Position numbers and translations under genes: made by a program. Under the pieces are notes generated by a model. The model was not told the origin of the DNA. It did not search any database and saw nothing but the letters and a program-made list of their open reading frames with translations. Below, piece by piece: positions 1-64,000 of a DNA stretch of 64,000 bases. Within the stretch, counting starts at the first letter, position 1; every line of letters begins with the position of its first letter. Origin of the DNA: Bacteroidaceae bacterium (GTDB lineage Bacteria > Bacteroidota > Bacteroidia > Bacteroidales > Bacteroidaceae). The DNA is taken from the NCBI GenBank assembly GCA_017469685.1, contig JAFUFW010000055.1, positions 40,044 through 104,043 of the forward strand, read 5' to 3'.

Positions 1-2
1 GG

Positions 3-647
3 GGATACAAGGACGTGGAGGTAAAAGCCTCACGAAGGAACATTTTCCAGAATGTTCGCTACAACCTCAACGCCCAGGAGCAGAAAGAGCGCACTTACAA
101 CTCCGACTTTGAAGTCAAGAGTTTCAATAGCGAGACGAGCGCCCTGGCCAACGACAGCGCTTTGGGCAAGGTAAGCAAGAACACGTTCATGACCTTCTCA
201 CGCTCTACGGGCACACCAATCGCAGAGTTCATACTTAAGGACGATGAGCAGGACCGCCAGATTCGCAGCAATATACCTTACGACATCTACATCGTCATGG
301 TTCCCGATTTCTATCGCGCCGACCCAGACTCTATCGTTGCCATGGTCCCCGGTGAGACGCCATTCAAGAAGAACAAACTTCAGGTGCAGGTGAACCGCCT
401 CACCGAGGATGGTAAGGAGCAACTCACTGGCGCCAACGACATGCGATTCGACTACGATGGTGAGAAAGTCGACACTGTCTATGCAGGCAGCATCACCTTC
501 CCCTATTCATATCGCAATCTCGTGAAGAGCTACCCCACTCTCACTATCAAGTCGCAGACTATCAGCAATGCCCAGATGAGAGACGGCTACCAACGTACAT
601 TCTCTATCGATCGCATCATTCTGCGCGCTCGCAGTAAGAACGAATAA
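3..647 (+). CDS. hypothetical protein, 5' end outside the window
   Basis: The frame is open back to nt 3 (GYKD precedes the GTG at 15). Stop TAA is at 645-647, 2 nt before the SusC-like start. I recognise no family by eye. Confidence 0.5.
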   Translation, partial: GYKDVEVKASRRNIFQNVRYNLNAQEQKERTYNSDFEVKSFNSETSALANDSALGKVSKNTFMTFSRSTGTPIAEFILKDDEQDRQIRSNIPYDIYIVMVPDFYRADPDSIVAMVPGETPFKKNKLQVQVNRLTEDGKEQLTGANDMRFDYDGEKVDTVYAGSITFPYSYRNLVKSYPTLTIKSQTISNAQMRDGYQRTFSIDRIILRARSKNE

Positions 648-649
648 CA

Positions 650-3600
650 ATGTTTACCCTCAACAAATCTGAAATCATGAGTATGAGATTCTATCAATCT
701 AACCTCCATAAGGCATTCTGCCGTGCACTTTGCCTGATGCTCGTTTCTGGGGCAAGCATTGTTCCAGCCGCAGCTCAGGACGAAGTCGACATGGACGCTA
801 TCAATGAGGCCGACAGCATATCTCTTGTCAAGCGCCGCTTAGCAAAGAAGCCCGAGAAACAATATGAAATGAAGCACGTGGCAGGCACCATCACCGACGG
901 TGCCACGGGCGCCCCTATGGGTGGCGTTCGTATCCAGGCCCTTCAGTTGCCCAAGTACTCTACTCTTACCGAAGAGGACGGCACCTACAGCATTGACGTA
1001 CCCGTGTTCTGCCACACCCTTCTCATTGATGCTCCCGAGTATAACCTGCTACAGCTGGCCATTAAAGGTGAGAGCGGGCAGGATGCCCGCCTGCTCACCA
1101 GCAAGCTGTCAGGCTTCTACACTGACGGCACATCGATTATCTCCCAGCGTAAAGTTCTTCTCGACGAGACGAGCTCTCTGAACGTCGAGACCGACATCCA
1201 GAACCTTTTTGCTGCCGATGTCCACTCCACCAGCCGTAGCGCCCTGCTCGGCCAAGGAGCTTACATGAGCATCCGCGGTGTCAACTCCCTAAATGCTAAT
1301 GCTCAGCCGCTCTTCATCATCGACGGCAATATGGTCGACCTTCAGGAAGAGCGCACCAGCCTCCATCAGGGATTCTTCAACAACATCCTTGCAGGCCTCG
1401 ATCCTGAGACCGTGGAGAGCATTCAGGTGATAAAGAACGGAACGGCGCTCTACGGAGCCAAAGGCGCCAACGGCGTTGTCATCATCAACACCAAGCGCGG
1501 CCACAGCATGGCCACAAAGATTAATGTACGCGTGTACGGAGGTGTGGAGCTTGCTCCCAACCGCCTATCCATGATGGATGGTGCCGCTTATCGCAACTAT
1601 CTCAGTGAGCTCTCAGGCACAATCAAGGACGTACGCGAATCCACAAACGGCGACCTCAGTCGGTATGCCTTTCTCAATGAGGCTCCCGAGAGCAGTAACT
1701 ACTACCGCAGCGTCTTCCACAACAACACCGACTGGCAGAAGGATCTCTACCGGACAGCCTTCACTCAGAACTACAAGGTCAGCGTTGAAGGTGGTGACGA
1801 CATCGGTATGTACGACCTGTCGCTCGGCTATACCAAGGGCGACGCCACTCTCAAAGGCAACGACTTCAGCCGTCTGAACCTCCGTTTCAACACCGACATC
1901 AAGGTATTCGAGAAGGTCTCTACCGGACTGGACATCGCTTACAACCAAACCAGCTACAATGTTCTCGACAACGGCTGGAGCAGCGAGTATGAGATGCAGA
2001 ATATCGGCTCTCCCAATGTGCTGGGCTTGCTGCAGGCTTCTTTCCTCTCGCCCTATGCCTATTATCACGATGAGCGTACCGGCCGCCTTGAGCTATCTCA
2101 TGACTATGCAGGCAAGTACGCATCGACGGCCGTTGTAGGTCAGTGGGTTCAGAATCCATTCGCCTTCCCCCATGGTCTGGACTACGACATCAACGAGTGT
2201 CTGCGCAACCCCTTCTGGATTATCCAGAATGGTAAGGGCAAGAACAAGAACTATGCAGAGCTGACTCAGATCAGCATCAACTTCTCTCCGAAGTATCAGA
2301 TCAACAAGCATCTGGCTATCAGCGACCGCTTCAACTACACTCTGAACCGCAACAACGAGAAGTATTTCCTGCCCATCAATGGCGCTACGCTGTACTTCCT
2401 CACCGACCTCGGCGAGATATCATCCGTGCTGAAGTCGCAGTTCACCAAGGAATCGACCATCAACAACGACCTTCGTATCGAATGGGGCAACAACTACGGA
2501 GCCCACACCGTGAATGTCTTTGGAGGCTGGCGCTACAACAACTACGGTTACAGCTACTCCTTCATGCGCGGATACAACAACGAGAACGACAAACTGCCCA
2601 ACATCTCGAAGAACATGCAGTACGTCAACTACGGCGGTACGAAGGACAACTGGATTGACATGGCTTACTACCTCAATGCCGACTACAACTACCAGAACAA
2701 GTACTTCGCTCAGTTCACAGTATCGTCGCAGGCCAGTAGCCGTTTCGGCCACGAGACTAAGGACGGTCTCCACATCGGAGGTGTCAGCTGGGGCATCTTC
2801 CCGAGCCTCCAGCTCGGATGGATCATCAGCAATGAAGGCTGGTTCGACACTACCCGCGGCATCAACTACCTGAAACTGACCGCAGGTGTAGACCAGAGCG
2901 GCAACGATGGCATCGACTACTATGCAGCCCGCACCTATTGGGAAAGCCAGCAACACACGGAGAACACCGTAGGCCTTGTGCTTAAGAACATCGAGAACAC
3001 CAGCATCCAGTGGGAAACCACGACGCGCTACAATGTTGCACTCGAAGGTTCGTTCCTCCACAACCGCCTCAATGCAGGCCTCGACCTTTTCTGGAGCAAA
3101 ACCGACAACCTGCTCACCGTCAAGGATCTCGACTACATCTCTGGTCTGGGCAAGTACTGGACCAACGATGGCCAGCTCAAGAACCGCGGCTTCGAGTTCC
3201 ATACGTCGGCCGCCCTCGTGAATCGCAAGAACGTTACTTGGGAATTAGGTGCAAGCATAGGCCACTACAACAATAAGATTACCAAGTTGCCCTCAAGCGA
3301 CGTTATGACCCTGGCCGACATTAATGGCAATGTCACCGACATCATCTACGGCCACACCTCAAGCATATACGGCAAGGACAACATACTCACAGCCGTAGGA
3401 TATGCCTCCGGCACCTTCTTTGGATGGCAGACCAACGGTGTTCTCGCCAGCGATGCCGAGGCCCGTACGGCAGGCGTCCGTGGCTACCTTAAATACCCCA
3501 CCGGTCTTAAGGAAACCCCATATCGCGACTTCCAGGCTGGTGACGTCCGCTTCGTCGATCAGAACGGCGACGGTGTCATCGATGACAATGACCGCATAGC

Positions 3601-4114
3601 CATCGGCAATCCAAACCCCGACATCTATGGTAACATCTTCACAGCCCTGACGTGGAAAGACCTGCGCCTCGATGTCAACTTCCGCTATTCCCTCGGCAAC
3701 GACGTCTTCAACTATCAGCGTTCAATCATCGAGGGTGCCAACACGACTTACAACCAGACCACAGCTGTGCAGAACCGCTGGGCCTACGAAGGACAAGTCA
3801 CCAACATGCCTAAGGCTACATATATCGACAGCGAGGACTGGCGCAACAACGAGCGTATGTCCGACCGCTGGATCGAGGATGGCAGCTATCTCAAGCTCAA
3901 GAACGTCCGCCTGACGTATCGTGTGCCCCTGCACAACGAGTACATCCAAGGCCTGCGCGTCTGGGGCGAAGCCAACAACTTGTTCACCGTCACCCGCTAC
4001 CTTGGCGTCGATCCCGAGACGAGCGCTCGCAACAGCGCCCTCTTCCAAGGCATCGACACAGGCCTGCTCTCCGTAGGACGCAGCTTCAACCTGGGTGTAT
4101 CTATCAACCTCTAA
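650..4114 (+). CDS. SusC/RagA-family TonB-dependent outer membrane transporter
   Basis: 1154-aa ORF with a carboxypeptidase-regulatory-like segment (VAGTITDGATGAPMGGVRIQAL). Plug-like region is SIRGVNSLNANAQPLFIIDG...IQVIKNGTALYGAKGANGVVIINTKRG, followed by a long barrel. A SusD-like gene follows directly. The start could be 650, 677 or 683. Confidence 0.9.
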   Translation: MFTLNKSEIMSMRFYQSNLHKAFCRALCLMLVSGASIVPAAAQDEVDMDAINEADSISLVKRRLAKKPEKQYEMKHVAGTITDGATGAPMGGVRIQALQLPKYSTLTEEDGTYSIDVPVFCHTLLIDAPEYNLLQLAIKGESGQDARLLTSKLSGFYTDGTSIISQRKVLLDETSSLNVETDIQNLFAADVHSTSRSALLGQGAYMSIRGVNSLNANAQPLFIIDGNMVDLQEERTSLHQGFFNNILAGLDPETVESIQVIKNGTALYGAKGANGVVIINTKRGHSMATKINVRVYGGVELAPNRLSMMDGAAYRNYLSELSGTIKDVRESTNGDLSRYAFLNEAPESSNYYRSVFHNNTDWQKDLYRTAFTQNYKVSVEGGDDIGMYDLSLGYTKGDATLKGNDFSRLNLRFNTDIKVFEKVSTGLDIAYNQTSYNVLDNGWSSEYEMQNIGSPNVLGLLQASFLSPYAYYHDERTGRLELSHDYAGKYASTAVVGQWVQNPFAFPHGLDYDINECLRNPFWIIQNGKGKNKNYAELTQISINFSPKYQINKHLAISDRFNYTLNRNNEKYFLPINGATLYFLTDLGEISSVLKSQFTKESTINNDLRIEWGNNYGAHTVNVFGGWRYNNYGYSYSFMRGYNNENDKLPNISKNMQYVNYGGTKDNWIDMAYYLNADYNYQNKYFAQFTVSSQASSRFGHETKDGLHIGGVSWGIFPSLQLGWIISNEGWFDTTRGINYLKLTAGVDQSGNDGIDYYAARTYWESQQHTENTVGLVLKNIENTSIQWETTTRYNVALEGSFLHNRLNAGLDLFWSKTDNLLTVKDLDYISGLGKYWTNDGQLKNRGFEFHTSAALVNRKNVTWELGASIGHYNNKITKLPSSDVMTLADINGNVTDIIYGHTSSIYGKDNILTAVGYASGTFFGWQTNGVLASDAEARTAGVRGYLKYPTGLKETPYRDFQAGDVRFVDQNGDGVIDDNDRIAIGNPNPDIYGNIFTALTWKDLRLDVNFRYSLGNDVFNYQRSIIEGANTTYNQTTAVQNRWAYEGQVTNMPKATYIDSEDWRNNERMSDRWIEDGSYLKLKNVRLTYRVPLHNEYIQGLRVWGEANNLFTVTRYLGVDPETSARNSALFQGIDTGLLSVGRSFNLGVSINL

Positions 4115-4124
4115 TCCTACCATC

Positions 4125-6383
4125 ATGATGAAAAAGAATATTATTGCAACTCTCCTCTGCGCCCTCACCCTCGGCATGGGTTTCAGTTCTTGTGAGGACA
4201 TGCTCACAGGCGATATGGACCGCCACATCGAGGTCGACGAGCTGGCTCAGGATACCCTTTACAGCTACTGGGGCATCCTTCGCAGTCTCCAGCACATTGC
4301 CGAGCGCTATGTCATACTCGGTGAAGGGCGTGGCGACTTGATTGATGGTTCGCAGTACGTCAGCGACTCCATCAGCTCAATCCTCAACTTTGGCCTCGCA
4401 GGCAACGCTACAGACGGCTCCAACCGTTTCCTCAAGGCAGCCGACTACTACCATGTCGTCAATTCGTGCAACGCTTATCTCTATCGTGCAGACACGGCCG
4501 CCGTCTCGGGCCTCAACCGCCCGCTCATGCTCAGCGAGTATGCCCAGGTTGCTACCATCCGCGCATGGGCATACATGCAGCTCGTTCTCACTTACGGGCG
4601 CGTACCTTATTTCGAGAAGCCTATGCTCTCGACGGCCGACATGGAAGAATTCCGTAGCGCCACCAAGTATGTCGATGCTAACAGCCTTGCCTCGACCGAC
4701 GCCGTTAAGCTCGTCGACAAGTTGCGCTACGTTCCCACCATCCTTGCCGGCGACAGCATCCGCGTGATAGCCTACCCCAACTACTACAACTACGGTCTTT
4801 CCAGAGTAATTGCCCACTCCTCGCAATGCATCTTCCCGCAGGACGTAGTGCTGGGCGACATCTATCTGCTCCGTGCTCAGGGCGAAGGTTCTGAGGCCGA
4901 CTACCGCCAGGCAGCCCAGTACTACTACAATTTCCTCAATTCCGAGAAGGGCGGTCCGCTTCGTCCGAACGCCTACATGGCCTTCATGGAGAAGAATATG
5001 GCCACTGAGGAATATGTTCTGGACCCTATCAACAGCAACTGGCTCAGTTTGTTCCGCTCTACGGCTCAGACCAGCAACACAGCTGAACTCGTAACCGTAA
5101 TCCCCAGCAACACCAACAAACTCTGGGGCGACGTGCTCAGAGGCATCAACGAGCTCTTCGGCTATGAGGCCAGTATCCGCGTGAGCACATCAGCCAGTGA
5201 CTCCACGACGTCGTCATCCATCTCGCTCCGTACTGAGTTCGAGCACCAGCTCGATGCCTCAAAGGCATACTTCAACCTCAATAAGAGCCAAAACTTTGAA
5301 GCTTATATCGGCCAGTTGGGAACGCAGCGATGCACTGTCCTTCAGGGTGCCGGCGATGCTCGCTACTGGATGAGCACGACCAACTACACAGACTTCGATA
5401 AGGGCGCTCAGGAGGAAGTTAACTTCGTCCAGAAGCAGAACCCCTTCGGTGCGTTCAACACCACCTACCCCGTCATCTATCGCAAAGCCAACATTTGGCT
5501 CCACTTTGCCGAGGCTCTCAACGGAGCAGGCTTCCCAGGCTACGCTTTCGCTATCCTGCGCCACGGCCTCATCGGCACAGAGCAGTGGCTACCGACGTCA
5601 GAGGAGGACTACCCCTTCGACACCTTCAAGTACTACGACCCGACCGTCGCCACACCGACAGACACCGTCTTCTATGCAAACTTAATCGACCTCTATGATA
5701 CGCTTGTTGCAGGCCTCGACACGCTTGAGACCGACGAAGAGAAGAATGCGTTCTTAGACGAACACATGGGACGCGTCGGCCTGACACGCTCTCAGAAGAC
5801 CTACGGTGGCCTCGTCGTTTGCGACTACATCAGTCGCAGCGAGATGGAGAGAGCACGCAACGCCGCATTCCTTAACTTCAACACCACGTTCCTCAGAGGG
5901 CAGACTGGTAACAACGCTATTTACCTTTATGCCGGTATTACGGAGTACGGGCTCAGCCATGGCACTATCACTGAGACATTCCCCAACGGCCCCATCAGCA
6001 TGGGCATACATGCCCGCGGTTGCGGTCCATTAGCCCTAAGTGAGACTGGCTCGACCTACAACTACGTCGACCAGATCAACAAGATGCTTGCCCTCTACGA
6101 CGGGCAGGAAGAGCCACTCACTGCCGAGGAAATCTATGACCCCGCCAATCTGCGCACCGTACAGACGGCGATCGCCGCCCTTATCCTCGACGAGCTTGGC
6201 CTCGAGACCAGTTTTGAAGGCAACCGCTTCTTCGACCTTCTCACCTACAGCCGCTTCATAGGTGGCAGCAAAGGTGTTGAGCAAGTGGCCAAGAAGATTG
6301 CAGGGCGAAGCGGCGAGCTCAACAGTTCGCTCTACAGCCACCTGCTAAATCAGGACAACTGGTACTTCAAGCTTCCGAACTAA
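4125..6383 (+). CDS. SusD/RagB-family nutrient-binding outer membrane lipoprotein (unusually long, about 752 aa)
   Basis: Lipoprotein signal MMKKNIIATLLCALTLGMGFSSC. The gene lies 10 nt after the SusC-like stop. The ORF-track start at 4095 overlaps susC, so I prefer the ATG at 4125. Confidence 0.8.
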   Translation: MMKKNIIATLLCALTLGMGFSSCEDMLTGDMDRHIEVDELAQDTLYSYWGILRSLQHIAERYVILGEGRGDLIDGSQYVSDSISSILNFGLAGNATDGSNRFLKAADYYHVVNSCNAYLYRADTAAVSGLNRPLMLSEYAQVATIRAWAYMQLVLTYGRVPYFEKPMLSTADMEEFRSATKYVDANSLASTDAVKLVDKLRYVPTILAGDSIRVIAYPNYYNYGLSRVIAHSSQCIFPQDVVLGDIYLLRAQGEGSEADYRQAAQYYYNFLNSEKGGPLRPNAYMAFMEKNMATEEYVLDPINSNWLSLFRSTAQTSNTAELVTVIPSNTNKLWGDVLRGINELFGYEASIRVSTSASDSTTSSSISLRTEFEHQLDASKAYFNLNKSQNFEAYIGQLGTQRCTVLQGAGDARYWMSTTNYTDFDKGAQEEVNFVQKQNPFGAFNTTYPVIYRKANIWLHFAEALNGAGFPGYAFAILRHGLIGTEQWLPTSEEDYPFDTFKYYDPTVATPTDTVFYANLIDLYDTLVAGLDTLETDEEKNAFLDEHMGRVGLTRSQKTYGGLVVCDYISRSEMERARNAAFLNFNTTFLRGQTGNNAIYLYAGITEYGLSHGTITETFPNGPISMGIHARGCGPLALSETGSTYNYVDQINKMLALYDGQEEPLTAEEIYDPANLRTVQTAIAALILDELGLETSFEGNRFFDLLTYSRFIGGSKGVEQVAKKIAGRSGELNSSLYSHLLNQDNWYFKLPN

Positions 6384-6409
6384 ACGTCAAATTCAACTAA
6401 ACCAGATAG

Positions 6410-6450
6410 CGCATAGGCTTGTCCTCCGGGACAGACCTATGCGTTTTTTT
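6410..6450 (+). terminator. Rho-independent terminator after the SusD-like gene
   Basis: Stem cgcatagg...cctatgcg with inner stem gtcc/ggac, followed by a run of 7 T. Confidence 0.7.
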
Positions 6451-6497
6451 ATATCTTTCTCGCTATTGGCGGAGTAGCGTCCGGGCCCGACGTTCAA

Positions 6498-6580
6498 CTT
6501 CCCAAAGGGTTATGCCCAGAACCCTCAAGGGTTTTGTCGATAACCCTTAAGGGTTTCAGCCAAAACCCTTGACCCTTTTT
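6498..6580. repeat. cluster of AACCCTnAAGGGTT palindromic repeats (REP-like)
   Basis: aaccctcaagggtt at 6520-6533, perfect palindrome aacccttaagggtt at 6542-6555, half-site aacccttgaccc from 6564, and a degenerate copy near 6501. The same unit recurs at 51086-51170. Confidence 0.7.
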
Positions 6581-6731
6581 CCGAACACCTCAGGCTACCA
6601 TCAGCGTAAGAGCAAGAAATCCGTTGGTGTGCATACAGCCTTTACTCAGTCGGGGTTCACCTCTGCACGCCATTCAATCCACCTTTTACAATTATTTTTT
6701 GATAAAGTTTTGAGTGAACCATTTTTTTGTG

Positions 6732-6739
6732 TATCTTCG
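6732..6739 (+). promoter_or_regulatory. candidate Bacteroidota -7 promoter box (TATCTTCG variant)
   Basis: The box tatcttcg lies about 39 nt upstream of the GH2 ATG. It deviates from TAnnTTTG at one position. Confidence 0.3.
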
Positions 6740-6756
6740 CACACAAATAGGACTAA

Positions 6757-9999
<3,243 letters not shown>

Positions 10000-10070
10000 C
10001 GAAAAAGCAGACCCACCCTCTCCCCGTGAGGGAGGGAGGGGTCACCTGTCAAGAATAGTTTTCACTGATA

Positions 10071-12110
10071 ATGAGCAAAACACATCTGTCAACAAAGGAA
10101 AACGCCCCCTCACTCAAAGTGAGGACTGGGGGTGAGTCTGCTTCATCTCTCATCTCGAAGGTTGGGAGAGGATTTTTATGGTGGCTTCCAGTCGTTGCCC
10201 TCATCATCGTAGCGGGCATCAGACTGACCTCACAAGAAAACGAGATGCTACTTCGGGCACAGGAGCTTAACCTTTGGCTGCCGACAGGCCTTTTTTGGAA
10301 GACTCTCATGCAGTACCCCGGCGGCGCTGCCACTTGGCTCGCCACCTACCTCACGCAGTACTTCTACCACCCTTGGCTCGGAGTGTCCATCCTCTGCATC
10401 CTGTGGCTCATCATCTGCCTCCTGTTGGCATTTGTCTATAAGCTCAAAGGGCCATGGACGATGCTCACAGCTTTAGTGCCCATGGCCCTGTTGGCCTGCA
10501 TCGTACAGACGGGCTATTGGATTTACTATCAGAAGCTTCCCGGGCATCTCTTCATTCCCACTGTAGGCATCCTTTTCGTTACCCTCTGCCTCGTCGTTCA
10601 GCGGCTCATTGACAAGTCTCTCCCTGCAAAGGCAGCCATGTGGGCACACTTCGTCTGGATGACTCTTGTGTGCATCATCGGCTACCCCTTCTTCGGAGCC
10701 TGGGCGCTGGGAGCTACAGCGCTGCTGGGAGTCAGCCCCCTCACCGCTTCCCCCGATGGAAAGGAGAAGGGCGGGCTCAAGAGCTCTTTTCCCTTGTGGG
10801 GAGTTAGATGGTGGCTTCTTATTCTTTACGCCATTCTCCTTATCACCGTCATTCCACAGCTCTATTATCAACATATATTCGGAATGACAGAGCGCACATT
10901 CGTCTACGCCGCAGCCATGCCATGCTTCCGCTACAGCAAAGACTCTTTCGAGATTTTCAGGCTGCCCTACTATGCCATAATCCTTGCTTTCACAATCCTT
11001 GCATTGGTTAGTGCAGGCGAAAGCTCTGCCTTCAACAAACGGCTGAAGGCACAAGTGAAAAGCATCATAGCGCTTTCACTCCTCTTCATCGCCATCATAG
11101 GCGTGCGTGCTTCATGGTACCACGATGTCAACTTCCAGAAAGAGCTGGCTATGAACAGGGCCATCGAAGAGCTCGATTGGGAACGCGTCCTTACCATCGC
11201 TCGCGATGGCAGCAGCGACATAAAGCCGACCCGGCAGATGGTGATGTACAAAAACCTCGCCCTCTTCCGCCTCGGGCGAGCCGGCAACGAGATGTTCAAC
11301 TACCCCGAAGGAGCCACACAGCAAAACGCGCCGTGGAAAGTGCGCATGACACAGATCGGAGCCAAACTAATCTATTACCACCACGGCAAGGAGAACTTCT
11401 GCTACCGCTGGTGTATGGAAGACGGAGTAGAGTTCGGATGGAAAGCCGAAACACTAAAATTCATGGCGCGCACAAGCCTGCTCAACAGAGAGTGGACGGT
11501 AGCACGCAAGTATCTCAACCTCCTGAAGAAGACAACGTTCCACCGAGCATGGGCCGAGCGCTACGAGAAATATCTTGCCACACCAGATGCTTTCGACCTT
11601 GAGAAACTTGAAGCCTCAGCCAAAGCTGGCAAGCCACTCCTCGACGAGCAAGGCATGAAGGAGTTTGCACCCATCCTGCACATGATGACCTATCCAGACC
11701 GCCTTGATGGCGACAATTCGCTCGTCGAGATGTACCTCATACAGACCTTCGGCAAAGGCAATGGCGACGATCCTCTCTTCCAGGAGATGACACTCATAGG
11801 AGCGCTCTACATGAAGGACATAGACCTCTTCTGGCCTCGCTTCATGAAGTATGCTACCACAAACCCCGACGTACACATGCCACGCCACTATCAGGAAGCT
11901 GCTTACCTCTACGGACATCTCGAGAACAAGGTGGACATCAGCCACATGCCCTTCGATCAAGAGGTGCGCGACACCTACGAACGCTTCATGAAATTCAACG
12001 AGCAGTGCGGCCTTATGACCGAGGAGCAGAAAGCCATCGCCTTCTATCCCCAGTTCGGCAACACCTTCTACTACTTCTACTTCCTCGTACGCAACCAAAA
12101 GACGAATTAA
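10071..12110 (+). CDS. polytopic membrane protein with a C-terminal helical soluble domain (possibly DUF6057-type)
   Basis: 679-aa ORF. The N-terminal roughly 340 aa contain many hydrophobic helices and the C-terminal roughly 330 aa are hydrophilic and helical. The stop is 3 nt before the next gene. The family name is from memory only. Confidence 0.55.
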   Translation: MSKTHLSTKENAPSLKVRTGGESASSLISKVGRGFLWWLPVVALIIVAGIRLTSQENEMLLRAQELNLWLPTGLFWKTLMQYPGGAATWLATYLTQYFYHPWLGVSILCILWLIICLLLAFVYKLKGPWTMLTALVPMALLACIVQTGYWIYYQKLPGHLFIPTVGILFVTLCLVVQRLIDKSLPAKAAMWAHFVWMTLVCIIGYPFFGAWALGATALLGVSPLTASPDGKEKGGLKSSFPLWGVRWWLLILYAILLITVIPQLYYQHIFGMTERTFVYAAAMPCFRYSKDSFEIFRLPYYAIILAFTILALVSAGESSAFNKRLKAQVKSIIALSLLFIAIIGVRASWYHDVNFQKELAMNRAIEELDWERVLTIARDGSSDIKPTRQMVMYKNLALFRLGRAGNEMFNYPEGATQQNAPWKVRMTQIGAKLIYYHHGKENFCYRWCMEDGVEFGWKAETLKFMARTSLLNREWTVARKYLNLLKKTTFHRAWAERYEKYLATPDAFDLEKLEASAKAGKPLLDEQGMKEFAPILHMMTYPDRLDGDNSLVEMYLIQTFGKGNGDDPLFQEMTLIGALYMKDIDLFWPRFMKYATTNPDVHMPRHYQEAAYLYGHLENKVDISHMPFDQEVRDTYERFMKFNEQCGLMTEEQKAIAFYPQFGNTFYYFYFLVRNQKTN

Positions 12111-12113
12111 GAC

Positions 12114-13814
12114 ATGACAGAAAAAAAGAAAAGGCAATGGCCGCTATGGGCCGTCGTTGGCCTTGTACTATTCCACATAATTCTGTTCGCAGCTACTGGC
12201 AAAGCCATCTTCGGCAGTTCTGCAAAAGTGCCATCATCGTTTACCGAGACCAACGACCTCCCCACCATCTATCCCGACTATGTCGGTGTCACAGTGCCTG
12301 CGAACATCGCTCCACTGCATTTCCACATCGACCACGACTCCGAAGCAACTGATTTCGTCACACGCCTCACCGCAGGTTCTGAGTCGTGGGCACTATCAGG
12401 CGATGATGTCCGCCCAGGACTAAAGAAATGGCACAAGATGGTCGACATGGCTCTCGCCGCCGAAGGCAATATCAACATTGAAGTTTTCATAAAGCGAGAA
12501 GATCGGTGGCTGCGTCAAAAGCCGTTCCAGATAACGGTCAGCACGGACAGCATCGACCCCTACATCTCCTATCGCCTCATCTCGCCCTCCTACGTCACCT
12601 ACGAGGACCTCACCCTCAATCAGCGATGCCTCGAGAACTTCGACGAAAGCCTCATCTATGGCAACATGATCAACTCCGATGAGGAAAACGGACAATGCAT
12701 CAACTGCCACCACGCTCAATGGTACAATCCCAACCGCGTACAGTTCCACGTACGCCAACATCTTGGAGGAACCGTTATCGCCTACGATGGCAAGGTCCAG
12801 AAAATTGACCTCAAGACGGATAGCACCATATCGGCAGGCGTCTATCCAACGTGGCACCCCACCAAGCCTTGGATAGTATATTCCACCAACAACACCGGAC
12901 AGAGCTTCCACACACGCGACGTAAAAAAGATCGAGGTTCAGGACACAAAGTCCAATCTCATCTTCTTCGACCTCGAGAGCAACACCGTCACGCCCATCAC
13001 CCGCGACACCACAGACTTCGATTGCTTCCCCTTCTGGAGTCCTGATGGTAAATACGTCTACTACGTAAGTGCTCATTGGGAGCGTCGCGACACCATCAAT
13101 ATGGATTTCGAGCTCATCCAAAACTACAAGGAAGTCCAGTATAACCTTTACCGGATTCCCTTTAACGAGAAAGACCAGACTTTCGGCCCACGCGAACTCA
13201 TCTACGACGCCGTTGCCCGCAACCGCAGCGTGACACTTCCACGTGTTTCTCCCGACGGCCGTTGGCTGATGTTCACTGAAGGACAGTTCGGAGTCTTCCA
13301 CATTTGGCACAATGATGCCGACCTATTCCTAATGGACCTCACCCAGGCCCAGCCTGTAGAGCCCACACACATCAATACCTACGACCGCCACAGGCTCTCA
13401 GAATATCTATTACCTCCTGATGCCAATAACCTACAGCGCGAAATCATCGCCGACAGCCTACGCGAAGAGCAGGGGCTGAGGACCCCACTCCCTGCTCACA
13501 TTCGCAACATCACAGAGATTAACTCGCCTGATGTCGAGAGCTACCATTCATGGTCGTCCAACGGTTGCTGGGTTATCTTCTCATCGCGCCGCGATGACGG
13601 CAATTTCACACGCCCCTTCATTGCTCACCACGACGGCAACGGACATTTCTCAAAGCCTTTTGAGCTGCCGCAGGACAACCCGCAGTACCATCGCCAGTTC
13701 ATGCGCAGCTACAACATTCCCGAGTTCCTCTTCGGGCCCGTAACCATACGGCCCCAGGAATTCGCCTCTGTCATCAAAAAAGACGCGACCAAAGCACAAC
13801 TCAAAATCAAATGA
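12114..13814 (+). CDS. PD40/TolB-like beta-propeller protein with a single CXXCH heme-c motif
   Basis: N-terminal TM/signal anchor. CINCH lies at nt 12696-12710. PD40-like repeats include FWSPDGKYVYYVS, RVSPDGRWLMFTE and WSSNGCWVIFSS. Confidence 0.7.
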   Translation: MTEKKKRQWPLWAVVGLVLFHIILFAATGKAIFGSSAKVPSSFTETNDLPTIYPDYVGVTVPANIAPLHFHIDHDSEATDFVTRLTAGSESWALSGDDVRPGLKKWHKMVDMALAAEGNINIEVFIKREDRWLRQKPFQITVSTDSIDPYISYRLISPSYVTYEDLTLNQRCLENFDESLIYGNMINSDEENGQCINCHHAQWYNPNRVQFHVRQHLGGTVIAYDGKVQKIDLKTDSTISAGVYPTWHPTKPWIVYSTNNTGQSFHTRDVKKIEVQDTKSNLIFFDLESNTVTPITRDTTDFDCFPFWSPDGKYVYYVSAHWERRDTINMDFELIQNYKEVQYNLYRIPFNEKDQTFGPRELIYDAVARNRSVTLPRVSPDGRWLMFTEGQFGVFHIWHNDADLFLMDLTQAQPVEPTHINTYDRHRLSEYLLPPDANNLQREIIADSLREEQGLRTPLPAHIRNITEINSPDVESYHSWSSNGCWVIFSSRRDDGNFTRPFIAHHDGNGHFSKPFELPQDNPQYHRQFMRSYNIPEFLFGPVTIRPQEFASVIKKDATKAQLKIK

Positions 13815-16093
13815 AGATGAAGAAGTCAGTATTATTTATCATTTATAATATATTATTTATTATTTCGGCAGTAGCCCAAGGCACCATCGACGACTACAAC
13901 CGTGCCTACTCTGCCTCCCGAACCTTCACTTGGGCTAAGGTCAAGAACTACGTCGACGACGCACGCTGGCTCCCCGACGGTCGTTTCCAGTACCACCTCA
14001 CCGACGGCGCCAGTGGCACATGGCATTTCGGCCAAGTCAACCCCGACGGCAGCATCACCCTCGCCGACAGTACCGCCGACCGTCCCATCGAAACGCCTAA
14101 CAATGATACGTTTCGCTCGCGACGCTTCACCCGCCGCGACCAAGGCCAGGGAGCCGTACGCTTCATTGCCAACCCATCAAAGCGCCGGCAGGAGCGCCAC
14201 TGGATGGAAACCGACGATGAGCGCGGCGCTGACCCAGTCTTCTCGCCCGACTCGTCACTCGTTGCCTTCATCCGCAACGACAACGTCTACATAGCACGCC
14301 CCGACGGCAGCAATGCCCGAGCCCTCAGCACCGAAGGCACCATCAGTCATTACTTCAGCAGCTATATCTCATGGAGTCCCGACGGCCGCTACGTGGCTGT
14401 CAACCGCATACGTCCCATCGACAAACGCTATGTCTATTATGTCGAGTCCTCACCCGCCGACCAGCTGCAGCCCATTCTCCACAAGCAGGAATATGCCAAG
14501 CCAGGCGACGAACTTGCACAGAAGACGCCCTACATTTTCGAAGTAGCCACCGGCCGTGCCATAACTCCCTCTCCCGACCTCATCGTCAACCAGTACGACC
14601 TCTCCCGACTCGAATGGTGCAACGACTCCCACGCCATTCGTTTCGAATACAACCAGCGCGGCCACCACCTCTACCGCGTCTACGAGATGGCCGTCCAAGG
14701 CGATGTCCGCACACTCATCGAGGAGCGCGAGGAGAAATACGTCCGCTACTCCAATAACTACCGTCGCGACCTCTGCGGAGACAGCCTTATCCTCTGGCTC
14801 TCTGAACGTGACGGTTTCCCACACCTCTACCTCTTCAACACCACAGTCTCCACCGCCAAAAAAGCATCCAAACGTCCCGCCCGAGGCAGTTTCCCCACCT
14901 CGTTTAAAGCCTCCGCCACAGAGTGCCCCTCTTTTCAGCTCACCTCCGGTTCCTGGTGCGTCCGCCGCGTCGTCCACATTGACGAGGAGAAAGGCTTCCT
15001 CATCTTCACCGCCAACGGACGTGGAGCCGCAATGGATTGCGCCTCTCTCGACGCCAAGCCCGAAGATCCCTACAACATACATTACTTCCGCGTAGGCCTC
15101 GACGGCAAAGGCCTTGTAGACCTCACTCCAGAGGACGGCAACCACAACGCACGCTTCAACGAGGACTACAGCGCCCTCATCGACACCTATTCCACTCAGG
15201 ACACGCCCCCCACGACCGTGGTTCGTTCTTTAAGCGGTAATTCCATTTCCGCCAAAACCCTCGCTACAGCAGACATCACCGACCTCCTCTCCGCAGGCTG
15301 GACCTCTCCCGAGATATTCGTTGCCCCTGGCCGCGACGGCGTTACCCCCATGTGGGGAATCATCCAGCGCCCCACACACTTCGACCCTACCCGCAAGTAC
15401 CCCGTCATAGAATACATCTATGCCGGCCCCGGCGACAGCTATACCCCCAAGTCCTTCCAGCCCTTCAACTACTACACCACCGCCCTTGCCGAGCTCGGTT
15501 TCATCGTCGTTCAGCTCGACGCCATGGGCACCAGCAACCGTGGCAAGAAGTTTGAAGAGGTCTGCTACAAAAATCTGAAGGACGCAGGTTTCCCCGACCG
15601 CATCGCATGGATGAAGGCCGCTGCTGCCAAATATCCATATATGGACATCGACCGCGTAGGCATCTATGGTTGCTCTGCCGGCGGCCAGGAAAGTACTGCG
15701 GCCGTCCTCTTCCACGGCGATTTCTACAAAGCCGCCTACAGCGCCTGCGGCTGCCACGACAACCGCATGGACAAGATCTGGTGGAACGAGCAATGGATGT
15801 CCTATCCTGTCGACTCATCATATATCAAGTGCTCTAATCTCGAGAATGCCTACCGCCTCGAGCGTCCTCTGATGCTCGTCGTCGGTGAGCTCGACGACAA
15901 TGTCGACCCCGCCAGCACGATGCAAGTCGCCAACGCCCTCATCAAGGCCAACAAACCTTTCGAGCTCGTCGTCATCCCCGGCGCTCACCACACCGTCGGC
16001 GAAGCCTATGGCGAACACAAGCGCTACGACTTCTTCGTCAAGCACCTTTTTGATGTCAATCCACCCGCCTGGAACGAGGTGAAGACCAAATAA
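13811..16093 (+). CDS. S9-family serine peptidase (DPP-IV-like N-terminal propeller plus prolyl-oligopeptidase catalytic domain)
   Basis: ATGA start/stop overlap with the upstream gene. Nucleophile elbow GIYGCSAGGQ. Candidate Asp is in VGELDDNVD and candidate His in PGAHHTV. An N-terminal signal peptide is present. Confidence 0.85.
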   Translation: MKMKKSVLFIIYNILFIISAVAQGTIDDYNRAYSASRTFTWAKVKNYVDDARWLPDGRFQYHLTDGASGTWHFGQVNPDGSITLADSTADRPIETPNNDTFRSRRFTRRDQGQGAVRFIANPSKRRQERHWMETDDERGADPVFSPDSSLVAFIRNDNVYIARPDGSNARALSTEGTISHYFSSYISWSPDGRYVAVNRIRPIDKRYVYYVESSPADQLQPILHKQEYAKPGDELAQKTPYIFEVATGRAITPSPDLIVNQYDLSRLEWCNDSHAIRFEYNQRGHHLYRVYEMAVQGDVRTLIEEREEKYVRYSNNYRRDLCGDSLILWLSERDGFPHLYLFNTTVSTAKKASKRPARGSFPTSFKASATECPSFQLTSGSWCVRRVVHIDEEKGFLIFTANGRGAAMDCASLDAKPEDPYNIHYFRVGLDGKGLVDLTPEDGNHNARFNEDYSALIDTYSTQDTPPTTVVRSLSGNSISAKTLATADITDLLSAGWTSPEIFVAPGRDGVTPMWGIIQRPTHFDPTRKYPVIEYIYAGPGDSYTPKSFQPFNYYTTALAELGFIVVQLDAMGTSNRGKKFEEVCYKNLKDAGFPDRIAWMKAAAAKYPYMDIDRVGIYGCSAGGQESTAAVLFHGDFYKAAYSACGCHDNRMDKIWWNEQWMSYPVDSSYIKCSNLENAYRLERPLMLVVGELDDNVDPASTMQVANALIKANKPFELVVIPGAHHTVGEAYGEHKRYDFFVKHLFDVNPPAWNEVKTK
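13830..13865 (+). repeat. solo copy of an AT-rich repeat (same family as 17197-17230 and 17591-17628)
   Basis: tattatttatcatttataatatattatttattattt encodes LFIIYNILFII of the signal peptide. By my hand alignment it matches the 17.6 kb copy at 33 of 39 nt. Confidence 0.5.
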
Positions 16094-16099
16094 TAGAAA

Positions 16100-17209
16100 A
16101 TGGAACCAATCCTCACAGAACAACAAATAGCCCTCTGGCACTCTCTCATCGCAGCAGCCCGACACATCGTCATCACCTGCCACCGCGGCCCCGATGGCGA
16201 TGCCATAGGCTCCGCCACGGCCCTCTCATCATGGCTTCAGCGCCACTATCCCGAAGCAGACATCCACATCATTGCCCCAAATATCTTCCCCGACTTCCTG
16301 AAATGGATTCCAGAAGCCGAAGATATTCTCATCTATGATAAACACGAGGACGAGGTAAATCCCATCATCGAAGCTGCCGACCTCGTCATCATGTGCGACC
16401 ATGGCGAGCTCAAACGTATGGCCACCCTGGGTGATGCCATTCGCCCTCTCCTACCCTCCGGCGGAGCACCTGAAGGCCGCACCCGCTGCATAATGATTGA
16501 CCACCATCTCGACCCAGAGCCTGGCATCGCCGATCTGGTCATTTCTCATCCCGACCTCTCTTCCACTTGCGAGGTACTGATGCGAGTGATGATGGAGACC
16601 TCCCCTCTCTCTCACAGGGAGAAGCTTGTTGGGGGGGCTGGCCTCCTCACCCAATCTGAAGCCACATCCCTCTACACAGGCATGATGACCGACACCGGAG
16701 CCTTCACCTACGCCAGCAACCGCCCCGAAATCTTCGAGCTCATCAGCATTCTCCTCCAATACGGCATCGACAAGGACAAGATCTACCGCAACGTCTTCTT
16801 CACCTACAGCCACAACCGCATGAAGCTCATGGGCTACATGCTCTACGTGAAGCTCGATGTTTGGAAGAAAGCCCACACCTCTGTCATGACGTTCACCAAC
16901 GCCGAGCGCCGTCGCTTCGGCATACTCAACGGCGACACCGAGGGCCTCGTCAACCTCCCACTTCAGATTCTCGGCATGAAGCTTTCCGTCTTCCTGCGCG
17001 AGGACACCGAGCACCCTTGCATCCGCGTCAGCCTCCGCTCCGTCGACGACTTCCCCTGCAACGAGATGGCAGCCGAGTTCTTCGGCGGCGGCGGTCACAA
17101 GAACGCTGCCGGCGGCGAGGTTTGGGGAACCATGGACGATGCCCTCGCCCTCGTAAAGAAAGCCGTACAGAAATATATGCCGCTCCTGAAGGAGGGAGAT
17201 AATAAATAA
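16100..17209 (+). CDS. DHH-family phosphoesterase (NrnA-like oligoribonuclease/pAp phosphatase)
   Basis: Motifs HRGPDGDAIGS, IMIDHHLD, MMTDTGAFTY and GGGGHKNAAGG (DHHA1). Confidence 0.85.
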   Translation: MEPILTEQQIALWHSLIAAARHIVITCHRGPDGDAIGSATALSSWLQRHYPEADIHIIAPNIFPDFLKWIPEAEDILIYDKHEDEVNPIIEAADLVIMCDHGELKRMATLGDAIRPLLPSGGAPEGRTRCIMIDHHLDPEPGIADLVISHPDLSSTCEVLMRVMMETSPLSHREKLVGGAGLLTQSEATSLYTGMMTDTGAFTYASNRPEIFELISILLQYGIDKDKIYRNVFFTYSHNRMKLMGYMLYVKLDVWKKAHTSVMTFTNAERRRFGILNGDTEGLVNLPLQILGMKLSVFLREDTEHPCIRVSLRSVDDFPCNEMAAEFFGGGGHKNAAGGEVWGTMDDALALVKKAVQKYMPLLKEGDNK

Positions 17210-17230
17210 TAAATGATAAATAATAACATA
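17197..17230. repeat. left inverted-repeat arm flanking the four-helix-bundle gene
   Basis: The reverse complement of agataataaataataaatgataaataataac matches 17591-17621 at 28 of 31 nt by hand. The arm contains the DHH gene's tandem stops and the ATG at 17213. Confidence 0.55.
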
Positions 17231-17569
17231 CTTGCTGAAAAGAGCACTAACTTTGGTGTAAGGATGGTGCACTGTCATCAGTTCTTGACAAGGGAAAAGA
17301 AAGAGTATGTTCTTTCAAAACAGATATATCGCAGCGGAACTAGCATTGGAGCCAACATACATGAAGGAGTTTTTGCACAAAGCAAAGCTGATTTCATATC
17401 CAAGTTGGGAATAGCCTTAAAAGAAGCTGGAGAAACTGCATATTGGCTAAAATTATTATTTCGTTCAAATTACCTTGATGAACATCTCTATAACTCGCTT
17501 CATACTGACTGCGAAGAACTCATAAAAATATTAACTGCAACTATCAAATCCTCAAAAGAAAACCTATAG
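17213..17569 (+). CDS. four-helix-bundle protein (23S rRNA intervening-sequence protein / Avd-like family)
   Basis: Diagnostic core EYVLSKQIYRSGTSIGANIHEG...KADFISKLGIALKEAGETAYWLKLL. The gene is visibly AT-rich relative to its neighbours. Confidence 0.85.
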   Translation: MINNNILAEKSTNFGVRMVHCHQFLTREKKEYVLSKQIYRSGTSIGANIHEGVFAQSKADFISKLGIALKEAGETAYWLKLLFRSNYLDEHLYNSLHTDCEELIKILTATIKSSKENL

Positions 17570-17573
17570 CACT

Positions 17574-20120
17574 ATGAAACCATCATCGAAGTTATTATTT
17601 ATTATCTATTATTTATTATTTATCATTTCAGCACCAGTTTCAGCCTCCACCGATGATGCCGCCGCTGTCCTCAACCAAATCATCAAGGTCAACAACTACT
17701 GGCAGGCTCACAACACCCCCTACGTCCGCTCCTTCTGGGACCACGCCGCCTACCACACCGGCAACATGGAAGCCTACCACCTCACCGGCCGTGCCGACTG
17801 GTACGCCTACACCGACAAGTGGTGCCGCCACAACGAGTGGAAAGGTGCCAAGAGCGACGACCGCAAGAATTGGAAGTACAAAACCTACGGCGAAGGGCAG
17901 GATTTCGTTCTCTTCGGCGACTGGCAGATTTGCTTCCAGACATATATAGATATGTACAACCTCGTGCCCGCACCCTACAAGGTGGCCCGCGCCATCGAGG
18001 TGATGAGCCACGAATGCTCCATGGAGGACACCCACTTCTGGTGGTGGGCCGATGCCCTCTACATGGTCATGCCCGTCATGACGAAGATGTACAAGCTCAC
18101 CGGCGAGGTGAAATATCTCGATAAGCTCTACGAGAACTTCCTCTGGAGCGACAGCCTCATGTACGACCCCGACGAACAGCTCTACTACCGCGATGCCAAG
18201 TACATCTACCCCAAGGTGAAGACTGCCTGCGACGACGGCAAGAGCTTCTGGGCACGCGGCGACGGCTGGGTGCTGGCCGGTCTGGCCAAGGTGCTGGCCG
18301 ACATGCCGCAGGACTACAAGAACCGCACCATCTTCGTGCAGCGCTTCCGTGAGCTCGCCGAGGGCGTAGCCCGCGTGCAGCGCCCCGATGGCTACTGGAG
18401 CCGCTCCATGCTCTGCGAGGATGATGCTCCAGGCCCCGAGACCTCCGGCACTGCCTTCTTCACCTATGGTATGCTCTGGGGTGTCAACCACGGCTATCTC
18501 GACCGCGACCGCTTCCTGCCCGTCATCCATAAAGCTTGGAAGTACCTCAGCGAGACAGCCCTGCAACCCGACGGCAGCATCGGCTTCGTGCAGCCCATCG
18601 GCGAGAAGCCCGACCCCACCAAGACCGTTGACGCCCACTCCCAAGCCCCCTTTGGCACGGGTGCATGGCTCCTTGCTGCCTGCGAGATGGTCCGTTTCCT
18701 CGATGCCGATCCGCTCGTCCCCGCTCCCAACCCCGATGCCATTACCAACTCCATCTACCACCACACCCCTGGCACCCCAACCGTCAGCGGCCCCGTAGGC
18801 GGCGGTTCGTCCGTCGCCATCGCTCCCTCTGGCTCCCCCACCGCTGCTGACCCTCGCCTCCGCCATACTGGCCACAAGAGCTTGGGCAGCTATGAAATCA
18901 AGAACCCCACGGCCGACAACATCGCCCAAGTCGTGGAAATCACCACAATCGAAGCCCTCCGCAAGGCAGGCATCGCCGTTGCCCGAGAGTTCTTCTTCCT
19001 CGACGGCGACCGCAACGAAGTGCCCTACCAGATTACCCACGACGGCCGCGTGCTCGTCTTCTGCAGCGTGCGCCCCCATAGCAGCATCATCCTCACAATG
19101 TACAAAGGTCAGCCCCTCGACTATGAACTCACCGCCAACGGACGCATCTACCCCAACCGCTGGGACGACCTCGTATGGGAGAACGACCGCGGCGCTTGGC
19201 GTTTCTATGGTCCTGGTGCCCACAAGAATATGAAAAACAACGCCTACGGATTCGACACCTTCGTCAAGAACACCCCCCACCCCATCCAGGACCAGCTCTA
19301 CCACAACGAACTCACCTCCTACGGCGTCAACGAGCGCATCAAGCGCGACAAGAGCTCACTCAACTGGAACGAAGTGCACCGCGGCTACACCTACCACCGC
19401 AACCACGGCGCAGGCATGGATGCCTACACCGTCGGTGCCACTCTCGGAGCCGGTGCAGCAGCACTCATAGCCCCCTCAACGCTAAACGCGAAACGCTCAA
19501 CTCCAGATCTATTATATCCTCTCTATTACGAGACTGCAGAAATTCTCGACAACGGTCCCCTCCGCTTCACCGTCCGTATGACTATGCCCGCCCGCCCATC
19601 GACAGCGCTCGGCGGTTCTGTCGCCGAGTCCCCCGCCGACTCTATCCGCGAAGTCCGCCTCATCACCCAGGACTGCGGCAGTCACTTTGCCCGTGTCGAA
19701 GTCACCTACGAGGGTCTCGAACATCCCACCCCCGTCTGTGCCGGCATTGTGGTTCATGAGAGCAACCCAGACGGCTACGTCCTCAACCAGAAAGAAGGCT
19801 TCGTCACCTACGCCGAGGCCCTCGACCATCCTGAGACCATGAACGGCGAGCACTACCTCGGAATCTTCATGCCGCAGATACAAGAGAAGAAGAAAAAAGA
19901 GAAAACCGAGGTGAAATATATCCCTCTCACCGAAAAGCGTGCTGGCGGCATCGGTCACGCCATCATCCAGACCACCTACACCCCTGGCCAACCCTTCGTC
20001 TACTATACCGGCAGCGCCTGGAGCCTCTATGACGTTCCCACCCACGCCATCTGGCAGCAGACCCTCCGCCACGAAGCCAGCATCCTGCAGCACGGCCTCC
20101 AGGTGACTATTGATGATTAA
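17574..20120 (+). CDS. GH88/GH105-family unsaturated glycuronyl hydrolase fused to a DUF4861-like C-terminal domain
   Basis: The N-terminal half carries FWWWADALYMVMPVM and FWARGDGWVLAGLAKVL, typical of PF07470-type hydrolases. The C-terminal half carries WENDRGAWRFYGPG...GFDTFVKN...GAGMDAYTVGATLGAGA, which resembles DUF4861. Confidence 0.75.
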   Translation: MKPSSKLLFIIYYLLFIISAPVSASTDDAAAVLNQIIKVNNYWQAHNTPYVRSFWDHAAYHTGNMEAYHLTGRADWYAYTDKWCRHNEWKGAKSDDRKNWKYKTYGEGQDFVLFGDWQICFQTYIDMYNLVPAPYKVARAIEVMSHECSMEDTHFWWWADALYMVMPVMTKMYKLTGEVKYLDKLYENFLWSDSLMYDPDEQLYYRDAKYIYPKVKTACDDGKSFWARGDGWVLAGLAKVLADMPQDYKNRTIFVQRFRELAEGVARVQRPDGYWSRSMLCEDDAPGPETSGTAFFTYGMLWGVNHGYLDRDRFLPVIHKAWKYLSETALQPDGSIGFVQPIGEKPDPTKTVDAHSQAPFGTGAWLLAACEMVRFLDADPLVPAPNPDAITNSIYHHTPGTPTVSGPVGGGSSVAIAPSGSPTAADPRLRHTGHKSLGSYEIKNPTADNIAQVVEITTIEALRKAGIAVAREFFFLDGDRNEVPYQITHDGRVLVFCSVRPHSSIILTMYKGQPLDYELTANGRIYPNRWDDLVWENDRGAWRFYGPGAHKNMKNNAYGFDTFVKNTPHPIQDQLYHNELTSYGVNERIKRDKSSLNWNEVHRGYTYHRNHGAGMDAYTVGATLGAGAAALIAPSTLNAKRSTPDLLYPLYYETAEILDNGPLRFTVRMTMPARPSTALGGSVAESPADSIREVRLITQDCGSHFARVEVTYEGLEHPTPVCAGIVVHESNPDGYVLNQKEGFVTYAEALDHPETMNGEHYLGIFMPQIQEKKKKEKTEVKYIPLTEKRAGGIGHAIIQTTYTPGQPFVYYTGSAWSLYDVPTHAIWQQTLRHEASILQHGLQVTIDD
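17591..17628. repeat. right inverted-repeat arm flanking the four-helix-bundle gene
   Basis: gttattatttattatctattatttattatttatcattt lies inside the GH88/105 gene and encodes LLFIIYYLLFIIS. Confidence 0.55.
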
Positions 20121-20203
20121 ATAATAAGTAGGTAGTCATCATTTATCATCGGAAAAGATCGTTTTCACTTGGCCGGGTCAACAAATTCGCCTTCCTTTGT
20201 GGC

Positions 20204-20385
20204 ATGAAACGCTGGCTCACTCTCCTCCTGCTTGTTTTGGCCATAACCGCCTACGCTGTGTTCCAGTTCAAAGGCGAATTTCCCTTTACCTATCCCATTC
20301 CGCTCGGGGAAGATACGTTAACCATGACGGTTCCATCACCATCGCCAACGTGACCGCCCTCGTGAACATCATCCTCGGGAAATAG
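20204..20385 (+). pseudogene. small secreted dockerin-repeat-like gene, apparently frameshifted
   Basis: The ATG at 20204 gives signal peptide MKRWLTLLLLVLAITAYA and stops at 20351-20353. A different frame encodes the Ca-loop/helix-like VNHDGSITIANVTALVNIILGK, ending at 20385. Confidence 0.3.
20316..20372 (+). repeat. 57-bp direct repeat, copy 1
   Basis: cgttaaccatgacggttccatcaccatcgccaacgtgaccgccctcgtgaacatcat matches 21398-21454 at 54 of 57 nt by hand count. Confidence 0.85.
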
Positions 20386-20404
20386 ACTACCATTCCACAA
20401 ACGC

Positions 20405-20452
20405 CTCCGCCGCCAGCAGCCTCATTATCGTGAGGAGTTGCTGGCGGCGGAG
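20405..20452 (-). terminator. strong GC-rich hairpin downstream of the HEPN gene (terminator candidate)
   Basis: The 14-bp perfect outer stem ctccgccgccagca / tgctggcggcggag is extended by the inner stem cctca/tgagg. Only a weak T-tract follows on the minus strand. Confidence 0.4.
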
Positions 20453-20504
20453 TGGGTTGTGTGGGTTAAAGGGTTAAAGTGACAGCCTTGATTGGCCAAT
20501 AACT

Positions 20505-20921
20505 TCATTTTGGTTCTCCTTTCGGCTCTGATATGTAGTTGCGGATTTTGTTGATGAGTTGGCGAGTTGGGTCGATGTATGGAGTGAGCTTTTCCTCGTC
20601 TGCTTCAAAGAAACAATTGTAATCTGCATTGTCTCGCATAATAACCAAATCAGAAAGCAAGGAACCATCGCGACGCTCAAAGATACCAGTACGCACATAA
20701 TGCTCTCCAAACAAAGCCATTATACCTCGATGGCTTTTAACATTATGGCCGTCATGTATAAGAAGCGCAGATGTTGCATGGAAAAGTGCGTAGTAAAGAC
20801 GATTGGCTGCTGCTTCCCATTTACCTTCTCTTGCACAGAAATCCATATCATCGAATGTCCTTTGGGCTTTCTCAAGCTCGCGGCTGACAACTATCCGGCG
20901 TTCGCTTTCACTTAGACTCAT
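20505..20921 (-). CDS. HEPN-domain protein (toxin of a HEPN/MNT pair)
   Basis: 138 aa with helical HEPN-like sequence including LYYALFHATSALL and the C-terminal MRDNADYN motif region. It overlaps the upstream MNT gene by 4 nt. Confidence 0.8.
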   Translation of the reverse strand: MSLSESERRIVVSRELEKAQRTFDDMDFCAREGKWEAAANRLYYALFHATSALLIHDGHNVKSHRGIMALFGEHYVRTGIFERRDGSLLSDLVIMRDNADYNCFFEADEEKLTPYIDPTRQLINKIRNYISEPKGEPK

Positions 20922-21235
20922 AGCAAAACTTGTTTATCTTCTTCCACATTATAGAAGAATGGGGAATGGGGGCCATTGTACCAGTCATCTTTGGTGTAAG
21001 CATGTGGGCGTATATCTTCTCCGATATTCCAACCCATTTCTACAAACGGATAAGAATAACGGTCGAAGTCTTCGAAGTCCAATCGAGCCTTGTCGAGCAG
21101 CAAAAGCAAATCCCAATCAGAGTCTTTGTGGTGGTCTCCACGCGCACGAGAACCATATAAGTATAAACTACTTCCACGTGGCAACACCTTGGCTGCCACC
21201 TGCTTTATATTGTCTATGACCTGTAAGTTCTCCAT
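20918..21235 (-). CDS. minimal nucleotidyltransferase (MNT antitoxin partner)
   Basis: LYLYGSRARGDHHKDSDWDLLLLL matches the GSxxxG...DxD signature of the pol-beta NTase fold. The protein is 105 aa. Confidence 0.85.
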   Translation of the reverse strand: MENLQVIDNIKQVAAKVLPRGSSLYLYGSRARGDHHKDSDWDLLLLLDKARLDFEDFDRYSYPFVEMGWNIGEDIRPHAYTKDDWYNGPHSPFFYNVEEDKQVLL

Positions 21236-21257
21236 CGTCTACCGCTTTATCTGTCTG

Positions 21258-21265
21258 CAAATATA
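21258..21265 (-). promoter_or_regulatory. -7 promoter box (TATATTTG) for the MNT-HEPN operon
   Basis: The minus strand reads tatatttgcag, about 23 nt upstream of the MNT start. Confidence 0.45.
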
Positions 21266-21397
21266 TGGAAGAACTTCGATACAGACAAAAAAAAAGCCTT
21301 ATTTCTCTAAATCAAAATGTTTTTTACCAGTTTCAGAGAAATAAACGAAAGAATAATGGGACATAATGGCGATGAAATATGACTTCGACGACGACGA

Positions 21398-21454
21398 CGT
21401 TAACCATGACGATTCCATGACCATCGCCGACGTGACCGCCCTCGTGAACATCAT
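21398..21454 (+). repeat. 57-bp direct repeat, copy 2
   Basis: cgttaaccatgacgattccatgaccatcgccgacgtgaccgccctcgtgaacatcat lies in a short ORF MAMKYDFDDDDVNHDDSMTIADVTALVNII that starts at 21367. Confidence 0.85.
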
Positions 21455-21560
21455 TCAAAGTTTTTTTCTTCATTTTTCCCTCAATCCCTCAAACCTGTTG
21501 ATTCTCGGGTCGTTAAGGCTGAGGGAAGGCTGAGAATTTGCATAAATGTATTATTTGACA

Positions 21561-21568
21561 TATCTTTG
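21561..21568 (+). promoter_or_regulatory. -7 promoter box (TATCTTTG)
   Basis: tatctttgcag lies about 70 nt upstream of the ATG at 21638. Confidence 0.4.
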
Positions 21569-21637
21569 CAGCCGAAAAACAACAGGGCGTTGACACGACG
21601 TCCAATTTCTTAACCTTTTATCTATTATAATTCATCT

Positions 21638-22078
21638 ATGGAAAACAACATTTTCTCCAAAATGCCCGTCAACTGGACGGTGTGCATGCAGGCCGACTGC
21701 CCTCTGCACGGGGGGTGTCTGCGCTATCAAGCCTTCGAACACATCAAGACGCTCTACTCGCGACAGAGCTGCGTGCTGCCATCGGCGCGTGACGAGAAGG
21801 GATGCCGCTACCACATCCCCTTCGTCAAAGTGCAGGTGGCGTGGGGGATGCGCGAGTTGCTCTCCGACATCAAGAAGAGCGATGCCAGGCAGATGCGAGC
21901 ACACATCAAGGCGCTCTTCCGCAGCCATTCCACCTACTACCGCTACTACAACGGCCACTACTCCATCTCTCCACGACAGCAGCAGGCTATCCGCCGCATC
22001 TTCAAGAGCTTTGGCTACGACCCCGACTGCGTTCGCTTCGACCGAGTCGAGCGGAACTACTTCTTTCCTCAATCGTAG
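21638..22078 (+). CDS. Cys-rich hypothetical protein
   Basis: 146-aa ORF with an N-terminal CMQADCPLHGGC...SC...GC cluster and a basic C-terminal half. I recognise no family. Confidence 0.5.
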   Translation: MENNIFSKMPVNWTVCMQADCPLHGGCLRYQAFEHIKTLYSRQSCVLPSARDEKGCRYHIPFVKVQVAWGMRELLSDIKKSDARQMRAHIKALFRSHSTYYRYYNGHYSISPRQQQAIRRIFKSFGYDPDCVRFDRVERNYFFPQS

Positions 22079-22085
22079 TCCCTCA

Positions 22086-22283
22086 CACCTATAGGAGTAT
22101 CGCCGGGTTCCACTGGTGGAACTCGTCAATTCAATCAATGGAACTCGACAATTCCATCAATGGAACTCGCCAACACTCCTATATCTTATACCTCATCCAT
22201 TCATAACCTTTTAATCTCACAACCTTATATCTTTATAACCTTTTAATCTCACAACTTTATAACCTTTTAACCTTAATTCATTT
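22086..22283 (+). promoter_or_regulatory. iteron-like repeat array
   Basis: TGGAACTCG occurs at 22117, 22139 and 22160. These copies are bracketed by the 9-bp inverted repeat tataggagt (22090-22098) / actcctata (22175-22183). Further on, ataaccttttaatctcacaac occurs at 22203-22223 and 22235-22255, with a partial third copy at 22259-22272. Confidence 0.6.
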
Positions 22284-23462
22284 ATGAAAGCACAAGACAC
22301 TAACGTTTTCGACATGATTCACAATGAATTGCGCGAAGTATTCCAGTTCCGCTACAACACCATCATGGGCTACACAGAGTACATGTCACCCTGCGCCGAG
22401 CCCGCCAACTGGACGCCCGTGACGCCTCGCGAACTGAACACATTGACCAACTACCTCATCGGCGCCGGCCTGCACGTATGGGATCGCGACGTTCGACGCT
22501 ACATCAACTCGCGCGATGTGCCCGACCACAACCCCGTGCAGGATTACCTCAAGAAGCTGGAAGGAAGCTGGGACGGGCGCGACCGCATCCGTACCCTCGC
22601 CCGCTGCGTGCCCACCGACAGTCCCCGCCAGTGGACGTCGTGGTTTCATCGGTGGTTCCTGGCTATGGTGGCACAGTGGCAGGGGCACAACGGCCTCTAC
22701 GGCAATGCCATCGTGCCACTGCTGATCTCGCCTCAAGGCATGCGCAAGAGCACTTTCTGCCGTTCGCTGCTGCCTCCCGAACTGCGCTCCTGGGGCTATA
22801 GCGACAACCTGTCGCTGAAGGACGAGCGCAAAGTGCATCTGGCCATGAGCCAGCTGTTGCTCATCAACCTCGACGAGTTCAACAGCATCTCGGCACATAA
22901 GCAGTCGGGCATGCTGAAGAACCTCGTTCAGCTGCCTACGGTCATGATCCAGCGTCCGTATGCGCGCCACATCGAGGAAGCACCCCGCATGGCCTCCTTC
23001 ATAGCCACCACCAATATGTCGCAGGTGCTGACCGACCTCTCAGGCTCGCGTCGCTTCATCGGCGTACAGCTCACAGGGCCCATCCGCATCCCCCGTCGCA
23101 TCGACTACGAACAGCTCTATGCCCAGGCCGTCGATGAGCTCAACCGCGGCGTCCGTTTCTGGTTCACCGATGCTGAGACGAAGCGCGTGATGGAGCACAA
23201 CCGCCGTTTCCAGATGCCTACGGATGCCGGGGCCTACTTCCTCGAACATTTCTGTCTTCCCTCCGGCAAGGGCGACGGAGAGTGGCTCTCAGCCGCTGCC
23301 ATCATCGAGCACATCAAGGCGTGTGCCCGCTCTTCCTTCCAAGCCCCCAGCGTAACGAAGATGGGCCATATCCTCAGCCACATCCCCGGCCTCGAACATC
23401 GCCACACGGCCTACGGCGAGCGCTATCACGTCTGCCGCCGAAGCAATCCCATCGCGGCATAG
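22284..23462 (+). CDS. VapE/VirE-family (virulence-associated protein E-like) P-loop NTPase with a DUF3874-like tail
   Basis: NPVQDYLKKLEGSWDGRDRI, LLISPQGMRKSTFCRSLLP, LLLINLDEFN and SFIATTNMSQVLTDLSGSRRF match the PF05272-type layout as I remember it. Confidence 0.7.
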   Translation: MKAQDTNVFDMIHNELREVFQFRYNTIMGYTEYMSPCAEPANWTPVTPRELNTLTNYLIGAGLHVWDRDVRRYINSRDVPDHNPVQDYLKKLEGSWDGRDRIRTLARCVPTDSPRQWTSWFHRWFLAMVAQWQGHNGLYGNAIVPLLISPQGMRKSTFCRSLLPPELRSWGYSDNLSLKDERKVHLAMSQLLLINLDEFNSISAHKQSGMLKNLVQLPTVMIQRPYARHIEEAPRMASFIATTNMSQVLTDLSGSRRFIGVQLTGPIRIPRRIDYEQLYAQAVDELNRGVRFWFTDAETKRVMEHNRRFQMPTDAGAYFLEHFCLPSGKGDGEWLSAAAIIEHIKACARSSFQAPSVTKMGHILSHIPGLEHRHTAYGERYHVCRRSNPIAA

Positions 23463-23479
23463 CCCGCTGAGCCTTTTGC

Positions 23480-23562
23480 GCCTCCATTTCCCTCATTCCC
23501 TCAGCTTTCCCTCAGCCTTAATCGACTGACAACCAACAAGTATGAGGAAATGAGGCTTTTTT
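23480..23562 (+). terminator. long hairpin plus T-tract after the VapE-like gene
   Basis: gcctccatttccctcat pairs with atgaggaaatgaggc (two bulges) and is followed by tttttt. The large loop carries the right inverted-repeat arm. Confidence 0.35.
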
Positions 23563-23775
23563 CTGCAAAAAAATAAAAAACATGCTGGGCACTTGGCTGG
23601 GCCTGGAGAATCAAGTTTTGTGTCAGCCATTTCTGCATTTTCAATTACGTTGCAAATGTTCCAAAAACATTGCTGAATGTCTCAACCAGTGCAAAAACAT
23701 TCTTTTTTCTTCTGCCATTTGTTTTCTTTTATCTAATTTTACCGCCGAAATCAACATTATTACAGCTCTACAGCT

Positions 23776-24237
23776 ATGAAAAAGAGATTGCTGTTTATCT
23801 TATTGTTTGGCTTCTGCGCTGCGGTGTCGGCTCAGAAGGTGTATCGAGGCATCTCGCCCTACGCGTCGGACGTCATCTGCACCATCGACAAGGGTAAGGT
23901 CTTCAAGGGCAACTCTTCGTTTGCGTCAGACATCATCGTACGATTCGACGGCACAAGCCTGTACCGTGGCAACAGCCCTTACTCGAGTGACATCATCATG
24001 ACCTGGCGCGACGGCAAAATCTACCGAGGCACGTCGTCATACAGTTCCGATGTCCTGGCCACCTGGCGCGACGGCAAGCTCTACAGCGGTACGTCGCCAT
24101 ACCAGTCAGATGTACTGCTCACATACAAGGAGAATAAAGTCTATCGCCAGAACAGCCCTTACCAGAGCGATGTGCTGATGACAACATCTGCCTACGTCCA
24201 CCCTATAATCCTATTCCTCATAAGCCTCACCCCCTGA
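23776..24237 (+). CDS. secreted protein made of six tandem 20-aa repeats
   Basis: Signal peptide MKKRLLFILLFGFCAAVSAQ is followed by 6 repeats of the form K-h-Y-R-G-x-S-x-Y-x-S-D-h-h-x-T-x-x-D-G. The underlying 60-bp DNA repeats are clearest at 24001-24120. Confidence 0.7.
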   Translation: MKKRLLFILLFGFCAAVSAQKVYRGISPYASDVICTIDKGKVFKGNSSFASDIIVRFDGTSLYRGNSPYSSDIIMTWRDGKIYRGTSSYSSDVLATWRDGKLYSGTSPYQSDVLLTYKENKVYRQNSPYQSDVLMTTSAYVHPIILFLISLTP

Positions 24238-24327
24238 CCCCTCTCCACAAGGATAGGGGGAAGCCGGAATGAAAAGGATTGAAGAAGGATAATTGAAAGA
24301 TGGTAATATTGATAATAATAATTTAAA

Positions 24328-26979
24328 ATGAGACAGAAAGATTTCTTTGGACAGAGCCATTGGGCCACGATAGTAGCTTTGCTCTGCTTGTTTACATTAA
24401 GTTTCTGTGCCAAGAGTAAGGCACAGACCTATCCTTACCAGAACCCTGAGCTGAGCGCTCACGAGCGCGCCGTTGACCTCTGCTCACGCCTGACGCTTGA
24501 GGAGAAGGCACTGCTGATGCTCGACGAGAGCCCGGCCATTCCACGCATGGGCATAAAGAAGTTCTTCTGGTGGAGCGAGGCCCTGCACGGAGCTGCCAAC
24601 CAAGGCAACGTGACGGTGTACCCTGAACCCGTGGGTATGGCTGCTTCGTTCAACCCCGACATGGTATATAAAGTGTTTGACGTGGCGAGCACCGAGTTTC
24701 GTGCTCAATACAACAAGCGTATGCACCAGGACGGTGGCGAGGACGAGAAGTTCCACAGCCTCTCGGTGTGGACACCGAACGTGAACATCTTCCGCGACCC
24801 TCGCTGGGGACGCGGACAAGAGACCTACGGCGAGGATCCATACCTGACCTCAGTCATGGGCACACAGGTGGTGCGCGGTCTGCAAGGCCCTGAGACATCG
24901 AAGTACCGCAAGCTGTGGGCCTGCGCCAAGCACTACGCCGTGCACAGCGGTCCCGAGTACACCCGCCATACAGCCAACCTCAACGACGTGAGCCTGCGCG
25001 ACCTCTATGAGACCTATCTGCCGGCGTTCAAGACCCTGGTTGAGGATGCCAAGGTGCGCGAGGTGATGTGCGCCTACCAGCGCCTCGATGACGAGCCCTG
25101 CTGCGGCAGCACACGCCTGTTGCAACAGATTCTGCGCGACGACTGGGGCTTCAAGTACCTTGTAGTGAGCGACTGCGGAGCCATCAGCGACTTCCACCGC
25201 AACCACAAGACCAGCTCCGATGCCGTGCATGCAGCGAAGGTAGGCGCGTTGGCCGGCACCGACGTGGAATGCGGCTGGGAGTATGTATATCATAGTATCC
25301 CTGAAGCCGTGCGCCGCGGTCTGCTGACAGAGGCTGATGTGGACAAGCACGTGGTGCGTCTGCTGGAAGGCCGCTTCGACCTTGGCGAGATGGATGCTCC
25401 CGAGCTTGTGGAATGGTCGAAGATTCCCTACTCTGCCATGTCAACCAAGGAAAGCGCACAGAAGGCACTCGACATGGCACGCCAGTCGATAGTGCTGCTG
25501 CAGAACAAAGGCGACGTGCTGCCTCTGCGGGCTGGCAAGGAGCGCATCGCCGTCATCGGCCCTAACGCCGACAATACGTCTATGATGTGGGGCAACTACA
25601 ACGGCACGCCCAATCACACAGTCACTATCCTCGACGGAGTACTCAAGAAGCAGAGAAATGCAAAGTACCTGAAAGGCTGCGACCTGACAAATACGCTTGT
25701 CATGGACAGCCGTTTGGCCACCGAATGTGCCGCCGGCGGCAAGCGTGGCCTGCGTGGCACCTTCTGGAACAATACACAGCGCGAGGGCAAGGCCGTGACG
25801 ACGCAATACTATACAACACCCGTGGCCGTAACCACGGCAGGCATGCACAACTTCGCCCCCGGCGTAGCCATTGAGGATTTCTCGGCTACGTATGAGACAA
25901 CGTTCACGCCGAAGGCGGCTGGCGAGTATGTCGTCAACGTAGAGGGAACGGGCCACTATGAGGTCTACGTCGACGGTGAGCGCAAGCAACGCATTCACTC
26001 ATGGCGAACAACGCCCACCCGCACGGCTATCCAAGCTGAAGCCGGACACGCCTACAAGATTGAGGTGCGCTATGAGTTCGTCAAGACGTGGGGTGCCGAC
26101 ATAAAGATTGACGTGGCCAAGGAGCAGCCCATCGACTACGATGCCATCATCGCACAGCTGAAGGGCATAGAGAAGGTCGTGTTTGTAGGTGGTATCTCTC
26201 CAGCTCTCGAGGGCGAGGAGATGCCTGTTAACATCGACGGCTTCAAGGGCGGCGACCGCACCAGCATCGAGTTGCCTGCAGTGCAGCGCAATTTCCTGAA
26301 AGCGCTGAAGGCAGCCGGTAAGACGGTGGTCTTCGTCAACTGCTCGGGCTCGGCCATTGCGCTGACGCCAGAGACTGAGAGCTGCGACGCTATCGTGCAG
26401 GCATGGTATGCAGGGCAGGAAGGCGGCACGGCCGTAGCCGACGTACTTTTCGGCGCAATGAATCCATCGGGGAAGCTGCCCGTAACCTTCTACCGCACTA
26501 CGGAACAGTTGCCCGACTACGAGGACTATTCGATGCGAGGCCGCACCTACCGCTACTTTGACGATCCCCTCTTCGCTTTCGGCTATGGACTCAGCTATAC
26601 TACGTTCGAGCTCGGAACGGCTACTGTCAAGCAGTCAAGTGACAACAAATTAGCCATGAAGGACCTCGAAGGCAACGGGGTAGCGCTTTCCGTGGACCTA
26701 AGCAACACCGGAAAGCGCGATGGCGCAGAGGTTGTCCAGCTCTACGTTCGCGACCTCGATGATACTGAAGGCCCCCTGCGCTCGCTGCGCGGCTTCAAGC
26801 GCGTTGACGTCAAGGCCGGCAAGAGTGTAAGTGTAGAGTTGCAACTCACTGCAAAGACTTTCGAACTCTTCGACCCGCAGACCAACACCGTCCACTCGCA
26901 TCCAGGACGCTACGAGCTGCTCTATGGCACCAGCTCGCGAGCCGGGGATCTGAAGAGCATGACTATAACGCTCGAATAG
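24328..26979 (+). CDS. GH3 beta-glucosidase/beta-xylosidase-type hydrolase with a PA14-like insertion
   Basis: Motifs FRDPRWGRGQETYGEDP, KHYAVHSGPE and LVVSDCGAI (nucleophile Asp region). The PA14-like segment is LRGTFWNN...YKIEVRYEF, followed by a C-terminal Fn3-like domain. Confidence 0.88.
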   Translation: MRQKDFFGQSHWATIVALLCLFTLSFCAKSKAQTYPYQNPELSAHERAVDLCSRLTLEEKALLMLDESPAIPRMGIKKFFWWSEALHGAANQGNVTVYPEPVGMAASFNPDMVYKVFDVASTEFRAQYNKRMHQDGGEDEKFHSLSVWTPNVNIFRDPRWGRGQETYGEDPYLTSVMGTQVVRGLQGPETSKYRKLWACAKHYAVHSGPEYTRHTANLNDVSLRDLYETYLPAFKTLVEDAKVREVMCAYQRLDDEPCCGSTRLLQQILRDDWGFKYLVVSDCGAISDFHRNHKTSSDAVHAAKVGALAGTDVECGWEYVYHSIPEAVRRGLLTEADVDKHVVRLLEGRFDLGEMDAPELVEWSKIPYSAMSTKESAQKALDMARQSIVLLQNKGDVLPLRAGKERIAVIGPNADNTSMMWGNYNGTPNHTVTILDGVLKKQRNAKYLKGCDLTNTLVMDSRLATECAAGGKRGLRGTFWNNTQREGKAVTTQYYTTPVAVTTAGMHNFAPGVAIEDFSATYETTFTPKAAGEYVVNVEGTGHYEVYVDGERKQRIHSWRTTPTRTAIQAEAGHAYKIEVRYEFVKTWGADIKIDVAKEQPIDYDAIIAQLKGIEKVVFVGGISPALEGEEMPVNIDGFKGGDRTSIELPAVQRNFLKALKAAGKTVVFVNCSGSAIALTPETESCDAIVQAWYAGQEGGTAVADVLFGAMNPSGKLPVTFYRTTEQLPDYEDYSMRGRTYRYFDDPLFAFGYGLSYTTFELGTATVKQSSDNKLAMKDLEGNGVALSVDLSNTGKRDGAEVVQLYVRDLDDTEGPLRSLRGFKRVDVKAGKSVSVELQLTAKTFELFDPQTNTVHSHPGRYELLYGTSSRAGDLKSMTITLE

Positions 26980-26993
26980 CCCCCGGCGACTTC

Positions 26994-27872
26994 TCACTCT
27001 ACAGGCGTCACTGCCATGGGTACGAGAATGGCAGCGTGGGCAGCACGCTGGGCCGTGAGGGCTTGGTCGAGCGTGACGCCCTTTGGGCGCGCCTTCAGGC
27101 CTACGGGATTGATGCCTGTGAGGGCTTCAAGCCATGTGCATGCGGCAATGTAGCGCCCTATTGTGTAGTTCAGATGAAAGCCGTCGCGAGTGAGTTCGCG
27201 GTTCACGGGCTGCCCTTCATCGACATTCGGAATGACGAGCGACGAGGTGCGGGCATTCTGGATGGCTGTGCCTGTGGGTATGTAGAACGTGAGTTCGGCC
27301 TGATGAAGTTCCATGGCATCCTCCACGGCGGCTACTATGTTGGCATACATACGAAACTGGTTGCGGTTGTAGTTGCGGAAGCCGCCGTGGTCGGAGTCCT
27401 GAGCATAAGCCCAAGTCTGATGGAAGCCCAGGCGCACAGAGTCAGAGAGTGCAAGCGCCTTGACGTAACCTATCAACATGCTCAGCGATGGCTCATAGCT
27501 CGACTCGCGTCCTGCTTCCTGACTGACTTGCTGGAAGGTGATGACGTCCCAGGGCTCGTCCATGACAATGTCGCGAATCGAGTGCTTGCCCAAGTTCGTC
27601 CGCTTGCCGTCGACCACCTTGCGGTAATCAGTAGCGGCGGCGCGCGTAGAGGCATCTTTCCAGTGTGCTGCCAGGCTCCAACCGCCACGGCAGGCGTTGC
27701 CGATGACGAGGTTCACGCCCGCTTCGCGCCCGAGTTCATAAAGGTATTGCTCCACGGCATCCTCTGAGAACGAGTTGCCTATGGCCAGCACACGCAGCGT
27801 AGGCATGTTCTGACCCGCTATGCCCGTAGCCAACAGGCACAGGACAAGCAAGATAGTGTATCGCGCTTTCAT
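26994..27872 (-). CDS. DUF4886-type SGNH-like hydrolase family protein
   Basis: Signal peptide, then LRVLAIGNSFSEDA (GDSL-like block I) and RDGFHL near the C-terminus. Confidence 0.7.
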   Translation of the reverse strand: MKARYTILLVLCLLATGIAGQNMPTLRVLAIGNSFSEDAVEQYLYELGREAGVNLVIGNACRGGWSLAAHWKDASTRAAATDYRKVVDGKRTNLGKHSIRDIVMDEPWDVITFQQVSQEAGRESSYEPSLSMLIGYVKALALSDSVRLGFHQTWAYAQDSDHGGFRNYNRNQFRMYANIVAAVEDAMELHQAELTFYIPTGTAIQNARTSSLVIPNVDEGQPVNRELTRDGFHLNYTIGRYIAACTWLEALTGINPVGLKARPKGVTLDQALTAQRAAHAAILVPMAVTPVE

Positions 27873-27889
27873 TCTTTACGACTTCTTTG

Positions 27890-30082
<2,193 letters not shown>

Positions 30083-30122
30083 AGGTAGATTGAATATTGA
30101 GATTGAATATTTGGATTTGAAG

Positions 30123-33100
30123 TTATCGAACCATGACCTTACGACCACCTACGACATATATGTTCGGGGTCGGATTCGGATTGGGAGACAGGACTCGCCG
30201 CCCGCTGAGGTCGTAAGCCTCTAAGGTTTCCTCCGCCTGACTTTCGGCTGGTATTGATATTGCTGTGATGTCGCTCTTCTTCAGCACCTCAAACTCAGCT
30301 GGATTAGCTTTGTTAGAATAAATGTAAGAGCCGGAAGTATGATTATCGAAGTTGAAGTACTGCATACCCATCTCTGCACCGCGCAAGCGGATAGTCTTCT
30401 CGGCTGTCTGCTCAACGAGTATCCATTGGGCGTGTGCCGAGGCATCCAGCGTTGAAGTTGCGTTGACATGCCAACTGCTGACAGTCATATACTGCTTCGG
30501 GTCCTGAGTGTTGAGCGTGTAATAAGCAGTGTACTTACTGACCTTACCGAAATGAAAGGCATAGCTCTGGTCGCTAAAGTCTGTAGTATTCAGTTTCCCG
30601 AGGGCAAAAGCGCCTTCGCTACTGCCAGAGACATAGTGAAGGAAGAGCCCTGAGGCTTTGTGGCGAAGATAGTAAAACGACGAAACACCCGTAGTAAACG
30701 CGGCAGAGATGGCCTCTGGACGGTCGGCCGTGGACTCAGGGACTATGCCAAGTTCTGCAGCAGAGGCGTAGCCTTGATTGTCGTGAGTAGAGCGAATGAT
30801 GACACGGAAGTAACGCCCGACGGGACGGGTTGGCAACTCAATCTCCTGCACAGAAGAATTATTCTGCAGCGTGCCTGTCAGCACGGGAGCGCCCCAGACC
30901 GAGGCATTACTGCTGACATAAAGTTCATACTCCTTAATACGTCCATTGCTCATGTCCTCACGCCCCTGATAGACGAATTTGGCCACGGTGTAGAAAGTAG
31001 ACATGTCTATGACCACTTCATGCGGACATGTGGGCTTAGTAGGATTGTATTGCGTGTGCCAGATGGTGGAAGCGTTCTCGTCAATGACGTTCTTCACAGC
31101 TTCACCACCACCCTGCTCACTGCTGCAACTTATGACGCGCCAGCGGCTTTTGCTGACATACATCCCCAGTCGCTCCTCGCTTGCAGGGCTGTCAGCTAAG
31201 CCTTCTGCTGTGGCCCAAGTACGCAGGAGCCCTCCATTTGTCAGAGATAGCGGTGCGCTGTAGACCTGCTCCTGGCCGCCGTCTATGCTATAATGTATGA
31301 TGGCGTTGGGAGTTGGGCAGGATAGTGTAACCACGCCTTTCTCTGATTTAATGTCAACAGGGGAGCATACAGGCGAGATGATGCGGGCACGCTCGGCCAG
31401 CTGTTCGTCGGTCTGGGCACTTGCCACAGGCATAAGCAAGAACGACATGTTTGTCTTTGCAGCCCTGACGCGGTAAACATCGATGACATCAGGGCCACAG
31501 CTGGCGTTGCCGAGGGCGCGATTGTAAGCGTCGATATTGAGGATTGTTTCGTTGCAGAACTTCACCTCGTAAGGATGTTTCTTGCGGTCGCCTCCACTAT
31601 TGTAGTTATCTTCGGGGCGGAAGTGGCCAGCGCTCATTGCCAATAGGTCAGGAGCCACGACAAGGATGCCCTGTCCGCCATCGTTAGTGATAGCCATCCA
31701 ACGAACTTCTTCCTTATTACCTTGCTCCTGAGGCAGCACGTAATTTGTCCATTCGTCACTGACGCGGCTGTGGTGTAGTCCAACAAGAGCTGCTTCTCTG
31801 CGGTCGCGATAGCTGTCTTGAGGTCCGCGGCCAAGCCACGTCATATTCTCAAAGCCTTTAGGAAACTCTGTGCGCAAACCCATACGGGGGAGTTCAACTC
31901 CCTTGCTCGTCGGGTCAATGGAAACATTTACGACGATGGCTCCGTCGGCCAGCACGCGGAACGTCTGACGGACTGTGAACTTGTTGTCGCCCGCTGCAGC
32001 ATAGGTATTTGTAGCGGCAAGGGTCACGCTCTTGCCATCGTCGGTCTTCGTCACCTCCCAAGCACCCGGCGTCAGCATCAGCCTTCGTATGCCCATCTCG
32101 TCGTAGGTGCCTGTACGCCCACGCTCATTGTCGGTAGGCAGACGGAACACCTGCAGGGTCAGCGGCGACTTTATTACCTCTGTGCCTTGAACGCTGTACG
32201 AGGCCAACTGCCCCCGCTTGAAACTAACGGCGAAATTGTCGCCGGTGAGATCTACGGTCGTCCCCGACTCATTCACTTGAATGGCTGAACCTTCTGCCGC
32301 CACGTATGGTGTACGTCCTGTGGCCTGACGCAGGCGGAATTCTTCTTTTGCCACCTCGAAGCCAGCAGGAGCCCACTCAGTGGCATTCTTCTGAGTGGCG
32401 CTGAAGCGGATGAAATATTCGGCTTTCGGATTTGACGGATTAGCCACTGCATTCTTGGCCTCGGCGATGGTAACGTCCATCGTCTCACCTACGCCGATTC
32501 GTACGTCGCCAATTGTGCCGCTGGCGCATTCTATGCCGTCGGCGAGGATTGAGTAGGTCACGTTGAGGTCGTCGAGCACGCGCTGCTGCAGCTTGCTCTT
32601 GAGGGTGAACGTACCTGCAAGACTGTCCTTTACGAAGAAATCAACAGGCTGATATATCTTCTTCATGTTGTAGCTCTTAGCCGTAGGAGTGTTGTCGGCA
32701 AGCACTACTCCGTTGCAGCAGAAGTTATTGTCATTTGGGTTGTCTCCGAAGTCGCCGCCATAGGCCCAATATTCTCCGTTGGCAATATTAAGGGTTGAAA
32801 CGACGTCGGCCTTGCTGCTGCGACCGAGCACCTCGAAGGTCAGCGGCGCCCCTGTGGCACTCACCTTAAGTCCCTGGTCCTTCCAGTCCCAGACAAATTC
32901 GCCGCAGAGTGCCGGGTATTTCTCGTAGAGGTTGAAGTACTCACGCTGGTTGCCCATGGCATTACCCATGGCATGGGTGTTCTCACACTGCACATGAGGC
33001 CGTATGCCCGTCTTGCCGTTCTGGTAGTCGCTGAGGCGGTCGCGCCCGATGCTCTCCATGTTAGACAGGCTGCCGTACATTGTACTTGTTACCGAACTCC

Positions 33101-34664
33101 AGGTGCTGTTGCCCTCGTAATGGGTCAGACGTGTATTGTCGAGACGGGCTATGCTGTCCATGACTGTCTGGAAGTTGTCGCCGTTGCCACTCTCGTTACC
33201 TGCGCTCCATATAATAATAGATGTGTGATTACGAAGCGTCAGCACCTGCCGCACAGAGCGCTCCACCATGGGCCATCGGAAAGCTTCCTCGTGAGAGAGG
33301 CCCGTATTGCCATGACACTCCACATCAGCCTCAGCCAGGACATAGATACCCAGACGATCGCAAAGGTCGTAGAGGTAAGGGTTATTGGGATAATGTGAGG
33401 TGCGGATAGCGTTGACGTTGAGGCGCTTCATCTGCATCACGTCGGTTTCTATCTCCTCTTTGGTGAGCGTGCGCCCGCCATTCTCACTGAAGCTGTGGCG
33501 GTCTACGCCGTGGAAAATTATCGGGTTGCCATTGACCAGCAGAGCACCGTCGCGACCTACGCTGACTGTGCGGAAGCCAATCTTCAGCGAACGGACGTCT
33601 ATGTCGCGACCACCCTGCCGCAAGCTAACGACGAGGTCGTACAACTTAGGGTGCTCGGCGCTCCAGGCTGTGATGCCTGCAATATCAGTAAACTTTAACT
33701 CAACGTCGCCGACAGCATTTGCTGAAGCAGTGGCAGTAGCCTTCACCTGCGAACCATCCAGCACTTGAGCCCGCACTTCGGTGCCTGCGGCCACGTCGCC
33801 TTCAAGACTTACCGTAAGGGCAGCTTCAGCGGCAGTGTTGCCCAAACTGAGTGCAGTTGTTCGGAAGAAGAAGTCGCGGATATGGCTCTTTGGTGCGCTC
33901 CAGAGGTACACGTCTCGCGTGATGCCTGTCAGGCGCCAATAGTCCTGACACTCGAGGAAGGAACCGCTGGTGAAACGATAGACGCGAACGCTTACGTTGT
34001 TCACGCCCGCGCGTACCTTATCTGTTATGTTCCATTCACTGGGCAGATAGGAGTCCTCGGCATAGCCGACGAACTGGCCATTGACCCACACGTAGTAGCC
34101 GTGGCCGGCACCGTTGAAGCGAAGAAAGACATCGCGCCCTGCCCACGACTCGGGCAGGGTGAATTCGCGGCGATAAGAGCCAACGGGATTCTTATTTGAG
34201 CCTGTGTAGGTGAACCAGCTTGGACGGTCAGCCATAACGCTCCACGTGTTGCTGTCGTAACTGAAGGGATAACCAGTGTTGACGTACAGCGGCTTGTCCC
34301 ACTGCTTGCCGTGGCGAAGGCCGTAGACCTGCCATGAGGATGGCACCTCTATCTCGTCCCATGCCGAAGCGTTGAACAAGTCCTGAAAAAATGTCTTATG
34401 TGCATTCTCTGGTGTGCCAGTCCAGCGGAATTTCCACGTACCGTTGAGCGAGAGGAACCACGGCGAAGCCTCAAGGGCATTGGTGGGCGTGTAGGCGGCT
34501 GCGGCCCCCTCAGCGCTTGCCACGGGAATGTCGAGAGTGTGAGCCCGCACGCGATGAAGGTTGGTAACGCTGACGTCGTCCCATTCTTTAAGTGTCTGAG
34601 CGTTAGCAACCATTGCTGCCAGAAGGAGCACTATGGTCGTAGCTATCGTTGTAAGACGTTTCAT
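30123..34664 (-). CDS. GH2 beta-galactosidase with C-terminal chitobiase-type Ig, F5/8 type C (CBM32-like), beta-trefoil-like and T9SS sorting domains
   Basis: Signal peptide present. GH2 motifs are IIWSAGNESGNG, VQCENTHAMGNAMG and FRLPTDNERG. The discoidin-like segment is WRVISCSSEQGG...IWHTQY...RYFRVIIRS. The C-terminal tail YDLSGRRVLSPNPNPTPNIYVVGGRKVMVR is typical of a T9SS CTD. Confidence 0.85.
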   Translation of the reverse strand: MKRLTTIATTIVLLLAAMVANAQTLKEWDDVSVTNLHRVRAHTLDIPVASAEGAAAAYTPTNALEASPWFLSLNGTWKFRWTGTPENAHKTFFQDLFNASAWDEIEVPSSWQVYGLRHGKQWDKPLYVNTGYPFSYDSNTWSVMADRPSWFTYTGSNKNPVGSYRREFTLPESWAGRDVFLRFNGAGHGYYVWVNGQFVGYAEDSYLPSEWNITDKVRAGVNNVSVRVYRFTSGSFLECQDYWRLTGITRDVYLWSAPKSHIRDFFFRTTALSLGNTAAEAALTVSLEGDVAAGTEVRAQVLDGSQVKATATASANAVGDVELKFTDIAGITAWSAEHPKLYDLVVSLRQGGRDIDVRSLKIGFRTVSVGRDGALLVNGNPIIFHGVDRHSFSENGGRTLTKEEIETDVMQMKRLNVNAIRTSHYPNNPYLYDLCDRLGIYVLAEADVECHGNTGLSHEEAFRWPMVERSVRQVLTLRNHTSIIIWSAGNESGNGDNFQTVMDSIARLDNTRLTHYEGNSTWSSVTSTMYGSLSNMESIGRDRLSDYQNGKTGIRPHVQCENTHAMGNAMGNQREYFNLYEKYPALCGEFVWDWKDQGLKVSATGAPLTFEVLGRSSKADVVSTLNIANGEYWAYGGDFGDNPNDNNFCCNGVVLADNTPTAKSYNMKKIYQPVDFFVKDSLAGTFTLKSKLQQRVLDDLNVTYSILADGIECASGTIGDVRIGVGETMDVTIAEAKNAVANPSNPKAEYFIRFSATQKNATEWAPAGFEVAKEEFRLRQATGRTPYVAAEGSAIQVNESGTTVDLTGDNFAVSFKRGQLASYSVQGTEVIKSPLTLQVFRLPTDNERGRTGTYDEMGIRRLMLTPGAWEVTKTDDGKSVTLAATNTYAAAGDNKFTVRQTFRVLADGAIVVNVSIDPTSKGVELPRMGLRTEFPKGFENMTWLGRGPQDSYRDRREAALVGLHHSRVSDEWTNYVLPQEQGNKEEVRWMAITNDGGQGILVVAPDLLAMSAGHFRPEDNYNSGGDRKKHPYEVKFCNETILNIDAYNRALGNASCGPDVIDVYRVRAAKTNMSFLLMPVASAQTDEQLAERARIISPVCSPVDIKSEKGVVTLSCPTPNAIIHYSIDGGQEQVYSAPLSLTNGGLLRTWATAEGLADSPASEERLGMYVSKSRWRVISCSSEQGGGEAVKNVIDENASTIWHTQYNPTKPTCPHEVVIDMSTFYTVAKFVYQGREDMSNGRIKEYELYVSSNASVWGAPVLTGTLQNNSSVQEIELPTRPVGRYFRVIIRSTHDNQGYASAAELGIVPESTADRPEAISAAFTTGVSSFYYLRHKASGLFLHYVSGSSEGAFALGKLNTTDFSDQSYAFHFGKVSKYTAYYTLNTQDPKQYMTVSSWHVNATSTLDASAHAQWILVEQTAEKTIRLRGAEMGMQYFNFDNHTSGSYIYSNKANPAEFEVLKKSDITAISIPAESQAEETLEAYDLSGRRVLSPNPNPTPNIYVVGGRKVMVR

Positions 34665-34705
34665 AGAGTTCTGGAGTTTGTTAATTATCAGGAAGAACTA
34701 CCGCA

Positions 34706-34713
34706 CAAAGTTA
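34706..34713 (-). promoter_or_regulatory. -7 promoter box (TAACTTTG) for the GH2 T9SS gene
   Basis: The minus strand reads taactttgtg, about 42 nt upstream of the ATG at 34664. Confidence 0.45.
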
Positions 34714-34793
34714 TAAAAAAAATCATTCGCCATCGTGTTTTACAATAAAAATCTGTTAGAATTTCTCTTTTTCTATTTCTGCGCATCAAATAC

Positions 34794-34832
34794 GTAAAAC
34801 AAAAGCGGCGGAGCAGGCTTGCTGCTCCACCG
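34794..34832 (-). terminator. Rho-independent terminator after the CotH-family gene
   Basis: The minus strand reads gcggtggagcag-caagc-ctgctccgccgc followed by ttttgtttt. Confidence 0.7.
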
Positions 34833-34856
34833 CTATTTGTCAAATGGCTTATGCTT

Positions 34857-37800
34857 TTACTTTACTACGACCTTCCGTCCGCCGATGATGTAAATGCCCG
34901 GCTGGCTGATAGTGTCAATGCGTCGGCCTGCGAGGTCGTAGACCGTCTTGTCTTTCGCGCGCTCGGCTGTTGTGCTGACGCCGTCGTATATCTCTGGTGC
35001 GTCTGACACTTGGAAGGTGGAATAAGTTGCAGTGAGGCTTCGTGGGTCATTCCACACTTTGAGTGCGCTGCGCGTGCCACCATACTGGCTGATGCAAGTG
35101 TTGAGCGTACCTTCAACACGCAGGACGAAGCCGTCGGAATTAGGAAGTATTTCCCACGAGTAATCACCTTCGCGCATGACTACGTTACCATCAACGTTGG
35201 TCAGCACCTCGTCAAGTCCGGCAGTGCGGTTGAAGACGAGGACGTGGTAGGGATTGCCGCCGAAGGCCCATTGGTATTCGGGCTGCTTGACGGCCTCTGG
35301 ATCGTTGACGATTGCAGGATAGTAGGGTTCGGGAGCATCGCCGGTCTTACCAACCCTACCTACCATGTAGTTAGAGCGGATGGTCATATTGTACCAGTGT
35401 GCGTCGTCGATTGATGTCGTGAACTCAAATGGGCCGACCCACTTGGCTTCGAAGTCGACGGTGGTATTGTCAGTAACGAAAATGGGATGTGAGCCTACAG
35501 GTTCGAGTTCTATGAATGCACTCTCCCAACTCTCATCGGGTTCGGGAACTTCTGCACCCGGGGGCATCTTCATGGACTGTGTCGCAACGATTTCCCCATC
35601 ATAGTACAAGTTCATAGTCAGGTCAAGCAAACTGCCTTCAGCCAGTTCGAGAGCCTCTGTGGGATCGAAACTGCCGACCTCCTCAAACAACCAGCGGTCA
35701 CCGTCGTCGGGAGTATTATAGTTGTTGATGACCATCGTCTGTGAGTTGTTGTTGAACCACTTGGTCTCCCCTGTCTCTGTAGTGGTGCTAATCATGTAGA
35801 CATACTCTTCATCTGGGTGTGTATTGTCGAAGGAGAGCGGCGAACCGAGTTGAGGTACCCATGTGCCATTGTTGCTCCAATTGAGGAACATCTTGGTGAC
35901 GGGGCTGTAGAGATAGTACAGACCTTGGATGTTAAGTATGGCAAATTGCTTGTCCTCCTCGGGAGCCCATGTTCGTGTCTGCCCGGCTGTGATGCCGGTG
36001 TGGTCGTCGTTGAGCACAAGACCTCCGCGGCGGCAGGTGATGGTGTAAAGCTTGTTGTTGGCAAATTCTACCTCTACGGGCACAACGGGCTTCACGATGT
36101 CGGGCCTGACGTCGTTAAGGATGTCGTTGTAGATTTTATTGGCACGTGTCGTGAGCCAGTTGGCAGCCTGTGTGACTTGCTGCTCATAGTTTGTACGGTC
36201 GCCCCAGACGTTGCGGTTGTCATCGAAGGAGGAATGGGCGAAGTCGTAGTAGTCCTGCACGTATTCGACGAGTTCCTGTAGGTCATCATCCATAAACTTC
36301 TGCCACAACTCGCTGTAGATATTGCACACGTTCTCGTTTTTCCAACGTAGCTCCTGGAAGAACTGCTTAACACTGGCAGCCCATTCGGGAGCGTTAATCC
36401 AATAGTTTGTCGTTGAGTTATCTTGATAGTAGCGTCCGTGGCCTTCGTAGCCGTAAGCCCAGTCGAGGTCCCACACGGGGCCGAAGACGTACTTGCTGGT
36501 GTCACTCTCAAAGCTCTCGCGGTAGCAGAAGGTGCTCTTGGGGTGGTAGAGTTCGTAGTTGTTGATGAGCTCATTGACCATGAGGAATCTCACGAGCTGC
36601 TCTTCGTCGACGTAGCGCGAGATATCCCGCCCGCGATAGAGTGCAGCCAAGAAGGCATTGAAGTTGTCGCGAATGATGTCCAAGGTAAGGCGCGTCGTAC
36701 CTTCGCTGAAATCGGGGTCCTTGATGTTGATAGGCAAGTCGTAGGGCGAGGACCTGAACTTCTGCCCTTCAGGCTCGTCGTAGTAGGAGTCGAGTTCGAG
36801 CAGTGCGGCAGCGCTCTCGTCTTCGAGGTCAACGCTGTTGTTGGCAAGCCCCACCTTCTCGGTAAGATTGTAGCTTCCACGATATTCGCCGTTGAGATAG
36901 AGGTCTACGGGCACAATGTGGTTGGCAGCAGCAGCTCCCATGAGATTGGCTGCTTTCATGCCTATTGCGTTGGACATGAGTGAGCCTGTCTGATAGTTGC
37001 TCAGGAGCACCCAGCTCTTGCCCTTTGTCATTCCAAGGGGCTTCACTTTCTCGGCAAACTTAAGGCGGTAGGGCTTCTTTGGCCAATTCCAGCTGCTGTT
37101 GCCGCGGCCTTTAATCTGCACAACAGTTTCTTCCATTGAGGGGAAAATGCCGTGCCCGTCGATACTAATGAGTGCGTCTTTGAAATAGTCCTTGCTTGTG
37201 ATGGGCTGCCCGTCGTCGGTATCGATGAAGATTGTAGGCACCTCGGCGCGGTCGGTTAGCCAGTCGACATGAATACACACCATGCGGCCATAAGGCTGCA
37301 TGGCGTAGCCGCCATCGACAGGCAGGAGCATGGTTATGCCAGGGCGCGTGACAACGTAGTAGATGTCGTGGTCGAAGCGCAGGCGCGACACCTTGCTGTC
37401 CTGCTGTTCGCCGTCTACGTAGACGAGCGTCTGGTCGTCAGGCACCTTGAACGAAGGGGTAAGGCGCTTGCCTATGGCGGCAATGGTGACGTTGACGGTG
37501 TCGCCAACCATTTCGCCGATTGCGTCGGTGAAGAGCTGGTCGTTGAACTTATTGTTGAACTTAAAGGATACGAACGTCGGGAAGTCCGTGGGCGCAGTCT
37601 GACTCGTGTGGTCCACATCAGTGAGCGCATAAGTGTAGGTCTGTCCGAACGTAGTTTCTATGATTAGTTTTCCGCCTGCCTCACTGTAGGAGCTCACGTA
37701 ATCCAGTGGATATGCCTCCAACCGGCCGTCGGCGAGGTACACATGCAGGGCCTTCGGGAACTTCGTCATCGTTTTCGGGTCGACGGGATCCGGGCCAGGG

Positions 37801-38327
37801 TCGGGACCAGGACCGGGGTCGGGGCTGCTGCCCTTCTTCGTGAACACGTAGTGCTCGTTGAGCGAAGAGCCGCCGCTGCCCGAGTATGTGCCCAGCATGC
37901 CCTGACCCGCACGCAGGTTCCACCAGTAGGCTTCGTTAGCTTTGCTCTGGATGCTGACAGAGCCGTCGCCGTTTTCGACGACCGTCCAGTACTGCGCCGG
38001 GCTCTCAGGCTCCGTGGCCAGCGTCATCCATTTATAGTACTGGTCCACACGTCCGTCGGTGTACACGAGGTACTCGCCCGACACCTCGTTACGGAAAGTG
38101 TAGCCCGAACGTGTGTTAGTGACTACCCAGTAGCCGTCGGCGGCTATGGTGCCGCCATCGTTGATATAGCATATGTAAGGGGCCATGTCGTGTTTCGCGC
38201 CGAGGGCGACATAGCCATCCGTCTGCACACATGAGATGGAATAGGTGCCGTCGTCAATTACGGCGGCCATGATGCCGCCCATGCTGAGCAACAGCGCCAG
38301 TGCTGTCAAGGTAAATTTCTTCTTCAT
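34857..38327 (-). CDS. CotH kinase-family protein with an N-terminal beta-trefoil-like domain, PDPG linker, two C-terminal modules and a T9SS sorting domain
   Basis: The CotH-like core is IKGRGNSSWNWPKKPYRLKF...KSWVLLSNYQTGSLMSNAIGMKAANLMG...YLNGEYRGSYNLTEK. The signal peptide is MKKKFTLTALALLLSMGG. The C-terminal tail VYDLAGRRIDTISQPGIYIIGGRKVVVK fits a T9SS CTD. Confidence 0.75.
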   Translation of the reverse strand: MKKKFTLTALALLLSMGGIMAAVIDDGTYSISCVQTDGYVALGAKHDMAPYICYINDGGTIAADGYWVVTNTRSGYTFRNEVSGEYLVYTDGRVDQYYKWMTLATEPESPAQYWTVVENGDGSVSIQSKANEAYWWNLRAGQGMLGTYSGSGGSSLNEHYVFTKKGSSPDPGPGPDPGPDPVDPKTMTKFPKALHVYLADGRLEAYPLDYVSSYSEAGGKLIIETTFGQTYTYALTDVDHTSQTAPTDFPTFVSFKFNNKFNDQLFTDAIGEMVGDTVNVTIAAIGKRLTPSFKVPDDQTLVYVDGEQQDSKVSRLRFDHDIYYVVTRPGITMLLPVDGGYAMQPYGRMVCIHVDWLTDRAEVPTIFIDTDDGQPITSKDYFKDALISIDGHGIFPSMEETVVQIKGRGNSSWNWPKKPYRLKFAEKVKPLGMTKGKSWVLLSNYQTGSLMSNAIGMKAANLMGAAAANHIVPVDLYLNGEYRGSYNLTEKVGLANNSVDLEDESAAALLELDSYYDEPEGQKFRSSPYDLPINIKDPDFSEGTTRLTLDIIRDNFNAFLAALYRGRDISRYVDEEQLVRFLMVNELINNYELYHPKSTFCYRESFESDTSKYVFGPVWDLDWAYGYEGHGRYYQDNSTTNYWINAPEWAASVKQFFQELRWKNENVCNIYSELWQKFMDDDLQELVEYVQDYYDFAHSSFDDNRNVWGDRTNYEQQVTQAANWLTTRANKIYNDILNDVRPDIVKPVVPVEVEFANNKLYTITCRRGGLVLNDDHTGITAGQTRTWAPEEDKQFAILNIQGLYYLYSPVTKMFLNWSNNGTWVPQLGSPLSFDNTHPDEEYVYMISTTTETGETKWFNNNSQTMVINNYNTPDDGDRWLFEEVGSFDPTEALELAEGSLLDLTMNLYYDGEIVATQSMKMPPGAEVPEPDESWESAFIELEPVGSHPIFVTDNTTVDFEAKWVGPFEFTTSIDDAHWYNMTIRSNYMVGRVGKTGDAPEPYYPAIVNDPEAVKQPEYQWAFGGNPYHVLVFNRTAGLDEVLTNVDGNVVMREGDYSWEILPNSDGFVLRVEGTLNTCISQYGGTRSALKVWNDPRSLTATYSTFQVSDAPEIYDGVSTTAERAKDKTVYDLAGRRIDTISQPGIYIIGGRKVVVK

Positions 38328-38403
38328 CGCAGGTATTGCGTTTTAGCGTAAACTATATATGCCCACTAATATAATTAATGTGCAAATCTTTCAAAAATCG
38401 ACG

Positions 38404-38411
38404 CAAAGATA
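38404..38411 (-). promoter_or_regulatory. -7 promoter box (TATCTTTG) upstream of the CotH-family gene
   Basis: The minus strand reads tatctttgcg, about 77 nt upstream of the ATG. A second candidate, agatttgcac, lies at 38380-38389. Confidence 0.35.
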
Positions 38412-38573
38412 GCTTTTTTTTTAATTCGGCAATGTTTTCTTAAACTTTTTCTGCTTCTTAATACCGCTCTTTGGCTATACTTTATACCCCACCCCTGCAA
38501 AGGACCACGAAAAAAACCTCAAGGTTTAATTTCTGGAGCACCTTTACCTGGCGGCAAGGCAGGCCGTGACTGA

Positions 38574-39680
38574 TTATACTTTCAGGAAGATTTTCTTACG
38601 GTAGAGGACGTAGAGAAAGAGCCAGCAGACAATGATGTAGGCGGCCGACGAGAAGAATGGCCGGGCGCTTTCGGGCAGAAGGCCGACAAGACCGCCGAAG
38701 ACTTTTTCTGATGTGAAGGAGAAATTAATGAATTTCTGCCCGAGGTAGATGGCGATGGAGTTCATGCCTATCACGGTGAAGAAAGGAGTCCAACGGCGAC
38801 AGCTCCGAACGTCGATAATCCAGTAGAACAGGGCAAACAAAAGCAGAGAATAGGCCCCCACGACAAGCACGAACGAGCTGGTCCACAGCTTCTTGTTGAC
38901 AGGGAACCAAATGCTCCACACCAGACCTGCAGCAAGCATTACGATGCCGGCAACGACCATCCACACGACCTTCTTTGAGGGCGAGAGCCACTCGCGCTGC
39001 AGCTGCAGCCACTCGCCGGTGAACATGCCAAGCAGCGCCGTGGCTATAGCGGGCAGGGCGCTCAGCAGACCCTCGGGGTCAATGTTACCATAAATGATGG
39101 TGCCGGGCAACAATATGCGGTCGACATAGCCCGTGATGGAGCCTTGAGCACTGAACACGTCAGCACCGCCACCGTCGGGGGCAGGCACGAAACGCATGAG
39201 CAGGTAGTAGCCAAGAAGAAGCACAGCGGTGATAGCCACACGAGGCTTCCAGCCTGTGTGCATGAAGATCAGGGCGCCGAACATCCAGGCCAAGCCAATG
39301 CGCCCGAGGACGCTGGCATAGCGGGCCTCAGCGAAGTTCCAACTGCTGAGGAAGCCATTGTAGATAACCCCCAGAAGCACCAGGGTAAGCCCACGGCGGA
39401 CTACCTTCCAACATATTGCCCCTTCACTCTTGCCTCGTCCGCGCTGCTTTGCCAGCGACAAGGGGAAAGCGATGCCGGCGATGAAAAGGAAGAGCGGGAA
39501 TATGGTGTCGTGGTGCGTCAGACCATGCCAGTCCACATGACCCATCTGGCGCGCCAACTCCTCGGTGAAGCCGCAAGGGAACCACTGCGCCAAGGCTGCA
39601 AGCAAGCCTGCGCCACCCATGATGAAAAACATGTCAAAGCCCCGCAGGGCATCAAGCGATTGCAAACGTTTCGATTCCAT
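38574..39680 (-). CDS. DUF5009 / HGSNAT-like integral membrane acyltransferase
   Basis: N-terminal RLQSLDALRGFDMFFIMGG, followed by roughly 9-10 hydrophobic helices. Confidence 0.65.
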   Translation of the reverse strand: MESKRLQSLDALRGFDMFFIMGGAGLLAALAQWFPCGFTEELARQMGHVDWHGLTHHDTIFPLFLFIAGIAFPLSLAKQRGRGKSEGAICWKVVRRGLTLVLLGVIYNGFLSSWNFAEARYASVLGRIGLAWMFGALIFMHTGWKPRVAITAVLLLGYYLLMRFVPAPDGGGADVFSAQGSITGYVDRILLPGTIIYGNIDPEGLLSALPAIATALLGMFTGEWLQLQREWLSPSKKVVWMVVAGIVMLAAGLVWSIWFPVNKKLWTSSFVLVVGAYSLLLFALFYWIIDVRSCRRWTPFFTVIGMNSIAIYLGQKFINFSFTSEKVFGGLVGLLPESARPFFSSAAYIIVCWLFLYVLYRKKIFLKV

Positions 39681-39727
39681 ATAACTTATTTTGATTATTG
39701 AATGACTCCGTCAGAAATTGATGCCTG

Positions 39728-39735
39728 CAAAATTA
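39728..39735 (-). promoter_or_regulatory. -7 promoter box (TAATTTTG) for the acyltransferase gene
   Basis: The minus strand reads taattttgcag, about 48 nt upstream of the start at 39680. Confidence 0.4.
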
Positions 39736-39819
39736 AGCAATATTCCAATCCAAGCTAACAAATTGTCTGATTATTTTCATTTTTCCATTCTTATCTTTCG
39801 TTTTTTCACACAAAAACCT

Positions 39820-39827
39820 TACCTTTG
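39820..39827 (+). promoter_or_regulatory. -7 promoter box (TACCTTTG)
   Basis: tacctttgcac lies about 39 nt upstream of the ATG at 39866. Confidence 0.5.
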
Positions 39828-39865
39828 CACGCAAAATAATCACGTACAACAGCACAAGCACACTT

Positions 39866-40450
39866 ATGACAACTAAAAGAAGTATAGTAGGGGCTAAGAT
39901 ACGGACCCTCCGAGAGACCAAAAACCTCACCATCGAAGAGATTGCTGAGCGCAGCGGACTGGCTGCAGAGCAAGTGGCGTCAATCGAAAACGACGAGTAC
40001 CTTCCATCATTAGGCCCCCTCATCAAGGTGGCCAGAGCGCTGGGAGTAAGGCTCGGCACATTCCTCGACGACAGCGACGAGCTTGGACCTGTCGTCGTGA
40101 GGCGAGAAGTGCAGGACCAGGACAGCAGCATAAGCTTCTCTAACGACTCGGTAGAAGCACGCCAGAACATGATCTACCACTCGCTGGCCCGCCAGAAAGC
40201 AGGGCGACACATGGAGCCCTTCATCATCGACGTGAAACCCGACGAGACTCAGGAATTCAAGCTCTCGGCCCACGAGGGCGAGGAATTTATCTACGTACTC
40301 GAAGGCTCCATACAAATAGCCTATGGCAAGACAGTCTATGAGCTCAGCCAGGGCGACAGCATCTTCTACGACAGCATCGTGAAACATCACGTCCACGGGG
40401 CTCCAGGCAAAGCCGCTAAGATCCTCGCGGTGATCTACATCCCTATTTAA
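39866..40450 (+). CDS. XRE-family HTH transcriptional regulator with a C-terminal cupin domain
   Basis: The HTH_3-like segment is IRTLRETKNLTIEEIAERSGLAAEQVASIENDE. The cupin-like segment is HEGEEFIYVLEGSIQIAYG...GDSIFYDS..KHHV. Confidence 0.8.
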   Translation: MTTKRSIVGAKIRTLRETKNLTIEEIAERSGLAAEQVASIENDEYLPSLGPLIKVARALGVRLGTFLDDSDELGPVVVRREVQDQDSSISFSNDSVEARQNMIYHSLARQKAGRHMEPFIIDVKPDETQEFKLSAHEGEEFIYVLEGSIQIAYGKTVYELSQGDSIFYDSIVKHHVHGAPGKAAKILAVIYIPI

Positions 40451-40486
40451 GCCCAACGAACACACCTGTAAGTAAAAAGATTGGCA

Positions 40487-42184
40487 ATGGATAACACGAG
40501 AAGAACATACCCGGCAGAGACCGTCAGCAAGGGATACACCCTCTCTGAACGAACGCTCGGACAATGGCTCGAATACTGGGCCGCAACAACCCCCGAACGC
40601 GAATACATAGTCTACAGCGACCGCGACTTACGCTTCACATGGGCACAATTCAACCAGCGCGTCGACAACCTCGCGAAAGGGCTGCTCGCCATAGGCGTAA
40701 AACGAGGCTCAAACGTAGGCATCTGGGCAACCAATGTGCCCGACTGGCTAACCTTTCTCTATGCCACAGCCAAAATAGGAGCCGTGCTCGTGACCGTCAA
40801 CACCAACTACAAACAAAGCGAGCTGGAGTACCTATGCAAGGACTCGGACATGCACACTCTTTGCATCACCGACGGCACTTGGGAGGCCAACTACGTCGAT
40901 ATGACTTACAGCATGCTGCCCGAGCTGCGCACTGCCGAGCGTGGTCACCTTGCCAGCGACCGCTTCCCATGCCTGAAGAACGTAGTATATATAGGTATGG
41001 AAAAGTACAGGGGCATGTTCAATACCGCTGAACTGCTGCTGCTCGGGCAGAACATAGAGGACGAAGAGCTGGAAGAAGCAAAAAGCAGCGTCACTTGCCA
41101 CGATGTAGTGAACATGCAGTACACCTCAGGCACTACAGGCTTCCCTAAAGGAGTCATGCTCACACACTTCAACATAGCCAACGACGGCTACTTCACAGGC
41201 GAGAACATGGGATTCACCCAAGAGGACAAACTGTGCGTCTGCGTACCGCTGTTCCACTGTTTCGGTGTCGTGCTCGCCACGATGAACTGCCTCACACACG
41301 GATGCACACAAGTGATGGTCGAGAAGTTCGACCCGCTCGTAGTGCTCGCAAGCGTACACAAAGAACGCTGCACGGCGCTCTACGGAGTGCCCACGATGTT
41401 CATCGCCGAGCTGAACCACCCGATGTTCTCGATGTTCGACATGAGCTCACTACGCACAGGAATAATGGCAGGATCGCTATGCCCCGTGGAACTCATGAAA
41501 CAAGTCTCAGAGAAAATGTTCATGACCATCACCTCGGTCTACGGACTTACCGAGAGTTCTCCTGGAATGACACAGACTTGCCTCAACGACTCTTTCGAAC
41601 AACGCTGCACTACCGTTGGGCGCGACTACCCATTCGTTGAGGTGAAAGTGCTCGACCCCGAGACAGGCGAGGAATGCCCGCCTGGCGTGCAGGGCGAGAT
41701 GTGCTGCCGTGGCTTCAACGTCATGAAAGGCTACTACAAGAACCCGCAGGCCACAGCAGAGGTAATCGACGCAAACGGTTTCCTCCACAGCGGCGACTTG
41801 GGAATAAAAGACGAAAACGGCTTCTACCGGATAACCGGACGAATCAAGGACATGATAATCCGAGGAGGGGAAAACGTATATCCACGAGAAATCGAAGAAT
41901 TCCTCTACCACATGCCAGGCATCAAGGACGTGCAGGTTGCTGCCGTACCCTCGAAGAAATACGGCGAGGAAGTAGGCGCCTTCATAATCCTATACGAAGG
42001 CGCCAAGATGACGCCCGAGGACGTACGAGAGTTCTGCAGAGGCAAGATCGCACGCTACAAGACTCCTAAATACGTCTTCTTTGTCGACGAATTTCCTCTC
42101 ACAGGTTCTGGCAAGATTCAGAAATTCAAGCTCAAAGAACTCAGCCTTAAATTGTGCGAGCAGCAAGGCATCGAAGTAATGTGA
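40487..42184 (+). CDS. AMP-binding acyl-CoA synthetase (fatty-acid--CoA ligase type)
   Basis: Motifs [38 protein letters not shown] and GKIQKFKL. The ATG at 40487 lies 6 nt inside the ORF-track TTG start. Confidence 0.88.
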
Positions 42185-42230
42185 TTTTTAATTTTTTAGC
42201 ATTTTCCTTGCTGGTTAAACAAATATTCAC

Positions 42231-42238
42231 TATCTTTG
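42231..42238 (+). promoter_or_regulatory. -7 promoter box (TATCTTTG)
   Basis: tatctttgcag lies about 32 nt upstream of the ATG at 42270. Confidence 0.5.
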
Positions 42239-42269
42239 CAGCGGTATTTAACAAACATAAAGATTACTA

Positions 42270-42953
42270 ATGCGCCGTTCTCTCCTTTTCATACTTCTGT
42301 TCCTGCTCTGCGCCGTGGGCGTATGGAGCTGGCTGGAACGCCCGTGGGAAGGCTGGGCTCTTACCGACGACGGCGCCCGAAAAGGCCAGCAAACCGTTAA
42401 GATCGACCGCTACGACCGCTTACTCGACGAGTATGTCTCACTCGGCAGCTATACGGCGCTCCATAAGATGAATACCGAGTACTCGGCGCAGACAACGATG
42501 CTCATTGAGGATGTGCTGCAACTGGGCAGCGCCATGGAGCCCGACATTGAGAAACGCATGCGATACCTGTACCTTGACTCGACCATGCAGGAACTGCTTG
42601 ACGCGGTCCACGCTGAATTCAACGACGTCAAGGATATAGAGAGACTTTTCGAGGATAGATTCAGATATCAAGAACGAATAAATCCCCGATTCAAGCGACC
42701 ACAAGTCTACACACAAATAGGCCGACTCGGACGCAGTATCGTAGTCAACGACACACTCATTGGCATCAGCCTCGACAAATACCTCGGCACGGACAGCCCC
42801 TTCTACGAAGGACGCTTCTCCGACGAAGAACGAAAGCGAATGCGACGCTATGACATCGTTAATGATGCAATTGAAGCCTACATTGAATACAAACGGCCTA
42901 AAATACTGGTTCCCAACTTCTATTATGACGAGTCTTTTTCTCATCCCCGTTGA
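42270..42953 (+). CDS. GldB-like lipoprotein, short (possibly C-terminally truncated)
   Basis: An N-terminal signal is followed by VKIDRYDRLL... and IGISLDKYLGTDSPFYE. As I recall the GldB sequence, these parallel its VERFDK... and ALELYLGKDHKFYE regions. The ORF ends at 227 aa and overlaps the next gene by 29 nt. Confidence 0.45.
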   Translation: MRRSLLFILLFLLCAVGVWSWLERPWEGWALTDDGARKGQQTVKIDRYDRLLDEYVSLGSYTALHKMNTEYSAQTTMLIEDVLQLGSAMEPDIEKRMRYLYLDSTMQELLDAVHAEFNDVKDIERLFEDRFRYQERINPRFKRPQVYTQIGRLGRSIVVNDTLIGISLDKYLGTDSPFYEGRFSDEERKRMRRYDIVNDAIEAYIEYKRPKILVPNFYYDESFSHPR

Positions 42954-43629
42954 ATTGGGCGACACTTCCCACGAGTATATTCTGCCAAACCACAACCACG
43001 ACATAGTCTGCAGCCTGCACCACTTCATCGTCGAGGACATTCGTTCTGCGCGGCGTTTCCTGAAACGAGTAGACAAGGACATCGACATAGACGGCCTTAC
43101 CTTCTACCCCATGGGCAAGCACGCCGATACAGCCTTGTTTGAGCGCTACCTCCAGCCGCTGGCTGATGGCGAGAGCGTGGGCGTGATTTCCGAAGCAGGC
43201 TGTCCAGCCGTGGCAGATCCCGGAGCCGACATCGTGGCTATAGCACAGCGAAAAGGCTTTCGCGTGGTGCCGCTCGTGGGTCCTTCATCAATCATCTTGG
43301 CCGTCATGGCTTCAGGACTCAACGGCCAGGGCTTCGCCTTCAATGGCTATCTGCCCATCGACCCGAACGACCGAGTCCGCCGTATAAAACAATTAGAGGA
43401 ACGTGCGTGGCGCGAGAAGCAGACACAACTGTTCATCGAGACGCCCTACCGCAACGCCAAGCTCTTCGCCACCTTATGCGAAGCCCTGCGCCCGCAGACC
43501 AGACTCTGTATCGCTGCAGGCATCACGACCGAAAGCGAGTGGATACACACACTGACAGTGGCCCAGTGGAAGCACACCTCCCTACCCGACCTTGCCAAGA
43601 CACCGGCCATCTTCCTCTTTGGAAGATAG
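42925..43629 (+). CDS. SAM-dependent methyltransferase, tetrapyrrole-methylase (TP_methylase / RsmI-like) fold
   Basis: VGVISEAGCPAVADPGADIV, VVPLVGPSSIILAVMASGLNGQGFAFNGYLP and LFIETPYRN. I chose the internal ATG at 42925 because the upstream part of the ORF-track frame looks non-coding. Confidence 0.7.
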   Translation: MTSLFLIPVELGDTSHEYILPNHNHDIVCSLHHFIVEDIRSARRFLKRVDKDIDIDGLTFYPMGKHADTALFERYLQPLADGESVGVISEAGCPAVADPGADIVAIAQRKGFRVVPLVGPSSIILAVMASGLNGQGFAFNGYLPIDPNDRVRRIKQLEERAWREKQTQLFIETPYRNAKLFATLCEALRPQTRLCIAAGITTESEWIHTLTVAQWKHTSLPDLAKTPAIFLFGR

Positions 43630-43721
43630 CCTTTTGCCTTTTTCATACCGCCTTACACACATTAATAATAAGGAAAAGCAAATTTAGTAGCCTTTCCTTT
43701 TGGCTGACGAAAAAAAACATA

Positions 43722-43729
43722 TACATTTG
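43722..43729 (+). promoter_or_regulatory. -7 promoter box (TACATTTG)
   Basis: tacatttgctc lies about 30 nt upstream of the ATG at 43759. Confidence 0.5.
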
Positions 43730-43758
43730 CTCCCGAAATAAACGAAAGCAAGAAATAG

Positions 43759-45216
43759 ATGAAACAAATCATTACAATAACAAGCTTGCTGCTGTGTATG
43801 AGTGCCAATGCTGCACAGCAGAACGAAGTAACAGTAGGACAGAGTCCCGTCATTAAGATACTCAATGCAATGTCAGAAGAGAGCGATTCTGTTCGGCAGG
43901 ACTCAATCACCATACCAACAATACCGGTTCAGACACCCGTTGTGCGTGCAGATGAGCAGAATGCTGCAACGACAAGCGCTGTGACAACGCCAGCAGTGGT
44001 CACAGACACGAAGGTAAATACGTTCTATGTTGACGCACAAGTGCGAGCCCGAGGCGAGTACAACCACGGTGCTATCACCCCCCGTGAGCTCGGCGACGAC
44101 GCAGCTATCTTCATAAACGAAAGAGCCCGTATCACCATGGGCTACGAGCGCCAGAACCTTCAGTTCCGCGCTTCAGTGCAGCACACTGGGGTATGGGGGC
44201 AGGATGCCATTAACGATCGCAACGGCCGCGTAGCAATGAACGAAGCTTGGGCCAAGGGACGCACAAACAACGGACTGTTCATGCAGGTTGGGCGTCAAGT
44301 TCTCTCTTACGACGACGAACGCATCCTCGGTGCTTCCGACTGGAATGTTGCGGGCAACAGCCATGACGCTCTGCGCCTTGGCTACGAGAGTGCGAACCAT
44401 ACAGTGCACATCTTCGGAGCACTCAACCAGACGGCAGAGAACGATCGCGTGGGCAATTATATCGGTCCTATGCCATACAAGAACCTGGCAGGAGCGTGGT
44501 ATCACTTCCAAGCACGTAAGATACCGTTCGGGCTATCCGTGCTATTGATGGACGTCGGCGTTGAACGCACCCGCCTCGGCGAAGCTACTAACGATGTCAA
44601 ATATCTCTCGCTTGCCGGCACACATTTAACATACAAGGTCAACGACTTCGACTTCGCAGCCTCCTTCTACTTCGAGACCGGCACCGAAGCTATGTCCCGC
44701 AAGGATATCTCTGCCTATATGGCCAGCGGACGTGCCGCCTACAACGGCGACATCGTAGGCGGCTTCCTCGGCTACGACTACCTTAGCGGTAACAACGGCC
44801 GCAACACCAACCAGCATGCCTTCAATCCTCTATACGGCACAAGCCATAAGTTCTACGGCGCCATGGACTATTTCACCAGCACCACCAACTGTGGCTTGCA
44901 GGACCCTCACGGCGGCATCTTCGTCAACCTTGGCCGCAAGCGTGCAGAGACCGGTCGTCCCGTAACCCTCAGCGGCACTTACCACTATTTCCTTACCGGT
45001 GAGAAATACGGCGAATATGAGTGGACTATAGGTCACGAGGCAGACTTCCAAGTCACCGCACGCCTCCTGCGCGACTTCACCATCACTGCCGGCTATTCAT
45101 TTATGCTTGGCACCAAGACCTTCGAACTTCTCAAGGGTGGCAATTGTGACATCTGGCAAGACTGGGGCTACCTGACTTTCAGTTTCACGCCACGACTCTT
45201 CAAGTTGAAATGGTAA
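43759..45216 (+). CDS. outer-membrane beta-barrel porin, alginate-export-like family
   Basis: Signal peptide MKQIITITSLLLCMSANAAQ. The alternating amphipathic strands include FYVDAQVRARGEY, and the protein ends with an aromatic residue (W). The family name is from memory of similar Bacteroidota proteins. Confidence 0.55.
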   Translation: MKQIITITSLLLCMSANAAQQNEVTVGQSPVIKILNAMSEESDSVRQDSITIPTIPVQTPVVRADEQNAATTSAVTTPAVVTDTKVNTFYVDAQVRARGEYNHGAITPRELGDDAAIFINERARITMGYERQNLQFRASVQHTGVWGQDAINDRNGRVAMNEAWAKGRTNNGLFMQVGRQVLSYDDERILGASDWNVAGNSHDALRLGYESANHTVHIFGALNQTAENDRVGNYIGPMPYKNLAGAWYHFQARKIPFGLSVLLMDVGVERTRLGEATNDVKYLSLAGTHLTYKVNDFDFAASFYFETGTEAMSRKDISAYMASGRAAYNGDIVGGFLGYDYLSGNNGRNTNQHAFNPLYGTSHKFYGAMDYFTSTTNCGLQDPHGGIFVNLGRKRAETGRPVTLSGTYHYFLTGEKYGEYEWTIGHEADFQVTARLLRDFTITAGYSFMLGTKTFELLKGGNCDIWQDWGYLTFSFTPRLFKLKW

Positions 45217-45327
45217 GGACCTCGCGAGTAGTTACACTCTGCCGGGTTCCTTTCGCCTGATTTACTCTTGACTCCCCTGTGACGACTATCCATTATTTAC
45301 TTTTCACCCTTCAGTATTTACTTTCAG

Positions 45328-46257
45328 ATGTGGACCAAACCTTGGAACTGGCGTGAGGGTTCAGCTATTTGCCTCGTGCTTACAGTGGCAGGCCTACTGC
45401 TTCAATTGCGTTTCGGCCCTGTCTCATGGTCTGTTTTTGCATGGCCCGCCAACATTATAACGCTGGCAACCCTCGTCGGTGCCCTTGTTATAATGCATCT
45501 AACGCGCAAGAGAGTCTACTTTTTCCGCTTTCTCTCAACGCTTCATGCCGCCCTTCCCTCCATCGTCACCTCCCTCGTGCTGACGATGATTATGGGTCTA
45601 ATCAGGCAGGACGATGGCGGACAATGGTTCTCCAACATGCTTACCTTCTGGCCTTTCGTGCTCGCCTATGTCTATATGACTATCATCGTTGGGCTAACCA
45701 CGCTCCGTCGCCTGTCGAGTATCATAAAGGGCCTCATTCCCTCAAAGCCCGCCCAACCGACAAAAGTTCGGGTTAAGCTGAACGACATGGCTTTCGTGCT
45801 CAACCATGCAGGCTTGTTCCTGGCCCTCACATGCGCCACCCTCGGCAATGCCGACCTCCGGGATCTTGAGATGATTACCAACCAAGGAGCAATAGAATGG
45901 CGGGGCGTCGACGCAGACGGCGTTCTCCACGACCTGCCAATAGCCATTGAATTGCAACGCTTTATTATGGAGACCTACGACGATGGTTCTCCTAAACGTT
46001 TTGCTTCAGATATTCGCGTCCGCACCAAACGAGGCAAGGATTTTGAGGCAACTGTCGACGTCAATCACCCCGTAGAGGTTGATGGCTGGAAGATCTATCA
46101 GTACAGCTACGACACACAAGCCGGTGCAGCCAGCCGCATCAGCGTCTTCGAATTGGTGCGCGACCCGTGGCTTCCATACGTCTATGCCGGCATCTTCATG
46201 ATGCTTGCCGGAGCCCTCTTTATGCTCTTTGGCAAGAATTCACGCCCAGCAATGTAA
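45328..46257 (+). CDS. ResB/CcsB-like cytochrome c biogenesis protein (short form)
   Basis: TM helices, NHAGLFLAL, and FASDIRVRT...VDVNHPVEVDGWKIYQYSY...VRDPWLPYVYAG match the ResB layout. The gene lies directly upstream of ccsA. Confidence 0.7.
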   Translation: MWTKPWNWREGSAICLVLTVAGLLLQLRFGPVSWSVFAWPANIITLATLVGALVIMHLTRKRVYFFRFLSTLHAALPSIVTSLVLTMIMGLIRQDDGGQWFSNMLTFWPFVLAYVYMTIIVGLTTLRRLSSIIKGLIPSKPAQPTKVRVKLNDMAFVLNHAGLFLALTCATLGNADLRDLEMITNQGAIEWRGVDADGVLHDLPIAIELQRFIMETYDDGSPKRFASDIRVRTKRGKDFEATVDVNHPVEVDGWKIYQYSYDTQAGAASRISVFELVRDPWLPYVYAGIFMMLAGALFMLFGKNSRPAM

Positions 46258-46301
46258 GCTGCAGCTTCAAACGAGCAACCCTCACACTACGAATTGTCAA
46301 G

Positions 46302-47093
46302 ATGATTTGGGATTATTTCATATTCTTCGCCATCGCAGCCATCGTCCTCTGGGCTTTCGGCGCCATGGCAGCCTGGAAAGGCAAGACCAAGGTGGCCGTA
46401 GCCACGACCGGGCTCGGGCTCGCCATCTTCCTCGCATTCATCATCGCCATCTGGATTACATTCGAACGGCCGCCCTTGCGCACCATGGGCGAGACACGTC
46501 TGTGGTACTCCTTCTTCCTGCCCTTGGCTGGCCTGCTCGTCTACGCACGCCGCCGCTACAGATGGTTATTATCCTTTACAACTGTTCTCTCTTCGGTGTT
46601 TATCTGCGTGAACATCTTCAAGCCAGAGATACATACCAAGGCCCTGATGCCAGCTTTGCAAAGCCCATGGTTCGCCCCTCACGTCATAGTCTATATGATG
46701 GCCTATGCCATCCTTGGTGCTGCAACGCTCATGGCAGTCTACTATCTCATCAAGGCTAAGCGCGGTGAGCCGGCCATATCCGACGACGATGCAGGCCTCG
46801 AGCTCGACGGCATCGTGCGCGCAGGTCTCGCCTTCCTCACCTTCGGCATGCTCTTCGGAGCGCTTTGGGCCAAGGAAGCCTGGGGGCACTACTGGTCGTG
46901 GGACCCGAAGGAGACATGGGCAGCCATAACATGGTTGGGCTACCTCCTTTACATCCACTTCCGCAGCCTCCCTCGCCACAACACCCGCTTAGCTCTGTGG
47001 CTGCTCATCATCGCCTTTGTTCTGCTGCAGATGTGCTGGTGGGGCATCAATTACCTTCCGAGTGCACAAGCCACCAGCGTCCACACCTATTGA
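46302..47093 (+). CDS. ccsA: cytochrome c biogenesis protein CcsA (system II heme handling)
   Basis: Trp-rich WWD motif WAKEAWGHYWSWDPKETWAAITWLGY and multiple TM helices. I used the internal ATG at 46302. Confidence 0.85.
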   Translation: MIWDYFIFFAIAAIVLWAFGAMAAWKGKTKVAVATTGLGLAIFLAFIIAIWITFERPPLRTMGETRLWYSFFLPLAGLLVYARRRYRWLLSFTTVLSSVFICVNIFKPEIHTKALMPALQSPWFAPHVIVYMMAYAILGAATLMAVYYLIKAKRGEPAISDDDAGLELDGIVRAGLAFLTFGMLFGALWAKEAWGHYWSWDPKETWAAITWLGYLLYIHFRSLPRHNTRLALWLLIIAFVLLQMCWWGINYLPSAQATSVHTY

Positions 47094-47129
47094 CCCGCAT
47101 TCCATCAGCATCCGCCATATTATCCAACT

Positions 47130-47161
47130 AAAAAAAGCCTCCGTCACTCGGAGGCTTTTTT
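47130..47161. terminator. bidirectional Rho-independent terminator
   Basis: aaaaaaa-gcctccg-tcact-cggaggc-tttttt. It overlaps the last codons of the minus-strand esterase gene. Confidence 0.75.
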
Positions 47162-47956
47162 GTTTATTATCTCTCTAATATGCTTTTCCAGAAGTCCGAA
47201 GGCAGGATGTGCCATCGAGCCGTGGTCAAAGCCGTCGAGCTCATAGAGCACAGTCTGGCGGTGACCGACGAGTTTCATCATTCGGGCCAGATACTGATTC
47301 TCGTCGTATCGTCCATAAAGCTCCAGCTCGCGGTCGCCGCAGATGAGGATGAAGGGCGGACAATCCTTACGCACCCAGTAGAGCGGTGCATACTCGTCAA
47401 TCGTAGGCTTCAAGGCATCAAGTCCTTGCATCTTTCGAACGTTATAATGTGTTATGGCCTGCCCGCTGAAAGGAATATAAGCGGCTATGGAGTCGGCGTC
47501 AACTCCGTAGCGGTTCAGCCACGCTTTATTAAGGCACAGCATCATAGACAGATAACCACCCGCCGAATGCCCCGTGACAAACACCTTACGGGTGCTGCCG
47601 CCATAGCGTACGATATTGTGCATGACCCACGCCACGGCCTCAGCAGCGTCGTCGATCGTCTTGTCGACTGTGACCTTTGACAACAGACGATAGTTTACAC
47701 CCACAACCACATAGCCACGGCCCCGCAGCTCCTGCGGCACCTCTTTCTGGCCAGCTTCGAGACCGCCTCCGTGGAACCACACCACTACGGGGCAGTCCCT
47801 CTGGCCCTGAGGATAGTAGACATCGAGTTTCAAACGCTCGCGCGAGTAGTCGTCAGTTTTTGCGGTGTATGGGATATCCCTCGTCCAGAAATACTCCTGG
47901 GCATAGCCTGAAGCCACCAGCAACAGGCTCAAAAGCAAACAATACAACTGTTTCAT
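47144..47956 (-). CDS. alpha/beta hydrolase (esterase/lipase, HGGG type)
   Basis: Signal peptide present. VVWFHGGGLEAG is the oxyanion motif and VTGHSAGG is the GxSxG nucleophile elbow. Confidence 0.8.
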   Translation of the reverse strand: MKQLYCLLLSLLLVASGYAQEYFWTRDIPYTAKTDDYSRERLKLDVYYPQGQRDCPVVVWFHGGGLEAGQKEVPQELRGRGYVVVGVNYRLLSKVTVDKTIDDAAEAVAWVMHNIVRYGGSTRKVFVTGHSAGGYLSMMLCLNKAWLNRYGVDADSIAAYIPFSGQAITHYNVRKMQGLDALKPTIDEYAPLYWVRKDCPPFILICGDRELELYGRYDENQYLARMMKLVGHRQTVLYELDGFDHGSMAHPAFGLLEKHIREIINKKASE

Positions 47957-47982
47957 AACATATCAGATAATGATTATTGCGA

Positions 47983-47990
47983 CAAAGATA
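47983..47990 (-). promoter_or_regulatory. -7 promoter box (TATCTTTG) for the esterase gene
   Basis: The minus strand reads tatctttgtcgc, about 27 nt upstream of the ATG at 47956. Confidence 0.45.
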
Positions 47991-48066
47991 GGCATTTTTC
48001 CCATTAAAAACCCTTTCTGCCATGAAATAATTGTCTTTTTGGTAAAAACTTTATTCTCTAATAATT

Positions 48067-48098
48067 AATCTCCAAATCCTAAGCCCTAATCCCTAATC
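48067..48098 (-). repeat. GATTAGGG-type degenerate repeat tract
   Basis: The minus strand reads gattagggattagggcttaggatttggagatt. The same family occurs at 57372-57462. Confidence 0.5.
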
Positions 48099-48104
48099 TT
48101 TTTT

Positions 48105-48112
48105 TATCTTTG
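48105..48112 (+). promoter_or_regulatory. -7 promoter box (TATCTTTG) for rmuC
   Basis: tatctttgtgg lies about 27 nt upstream of the ATG at 48139. Confidence 0.5.
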
Positions 48113-48138
48113 TGGACGAAAATCAATTCTGACAACCG

Positions 48139-49608
48139 ATGGAAACAATCATTTACATGGTCGTAGGCGCCTTGACCGGCGCTGTTATAGGTGCTCTTGT
48201 GGCCTGGCTGGTCATGCGCGGCAAGCTCAACGTCGTCAAGACCATACTCGACGAGCGCACCAGCGAAGGCATTGAGTATCAGCGTACGCTACGCGAACGC
48301 GAGCAGACCTTGACCGCCGAGACTGAGGCCCGGCAGCAGCTGGCCGTTCGTGTGGAAGTGCTAACGACGCAACTCGCCGACCAGCAGCAGCACAGCCGCG
48401 AGGCTCTCCAGGCAAGGGAGGAGGCGGCAGCTGAAGCAATAGCCACTAAGGAACAGGCCGCGCGCGACGCCATGGCGGCCCAGGAACAGCGTCACTCTGA
48501 GGCCTTAAAGGCACAGCAAGAGCGCTTCGACGAGACCATAGCACGCATTTCAGCCCAGATGAAGGATGCCACCAACGAGATGCTGCGGCAGCGGCAGAAG
48601 GAATTCTCCGAGGCTTCAGGCCAAAGCCTGGGCGTAATCGTCAACCCCCTGAAAGAAAACATCGAAGAGCTCAAGCGCACACTGGCCGAGAACAAGAACC
48701 AGCAGAGCGCCGACAGCGGAGCCATAAAAACAATCATCCAGCAGATGATGCAGGCGAGCGAAGAGGCACGCCGCAGCACCGATGAGCTGACACGCGTCTT
48801 CCGCAAGAGCAACAATGTGCAGGGGCTCTGGGGCGAGACCGTTCTCGACGAGCTGCTCGAGAGCCAGGGCCTTACCCGAGGCGTGCACTACGATGTCCAG
48901 CCTACAATTCGCGACGCCGCAGGCAGCGCTGTTATCAGCGACGAAGGCAGCCGTATGCGCCCCGACGTAATCCTACACCTCGACCAGCGCCGCGACGTCA
49001 TCATCGACTCGAAAGTCTCGCTCGCTGCGTACATGGACTTTGTCAATGCTCAGGATGAAGGCGAACGGCAGCGCTCACTGGCCGCCCACGTCAACAGCAT
49101 ACGCGAGCAGGTGAAGAACCTTTCCGTCAAGGACTACAGCTCGTATATCCAACCTCCCAAAGTGCGTATGGACTACGTCATCATGTTCGTGCCCAACACT
49201 GGGGCTCTCTGGACAGCCCTCGGCGCTCAGCCCGACCTCTGGCGCTGGGCCATGGAGCGCAACGTCTATATTGCCGACGAGCAGACGCTCTACGCTGCCC
49301 TGCGCATCATCAACCTGACATGGACGCAGATTCGGCAAGCCGAGAACCATGAGAAGGTCTATGCCCTCGCCGGTGAACTGATGGATCGCGTAGGGCAGTT
49401 CATGAAAAAGTATCAGGCCATCGGCTCTTCGCTCGCCAAGGCCCAACAAGCCTACGACGAGGCCGAGCGCAAGCTCTCGCCCTCGGGCCAGAGCATTCTC
49501 CAGACCTGCGCAAAGCTACAGAAGCTCGGCGCCAAGCAGTCCGACCGCAATCCCCTACCCCAGCTAATCGACATTGACGACATTGAACAATTGAAAAATA
49601 GCAATTGA
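48139..49608 (+). CDS. rmuC: DNA recombination protein RmuC
   Basis: An N-terminal TM helix is followed by a long Q/E/A-rich coiled coil. The RmuC domain carries RPDVILHLDQRRDVIIDSKVSLAAY and DYVIMFVPN. Confidence 0.85.
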   Translation: METIIYMVVGALTGAVIGALVAWLVMRGKLNVVKTILDERTSEGIEYQRTLREREQTLTAETEARQQLAVRVEVLTTQLADQQQHSREALQAREEAAAEAIATKEQAARDAMAAQEQRHSEALKAQQERFDETIARISAQMKDATNEMLRQRQKEFSEASGQSLGVIVNPLKENIEELKRTLAENKNQQSADSGAIKTIIQQMMQASEEARRSTDELTRVFRKSNNVQGLWGETVLDELLESQGLTRGVHYDVQPTIRDAAGSAVISDEGSRMRPDVILHLDQRRDVIIDSKVSLAAYMDFVNAQDEGERQRSLAAHVNSIREQVKNLSVKDYSSYIQPPKVRMDYVIMFVPNTGALWTALGAQPDLWRWAMERNVYIADEQTLYAALRIINLTWTQIRQAENHEKVYALAGELMDRVGQFMKKYQAIGSSLAKAQQAYDEAERKLSPSGQSILQTCAKLQKLGAKQSDRNPLPQLIDIDDIEQLKNSN

Positions 49609-49650
49609 ACATTTTAAATTAAGGTTGAAAGATTTCAAACTATTATTAAT

Positions 49651-50982
49651 ATGCTACAACGTCTTCTCCATTTCCTCGACGCCTCTCCCGTCAATTTCTT
49701 TGCAGTAAAGAACATTATTGCAGAGCTCGAATCTGCCGGCTACCGCCGCTTCGACGTACAGAAGCCTTTAGGCCGCGTTGCTGCAGGCGACAAGCTCTAC
49801 GCCACGAAGAACGACTCTTCGGTTTTCGCCTTCCACATCGGGCAAAAGCCATTGGCCGATGCCGGTTTCCGCATCATCTGTGCCCACGCCGACTCGCCAA
49901 CGTTCCGCATAAAGCCCAACGCGGAGATGACGTGCGAGGGCGGCATCGTGAAGCTCAACACCGAGGTCTACGGCGGTCCTATCATGTCGACGTGGTTCGA
50001 CCGCCCGCTGACCATCGCCGGGCGCGTCATCCTTCGCGGTGCCGATGCCTTCACGCCTGAGAGCGTGCTCATCCACGTGCGCCGGCCTCTGCTGCAGATC
50101 AGCAACTTAGCTATACACTTCAACCGTCAGGTGAACGACGGCGTGAAGCTGAGCAAGCAAAAGGACGTGCTGCCAATCTTAGGCATTATCAAGGACGAGC
50201 TGGAGCGCGGCCAGATGCTCATGAACATCATCCTCGAGGAGGTCAACCGCCAGCGCAGTGCTACGGCCGACGACATTCTCGACTTCGACCTCTACCTCGC
50301 CGACGCCCAGCCCGCCTGCACCTTCGGCGCGCACGACGAGTTCATCTCCTCTGGCCGTCTGGACGACCTCTCGATGTGCTACGCAGGCCTCGAAGCCATG
50401 CTCGCCACGTCTGTCATTGAGAGCCCAGAATTGGATAATGTAAGCGCTCCAGCCGTCACCAACGTGCTCGCCATCTTCGACAATGAAGAGACAGGCTCGC
50501 AGACCAAGCAGGGCGCAGGCAGCCCCTTCCTCGCATCAATCCTCGAGCGTATCGCACTGGCTCAGAGTGGAACGGCAGAGGCTTTCTACCAGGCTATTGA
50601 GCGCGCCTTCATGGTCTCGGCCGACAACGCCCACGCATGGCACCCCAACTACAGCGAGAAGTACGACCCGACGAACCACCCGCAGCTCGGCGGTGGCCCC
50701 GTGGTCAAGTTAAATGCCGCGCAGAAATATGCGAGCGACGCCGCCTCGGCAGCCGTCTTTGCCGAACTCTGCCGCAAGGCCGGCGTGCCCTGCCAGCGCT
50801 TCGTAAACCACAGCGACGTGGCTGGCGGCAGCACCCTCGGCAACATCCTCGCCTCCTCGCTGCCCCTGCGCGGCGTAGATATGGGCAATGCCATACTGGC
50901 AATGCACAGCTGCCGCGAGACAGGTGCCGTAGCCGACCACGAGTATGCTGTCCGCGCCTTCACAGAGTTCTTCCGCTCGTGA
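49651..50982 (+). CDS. M18-family (aspartyl) aminopeptidase
   Basis: Motifs CAHADSPTFRIKPN, FDNEETGSQTKQGA and MGNAILAMHSCRE. The length of about 443 aa fits the family. Confidence 0.85.
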   Translation: MLQRLLHFLDASPVNFFAVKNIIAELESAGYRRFDVQKPLGRVAAGDKLYATKNDSSVFAFHIGQKPLADAGFRIICAHADSPTFRIKPNAEMTCEGGIVKLNTEVYGGPIMSTWFDRPLTIAGRVILRGADAFTPESVLIHVRRPLLQISNLAIHFNRQVNDGVKLSKQKDVLPILGIIKDELERGQMLMNIILEEVNRQRSATADDILDFDLYLADAQPACTFGAHDEFISSGRLDDLSMCYAGLEAMLATSVIESPELDNVSAPAVTNVLAIFDNEETGSQTKQGAGSPFLASILERIALAQSGTAEAFYQAIERAFMVSADNAHAWHPNYSEKYDPTNHPQLGGGPVVKLNAAQKYASDAASAAVFAELCRKAGVPCQRFVNHSDVAGGSTLGNILASSLPLRGVDMGNAILAMHSCRETGAVADHEYAVRAFTEFFRS

Positions 50983-51085
50983 CCCTACAATCAATGACTG
51001 TCGAACCCGGCTTGCTGTTATCGCAGGCAAGCCGTGGAAGCCAGGACTGAGGGCATTTCAATCTCCGGTGTAAAGGAATGTTAAA

Positions 51086-51170
51086 ATAACCCTTAAGGGT
51101 TCAGCCAATAACCCTTAAGGGTTTCGCCCGGAACCCTGAAGGGTTTTGTGCGAAAGGCTTAAGGGTTTCT
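51086..51170. repeat. cluster of AACCCTnAAGGGTT palindromic repeats (REP-like), second locus
   Basis: aacccttaagggtt at 51088-51101 and 51110-51123, aaccctgaagggtt at 51132-51145, and a degenerate aggcttaagggtt at 51155-51167. Confidence 0.7.
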
Positions 51171-51298
51171 GGAGGAGGCTCTGACAAAGAATAAAGGCAG
51201 CACCGTTCGCATCGACATTTCCGGCCGAATGTATCGGCCTTATCCGACCATTTGTTCTTGCATTCTCAATTGATTGAGCCTACTCTTCCAGCCAACAA

Positions 51299-51343
51299 CA
51301 GAAAAGGGGATGTGTCAGCGTATATGACACATCCCCTTTTCTG
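51299..51343. terminator. bidirectional terminator hairpin between the M18 aminopeptidase and uvrB genes
   Basis: The 19-bp perfect stem cagaaaaggggatgtgtca / tgacacatccccttttctg has a 7-nt loop and T-rich flanks on both strands. Confidence 0.75.
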
Positions 51344-51394
51344 TTTATGCACGCCCCGCAGTAGCTAACGATGGCGGGAGCATAAGTTGACTGC

Positions 51395-53491
<2,097 letters not shown>

Positions 53492-53518
53492 GCCCGGCGG
53501 TTCTGATTAATGAGTTTG

Positions 53519-53526
53519 CAAAGTTC
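53519..53526 (-). promoter_or_regulatory. candidate -7 box (GAACTTTG) for uvrB
   Basis: The minus strand reads gaactttgcaaa, about 28 nt upstream of the ATG at 53491. It lacks the TA of the consensus. Confidence 0.3.
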
Positions 53527-53663
53527 TCCATTTTTCATGATTTGTCAAAAGAAATCAAGATGAAATATGCCATCAGGCATTAATTTTACCCATCAAGGGA
53601 TGCCGCTCATACAAAATTATATTAAAAAATGGCTCCAGACTTTGTCATATCGGCAGAAAGACG

Positions 53664-53671
53664 TACCTTTG
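53664..53671 (+). promoter_or_regulatory. -7 promoter box (TACCTTTG) for bamD
   Basis: tacctttgcac lies about 19 nt upstream of the ATG at 53690. Confidence 0.5.
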
Positions 53672-53689
53672 CACGCAATTTGGATTATT

Positions 53690-54538
53690 ATGAGAAGTCG
53701 CATCCTGACAATACTTCTTCTGGGCACGCTCGCACTGACTGGTTGCGGAGAGTACAATGCCGTGCAGAAGTATGCCGACACAGAATATAAATATGAATAT
53801 GCCAAGGCGTGCTACGCCCGGGGCCGCTACTCGCGCGCTTACGAGGCGCTCACTGGCATCATCACTGCCATGAAAGGCAGCGGCTACGGCGAAGAAAGCC
53901 TCTACCTGATGGGCATGAGCGCCTACAACAGCGGAGATCTGACAGCTGCCGCCGAGACCTTCCGCAAGTACTATCAGAGCTACCCACGCGGCATCTACGT
54001 AGAGGACGCCAACTACTACTGCGGACGTGCGCTCTACGATGCCGTGCCCGACCCGCGGCTCGACCAGGAGACCACGAAGCAGGCCATATCCGAGCTACAG
54101 CACTTCCTCGACAACTACCCCTACACACGACTAAAGGAGCAGACCGAGGACATGATACAGAAGCTGCAGGACCACCTCGTAGAGAAGGAATACCTATCGG
54201 CAAAACTCTACTACGACCTGGGCGACTACATCCTCAACAGCCTACAAGGCGGCTCAAACTACGAAGCATGCATCGTGACGTCTGAGAACGCACTGCGCGA
54301 CTATCCCTTCGCCAAGGCCGAGCGACGCGAGCAGTTCCTGTTGATGATCCTGCGCTCACGCTATAACCTGGCACGCCAGAGCATCAACACGAAACAGACC
54401 GAGCGCTTCCGCCAGACCATCGACGACTACTACGCCTTCGTCAATGAGTTCCCCGAGTCGCAGTATCTAAAAGAAGCACAGACCTACCTCACCAAGAGCC
54501 AGAAAGCCCTCAAAGGGCTGCCCATTGAGGACGATTGA
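53690..54538 (+). CDS. bamD: outer membrane protein assembly factor BamD (TPR lipoprotein)
   Basis: Lipoprotein signal MRSRILTILLLGTLALTGC and TPR-like helices. An rpoZ-like gene follows, as is usual in Bacteroidota. Confidence 0.75.
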   Translation: MRSRILTILLLGTLALTGCGEYNAVQKYADTEYKYEYAKACYARGRYSRAYEALTGIITAMKGSGYGEESLYLMGMSAYNSGDLTAAAETFRKYYQSYPRGIYVEDANYYCGRALYDAVPDPRLDQETTKQAISELQHFLDNYPYTRLKEQTEDMIQKLQDHLVEKEYLSAKLYYDLGDYILNSLQGGSNYEACIVTSENALRDYPFAKAERREQFLLMILRSRYNLARQSINTKQTERFRQTIDDYYAFVNEFPESQYLKEAQTYLTKSQKALKGLPIEDD

Positions 54539-54590
54539 GGTAGAGGATAAAAGCTAAATTATTGAATCGTAAAATCGTCATATTATAATA

Positions 54591-54929
54591 ATGGATTACA
54601 AAAAGTCAAACGCACCAACCAACACCGTGACGCAGAACATCATGGAGCTCTGCGAAGACACGGGCAACATCTACGAGAGCGTAGCTATCATTGCCAAGCG
54701 CGCCAACCAAATCTCCTCCGACCTCAAGAGCGAGATATCAAAGAAGCTGCAGGAGTTCGCTTCAACAAACGACAACCTCGACGAGGTCTTCGAGAACCGC
54801 GAGCAGATCGAGATCAGCCGCTTCTATGAGAAAATGCCTAAGCCAAGCCTCATCGCCACACAAGAGTTCCGCGACGGCAAGGTCTACTTCCGCAATCCTG
54901 CCAAGGACAACGAGGAAGAGGACTATTAA
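54591..54929 (+). CDS. rpoZ: DNA-directed RNA polymerase subunit omega (Bacteroidota type)
   Basis: 112 aa with NIYESVAIIAKRANQI (Rpb6/omega core). Its position between bamD and a DUF4293 gene fits. Confidence 0.7.
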   Translation: MDYKKSNAPTNTVTQNIMELCEDTGNIYESVAIIAKRANQISSDLKSEISKKLQEFASTNDNLDEVFENREQIEISRFYEKMPKPSLIATQEFRDGKVYFRNPAKDNEEEDY

Positions 54930-54944
54930 GAAGAACACGGCATC

Positions 54945-55478
54945 ATGATCCAACGCATCCAGACAATCTATCTGCTTCTGGCCGTTGCCGCACTTACGGC
55001 ATGCCTCTGCCTGCCCATAGGCAGCTTCGTAGCCACGCAGACTGGCGAGCCAATGGCCACGCTCTACAACCTTTGGGTCCACCTGCCTTCGCAGATTGGC
55101 GACACTCTAAGCCCGGCAACCACCGCTGGCAGCACTGAACCCATTTTGGCATCAGACGCCGTAGGCCACCACCTCTTCACGCCCTGGGCGCTCTTCGCAG
55201 TGCTGCTGCTCGCCACTGCAGGCCTGGCCTTCAGCATCTTCATCTTCAAGCAGCGACTGGTGCAGTCGCGCCTGGTGATGCTTTGCTGCATACTCATCGT
55301 CGGATGGTACGCCGTCTATACAGCCTTCGCATTCATCCTGCCTAAGGATCTCAACCTCGACTTCCGCCCCACCCCGTGGGCTGCCCTGCCGGCCATAGCC
55401 TGCATTTTCAGCTTTTTAGCTTTCAGGGCCATTCTGAAGGATGAGATGCTCATCCGCTCGCTCGACCGCCTGCGATAA
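54945..55478 (+). CDS. DUF4293-family membrane protein
   Basis: It starts MIQRIQTIYLLLA and has about 4 TM helices. Confidence 0.65.
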   Translation: MIQRIQTIYLLLAVAALTACLCLPIGSFVATQTGEPMATLYNLWVHLPSQIGDTLSPATTAGSTEPILASDAVGHHLFTPWALFAVLLLATAGLAFSIFIFKQRLVQSRLVMLCCILIVGWYAVYTAFAFILPKDLNLDFRPTPWAALPAIACIFSFLAFRAILKDEMLIRSLDRLR

Positions 55479-55505
55479 CCACCAACCACACAGCCACGAC
55501 ATTAT

Positions 55506-56651
55506 ATGCGACACACTCTCATCACACTGGCAGCTTCACTAATCCTGACAGCAGCAACGGCAACAGCCGTGGCTCAGGTGACGACCGGCTACGTGCGCAT
55601 GGGAGTGGCCCTGCCGCTGAAGGAACGCTCGCCGCGAGGCGTCAAGATGGTGGAGTTCTATCAGGGACTGCTCATGGCCGTAGACAGCATGAAGCACCAA
55701 GGCTGTGCTGTCAGCGTAGTGGCACACCACTGCGGAAGCACGGCAGCACAGATGGACTCGCTACTGGCTACCAACCCGTTTGTCAACTGCGATGTCGTGT
55801 TCGGACCGCTCGACGCAGCACAGATACCTGCGCTCACCGACTACTGCGCCCTCAAAGGCATACGCCTCGTAGTGCCATTCTCAGCCCTCACGACAGCCAT
55901 CGACGGGCATCCGCGCAACTACCTCGTGAACGTCCCTCGCAGCATGGTGCAGAAAGAGGCTGCATGGTTCGCGCAGAATCTTTTCTCTGACGAGAACATA
56001 GTCATCGTTGACTGCAACGAAAGCAACGACGAAGGCAACGCTATGGCTGAGCGGCTGCGAATGACTATGGACGAGCGTGGAATCGAAGTTCGCCAGGTGA
56101 AAGTAGATGCTGACGACTATGAGTTCGACGCAATCCTTAACCCTGACAAGAAAAACGTACTACTGCCCAACTCAGCAAGCCTCGGAGCCCTCAATGCCTT
56201 GAGAGAGCGAATGCGTTCCTTCGCCTCTGCTCACCCTGGATTCAGCATCTCATTTTTCGGCTATCCGGCGTGGCAGACCTACACCTCGCAGATACAAAGC
56301 GACCTGTTCCAGTTCGATACCTACGTCTACACTCCATTCTACCGCGACGCACAAAGCCCTGACGTGCTGCAGTTCGAGCAGAGCTTCGAGCAAAACTTCA
56401 GCTGGCCCGTGCAGCGCACCTTCCCGCGCTACGCCCTGCTCGGATTCGACGTAGGATATTACTTTCTCAAAGGCCTCGGACAGTTCGGCAAGGACTTCGA
56501 GGCAAACCTCGTAGCGACCGTCACACAACCGCTACAAAACCCATTGCGCTTTGAGCGGACCGACGACGGCGACGGCTACGTCAACACCTTCGTGCAGTTA
56601 GTCCACTACGCCAACTATCAAGCCGTAGAAATACTCTACCGCAACCAGTAA
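55506..56651 (+). CDS. periplasmic-binding-protein type 1-like (ABC substrate-binding-like) secreted protein
   Basis: A signal peptide is followed by alternating beta-alpha sequence (VRMGVALPL...VVFGPLDAAQ...RLVVPFSA) that resembles the Peripla_BP_6 fold. No transporter genes lie adjacent. Confidence 0.45.
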   Translation: MRHTLITLAASLILTAATATAVAQVTTGYVRMGVALPLKERSPRGVKMVEFYQGLLMAVDSMKHQGCAVSVVAHHCGSTAAQMDSLLATNPFVNCDVVFGPLDAAQIPALTDYCALKGIRLVVPFSALTTAIDGHPRNYLVNVPRSMVQKEAAWFAQNLFSDENIVIVDCNESNDEGNAMAERLRMTMDERGIEVRQVKVDADDYEFDAILNPDKKNVLLPNSASLGALNALRERMRSFASAHPGFSISFFGYPAWQTYTSQIQSDLFQFDTYVYTPFYRDAQSPDVLQFEQSFEQNFSWPVQRTFPRYALLGFDVGYYFLKGLGQFGKDFEANLVATVTQPLQNPLRFERTDDGDGYVNTFVQLVHYANYQAVEILYRNQ

Positions 56652-56655
56652 AGAG

Positions 56656-57372
56656 ATGAAAGCGGCACACCTCATCGCCACATTAGCTCTGTGCGCGGCT
56701 CCCTCTGCCATGAAGGCCCAGGTGGGAAAGCCGCGCAACGACTTTGCCATAGGCATCAACGGAGGATACATTATTAATAAGGTAGACTTCAGCCCCACAA
56801 TCAAGCAACAATGGAAAGGCGGCGAAACCTTCGGCCTCAGCCTGCGCTACACCTGCGAGAAGTATTTCTCTGCCATCTGCGCTGTAGCGGCAGAGGTAAA
56901 CTACGCCAACATGGGTTGGCGCGAACTCATCGAGACGACCGACGAGACCTATAGCCGCGACGTACGCTATGTGCAAGTGCCTATCTTCGCACGCATGGGA
57001 TGGGGGCGCGAAAGGCGTGGCGGACAGTTCTTCATCCAAGTGGGCCCGCAAGTAGGTTTCTGCATCGGAGAGAAGGCACACCTCGGAGGTGATTGGACAG
57101 CCGACTCACCTGGCAGGCGACCCAACGGAGTCGTAGAGCAGTACACGCTCGATGTTGAGAACCCTTTTGAATATGGTATCGTCGGCGGCGCTGGCGTAGA
57201 ACTAAGCACACGTGCCGGGCACCTCATTCTCGACGGCCGCTACTACTTCGGACTCTCCGACATGTTCCACAACGGCAAGAAAGACCCCTTCGGGCGATCG
57301 GCCAACGGAGCCATTATGCTTAAGCTCAGCTACCTCTTCGACATCGTTCGCACGAAGGGGGAGATAAAATAG
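56656..57372 (+). CDS. outer-membrane beta-barrel (porin family) protein
   Basis: Signal peptide MKAAHLIATLALCAAPSAMKAQ. Alternating strands and Gly/aromatic-rich turns fit a barrel, and the size is about 238 aa. Confidence 0.6.
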   Translation: MKAAHLIATLALCAAPSAMKAQVGKPRNDFAIGINGGYIINKVDFSPTIKQQWKGGETFGLSLRYTCEKYFSAICAVAAEVNYANMGWRELIETTDETYSRDVRYVQVPIFARMGWGRERRGGQFFIQVGPQVGFCIGEKAHLGGDWTADSPGRRPNGVVEQYTLDVENPFEYGIVGGAGVELSTRAGHLILDGRYYFGLSDMFHNGKKDPFGRSANGAIMLKLSYLFDIVRTKGEIK

Positions 57373-57462
57373 ATTAGAGTTAGGGATTAGAGGTTAGTAA
57401 TTAGAGGTTAGAGATAAGAGATAAGAGATTTGGGATTAGAGATTAGGGCTGAGTGTTGAGAT
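57372..57462 (+). repeat. GATTAGRG-type degenerate repeat tract
   Basis: agattagagttagggattagaggttagtaattagaggttagagataagagataagagatttgggattagagattaggg. Confidence 0.6.
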
Positions 57463-57491
57463 AATAGTGACAGATAGTCAAGCGTATAATG

Positions 57492-57545
57492 ATATCAACG
57501 TAAAAAAGGCGCGCCATTGCTGGCACGCCTTTTTTACGTTGATAT
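57492..57545. terminator. bidirectional terminator between the porin gene and the giant T9SS cargo gene
   Basis: atatcaacgtaaaaaaggcgcgcca / tggcacgccttttttacgttgatat is a roughly 24-bp inverted repeat with one mismatch. A/T tracts lie inside both arms. Confidence 0.75.
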
Positions 57546-57558
57546 TGGTCTTATGTCT

Positions 57559-60500
57559 TTACTTTACAGAGACCTTCTTGCCGTTGACAATGTAGATACC
57601 GCTCTTCTGTACCTTCTCAACCTTGCGGCCACTGAGGTCGAAGATAGTGCCGGCATTGTCGAAGCCATTGATACCGCGGATGCCATCGGCTTCGTCAGTA
57701 GCGATAGCCTTATCGACAGTCTTCTCATCAGCACCGAAGTAAACGTCGTCGACGACAGAGTTGTCGAGAGTCAGCTTCAGCACAGGAGTGTCGTTGCCTT
57801 CCTTCGTACCTTCAAGAGCAATCTTGTAGGTAACCGAACCAGTGCCACGGCCAATGGTGATCGTCTGAGGAGCCCATGCGGGCAGCACGTAGTTGGCAGT
57901 AGTGCCATCCTCGCTGATCTCAGCCTCAACACCTGTGACGGTGAACTCAGGCAGCTCGGCGCCCGTAACAGGCATCGTGAAGCCGGAGAAGGTGATGTCG
58001 TAGGTGCCTTCTTCCTCGCCCTCGGCGATGGTCACAGTCTGCTCACCAGTAGCTTCGCCCTGCTTACCCGTCTGCGGGTGAGAGAGAATCTGCTTGATGA
58101 TGCCGTCGAAGGTGCCAACGAGGTTCACAGCGGGCTTAGAGCTCAGAGTGATGTTGTAGGCAACATATTCCTTAGTCTCTTCGTTGACGAAGTAGAAGGT
58201 TGTGGTGGCGTTCTCCTCGAGAGCTTCCTTAGTCCAGGCCTGGAAGGTGAAGGTCGTCCAGTCCTCTGCAGGAATGAGGCTTACGCCAAAGGTGCCGTTG
58301 TCGTAGACATCAGCCGTGCCGTCAGCGAGGCACCAGAAGCCAGGAGCTGGATCGCATGAGTAGTTCGTAGCGAAGGTCTCACCGACCTCGTCGGCTGCAC
58401 CCTTGCCATAAACCTCGCTCCACATCTCGCCGATGAGTTCGCTTACAGCGGCCTCCTCGAAGGCTTCAGACTCCTGACCGTCGAAGGCTACGCCCTCTTC
58501 GGAAGCGAAGATAGTGACGTCGAAGCTGCCCTTCTCAGTGTAGTCAGCCAGATACTTGGCAGGCTGATCAACAAAGTTGACGTTGATGTTATAGACAACA
58601 ATCTTGCCCTCAGAGTAGATGCGGAAGCGTGCCGTGAAGGTCTCGCCGACCTCAGGAACGTTGTCGTTGCCCATATCGTAGATAGCAAACTGCTCGGGCT
58701 CTTCAACGAACTTGACGCAGACAGCTGCATCTCCGCCCCACTGCTGGTAGTCGCCGTCGGCATTACGCCAACCATCGTAGCGGACATAGTCCTCAACATC
58801 AGCATCGGTGGTGACGTCAACGCCATAGATTGAAGCATAATCGAGGCTTTCGATGCCGAGGTACTCAAGAGCTTCGGTGAAGTCAACCTCGTAGTTGAGG
58901 CCGTTCTGACCCTTGTAGTAGTCAACGTCAACATCCAGAACGAGAGCATCGCCGGGCTCAGCTACAGGCTCAACAAGGATGGTTGAACCGGCGTCGCGAC
59001 GACCAGAAGTGCTATTCCAGTAAGCAAGCGGACCTGTTGAGCCGCCAGCCTGGTTGACGTAGTTGTTAGGCGTGCCTTTCTCGCGGAGAACAAAGCCGTC
59101 GCCATTTCCGAAGATATCCCAAGCGTAGCTGCCTTCGCGCATGACAGCACAGTACGTGCTGACAGGCTCACCTTCCTCTGTTGTATTTTCTACAGTCTCG
59201 GGCTGGAGGCTCCAGCTACCGCTAAGTGAGCGGTTGTAAAGCACTACATTGTAAGGATTGCCGACGAAAGCCCACTGGCTTGTTTCTGCGGTGAGGTCTT
59301 TGTCCGTTGTCGGATAGTAAGGTTCTGTTTCGTCAAGAGCAATCCAGTAGTCGCCACGTATCTTCATGTTGTACCACTTGGCGTCCTCGAAGCTCTCAGA
59401 GAATTCGAACGGACCAATCCATTCAGCTGTAACAGTGACCTTCTTAGTGTCTTCTGTAATCTCCTCGACGTCGAAGGTATATTCGCAAAGCTCATTGTCG
59501 AGTTCTGCAGGCAGCTCAGGAGCAGAGCCAACAGCGTTGGAGGCTGTAGCAGTGCCAACGACCTCACCATCGTAGACGAGCTCATATTCTACGTCTATAA
59601 GCTTGGTGTTGAACACCTTTTCCATCTCTTCGAATACGTCAACGTCAGCGACTTCAGTAAGTTCCTGCTTGTTGCCATCATCAGGAGTGCTCCAAGTATT
59701 GAGCGCGTAAGCGCCGGAGTTCTGCATGTTGAAGTAGATCAGGCCGTCGGTGAAGAAGAAGCAGTGGTCCTTTCCGCTGGTGGCTACGATGCGATAGTCT
59801 ACGGGATCACCCTTACCTTCGAAGAGGCTACCATCTTTCTTCAGGAACTTCTTGGCACCCACGCTGTAGATGTAGAGTTCTGAACCGTCATAGTAGAAAG
59901 CGAACTGCTTGTCTGCTTCTGACGCATTGGGGTTGGTTGCAACAGAAGCGAGCCCGTTGCCGACTGCCCACTGTCCGCGGTTGGTGGTAATGTTGAACAC
60001 CTTGTGCGAATCAATAGCGCCGTTCTCCAGCATAGCCAAAGCTTCAGTAGCATCGAATTCGCCAACTTTCTCTATGGTAACCTTATTGCCATCGTCGGCT
60101 GTTGACCATGTATCCCAAGTCCACTGGTTACCACCAATGTTGATGGTGTAAGGAGTGTTGGCGGACTTAACAATTACGTAGCTGTCGTATTCGTTGACCT
60201 CGACAGGAGTTGGCATACCTTCTACGAGGTACTTCTGAGGCTGGATGAACTTGCCGGCACCAACGCTGTAGAGGAACTTCTCGCCGTCCTTCTCAATGAA
60301 GGCAAACTTGAAGGCGTCTGTAACCTCGTCGGGAAGTGTGCCATAGTGCATACAATTGTTAGCCTCGTCGTACATCCAAGCGCCACGGGCTGTGTTAGCG
60401 GTGAACACATCAGCAGGATTCTCAAATACAGATTGAACCTTGATGCTGACGGGCTGGAAGGCTGTCAAGCCATAGATACTGTAGATGTAGCCTTCAACTT

Positions 60501-63500
60501 CTACCGTCTGGCCATCCTCAACGTCGAGGCCTTCGGGGTAAATGCCAAGAATATCTACCACGCCGTAGGTGTCGCCCATCACCGGGATGTTAAGATTTAC
60601 ATCTTCACCGCCATAAGATGATGCTTCTACGACCACCTCTACATCCTTGAACGAAGCAAAGATCCAATCGGAGTTTTCTGCATATTCGAGCACGTTGTCG
60701 TCTGTGACTTCGAGAGGAGTAGCCTCGCCGGCCTCAACGGTAAGAGCCTGGAGACTGGCTTCAGTGTTATCGTTGGCGCTGTAGAGAGGCTGACCATAGT
60801 AGTTGGTTACAGTCAGAATGATGTCACCGCTGACCTTATCGCCAGCCTTCAAATAGCTGCCAAGGCCAAGACCTTTGAAAAAGACACCAGCCGTGACGTC
60901 TTCCATTACAACCTCGTCAACAGTAATAGCTTCCCAGGTATCATAGTCAATATCCTCACCTTCGCATGTGAATGTTACCTTTGCACCATCGAGACGGAGG
61001 ACAACTTCAGCAGACTCCTCATCATCGCCCAGGGTGAAGCTCTTCAGAGCTGCAATACCTTCGAGAACGGTAGCAGGAGCTACGTATTCTTCGATAATCC
61101 ACTTCGCTTTGTCGCCTTGGGCTGCGACGGTCTTGTTTGCATAGCAAGCGCTGCCGGCGGTGGTGTTGTCGACACCGATGCAGTTACCCTCGGCGTTAGT
61201 TTGGGCAATAGCGTATGATCCATCAGTCTGAGGCTGGAAGGTCCATGCAAAGGCTGATTCTAACAGAGCCATGTTCCATAAGTTGTCACCAGCCTGAGCC
61301 ACATAATATTGTTTGCCATCGTACAGGGCATAACCAACAACATCTGAAAGCTCTTGGAAGTAGAATGCTTGGGGCTCTTCTGAAAGTTCAGCGCGTTTGT
61401 CTGTCTCAGTATCCAACGACAAGTACATGCCGCCATCCTTCAAGCGGAAGGTGTACTTCTTATCAGGATCGGGCAGGATTAAGTCTGAGTTCTCGTAAGT
61501 CTCAATGGCAGAGAGCAGGGCGCTTGCAGCCTGATCAATCTCTTCAGCTGTAGCTTCCTCGTTGTCATAGACTTCCTGAGCAACTTCAGCAGCAGCCTCG
61601 AGGGCTTCGTGAGCCTCTTCTGTCTTTGTGAAGAGCTGGCCGTATAGTTCGTTCAGGAGGTCGGTAGCCATCTCGAGGTCTTTTTGGAGATACATACGAG
61701 AAATGTCTGCCTCGCTAATACGGATAAGACGGACGTTATCAATAAAGAAGTCTGAACGGCGTGCGCCACAAGAATATAGCGTGATGACCGCGTCAAGCAA
61801 CATGGGAGAGTCGAGAGTAATCATAGCTTCGAGAGTCTTCCATTCCTCATCAGCAAAATAATTGGTAGCACCTGAGCCTTTCACACCTGCCGCTGCCTCT
61901 GAGATTGCTTCGCCATAAGCCTCCATCTGGAAGTTCAAAGAAATGCCTACCTTAGTATTCTCGTTCTTCTGATTGTCAGTATCATAGGAATAATGTTGCT
62001 TGTAATCTACCGAAAGGATGTAATTACCAGCGGGTAATTCTTCCTTCAACGAGCTCGTGAGAGTGATCGTGTTACCGTTACCGTTCCATCCCTGACGGAA
62101 GAAGAGTGAGTAACTGCCATCGCTTGGACCTGAGCTGCCGAACTGTGAGCTCGAAGTAGAGTTTGCATTCAGGAGTTCAGTATTATTAAACTGTGTCCCA
62201 ACGTTCATCCAAGTCCAATCAAAAATCCCTCCTGCTCCATTGCTGAACTTTTGCTCAGCGGTGAGGGGCTCACCATTCATATCGAGTTCGAAGCTCGGGT
62301 TGGAGAGATAGAACTCAGTTACGTCACCCATGACTGTGGAGGGATCGAGATACTCTTCGATGGCTGTGGGATAGAGCTGAGCGTCGTCGTTGTAGATACC
62401 AAGTATACCGCGAATGGTATATTGCTGATCGGCAACAGCATCTATAGCAATCTTGAACTGGTTGCGGACAACGAGTTCAACGTCTTCGGAGAAGAAGCTG
62501 TAGTTCTCTACTTTAGAGCCGTCTGTCCCTACATTCTCTTCTGGTGCAGCCTTGTTCACCTCTACGAACATGTTGACCCACTTCAGCTTGTCGGCAGCGA
62601 GAGCTGAGGAAGCGACAACGATAGGAGCCACCTCGTTACCTTCACTGACTACCTCGAGGCCGTCAACATTGGGGTTGGCCACTTCGGGAAGGCCGTTGTA
62701 GGTGTAGAGCTGACCGGTGATAATACCAGAAACCTTCTGACCCTGTTCGAGGCCAACGCCATTACCATAGATCAGCAAACCGGCCACACCGTCGGTAAGG
62801 TAGGTGTACATACCGCTGGCATATGTTACCAGCCACTCATTTGCCTGAAGGCCAACAGCTGTCTTTGTTGCAGTTGCAGCAGCATTTACTTCAGTAATAG
62901 AGGTATAAGGCTCTGCGATAGTGAGCGTCACAGTGGTCTCTGCACTTGCTTGAGCAGCATCACTATCTGAGATCAATTCAGCCCAAGCAGTAATTTTAGC
63001 AGTCTTTGATACCTTGAATGGGGCGCTATAGGTAAGCATTCGTTCTCCAAGTCCTTCATCTGTATAGTAGACGGAATAGCGAATTGTAGCACCTTCGGTA
63101 GCACAGGTCATCGTAACTTCCTGCTCTCCGAAATAAGTTCCGGTCTTAGGAGTGATTACGGGAGCAGCCACGGCAGCAGGTTCTCCTGTACTACCATAAA
63201 GCACAAGTTTACTAATCTGGGTTGGACCATTGGCAGAAGCTGATGCGTTCTCGATGGTCACCATAATCTGGTCGGCATTAACTGTTGAAGGGATGGAAAG
63301 TTCCACATCACCTGCAACCCATTTCTCAAGCTGTAAGTTGAAAGCTGTTCCGACATTACTTTCGAGAATCGGAGTTACGGTTACAGCTGAGACGTTAGCT
63401 GTCTTGTCGATTGTTAGAACAAGCTTTGTAGCCTTGCCACCAACAACCTGCGGGCTCAAAATTGTTGCTGTAGATGCATTGTTCTTTCTACCGCACCTAA

Positions 63501-63717
63501 TATAAGCCCAACCATTCTTGTTGTTGTTGAATGCATTAAAAGTCCATGTCAGCTTATCTTTTGTAGCAGTCCATTCATCTGTGTAGCTACCTATAGATTT
63601 GTCATTGTAGGCAGGGAACGTAAGTTCACTGATTACTTCATCTTCAGAGAGTGCAGCGCCGAAACTATACACAGAGAAGCTGAGCAGGGCTAACAATGAA
63701 AGTAGAAACTTTTTCAT
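57559..63717 (-). CDS. giant (about 2053 aa) multidomain T9SS cargo protein, adhesin/lectin-like
   Basis: Signal peptide MKKFLLSLLALLSFSVYSFGA at the internal ATG 63717. A chitobiase-type Ig segment (GATIRYSVYY) and an NPSFE-type CBM-like segment are present, with internal duplications. The C-terminal tail IFDLSGRKVEKVQKSGIYIVNGKKVSVK fits a T9SS CTD. Confidence 0.75.
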   Translation of the reverse strand: MKKFLLSLLALLSFSVYSFGAALSEDEVISELTFPAYNDKSIGSYTDEWTATKDKLTWTFNAFNNNKNGWAYIRCGRKNNASTATILSPQVVGGKATKLVLTIDKTANVSAVTVTPILESNVGTAFNLQLEKWVAGDVELSIPSTVNADQIMVTIENASASANGPTQISKLVLYGSTGEPAAVAAPVITPKTGTYFGEQEVTMTCATEGATIRYSVYYTDEGLGERMLTYSAPFKVSKTAKITAWAELISDSDAAQASAETTVTLTIAEPYTSITEVNAAATATKTAVGLQANEWLVTYASGMYTYLTDGVAGLLIYGNGVGLEQGQKVSGIITGQLYTYNGLPEVANPNVDGLEVVSEGNEVAPIVVASSALAADKLKWVNMFVEVNKAAPEENVGTDGSKVENYSFFSEDVELVVRNQFKIAIDAVADQQYTIRGILGIYNDDAQLYPTAIEEYLDPSTVMGDVTEFYLSNPSFELDMNGEPLTAEQKFSNGAGGIFDWTWMNVGTQFNNTELLNANSTSSSQFGSSGPSDGSYSLFFRQGWNGNGNTITLTSSLKEELPAGNYILSVDYKQHYSYDTDNQKNENTKVGISLNFQMEAYGEAISEAAAGVKGSGATNYFADEEWKTLEAMITLDSPMLLDAVITLYSCGARRSDFFIDNVRLIRISEADISRMYLQKDLEMATDLLNELYGQLFTKTEEAHEALEAAAEVAQEVYDNEEATAEEIDQAASALLSAIETYENSDLILPDPDKKYTFRLKDGGMYLSLDTETDKRAELSEEPQAFYFQELSDVVGYALYDGKQYYVAQAGDNLWNMALLESAFAWTFQPQTDGSYAIAQTNAEGNCIGVDNTTAGSACYANKTVAAQGDKAKWIIEEYVAPATVLEGIAALKSFTLGDDEESAEVVLRLDGAKVTFTCEGEDIDYDTWEAITVDEVVMEDVTAGVFFKGLGLGSYLKAGDKVSGDIILTVTNYYGQPLYSANDNTEASLQALTVEAGEATPLEVTDDNVLEYAENSDWIFASFKDVEVVVEASSYGGEDVNLNIPVMGDTYGVVDILGIYPEGLDVEDGQTVEVEGYIYSIYGLTAFQPVSIKVQSVFENPADVFTANTARGAWMYDEANNCMHYGTLPDEVTDAFKFAFIEKDGEKFLYSVGAGKFIQPQKYLVEGMPTPVEVNEYDSYVIVKSANTPYTINIGGNQWTWDTWSTADDGNKVTIEKVGEFDATEALAMLENGAIDSHKVFNITTNRGQWAVGNGLASVATNPNASEADKQFAFYYDGSELYIYSVGAKKFLKKDGSLFEGKGDPVDYRIVATSGKDHCFFFTDGLIYFNMQNSGAYALNTWSTPDDGNKQELTEVADVDVFEEMEKVFNTKLIDVEYELVYDGEVVGTATASNAVGSAPELPAELDNELCEYTFDVEEITEDTKKVTVTAEWIGPFEFSESFEDAKWYNMKIRGDYWIALDETEPYYPTTDKDLTAETSQWAFVGNPYNVVLYNRSLSGSWSLQPETVENTTEEGEPVSTYCAVMREGSYAWDIFGNGDGFVLREKGTPNNYVNQAGGSTGPLAYWNSTSGRRDAGSTILVEPVAEPGDALVLDVDVDYYKGQNGLNYEVDFTEALEYLGIESLDYASIYGVDVTTDADVEDYVRYDGWRNADGDYQQWGGDAAVCVKFVEEPEQFAIYDMGNDNVPEVGETFTARFRIYSEGKIVVYNINVNFVDQPAKYLADYTEKGSFDVTIFASEEGVAFDGQESEAFEEAAVSELIGEMWSEVYGKGAADEVGETFATNYSCDPAPGFWCLADGTADVYDNGTFGVSLIPAEDWTTFTFQAWTKEALEENATTTFYFVNEETKEYVAYNITLSSKPAVNLVGTFDGIIKQILSHPQTGKQGEATGEQTVTIAEGEEEGTYDITFSGFTMPVTGAELPEFTVTGVEAEISEDGTTANYVLPAWAPQTITIGRGTGSVTYKIALEGTKEGNDTPVLKLTLDNSVVDDVYFGADEKTVDKAIATDEADGIRGINGFDNAGTIFDLSGRKVEKVQKSGIYIVNGKKVSVK

Positions 63718-63945
63718 TTGTTTGGTTATTTGATTTGGTATTATTCCGCGTCGTGGCTTGTGGCACGGATGTTTTTGGTAAAGGATGCTTGTGTGCAGTC
63801 TGCAAGCCATTTTACGCCTCCCAGTCTTAGTGGTGAAGCCAGATGCACAAGGACTTGATTCGTTGTCTGTAAGTCAGTAGTTTAATAGAATTATTGTTTT
63901 AGTTGTTAATGAATATAATTAATGTAAGATATAGAAATTGCGTTG

Positions 63946-63953
63946 CAAATTTA
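63946..63953 (-). promoter_or_regulatory. -7 promoter box (TAAATTTG), far upstream of the giant gene
   Basis: The minus strand reads taaatttgcaac, about 230 nt upstream of the ATG at 63717. Confidence 0.3.
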
Positions 63954-63995
63954 CAAAAAAGTGGCAGAAACATTAACGTTTCTGCCACTTTTTTT
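63954..63995. terminator. bidirectional terminator hairpin
   Basis: aaaaaaa-gtggcagaaac-attaac-gtttctgccac-ttttttt. It probably ends a gene lying beyond the window. Confidence 0.7.
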
Positions 63996-64000
63996 CATTA

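Follow-up and report, generated by a model that had tools for sequence, protein, structure and literature searches.

A DUF6057 membrane protein and a TolB-like propeller as a conserved cell-envelope pair, with an S9 peptidase as lineage-specific neighbour

Three adjoining genes and their products

The window analysed here is a stretch of 64,000 nucleotides from a Bacteroidaceae bacterium (GCA_017469685.1, JAFUFW010000055.1:40044-104043). Three genes follow one another closely on its plus strand (Table 1). Since each of them is a long open reading frame whose product scores above the curated cut-off of a protein family, they cannot be ascribed to chance. The DUF6057 and propeller genes are separated by 3 nt (TAA-GAC-ATG), and the propeller and peptidase genes overlap by 4 nt (ATGA); the reading frames, the gap and the overlap given by the initial annotation were all confirmed. 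A scan for promoters and terminators yielded counts at chance level, and a hairpin between the GH2 and DUF6057 genes was not significant (z -1.65).

Table 1. Coordinates of the features discussed, counted from the first nucleotide of the window
Feature	Position	Strand	Details
DUF6057 inner-membrane protein gene	10071..12110	+	679 aa; Pfam PF19529, E 1.3e-74; AlphaFold2 model, pLDDT 90.0
TolB-like six-bladed PD40 propeller gene	12114..13814	+	566 aa; PD40 match; AlphaFold2 model, pLDDT 92.3; TolB Z 26.0
C195-I-N-C-H199 codons (CxNCH motif within the propeller)	12696..12710	+	translation
Secreted S9B (DPP-IV / prolyl-tripeptidyl-peptidase type) serine peptidase gene	13811..16093	+	760 aa; Peptidase_S9 and DPPIV_N matches
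ResB-like (45328-46257) and CcsA-like (46167-47093) genes	45328..47093	+	PF05140, E 1.5e-21; PF01578, E 1.3e-33

The first protein matches PF19529 with 252.6 bits, for a cut-off of 29.8, over residues 41-672 and profile positions 10-567 of 569. In its AlphaFold2 model, the membrane part, with about nine helices, extends to residue 348 and an all-helical domain occupies residues 353-672, in line with the approximately 340 and 330 residues read earlier from the sequence. In VIA-align, the C-terminal domain gives TPR matches (Z 8-9 over residues 424-507) and also a match to YbgF (2xev, Z 7.1); a protein atlas relates DUF6057 to TPR proteins with a score of 0.80, to be taken as a lead only. This domain shares its side of the membrane, the periplasmic one, with the propeller. 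The best-conserved polar residues of DUF6057 are located in the periplasmic domain, with E450 acidic in 110/111 cases. Conserved positions of the membrane domain are mostly Gly and Pro, and the alignment reveals there neither an invariant His nor a Trp-rich or WWD-type motif. A search of the PDB with the single DUF6057 sequence (P0001) gave no match, a search with the profile gave only chance-level rows (E of at least 0.037), and Foldseek with the model found no match at E <= 0.001, its rows being noise from repeat proteins. A transporter was rejected because the top fold matches contain no transporter, and a signalling sensor because the model has no cytoplasmic domain.

The second protein had been described as membrane-anchored or secreted, with a haem c attachment motif and TolB-like PD40 blades. 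An N-terminal helix (11-33), the CINCH motif (195-199) and PD40 repeats are indeed present, and the best fold match of the model is TolB (1c5k_A, Z 26.0, rmsd 3.2, 270 residues aligned with 15% identity; Foldseek E 4.8e-14). The score against the TolB equivalog TIGR02800 stays below the cut-off (27.6 versus 343.15 bits), and a PDB sequence search with the propeller (P0002) retrieved only chance-level rows (E of at least 0.037). PF26549 and PF26550 figure among the precomputed domains of the family; a literature search found no paper naming them. Most relatives of the present propeller are lipoproteins: a lipobox occurs in 22 of the 31 rows from the peptidase-linked clade and in 65 of the 68 propeller rows from elsewhere. 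The protein studied here is signal-anchored or secreted.

The third protein has the signal-like N-terminus and the active-site motif (GCSAGG) noticed earlier, together with Peptidase_S9 (PF00326, E 6.9e-45) and DPPIV_N (PF00930, E 5.8e-39) domains. In the alignment with the closest solved chain, 2d5l_A (E 1.2e-48), GCSAGG faces GWSYGG and the Ser-Asp-His triad is matched. No NCBIfam equivalog cut-off is reached by this peptidase. The enzyme is predicted to be an ordinary periplasmic exopeptidase.

Conservation of the pair and distribution of the peptidase

A CxNCH propeller gene lies directly 3′ of DUF6057, on the same strand, for 39 of the 41 DUF6057 genes at 40 loci, these loci having been picked by the analyst from family search matches. 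Starting from the propeller side, DUF6057 is found directly 5′ in 77 of 80 loci, which were retrieved with a 3-paralogue alignment pattern that includes the motif itself; two of the remaining loci are cut by a contig end and one has the reverse order. Both counts overlap, some contigs being common to the two. The genome under study holds exactly three DUF6057 and three propeller genes, all adjacent, hence three pairs, the present one next to GH2, S9 and DHH genes, the two others next to M60 and YchF. DUF6057 matches occur in 36/36 other genomes of the genus that were searched (1-10 each), and the propeller family amounts to 423 clusters at 50% identity (E <= 1e-30). Pairwise identities of the two partners go together with r 0.95 over 118 pairs. 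The fusions P0273, P0287, P0341 and P0357 join DUF6057 to a propeller C-terminal to it, and the stretch between the two parts lacks a signal peptide. In inheritance, in duplication and at times in fusion, the two genes behave as one unit. They form a strictly conserved cell-envelope pair, and the S9 peptidase stands outside it.

An S9 peptidase gene is located 3′ of the pair in 8/40 and 22/80 loci. All these loci belong to one clade and to a single SusC/SusD-GH2-...-GH88 synteny block, in which the peptidase travels with the GH2, DHH and GH88 genes. It accompanies 31 of 123 propeller rows, a distribution that takes a single change on the tree, and is absent from all 58 loci where the propeller is at most 53% identical, and from the surroundings of the two other pairs of the genome. 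This synteny block is PUL-like, and the peptidase, DHH and glycoside hydrolase genes that it contains adjoin the pair in this lineage only; in annotation they should not be counted as members of the module. Within its own clade, the S9 gene is probably co-transcribed with the pair, for which the enzyme is probably dispensable.

The tight spacing of the genes, with its 3-nt gap and ATGA overlap, had been read as a sign of co-expression and possibly of a set stoichiometry, and it may be imagined that all three proteins make up one envelope protein-processing or quality-control machine, in which the S9 enzyme would be catalytic and the others would deliver or gate substrates. The trio is kept in all 8 and 22 loci of the orthologous clade, and the propeller of this clade has about 45-50 extra residues, both of which would suit such a machine; the median distance between two propeller motifs is 70 residues in the S9 clade versus 21 elsewhere (10 and 62 rows with motifs). 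However, the peptidase is missing at 32/40 and 58/80 pair loci, has a single origin on the tree, moves with unrelated DHH and GH88 genes, and does not adjoin the other two pairs of this very genome. The neighbourhood comparison, which finds the S9 gene in one clade only, shows that the trio is not a co-conserved unit, and nothing was found in favour of a processing or quality-control role that includes this lineage-specific enzyme. The three-protein machine is already largely refuted by the peptidase distribution, and we consider it very improbable. The earlier remark that the combination has no described function stands, a literature search having given no paper on it, nor on the DUF6057-propeller pair.

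The CxNCH motif and the fold of the membrane domain

Both Cys of the motif are present in 89 of 90 propeller family sequences, whereas His199, Arg154 and Arg214 are each found in 90/90 and His212 in 82/90. In one natural variant, a cluster of six, the two Cys and His212 are lost together while His199 and Arg214 are kept. The AlphaFold2 model places the motif in a β-strand of the propeller (194-201). In c-type cytochromes, CXXCH lies in a helical turn, and a position in a β-strand is unusual. In a hairpin, His199 and His212 would point to one and the same side, an arrangement that would suit a small metal site as well as a haem.

Two traits of c-type cytochromes are observed, namely a CXXCH motif in an exported protein and a maturation system in the genome. 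The ResB- and CcsA-like genes of the window possibly represent a System II cytochrome c maturation machinery, which could attach haem to CxNCH, and their occurrence makes haem c attachment to the propeller plausible. The propeller may be regarded as a candidate c-type cytochrome. Of 41 genomes of the genus, 40 have PF01578. Contig C38 codes for a di-haem DHOR lipoprotein; the maturation genes therefore have another likely substrate, so that their presence is only permissive for a haem in the propeller. NrfA was not found in the genome, which is 87% complete.

Over residues 24-351 of DUF6057, VIA-align retrieves Pmt1/2 with a Z of 10.1 (273 aligned, rmsd 7.1), then Pmt4 (9.6), STT3 (9.3), ALG3 (8.8), AftA (8.2) and ArnT (7.9), with the caveat for such Z 8-10 matches that helical bundles may match by arrangement alone below a Z of about 13. 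Near the top of the fold search, the sole membrane-protein matches are six different GT-C families. In GT-C enzymes, which use polyprenyl-phosphate-linked sugar donors, a conserved acidic residue opens the first extracytoplasmic loop and two short interface helices come after it. Short helices (57-65 and 73-79) come after TM1 in the model. Neither candidate for the first-loop acid is invariant, position 58 being acidic in 87/111 and position 65 in 77/111 cases. A comparison by hhalign with the TMEM260-like GT-C of the genus gave a probability of 2.4%, for one GT-C family and with a low-diversity alignment. Derivation of the membrane domain from the GT-C glycosyltransferase fold is fairly probable. 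It is rather doubtful that this domain would still act as a transferase, with a lipid-linked sugar as donor and, as acceptor, an envelope glycan or protein that the TPR domain or the propeller would present.

Interpretation and comparison with known systems

The explanation that we prefer, and hold to be moderately probable, treats DUF6057 and the propeller at this locus as one copy of an envelope module of two genes. DUF6057 and its cognate propeller would quite likely form a complex, in which the periplasmic TPR-like domain keeps the TolB-like protein at the inner membrane. The chances look even that the invariant Cys-x-Asn-Cys-His/His/Arg cluster of the propeller would bind a cofactor, which would most likely be haem c, via the ResB/CcsA-type system of the window. 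It is tempting to go further and to imagine that the propeller represents a c-type cytochrome of a new kind, with haem bound covalently inside a TolB-like propeller, and that it would constitute, with its GT-C-derived partner, a redox-dependent machine modifying envelope or secreted glycans or glycoproteins, duplicated many times and, in Bacteroidales of rumen and gut, frequently located in polysaccharide-utilisation loci. This extended picture is unlikely as a whole.

Two other readings have to be considered. The polytopic CcmF and NrfE, with the TPR proteins CcmI and NrfG, serve particular apocytochromes. By analogy, DUF6057 could serve as a specific factor that matures or anchors its own CXXCH propeller, the latter alone being the working part. 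The strict one-to-one pairing and co-duplication, the constant adjacency of the motif-bearing partner and the architecture, a polytopic membrane domain with a TPR-like domain, would be accounted for. Such a factor is nevertheless improbable, given a membrane domain with no invariant His or Trp-rich motif, a genome already provided with ResB/CcsA-like genes, and fusions in which the permanent joining fits a stable complex better than transient maturation. Alternatively, CxNCH would be a small metal (Zn, Fe, Cu) or redox-active Cys site and the pair a Tol-Pal-like structural or tethering device, made of the TolB-like propeller and of a membrane-anchored, CpoB-like TPR domain. The model, which puts the motif in a propeller β-strand, would agree with this, as would the joint loss of Cys195, Cys198 and His212 in one natural variant, the rank of TolB as by far the best fold match and the resemblance of the C-terminal domain to TPR proteins including YbgF. 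Still, this possibility is doubtful: an exact C-x-x-C-H, a His conserved in 90/90 and two invariant Arg are the signature expected of a covalent haem with propionate contacts, the genome has haem maturation genes and the proteins are exported, no tolQRA or pal gene lies beside any pair examined, and the TolB equivalog score is only 27.6 versus 343.

The DUF6057-propeller pair may be called new only insofar as no system described so far accommodates it. It is abundant and has neither a paper nor a structure attached to it. If the motif binds haem, the propeller would represent a cytochrome architecture not known before. If DUF6057 is a working GT-C enzyme, a hitherto unknown route of envelope glycosylation in major fibre-degrading gut bacteria would be at hand.

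Several known systems resemble parts of the locus. The peptidase is like the Porphyromonas-type S9B exopeptidases (2d5l/2z3w; 5olj), with DPPIV_N and Peptidase_S9 domains and an aligned triad; the entries 2d5l/2z3w are named 'dipeptidyl aminopeptidase IV, putative' and 5olj is DPP IV. As in TolB (1c5k, 7mx5, 4r40), the propeller is periplasmic, with six PD40 blades and an N-terminal domain ahead of them. Unlike TolB, it bears the CxNCH/His/Arg cluster, is usually a lipoprotein, and is paired with DUF6057 instead of being encoded with tolQRA-pal. In cytochrome cd1 nitrite reductase, the centre of the propeller binds a non-covalent haem d1 and the c haem is carried by a separate helical domain. 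The present protein would likewise be a periplasmic tetrapyrrole-binding β-propeller; in contrast to cytochrome cd1, its CXXCH is inside the propeller itself.

On the membrane side, the pair recalls CcmF/CcmI and NrfE/NrfG, in that a polytopic protein and a TPR module are encoded beside a CXXCH client. DUF6057 differs from CcmF and NrfE by having no conserved His or WWD-type motif, and no homology to them was detected. TMTC and TMEM260 are reported to combine a membrane domain with TPR (PMC7801869, PMC10214176, 10.64898/2026.03.17.711096), and DUF6057 has the same order as TMTC1-4 and TMEM260, an N-terminal polytopic membrane domain followed by an extracytoplasmic TPR-like domain. It departs from the GT-C enzymes (TMTC, TMEM260, PMT, STT3, ArnT) in that no sequence or profile similarity appeared in the comparisons run, its first-loop acid is only about 70-80% conserved, no donor-synthesis gene is nearby (no GT2 or GtrA-type gene among 99 neighbouring ORFs scanned), and its partner, the propeller, is an obligate one.

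A gene trio within a locus of the polysaccharide-utilisation type

Three consecutive ORFs on the forward strand encode a DUF6057 membrane protein, a TolB-like PD40 propeller protein and an S9 peptidase. The first two are separated by 3 nt (TAA-GAC-ATG) and the last two overlap by 4 nt (ATGA), all as the initial annotation had described. It is the gene spacing only that suggests co-transcription of the trio. A consensus promoter and terminator scan of its surroundings gave counts at chance level, and a G+C-rich stem-loop in the 71 nt that separate the GH2 and DUF6057 genes has an energy not significantly below that of shuffled sequences (z -1.65).

The DUF6057 match spans nearly all of ORF 1 (Pfam, E 1.3e-74); no NCBIfam model was matched by this ORF. 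PD40 repeats (Pfam) and a haem-attachment-type CxNCH motif, C-I-N-C-H at residues 195-199, are found in ORF 2. As for ORF 3, it has a signal-like N-terminus, DPPIV_N and Peptidase_S9 domains (Pfam) and a GCSAGG motif, and the Ser, Asp and His of 2d5l_A, the closest solved relative (E 1.2e-48), align with its own. The large membrane protein, the CXXCH-bearing propeller and the secreted DPP-IV-like peptidase proposed at the outset were thus all recovered.

The block reads SusC, SusD, GH2, DUF6057, propeller, S9, DHH/NrnA-like, four-helix-bundle protein and GH88+DUF4861; this setting is of the polysaccharide-utilisation type, with some housekeeping-like genes mixed in. Just beyond the glycan locus, a VapE-like / DUF3874 gene in a stretch of lower GC (0.477 at 20001-22000) may be the border of a mobile element.

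Coordinates of the features discussed (plain numbers, window positions; L-numbers, fetched loci)
Feature	Location	Strand	Length
SusC-like receptor	650-4114		
SusD-like	4095-6383		
GH2 beta-galactosidase	6778-9999		
Stem-loop	10010-10045		
ORF 1, DUF6057	10071-12110	+	679 aa
ORF 2, propeller	12114-13814	+	566 aa
ORF 3, S9 peptidase	13811-16093	+	760 aa
DHH/NrnA-like	16100-17209		
Four-helix-bundle protein	17213-17569		
GH88+DUF4861	17574-20120		
VapE-like / DUF3874	22284-23462	+	
Alginate_exp-like beta-barrel ORF	43759-45216		
ResB-like and CcsA-like genes	45328-47093	+	309 and 308 aa
Tandem pairs, own genome, contig C44	L004:5377-17999	-	
DHOR-like lipoprotein, own genome (G000), contig C38	L198:4584-6020	-	479 aa
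Broken DUF6057 gene, genome G073	L069:4303-6164		
RidA-like-domain neighbours	L066:5167-6408; L067:8462-9649; L068:9948-11135; L069:8024-9211		~396-414 aa

The DUF6057-propeller pair and its neighbours

In the genome studied, DUF6057 and the propeller are each encoded by exactly three genes, every one adjacent to its partner. The two further pairs lie in tandem, directly downstream of an M60-like peptidase gene (with a ricin-type lectin domain) and of a 1015-aa ORF with no Pfam match; no S9 gene stands beside either of them. Each of the 36 further genomes searched within the genus contains DUF6057, at 1-10 matches per genome. Outside the family but within the order, 2 of 24 genomes contain it. 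Of 401 genomes sampled across the phylum, 6 score above the cut-off, the own genome being one of them. For 40 loci chosen from the listed matches (4 phylum-wide and 36 from the genus or order, mostly higher-scoring), about 14 kb around each match were considered. There, a propeller gene lies directly downstream, on the same strand, of 39 of the 41 DUF6057 genes, the exceptions being L084, devoid of a propeller gene, and L094, where it is upstream. From the propeller side, one genome per species was scanned with a search pattern that contained the CxNCH motif. DUF6057 was found directly upstream in 77 of the best 80 of 131 relatives; two of the remaining loci (L128, L172) are cut by a contig end and one (L182) has the reversed order. 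Since the two sets share some contigs, these adjacency counts overlap and are not independent.

Four DUF6057-propeller fusions occur among 150 listed representatives. They are considered true fusions because a linker takes the place of a signal peptide, and they thereby place the C-terminal domain of DUF6057 on the periplasmic side. The identities of the partners co-vary (r 0.95, 118 pairs), DUF6057 diverging faster than the propeller (mean identity 29% versus 47%). As adjacent genes share descent, what this co-variation shows is co-inheritance and co-duplication, and it is no proof of binding. Genome G073 has an intact propeller gene whose DUF6057 partner is interrupted by several stop codons. 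Furthermore, a protein with a Ribonuc_L-PSP (RidA-like) C-terminal domain adjoins the pair in four distant genomes of the phylum and could be a lineage-specific third partner.

The initial annotation had treated the three genes as one translationally coupled trio. An S9 gene comes after the pair in only 8 of the 40 DUF6057-side loci and in 22 of the best 80 of 131 propeller-side loci. In all these 22 loci, where GH2, DHH and GH88 genes are likewise kept, the propeller is 71-83% identical to that of the window; within the same best 80, none of the 58 loci with a propeller at most 53% identical has the S9 gene after the pair. When 123 propeller rows (118 distinct) were placed on a tree with FastTree, those linked to the peptidase, 31 in all, made up one side of a single branch, corresponding to one change (support 100). 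Therefore, the peptidase is part of the synteny block of one clade, and not of the module. Other pairs have glycan-related neighbours (GH2, GH3, GH10, GH31, GH43, GH116, CBM and SusD proteins), porins, and housekeeping genes (DNA polymerase III tau, isocitrate/isopropylmalate dehydrogenase, ParAB, RsgA). The propeller of the peptidase-linked clade also contains some 45-50 additional residues (window 13350-13500, propeller residues ~415-460), which the model renders, at low confidence, as two helices. Where both flanking motifs were found, their median spacing is 70 residues in 10 peptidase-linked rows versus 21 in 62 other rows.

Structural models of the two proteins

The AlphaFold2 model of DUF6057 (36-sequence alignment; pLDDT 90.0, pTM 0.89) would span the membrane with about nine helices, all within the first 348 residues, as counted from the helix list, with short helices 57-65 and 73-79 in the first outside loop. 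Residues 353-672 form an all-helical domain, of which residues 424-507 match TPR proteins (Z 8-9). Foldseek returned nothing significant with this model. With an exhaustive structural aligner, the best matches of residues 24-351 were six different GT-C glycosyltransferase families, Pmt1/2 (Z 10.1, 273 aligned, rmsd 7.1), Pmt4 (Z 9.6), STT3 (Z 9.3), ALG3 (Z 8.8), AftA (Z 8.2) and ArnT (Z 7.9); all the Z values obtained for DUF6057 are of a size that helical proteins can reach through the arrangement of their helices alone, and the consistency of these matches is suggestive of a GT-C relation, not proof. Profile comparison with the TMEM260-like GT-C proteins of the genus yielded no match (probability 2.4%). 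Acidic residues of the first loop are found at position 58 in 87 and at position 65 in 77 of 111 distinct sequences. Polar residues are best conserved on the periplasmic side, where E450 is acidic in 110/111, K480 basic in 108/111, and R446 is R or H in 111/111.

The propeller model (90-sequence alignment, pLDDT 92.3) has TolB as its nearest structural match (Foldseek E 4.8e-14; Z 26.0). Most structural matches begin near residue 148, so that CxNCH, in modelled strand 194-201, is inside the propeller. Conservation was assessed on 90 sequences, namely the protein of the window, 87 chosen of the 150 listed representatives (fused, short and some further rows being omitted) and two paralogues. Both motif Cys are present in 89 and Asn197 in 87; His199, Arg154 and Arg214 are found in all 90, His212 in 82 and His248 in 85. 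The one sequence lacking the Cys represents a genuine lineage, its cluster having 6 members drawn from several assemblies. Both Cys and His212 were lost together there, His199 and Arg214 being retained. The anchor motif was found in 99 of 123 rows. Of these, 22 of the 31 peptidase-linked ones have a lipobox, as do 65 of the 68 others; the lipobox Cys is absent from the propeller of the window. The family has the precomputed Pfam accessions PF26549 and PF26550. Look-alike PD40 clusters (protein atlas, score 0.97), commonest in Planctomycetota, bear the automatic name 'Cytochrome C biosynthesis protein family protein'.

Haem attachment and possible functions

The chances that the CxNCH motif carries haem c appear evenly balanced. 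The exact C-x-x-C-H spacing, the invariant His and the two invariant Arg make it plausible. It is also favoured by the export of the propeller proteins, by the presence within the window itself of mutually overlapping ResB-like and CcsA-like genes, preceded by an outer-membrane beta-barrel ORF, and by PF01578 in 40 of 41 genomes of the genus. On the neutral or opposing side, the maturation genes likely have at least one other client, a lipoprotein with two CXXCH motifs that matches the di-haem oxidoreductase family DHOR (E 2.7e-60) and is likely another c-type cytochrome of this anaerobic organism. The modelled conformation of the motif belongs to the same side: a strand is an unusual conformation for CXXCH sites. 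NrfA was not found in the genome (87% complete).

In the model that we propose, the pair would form a periplasmic complex anchored in the inner membrane. DUF6057 would bind its own propeller through the TPR-like domain, a cofactor would sit in the central conserved cluster of that propeller, and the membrane domain of DUF6057 may be either a transferase derived from GT-C enzymes or what is left of such a transferase. Two other explanations remain. In one, DUF6057 would serve specifically to mature or anchor the propeller; in the other, the cluster would be a site for a non-haem metal, or a thiol site, within a tethering device of the Tol type. A protein-processing machine involving all three proteins, as initially envisaged, is largely refuted by the distribution of the S9 gene, found in one clade.

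Full-text literature searches, with most subscription journals outside their coverage, retrieved no paper on DUF6057/PF19529, on a CXXCH-bearing PD40 or TolB-like beta-propeller, or naming PF26549 or PF26550; the early statement that no described function is known for the combination agrees with this. The trio is ordinary synteny and its peptidase an additional member of a known family. The DUF6057-propeller pair is a real, widespread module, new to study.

Follow-up and report, generated by a model that had tools for sequence, protein, structure and literature searches.

The described systems closest to the locus reported here are the intervening sequences of 23S rRNA found in Coxiella burnetii, Leptospira and other bacteria. 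In Coxiella the intervening sequence measures 428-444 nt, has a 28-bp terminal stem that is cut by RNase III and carries 3-4 tandem heptamers ahead of the S23p ATG; its S23p ORF was reported to be decaying and probably not expressed (PMC4990558). Diversity-generating retroelements have an accessory protein, Avd, whose four-helix-bundle fold is homologous (PMC10053308). Published genome tables also list S23p-type genes of Bacteroidota squeezed in among housekeeping genes, at distances of about 35 to 90 nt, as at gmk/nadD in Flavobacterium columnare (PMC5524665). In the literature searched on copies outside rRNA we found no description of paired inverted heptamer arrays or of their coding use, which is not proof of novelty. 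We describe here such a copy in a window of 64 kb (the whole stretch of DNA analysed, in which all positions are counted). It is read, with a probability of roughly 0.7, as an intervening-sequence-type selfish cassette, an S23p/TIGR02436 ORF between inverted heptamer arrays, in the spacer of two co-transcribed genes, DHH and GH88, of a rumen Prevotellaceae genome.

Organization of the Cassette and Its Neighbours

The cassette has 432 nt and separates two larger genes, all features being on the + strand. The upstream gene (16100..17209; ORF list, Pfam PF01368 and PF02272) codes for a DHH/DHHA1 phosphoesterase with orthologues in about 80 genomes. The downstream gene (17574..20120; Pfam PF07470 and PF16153, synteny) codes for a GH88 + DUF4861 glycoside hydrolase. 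Between them lies an ORF of 118 codons (17213..17569, TAG stop at 17567-17569) for a four-helix-bundle protein that belongs to the 23S rRNA intervening-sequence family (S23p). It matches PF05635 (E 2e-28), TIGR02436 (E 4e-32) and PDB 2RLD (E 6.5e-36); PF05635 and TIGR02436 were its sole matches in Pfam and NCBIfam, and no known transposase family was among them. Its GC content is 35%, versus 58% upstream and 61% downstream, and the intergenic gaps are of 3 nt (DHH side) and 4 nt (GH88 side), in full agreement with the initial annotation, made from the sequence alone, of an AT-rich gene tightly packed between GC-rich ones.

The ORF is bracketed by two arrays of 7-nt units. The left arm (17199..17226) has four A-rich heptamers (ATAATAA, ATAATAA, ATGATAA, ATAATAA) and contains the last DHH codons (GDNK), the DHH stop TAA (17207-17209), a second TAA (17210-17212) and, at 17213, the ATG that opens the four-helix-bundle ORF, as had been noted initially. 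The right arm (17592..17626) has five T-rich heptamers (TTATTAT, TTATTAT, CTATTAT, TTATTAT, TTATCAT) that read LLFIIYYLLFII in the GH88 frame. They fall within the predicted GH88 signal peptide MKPSSKLLFIIYYLLFIISAPVSAS, which is encoded from the ATG at 17574 to 17648 and was called by eye from its basic N-region, its hydrophobic core and the small residues ahead of the cut. The initial annotation had assigned only the hydrophobic core of this signal peptide to the right arm. This is correct but understated, because the cassette supplies the whole start codon and signal peptide: the GH88 5′ end from about 17574 to 17642 has no counterpart in cassette-free species. Relative to L004, the closest of these, the foreign block extends to about 17642, so that the cassette itself stands but not the right limit first given to it (17628).

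An automated repeat search found an inverted repeat of 29 nt (17199-17227 and 17591-17619, 363 nt apart) with 27/29 positions complementary (93%), and a recount of the 31-mers aligned by hand in the initial annotation returned the same 28/31 matches. A match of this quality was never reached in 20,000 shuffles confined to the two arms, which preserves their extreme A/T composition (mean best match 18.2, maximum 25). The description of the arms as an inverted repeat therefore holds, with the refinement that they are not unique sequences but imperfect tandem arrays, the left one being (ATAATAA)4 and the right one (TTATTAT)5. The right arm pairs with the left one in the minimum-free-energy fold of the RNA (z = -2.7 versus shuffles). 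A sense-strand wobble test counted 22 G·U versus 33 A·C (p = 0.18), so that RNA pairing is indistinguishable from DNA pairing.

The protein family and the heptamers bring to mind an orphan Avd gene left by a diversity-generating retroelement, or a switch in which slipped-strand events at the heptamers would cause phase variation of GH88. PF05635 includes Avd relatives (PMC10053308). Heptamer copy number does differ among Coxiella strains, and one 7-nt unit gained or lost would shift the GH88 frame. We find both ideas barely credible. Unlike Avd genes, the ORF has an entirely different gene context and, as already remarked in the initial annotation, neither a reverse transcriptase nor a template/variable repeat pair is found in the window. 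The heptamer units are imperfect, and the window aligns without gaps over 4 kb to the assemblies L001 and L002 of the same species.

Presence, Absence and Decay among Relatives

The gene order S9 peptidase, DHH, GH88 is kept in about 25 related species, whose sequences all come from metagenome assemblies, in which repeats may give rise to chimeric joins. The cassette is intact at this site only in the window species (window, L001, L002) and in one other (L006). Decayed remnants are found in two or three further species. That of L008 keeps both arms and, of the ORF, about 50 nt at the 5′ end and about 75 nt at the 3′ end, the interior being deleted, and that of L003 consists of about 25 nt of the ORF 3′ end and the signal-peptide arm. 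The site is empty in about 20 other species, in which DHH directly abuts a GH88 gene with an unrelated signal peptide of normal GC content; the cassette-free relatives do not share the AT-rich gene ends. Compared with about 20 related species the cassette is thus a discrete insertion/deletion unit, and in some lineages it undergoes decay at the site.

The sister species L004 retains a scar made of 11 nt of the left arm only, followed by a second copy of the DHH 3′ end and then by the other allele. Its flanks match those of the window with 91-95% identity as far as both cassette borders; the left edge (17020-17170) has about 92%, and the sequence from 17642 onward has 92-95%. In the tree the window has the empty L004 as its sister (83% bootstrap), L006 is nested in an empty clade (97%) and L008 pairs with the likewise empty L016 (100%), which means that the cassette carriers do not form one clade. 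The history at this locus is dominated by decay and replacement.

Architecture of Other Family Members and Solo Arrays

Matched inverted arrays of 7-nt (rarely 8-nt) units flank 31 of the 67 family members with sufficient flank in a metagenome sample, versus none of 5000 random intervals with same-period arrays whose right unit is the reverse complement of the left one. The 31 loci display 19 different array units; the arms of one cassette always match, also on a contig where two adjacent cassettes differ in their unit but agree between the two arms of each. The cassette runs in the same direction as its upstream neighbour in 47/49 cases and as its downstream neighbour in 47/58, and in 27 of 41 cassettes the gene upstream ends, with its stop, within the left array. 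Stops are present in all three frames of 21/31 left arrays (35% of shuffles), and no frame has a stop in 24/31 right arrays (33% of shuffles). At no fewer than four unrelated loci the right arm is read as the N-terminal part of a secreted protein encoded downstream. The family is found at many gene junctions that are unrelated to each other, among them those ahead of fmt, of gyrB and of several hydrolases. The comparison of these sequences shows a family-wide architecture, in which an A-rich array, the ORF and a reverse-complement T-rich array follow each other and the unit co-varies between arms. The arms of other family members hence recur as an architecture but not as the same sequence.

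Bacteroidales are rich in invertons. A recombinase encoded elsewhere might flip the 363-bp segment enclosed by the 29-nt inverted repeats and swap the GH88 N-terminus, since the reverse strand offers GTG-MLFSASMLLFIIYYLL and that of the left arm also encodes LLFIIYYLL. This is nevertheless very improbable: the cassette has one orientation in all carrier assemblies (window, L001, L002, L006, L083 and L084), free flipping would erase the shared direction of cassette and upstream gene, the arms show unlimited sequence variation from one cassette to the next, which recombinase sites do not, and no recombinase was found among the 34 window ORFs scanned.

Heptamer arrays are also found alone. A T-rich array (13826..13868, + strand) encodes the hydrophobic core in the signal peptide of the S9 peptidase, MKMKKSVLFIIYNILFIISAVAQG; with 17593-17656 it shares a direct repeat of 64 nt at 75% identity, and neither a four-helix-bundle ORF nor a partner arm lies beside it. 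S9 orthologues of about 12 relatives have the same type of signal peptide, and further solo arrays are located after the S9 stop in L004, in DHH-GH88 spacers and, in frame, inside GH88 of relatives. Heptamer arrays may therefore originate independently of the cassette, and an A-rich array after a stop codon and a T-rich array in a signal peptide, both frequent in this lineage, could mimic an inverted repeat by coincidence. Such a coincidence is very improbable at the window locus, as GH88 orthologues have the AT-rich signal peptide only where the four-helix-bundle ORF or its remnants are present, the two arms agree in every cassette of the family despite its variable unit, which none of the 5000 controls did, and ORF deletion, as in L003, is a way in which a solo arm arises.

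Selection and Horizontal Transfer

The four-helix-bundle protein is under strong purifying selection (dN/dS 0.045 between the window and L006 copies). The synonymous divergence between these copies, about 2, is saturated as in the host genes (1.0-2.5), which indicates that the cassette is old at this locus. The window cassette has 79% nucleotide identity to its nearest relative (L083/L006) and the flanks 85-86%; being no closer than its flanks, it has no sign of recent movement here. Neither the window (64 kb) nor some 980 kb of related loci contained a second copy. Other loci than DHH-GH88 gave a different picture. L103 and L109 have cassettes 99.6% identical with an upstream flank (the only one compared) of 77.6% identity, and L095 and L097 have cassettes 97.3% identical with flanks of 87% (upstream) and 73% (downstream). 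In these relatives identity shifts within a few bases, at a GC hairpin plus the array. Cassette identities of 97-99.6% in flanks of 73-87%, with sharp edges, indicate discrete horizontal transfer, and the sequences of these other lineages show recent examples of it.

The age of the cassette would also fit an unlikely alternative, in which it is not mobile by itself, two old alleles of the DHH-GH88 junction, only one of them having the four-helix-bundle gene and an AT-rich signal peptide, are exchanged between related species by homologous recombination and the arrays have only an RNA or translational role. The cassette divergence, about equal to that of the host genes, argues for it, as do the L004 scar, where a foreign allele made the replacement, the patchy distribution on the tree and the lack of any transposase or recombinase among the 34 ORFs scanned (32 of at least 200 aa and two smaller). 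It fits poorly, however, with flanks that are sister-like up to the cassette on both sides, with near-identical cassettes whose edges are not expected from recombination in diverged flanks, and with a family present at many unrelated junctions. The DHH-GH88 spacer of another clade has in addition a different array unit, (GTGAAAA)n, that suggests a separate insertion. A small mobile or formerly mobile unit, as proposed in the initial annotation, is better supported by the empty sites, the remnants, the family-wide arms and the transfers at other loci.

Proposed Mode of Expression and Comparison with Known Systems

The selfish cassette would have no promoter of its own and is probably carried along on the transcript of its host. 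Three repeats put the heptamer stop in all three frames, since 7 is not divisible by 3; the left array would thus terminate any upstream ORF and might let the ribosomes go on to the ATG next to it. The T-rich array, its complement, would be stop-free in every frame and encode Leu/Phe/Ile/Tyr. An ATG provided by the element (MKPSSK), the right array and the short piece of cassette that follows would then form the GH88 signal peptide, the ancestral one having been replaced. The repeat arms would in this manner be co-opted, the left one to give the upstream gene its stop codons and the right one to give the downstream enzyme its predicted secretion signal. In the RNA the arms could form a stem of about 29 bp with the ORF enclosed in the loop, a structure like that on which RNase III acts in the 23S rRNA copies. 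An RNase III cut in this stem would sever the GH88 mRNA within the signal peptide, which is hard to reconcile with GH88 retention.

By sequence the window ORF is a direct member of the TIGR02436/PF05635 Bacteroidota paralogues, such as the PDB 2RLD protein. The short unit, inverted repeats, presence/absence polymorphism and decayed copies are shared with miniature inverted-repeat elements and terminal-inverted-repeat transposons. The cassette differs from these by arms that are tandem arrays and differ between copies, by a conserved non-transposase ORF strongly oriented with host transcription, and in that no target-site duplication was seen. The resemblance to the 23S rRNA intervening sequences extends to the size, to an ORF of the same family enclosed by a stem of about 28-29 bp (predicted here), to tandem heptamers just before or over the ORF ATG, to the ORF being on the strand of the host transcript, and to a GC content below that of the host, a sporadic occurrence among relatives and signs of horizontal transfer. 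The differences are that the host is an mRNA operon and not rRNA, that the arms would be translated, as upstream stops and downstream signal peptide, that RNase III excision would damage the GH88 mRNA and that the ORF, unlike the one of Coxiella, is kept by purifying selection. By this analogy, the element is probably the equivalent, on an mRNA, of the 23S rRNA intervening sequence.

Organization of the Cassette

The layout in the initial annotation, an AT-rich four-helix-bundle gene wedged between two GC-rich genes, agrees with the sequence. The DHH/DHHA1 phosphoesterase gene (16100-17209, plus strand) ends with ...GGA GAT AAT AAA TAA, its stop codon at 17207-17209 being followed by a second TAA (17210-17212). 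The four-helix-bundle ORF starts at ATG 17213 and terminates at TAG 17567-17569 (118 codons), and the downstream GH88 ORF (17574-20120, plus strand) initiates at ATG 17574. Pfam assigns DHH and DHHA1 domains to the upstream neighbour, GH88 and DUF4861 to the downstream one, and PF05635 (23S rRNA intervening-sequence protein; E 2e-28) to the small ORF. NCBIfam places the latter in TIGR02436 ("four helix bundle protein"; E 4e-32) and its closest solved structure is PDB 2RLD (E 6.5e-36). The GC content of the small gene is 35%, compared to 58% and 61% in the 1 kb on each side. The unit measures ~430-445 nt, arms included.

The arms are tandem heptamers. The left arm (17199-17226) reads ATAATAA ATAATAA ATGATAA ATAATAA, with the ORF ATG inside the third unit, and the right arm (17592-17626) reads TTATTAT TTATTAT CTATTAT TTATTAT TTATCAT. 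A repeat search delimited an inverted repeat of 29 nt each (17199-17227/17591-17619), 93% complementary and spaced by 363 nt. The 28 matches in 31 positions counted by hand for the 31-mer arms were recovered on recount, and the composition-matched shuffling proposed along with that count, applied to the arms only, gave a mean best match of 18.2 and a maximum of 25 in 20,000 trials. The two-unit 14-mer, allowing up to 2 mismatches, has 12 overlapping matches in the window versus 0.08 expected; 11 of them belong to the left arm, the right arm or 13826-13868, and one is an isolated two-mismatch match at 47157. As read from the sequence, (TTATTAT)n encodes LLFIIYY in every one of the three frames and its complement (ATAATAA)n presents TAA in every one of them.

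A search of the window and of 82 DHH loci gave no further four-helix-bundle paralogue, and an exact-sequence look-up of the protein returned no match. Two ENA metagenome contigs, L001 and L002, belong to the window species (99.9% identity over 4021 nt, gap-free). The ORF is 100% identical on both, yet the gene caller left it uncalled (L001 7114-7467, L002 3374-3727, within a 365-nt gap from DHH to GH88). Such cassettes are probably under-annotated in public contigs. The Rfam scan of the window detected no family, rRNA included, and the PADLOC and PHROGs scans gave no matches. One Bacteroidetes −7 motif (TAnnTTTG) lies within the ORF at 17248; it is not conserved in L006, the related locus with an intact ORF.

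Three familiar types of element were rejected for this unit. A diversity-generating retroelement, of which the small protein would be the accessory component Avd, would bring a reverse transcriptase and a template/variable repeat pair. The initial annotation had seen neither nearby, and none was found: no reverse-transcriptase domain occurs in the 34 ORFs scanned (32 of at least 200 aa, a 138-aa HEPN and a 105-aa nucleotidyltransferase), and no template/variable direct repeat in 9000-27000. An inverton is disfavoured by the single orientation in all six carrier assemblies, an assembly-level observation compatible with rare flipping, and by the lack of a recombinase domain in the 34 window ORFs scanned. 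A simple-sequence phase-variation switch fits poorly with the imperfect units and the unchanged tract length in the window, L001 and L002, which align gap-free.

Other AT-richer segments follow GH88. Two AT-rich minus-strand genes, for a HEPN protein and a nucleotidyltransferase (20505-21235), are bracketed by a 58-nt direct repeat, 95% identical and 1082 nt apart (20315-20372/21397-21454). The arrangement resembles a toxin-antitoxin-type insertion with a duplicated stretch of coding sequence at either end. Just downstream of GH88, a VapE-like/DUF5906/DUF3874 ORF (22284-23462) occupies a lower-GC stretch that may be part of an integrated element.

Paired Arrays across the Family

A metagenome scan with the protein yielded >456 relatives, from which 80 loci with 50-85% identity were kept. 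Ungapped inverted-repeat scoring compared 120 nt around the ATG (−100 to +20) with 140 nt around the stop codon (−20 to +120). Scores were typically 18-34 in relatives; shuffles had means near 7 and maxima of 8-15. A tandem-array detector run on the 67 loci with at least 160 nt of flank on each side found arrays on both sides in 40. The initial annotation had asked whether the arms recur around other four-helix-bundle copies. They do so as matched inverted arrays with differing units: at 31 of the 67 loci the two arrays have equal period (7, occasionally 8) and the right unit is the reverse complement of the left with at most one mismatch. Nineteen distinct units were recorded, such as AAATGAT, AAATAAT, AAAAGAT, AATAATG, AATTGAT, AGTTGAT, AAGAGTG, AATTACT and ACTAGGG. 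Among 5000 random 357-nt control intervals of the same loci, 5 had arrays on both sides and none had matching ones. Locus L108 carries two cassettes 950 nt apart; their units differ, and within each cassette the two arms match. The unit is free to vary while the arms co-vary, as selection for pairing predicts and unlike a fixed protein-recognition site; the co-varying arms show that what is conserved is pairing, not a fixed recognition sequence.

At one relative (L093 3369-3530), the region downstream of the four-helix-bundle gene consists of tandem direct repeats of a module in which a GC hairpin is joined to three heptamers (gcggacttcgtcc-taaatgataaatgagaaatga), and resembles a small repeat-spacer array. 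Arrays of this type may explain the presence of PF05635 among the "CRISPR-linked" genes of PMC10910872.

Arms as Coding Sequence of the Flanking Genes

Of 49 scorable upstream neighbours, 47 are co-directional with the cassette, as are 47 of 58 downstream neighbours. Among 41 non-redundant cassettes, 27 have the stop codon of the upstream gene within the left array and 11 more have it at most 30 nt before the array. In 21 of 31 cassettes every frame of the left array contains a stop (35% of shuffles), and in 24 of 31 the right array is free of stops in any frame (33% of shuffles). At several unrelated loci the right array encodes the hydrophobic core of an N-terminus resembling a signal peptide: that of GH88 (window, L083 and L084), of a hydrolase beginning AQxWP...RWWWLGSA, with its ATG in the final part of the four-helix-bundle ORF (eight contigs, e.g., MIKKKSSTIYLFFILSFIFSHAVAQQWP), of a PpiC-like protein (L087), and of the products at L090, L103 and L117. 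At other loci the downstream gene starts past the array, as found for fmt, gyrB and flavoprotein genes. The overlap of the arms with the coding ends of their neighbours, first noticed in the window, is thus a habit of the family, given these stop-in-array counts and N-termini at unrelated loci. The use of the right array as a signal peptide is, as judged from the sequences, a recurrent exaptation. GH88 of the window has no alternative start codon upstream of its domain (the Pfam match begins at residue 37 and the next Met is near residue 64), so it depends on the cassette-borne ATG.

RNA Folding and Proposed Mode of Action

The predicted fold of 17185-17645 pairs both arms and forms a short inner helix, leaving the ORF in a closed loop. 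Its energy is −101.6 kcal/mol versus −86.0 ± 5.7 for shuffles (z = −2.7), and the arms are paired in both the minimum-free-energy and centroid structures. Across the family, at least 15 flank-to-flank pairs are present in the minimum-free-energy folds of 48 of 69 cassettes, but also in those of 18 of 60 random controls. A sense-strand wobble test of RNA versus DNA pairing counted 22 G·U and 33 A·C among the arm mismatches (p = 0.18).

We propose that the window element is an IVS-type cassette, in the sense of the 23S rRNA intervening sequences (IVS) of Coxiella and Leptospira, carried on mRNA. The left array would end DHH translation whatever the frame and set ribosomes at the adjoining ATG. 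The right array, required for pairing, would happen to be open and hydrophobic and would have been recruited as the GH88 signal peptide.

History of the DHH-GH88 Site

A scan of one genome per species gave 80 loci with DHH relatives, all in rumen or gut Prevotellaceae or Bacteroidaceae metagenome-assembled genomes. The order PD40-repeat gene, S9 peptidase, DHH, GH88 is kept in ~25 species (DHH identity 66-82%), among which an intact four-helix-bundle ORF is found only in the window species and L006 (85% amino-acid identity). L008 retains both arms with the first ~50 nt and last ~75 nt of the ORF. All that is left in L003 is the final ~25 nt of the ORF together with spacer, ATG and AT-rich signal peptide, and L021 may be a still more decayed copy. 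In the remaining species GH88 follows DHH by 15-200 nt and has a different, GC-normal signal peptide (MKKLLSLLVLFVATMSQPLP...). Cassette-free relatives, sought in the initial annotation as empty sites, therefore exist and do not have AT-rich gene ends.

A neighbour-joining tree of four concatenated flanking proteins (2308 columns, 100 bootstraps, computed in numpy) does not group the carriers in one clade. The window is sister to the empty L004, the closest cassette-free species (83% bootstrap), L006 stands within an otherwise empty clade (97%) and L008 is sister to the empty L016 (100%). The cassette is present, decayed or absent in a pattern discordant with the species tree.

Sliding identity between the window and L004 is 91-93% across the 3′ part of DHH and returns to 92-95% from 17642 on, which delimits the foreign block of the window from within the left arm to ~17642. 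Over the same stretches the window and the carrier L006 share 79-91% identity. The DHH gene of L004 ends in KEGENK plus stop, encoded by gagaataaataata, that is, a window-like ending with the first 11 nt of the left arm; 17 bases further on lies another DHH 3′ end, of the kind seen in L007 and L013 (cctcaaagccgaataa), and then a GC-normal signal peptide. This scar suggests that the cassette was replaced by a foreign allele in the L004 lineage. The cassettes of the window and L006 differ by a saturated dS of ~2.0, similar to that of the host genes (1.0-2.5), and the protein has a dN/dS of 0.045 between them. Taken with the L004 scar, these values argue that the cassette is old at the window locus, that its protein is functional, and that the locus records decay and replacement, not a fresh insertion. 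The signal peptide of the empty allele contains a palindromic hairpin, and entry of the cassette into its loop was also considered, by analogy with insertion in an rRNA helix loop; this was rejected because the two halves of the hairpin do not lie on either side of the cassette.

L009, L014, L015, L017, L024 and L030 have another A-rich array, (GTGAAAA)n, behind the DHH stop codon, which suggests an independent visit to the DHH-GH88 spacer by another family member. In that clade it precedes ATGAACAAAATAAC, resembling the start of a four-helix-bundle ORF. In L004 a solo A-rich array, (AAATGAT)2(AAATAAT)2, lies directly after the S9 stop codon (5888-5922). Such solo arrays behind stop codons, that of S9 in L004 and that of DHH in the (GTGAAAA)n clade, may be left-arm-only footprints of other cassettes.

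Evidence for Transfer of the Cassette

Some pairs of relatives share cassettes far more similar than their flanks. Cassette identity is 99.6% between L103 and L109 versus 77.6% upstream (the only flank compared), 97.3% between L095 and L097 versus 87% upstream and 73% downstream, and 93% between L095 and L111 versus 78% upstream and 80% downstream. In the alignments identity switches within a few bases, on the left at a short hairpin, rich in GC, that adjoins the outer edge of the array (tcgtgcggacgctgcgctacgc/taatgaat..., the slash marking the switch) and on the right just past a GC hairpin (...atttagccccgcaggggcgca/). This abrupt excess of cassette identity, seen in sequences that are all metagenome assemblies, indicates recent transfer of a discrete unit among those relatives. 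Terminal-inverted-repeat transposons and miniature inverted-repeat elements would be expected to duplicate their target site and to occur as several near-identical copies per genome. No such duplication is visible at the filled versus empty junctions, which are replacements rather than simple insertions, and the 64 kb covered from this genome hold one cassette.

Solo Arrays and Other Signal-Peptide Modules

The S9 peptidase gene has a heptamer array at 13826-13868, within its predicted signal peptide (MKMKKSVLFIIYNILFIISAVAQG). Its orthologues are of two types, heptamer (e.g., ATGAAGCGATATTTATCATTTATTATTTATCATTTATCATTTATCATTTCC, encoding MKRYLSFIIYHLSFIIS) versus palindromic and GC-normal. The S9 arrays end in CATTTC(A/G)G, a motif common to cassette right arms. 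No four-helix-bundle remnant was found beside them. The L003 intermediate illustrates how a solo arm can be left behind, and we infer that the S9 arrays may be footprints of former cassettes.

The palindrome GTTGCGA(C/T)-nnn-(G/A)TCGCAAC, encoding LFVA(T/I)xSQ, is a second stereotyped signal-peptide module. It is found at 6805-6823 of the window, in the signal peptide of a GH2 gene (ORF 6778-9999), and in the S9 or GH88 signal peptides of many relatives (L006 3651, L009 7195, L012 3654, L013 3714 and 7209, among others), at ~25 sites per Mb. Its stem varies by compensating substitutions (GTTGCTGT/ACAGCAAC, GCTGCAAC/GTTGCAGT), which suggests a conserved hairpin within signal-peptide coding regions. 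GC-rich palindromes similar to repetitive extragenic palindromes (e.g., cccctctccgattggagagggg) fill the S9-DHH spacers of relatives (~5830-6000 in L008, L009 and L016; 7110-7170 in L016; 7040-7200 in L029), and in L016 one is translated within the GH88 signal peptide (LLPLGGGWEG).

Within GH88, several relatives carry (AATGAAA)n in frame, encoding a PMKNEKLKxKNE loop (L009 9482-9515, L010 9326-9360, L016 9424-9460, L019 9369-9405); the window has a degenerate QEKKKKEKTE at this position (~19878-19913). Heptamer arrays can thus lie within coding sequence where no four-helix-bundle gene is present.

Wider Meaning

The protein family and its rRNA-borne elements are already known. In the accessible literature searched, we found no description, for non-rRNA copies, of co-varying paired heptamer arrays, of the stop/open-frame asymmetry of the arms or of signal-peptide donation. 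The origin, mobility and function of S23p-bearing IVS have been open since ~1990; one account states that their origin and function are still unclear and cites an old proposal of mobility (PMC4990558).

A broad reading, to which we assign a probability of about 0.4, is that the 23S rRNA IVS is the visible tip of a very large cassette family residing mainly in mRNA operons. The arrays would be made so that insertion between genes does no harm, with the left one stopping translation in every frame and starting the ORF of the element, and the right one open in every frame and encoding hydrophobic residues. New downstream signal peptides would be a repeated by-product, persisting beyond the decay of the ORF as solo arrays such as S9 13826-13868 and those of its orthologues.

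From the 7-nt period one may read a simple rule for designing stop and start signals that work irrespective of frame. If the cassette is common in ordinary operons, the IVS question is freed from rRNA genes, whose copies are all under constraint and difficult to manipulate. Natural experiments on the ends and the target are available in the filled, decayed and empty sites and in the near-identical copies within diverged flanks. A terminal repeat of a selfish element now serves as the predicted signal peptide of a glycoside hydrolase, and probably as that of a peptidase too, a concrete route from mobile DNA to functional coding sequence.

Comparison with Known Systems

The Coxiella 23S rRNA IVS is 428-444 nt long with ~36% GC in a 42.5% GC genome; its 28-bp terminal stem is cut by RNase III and three or four tandem GACAGAT heptamers precede the S23p ATG (PMC4990558). 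Genome tables also list four-helix-bundle genes wedged between housekeeping genes (PMC5524665). S23p-type IVS reside in helix 9, 25 or 45 of 23S rRNA, whereas the window cassette lies between two protein-coding genes. They are excised by RNase III without re-ligation, for which the window cassette offers a predicted potential stem. The two share the family ORF (PF05635/TIGR02436) inside the element, terminal inverted repeats able to enclose it in a stem of ~28 bp, a total size of ~0.4-0.75 kb, and tandem heptamers at the 5′ end beside the ORF start, four in the window cassette. The sporadic distribution among close relatives and the horizontal transfer of S23p-type IVS are likewise features of the window cassette family.
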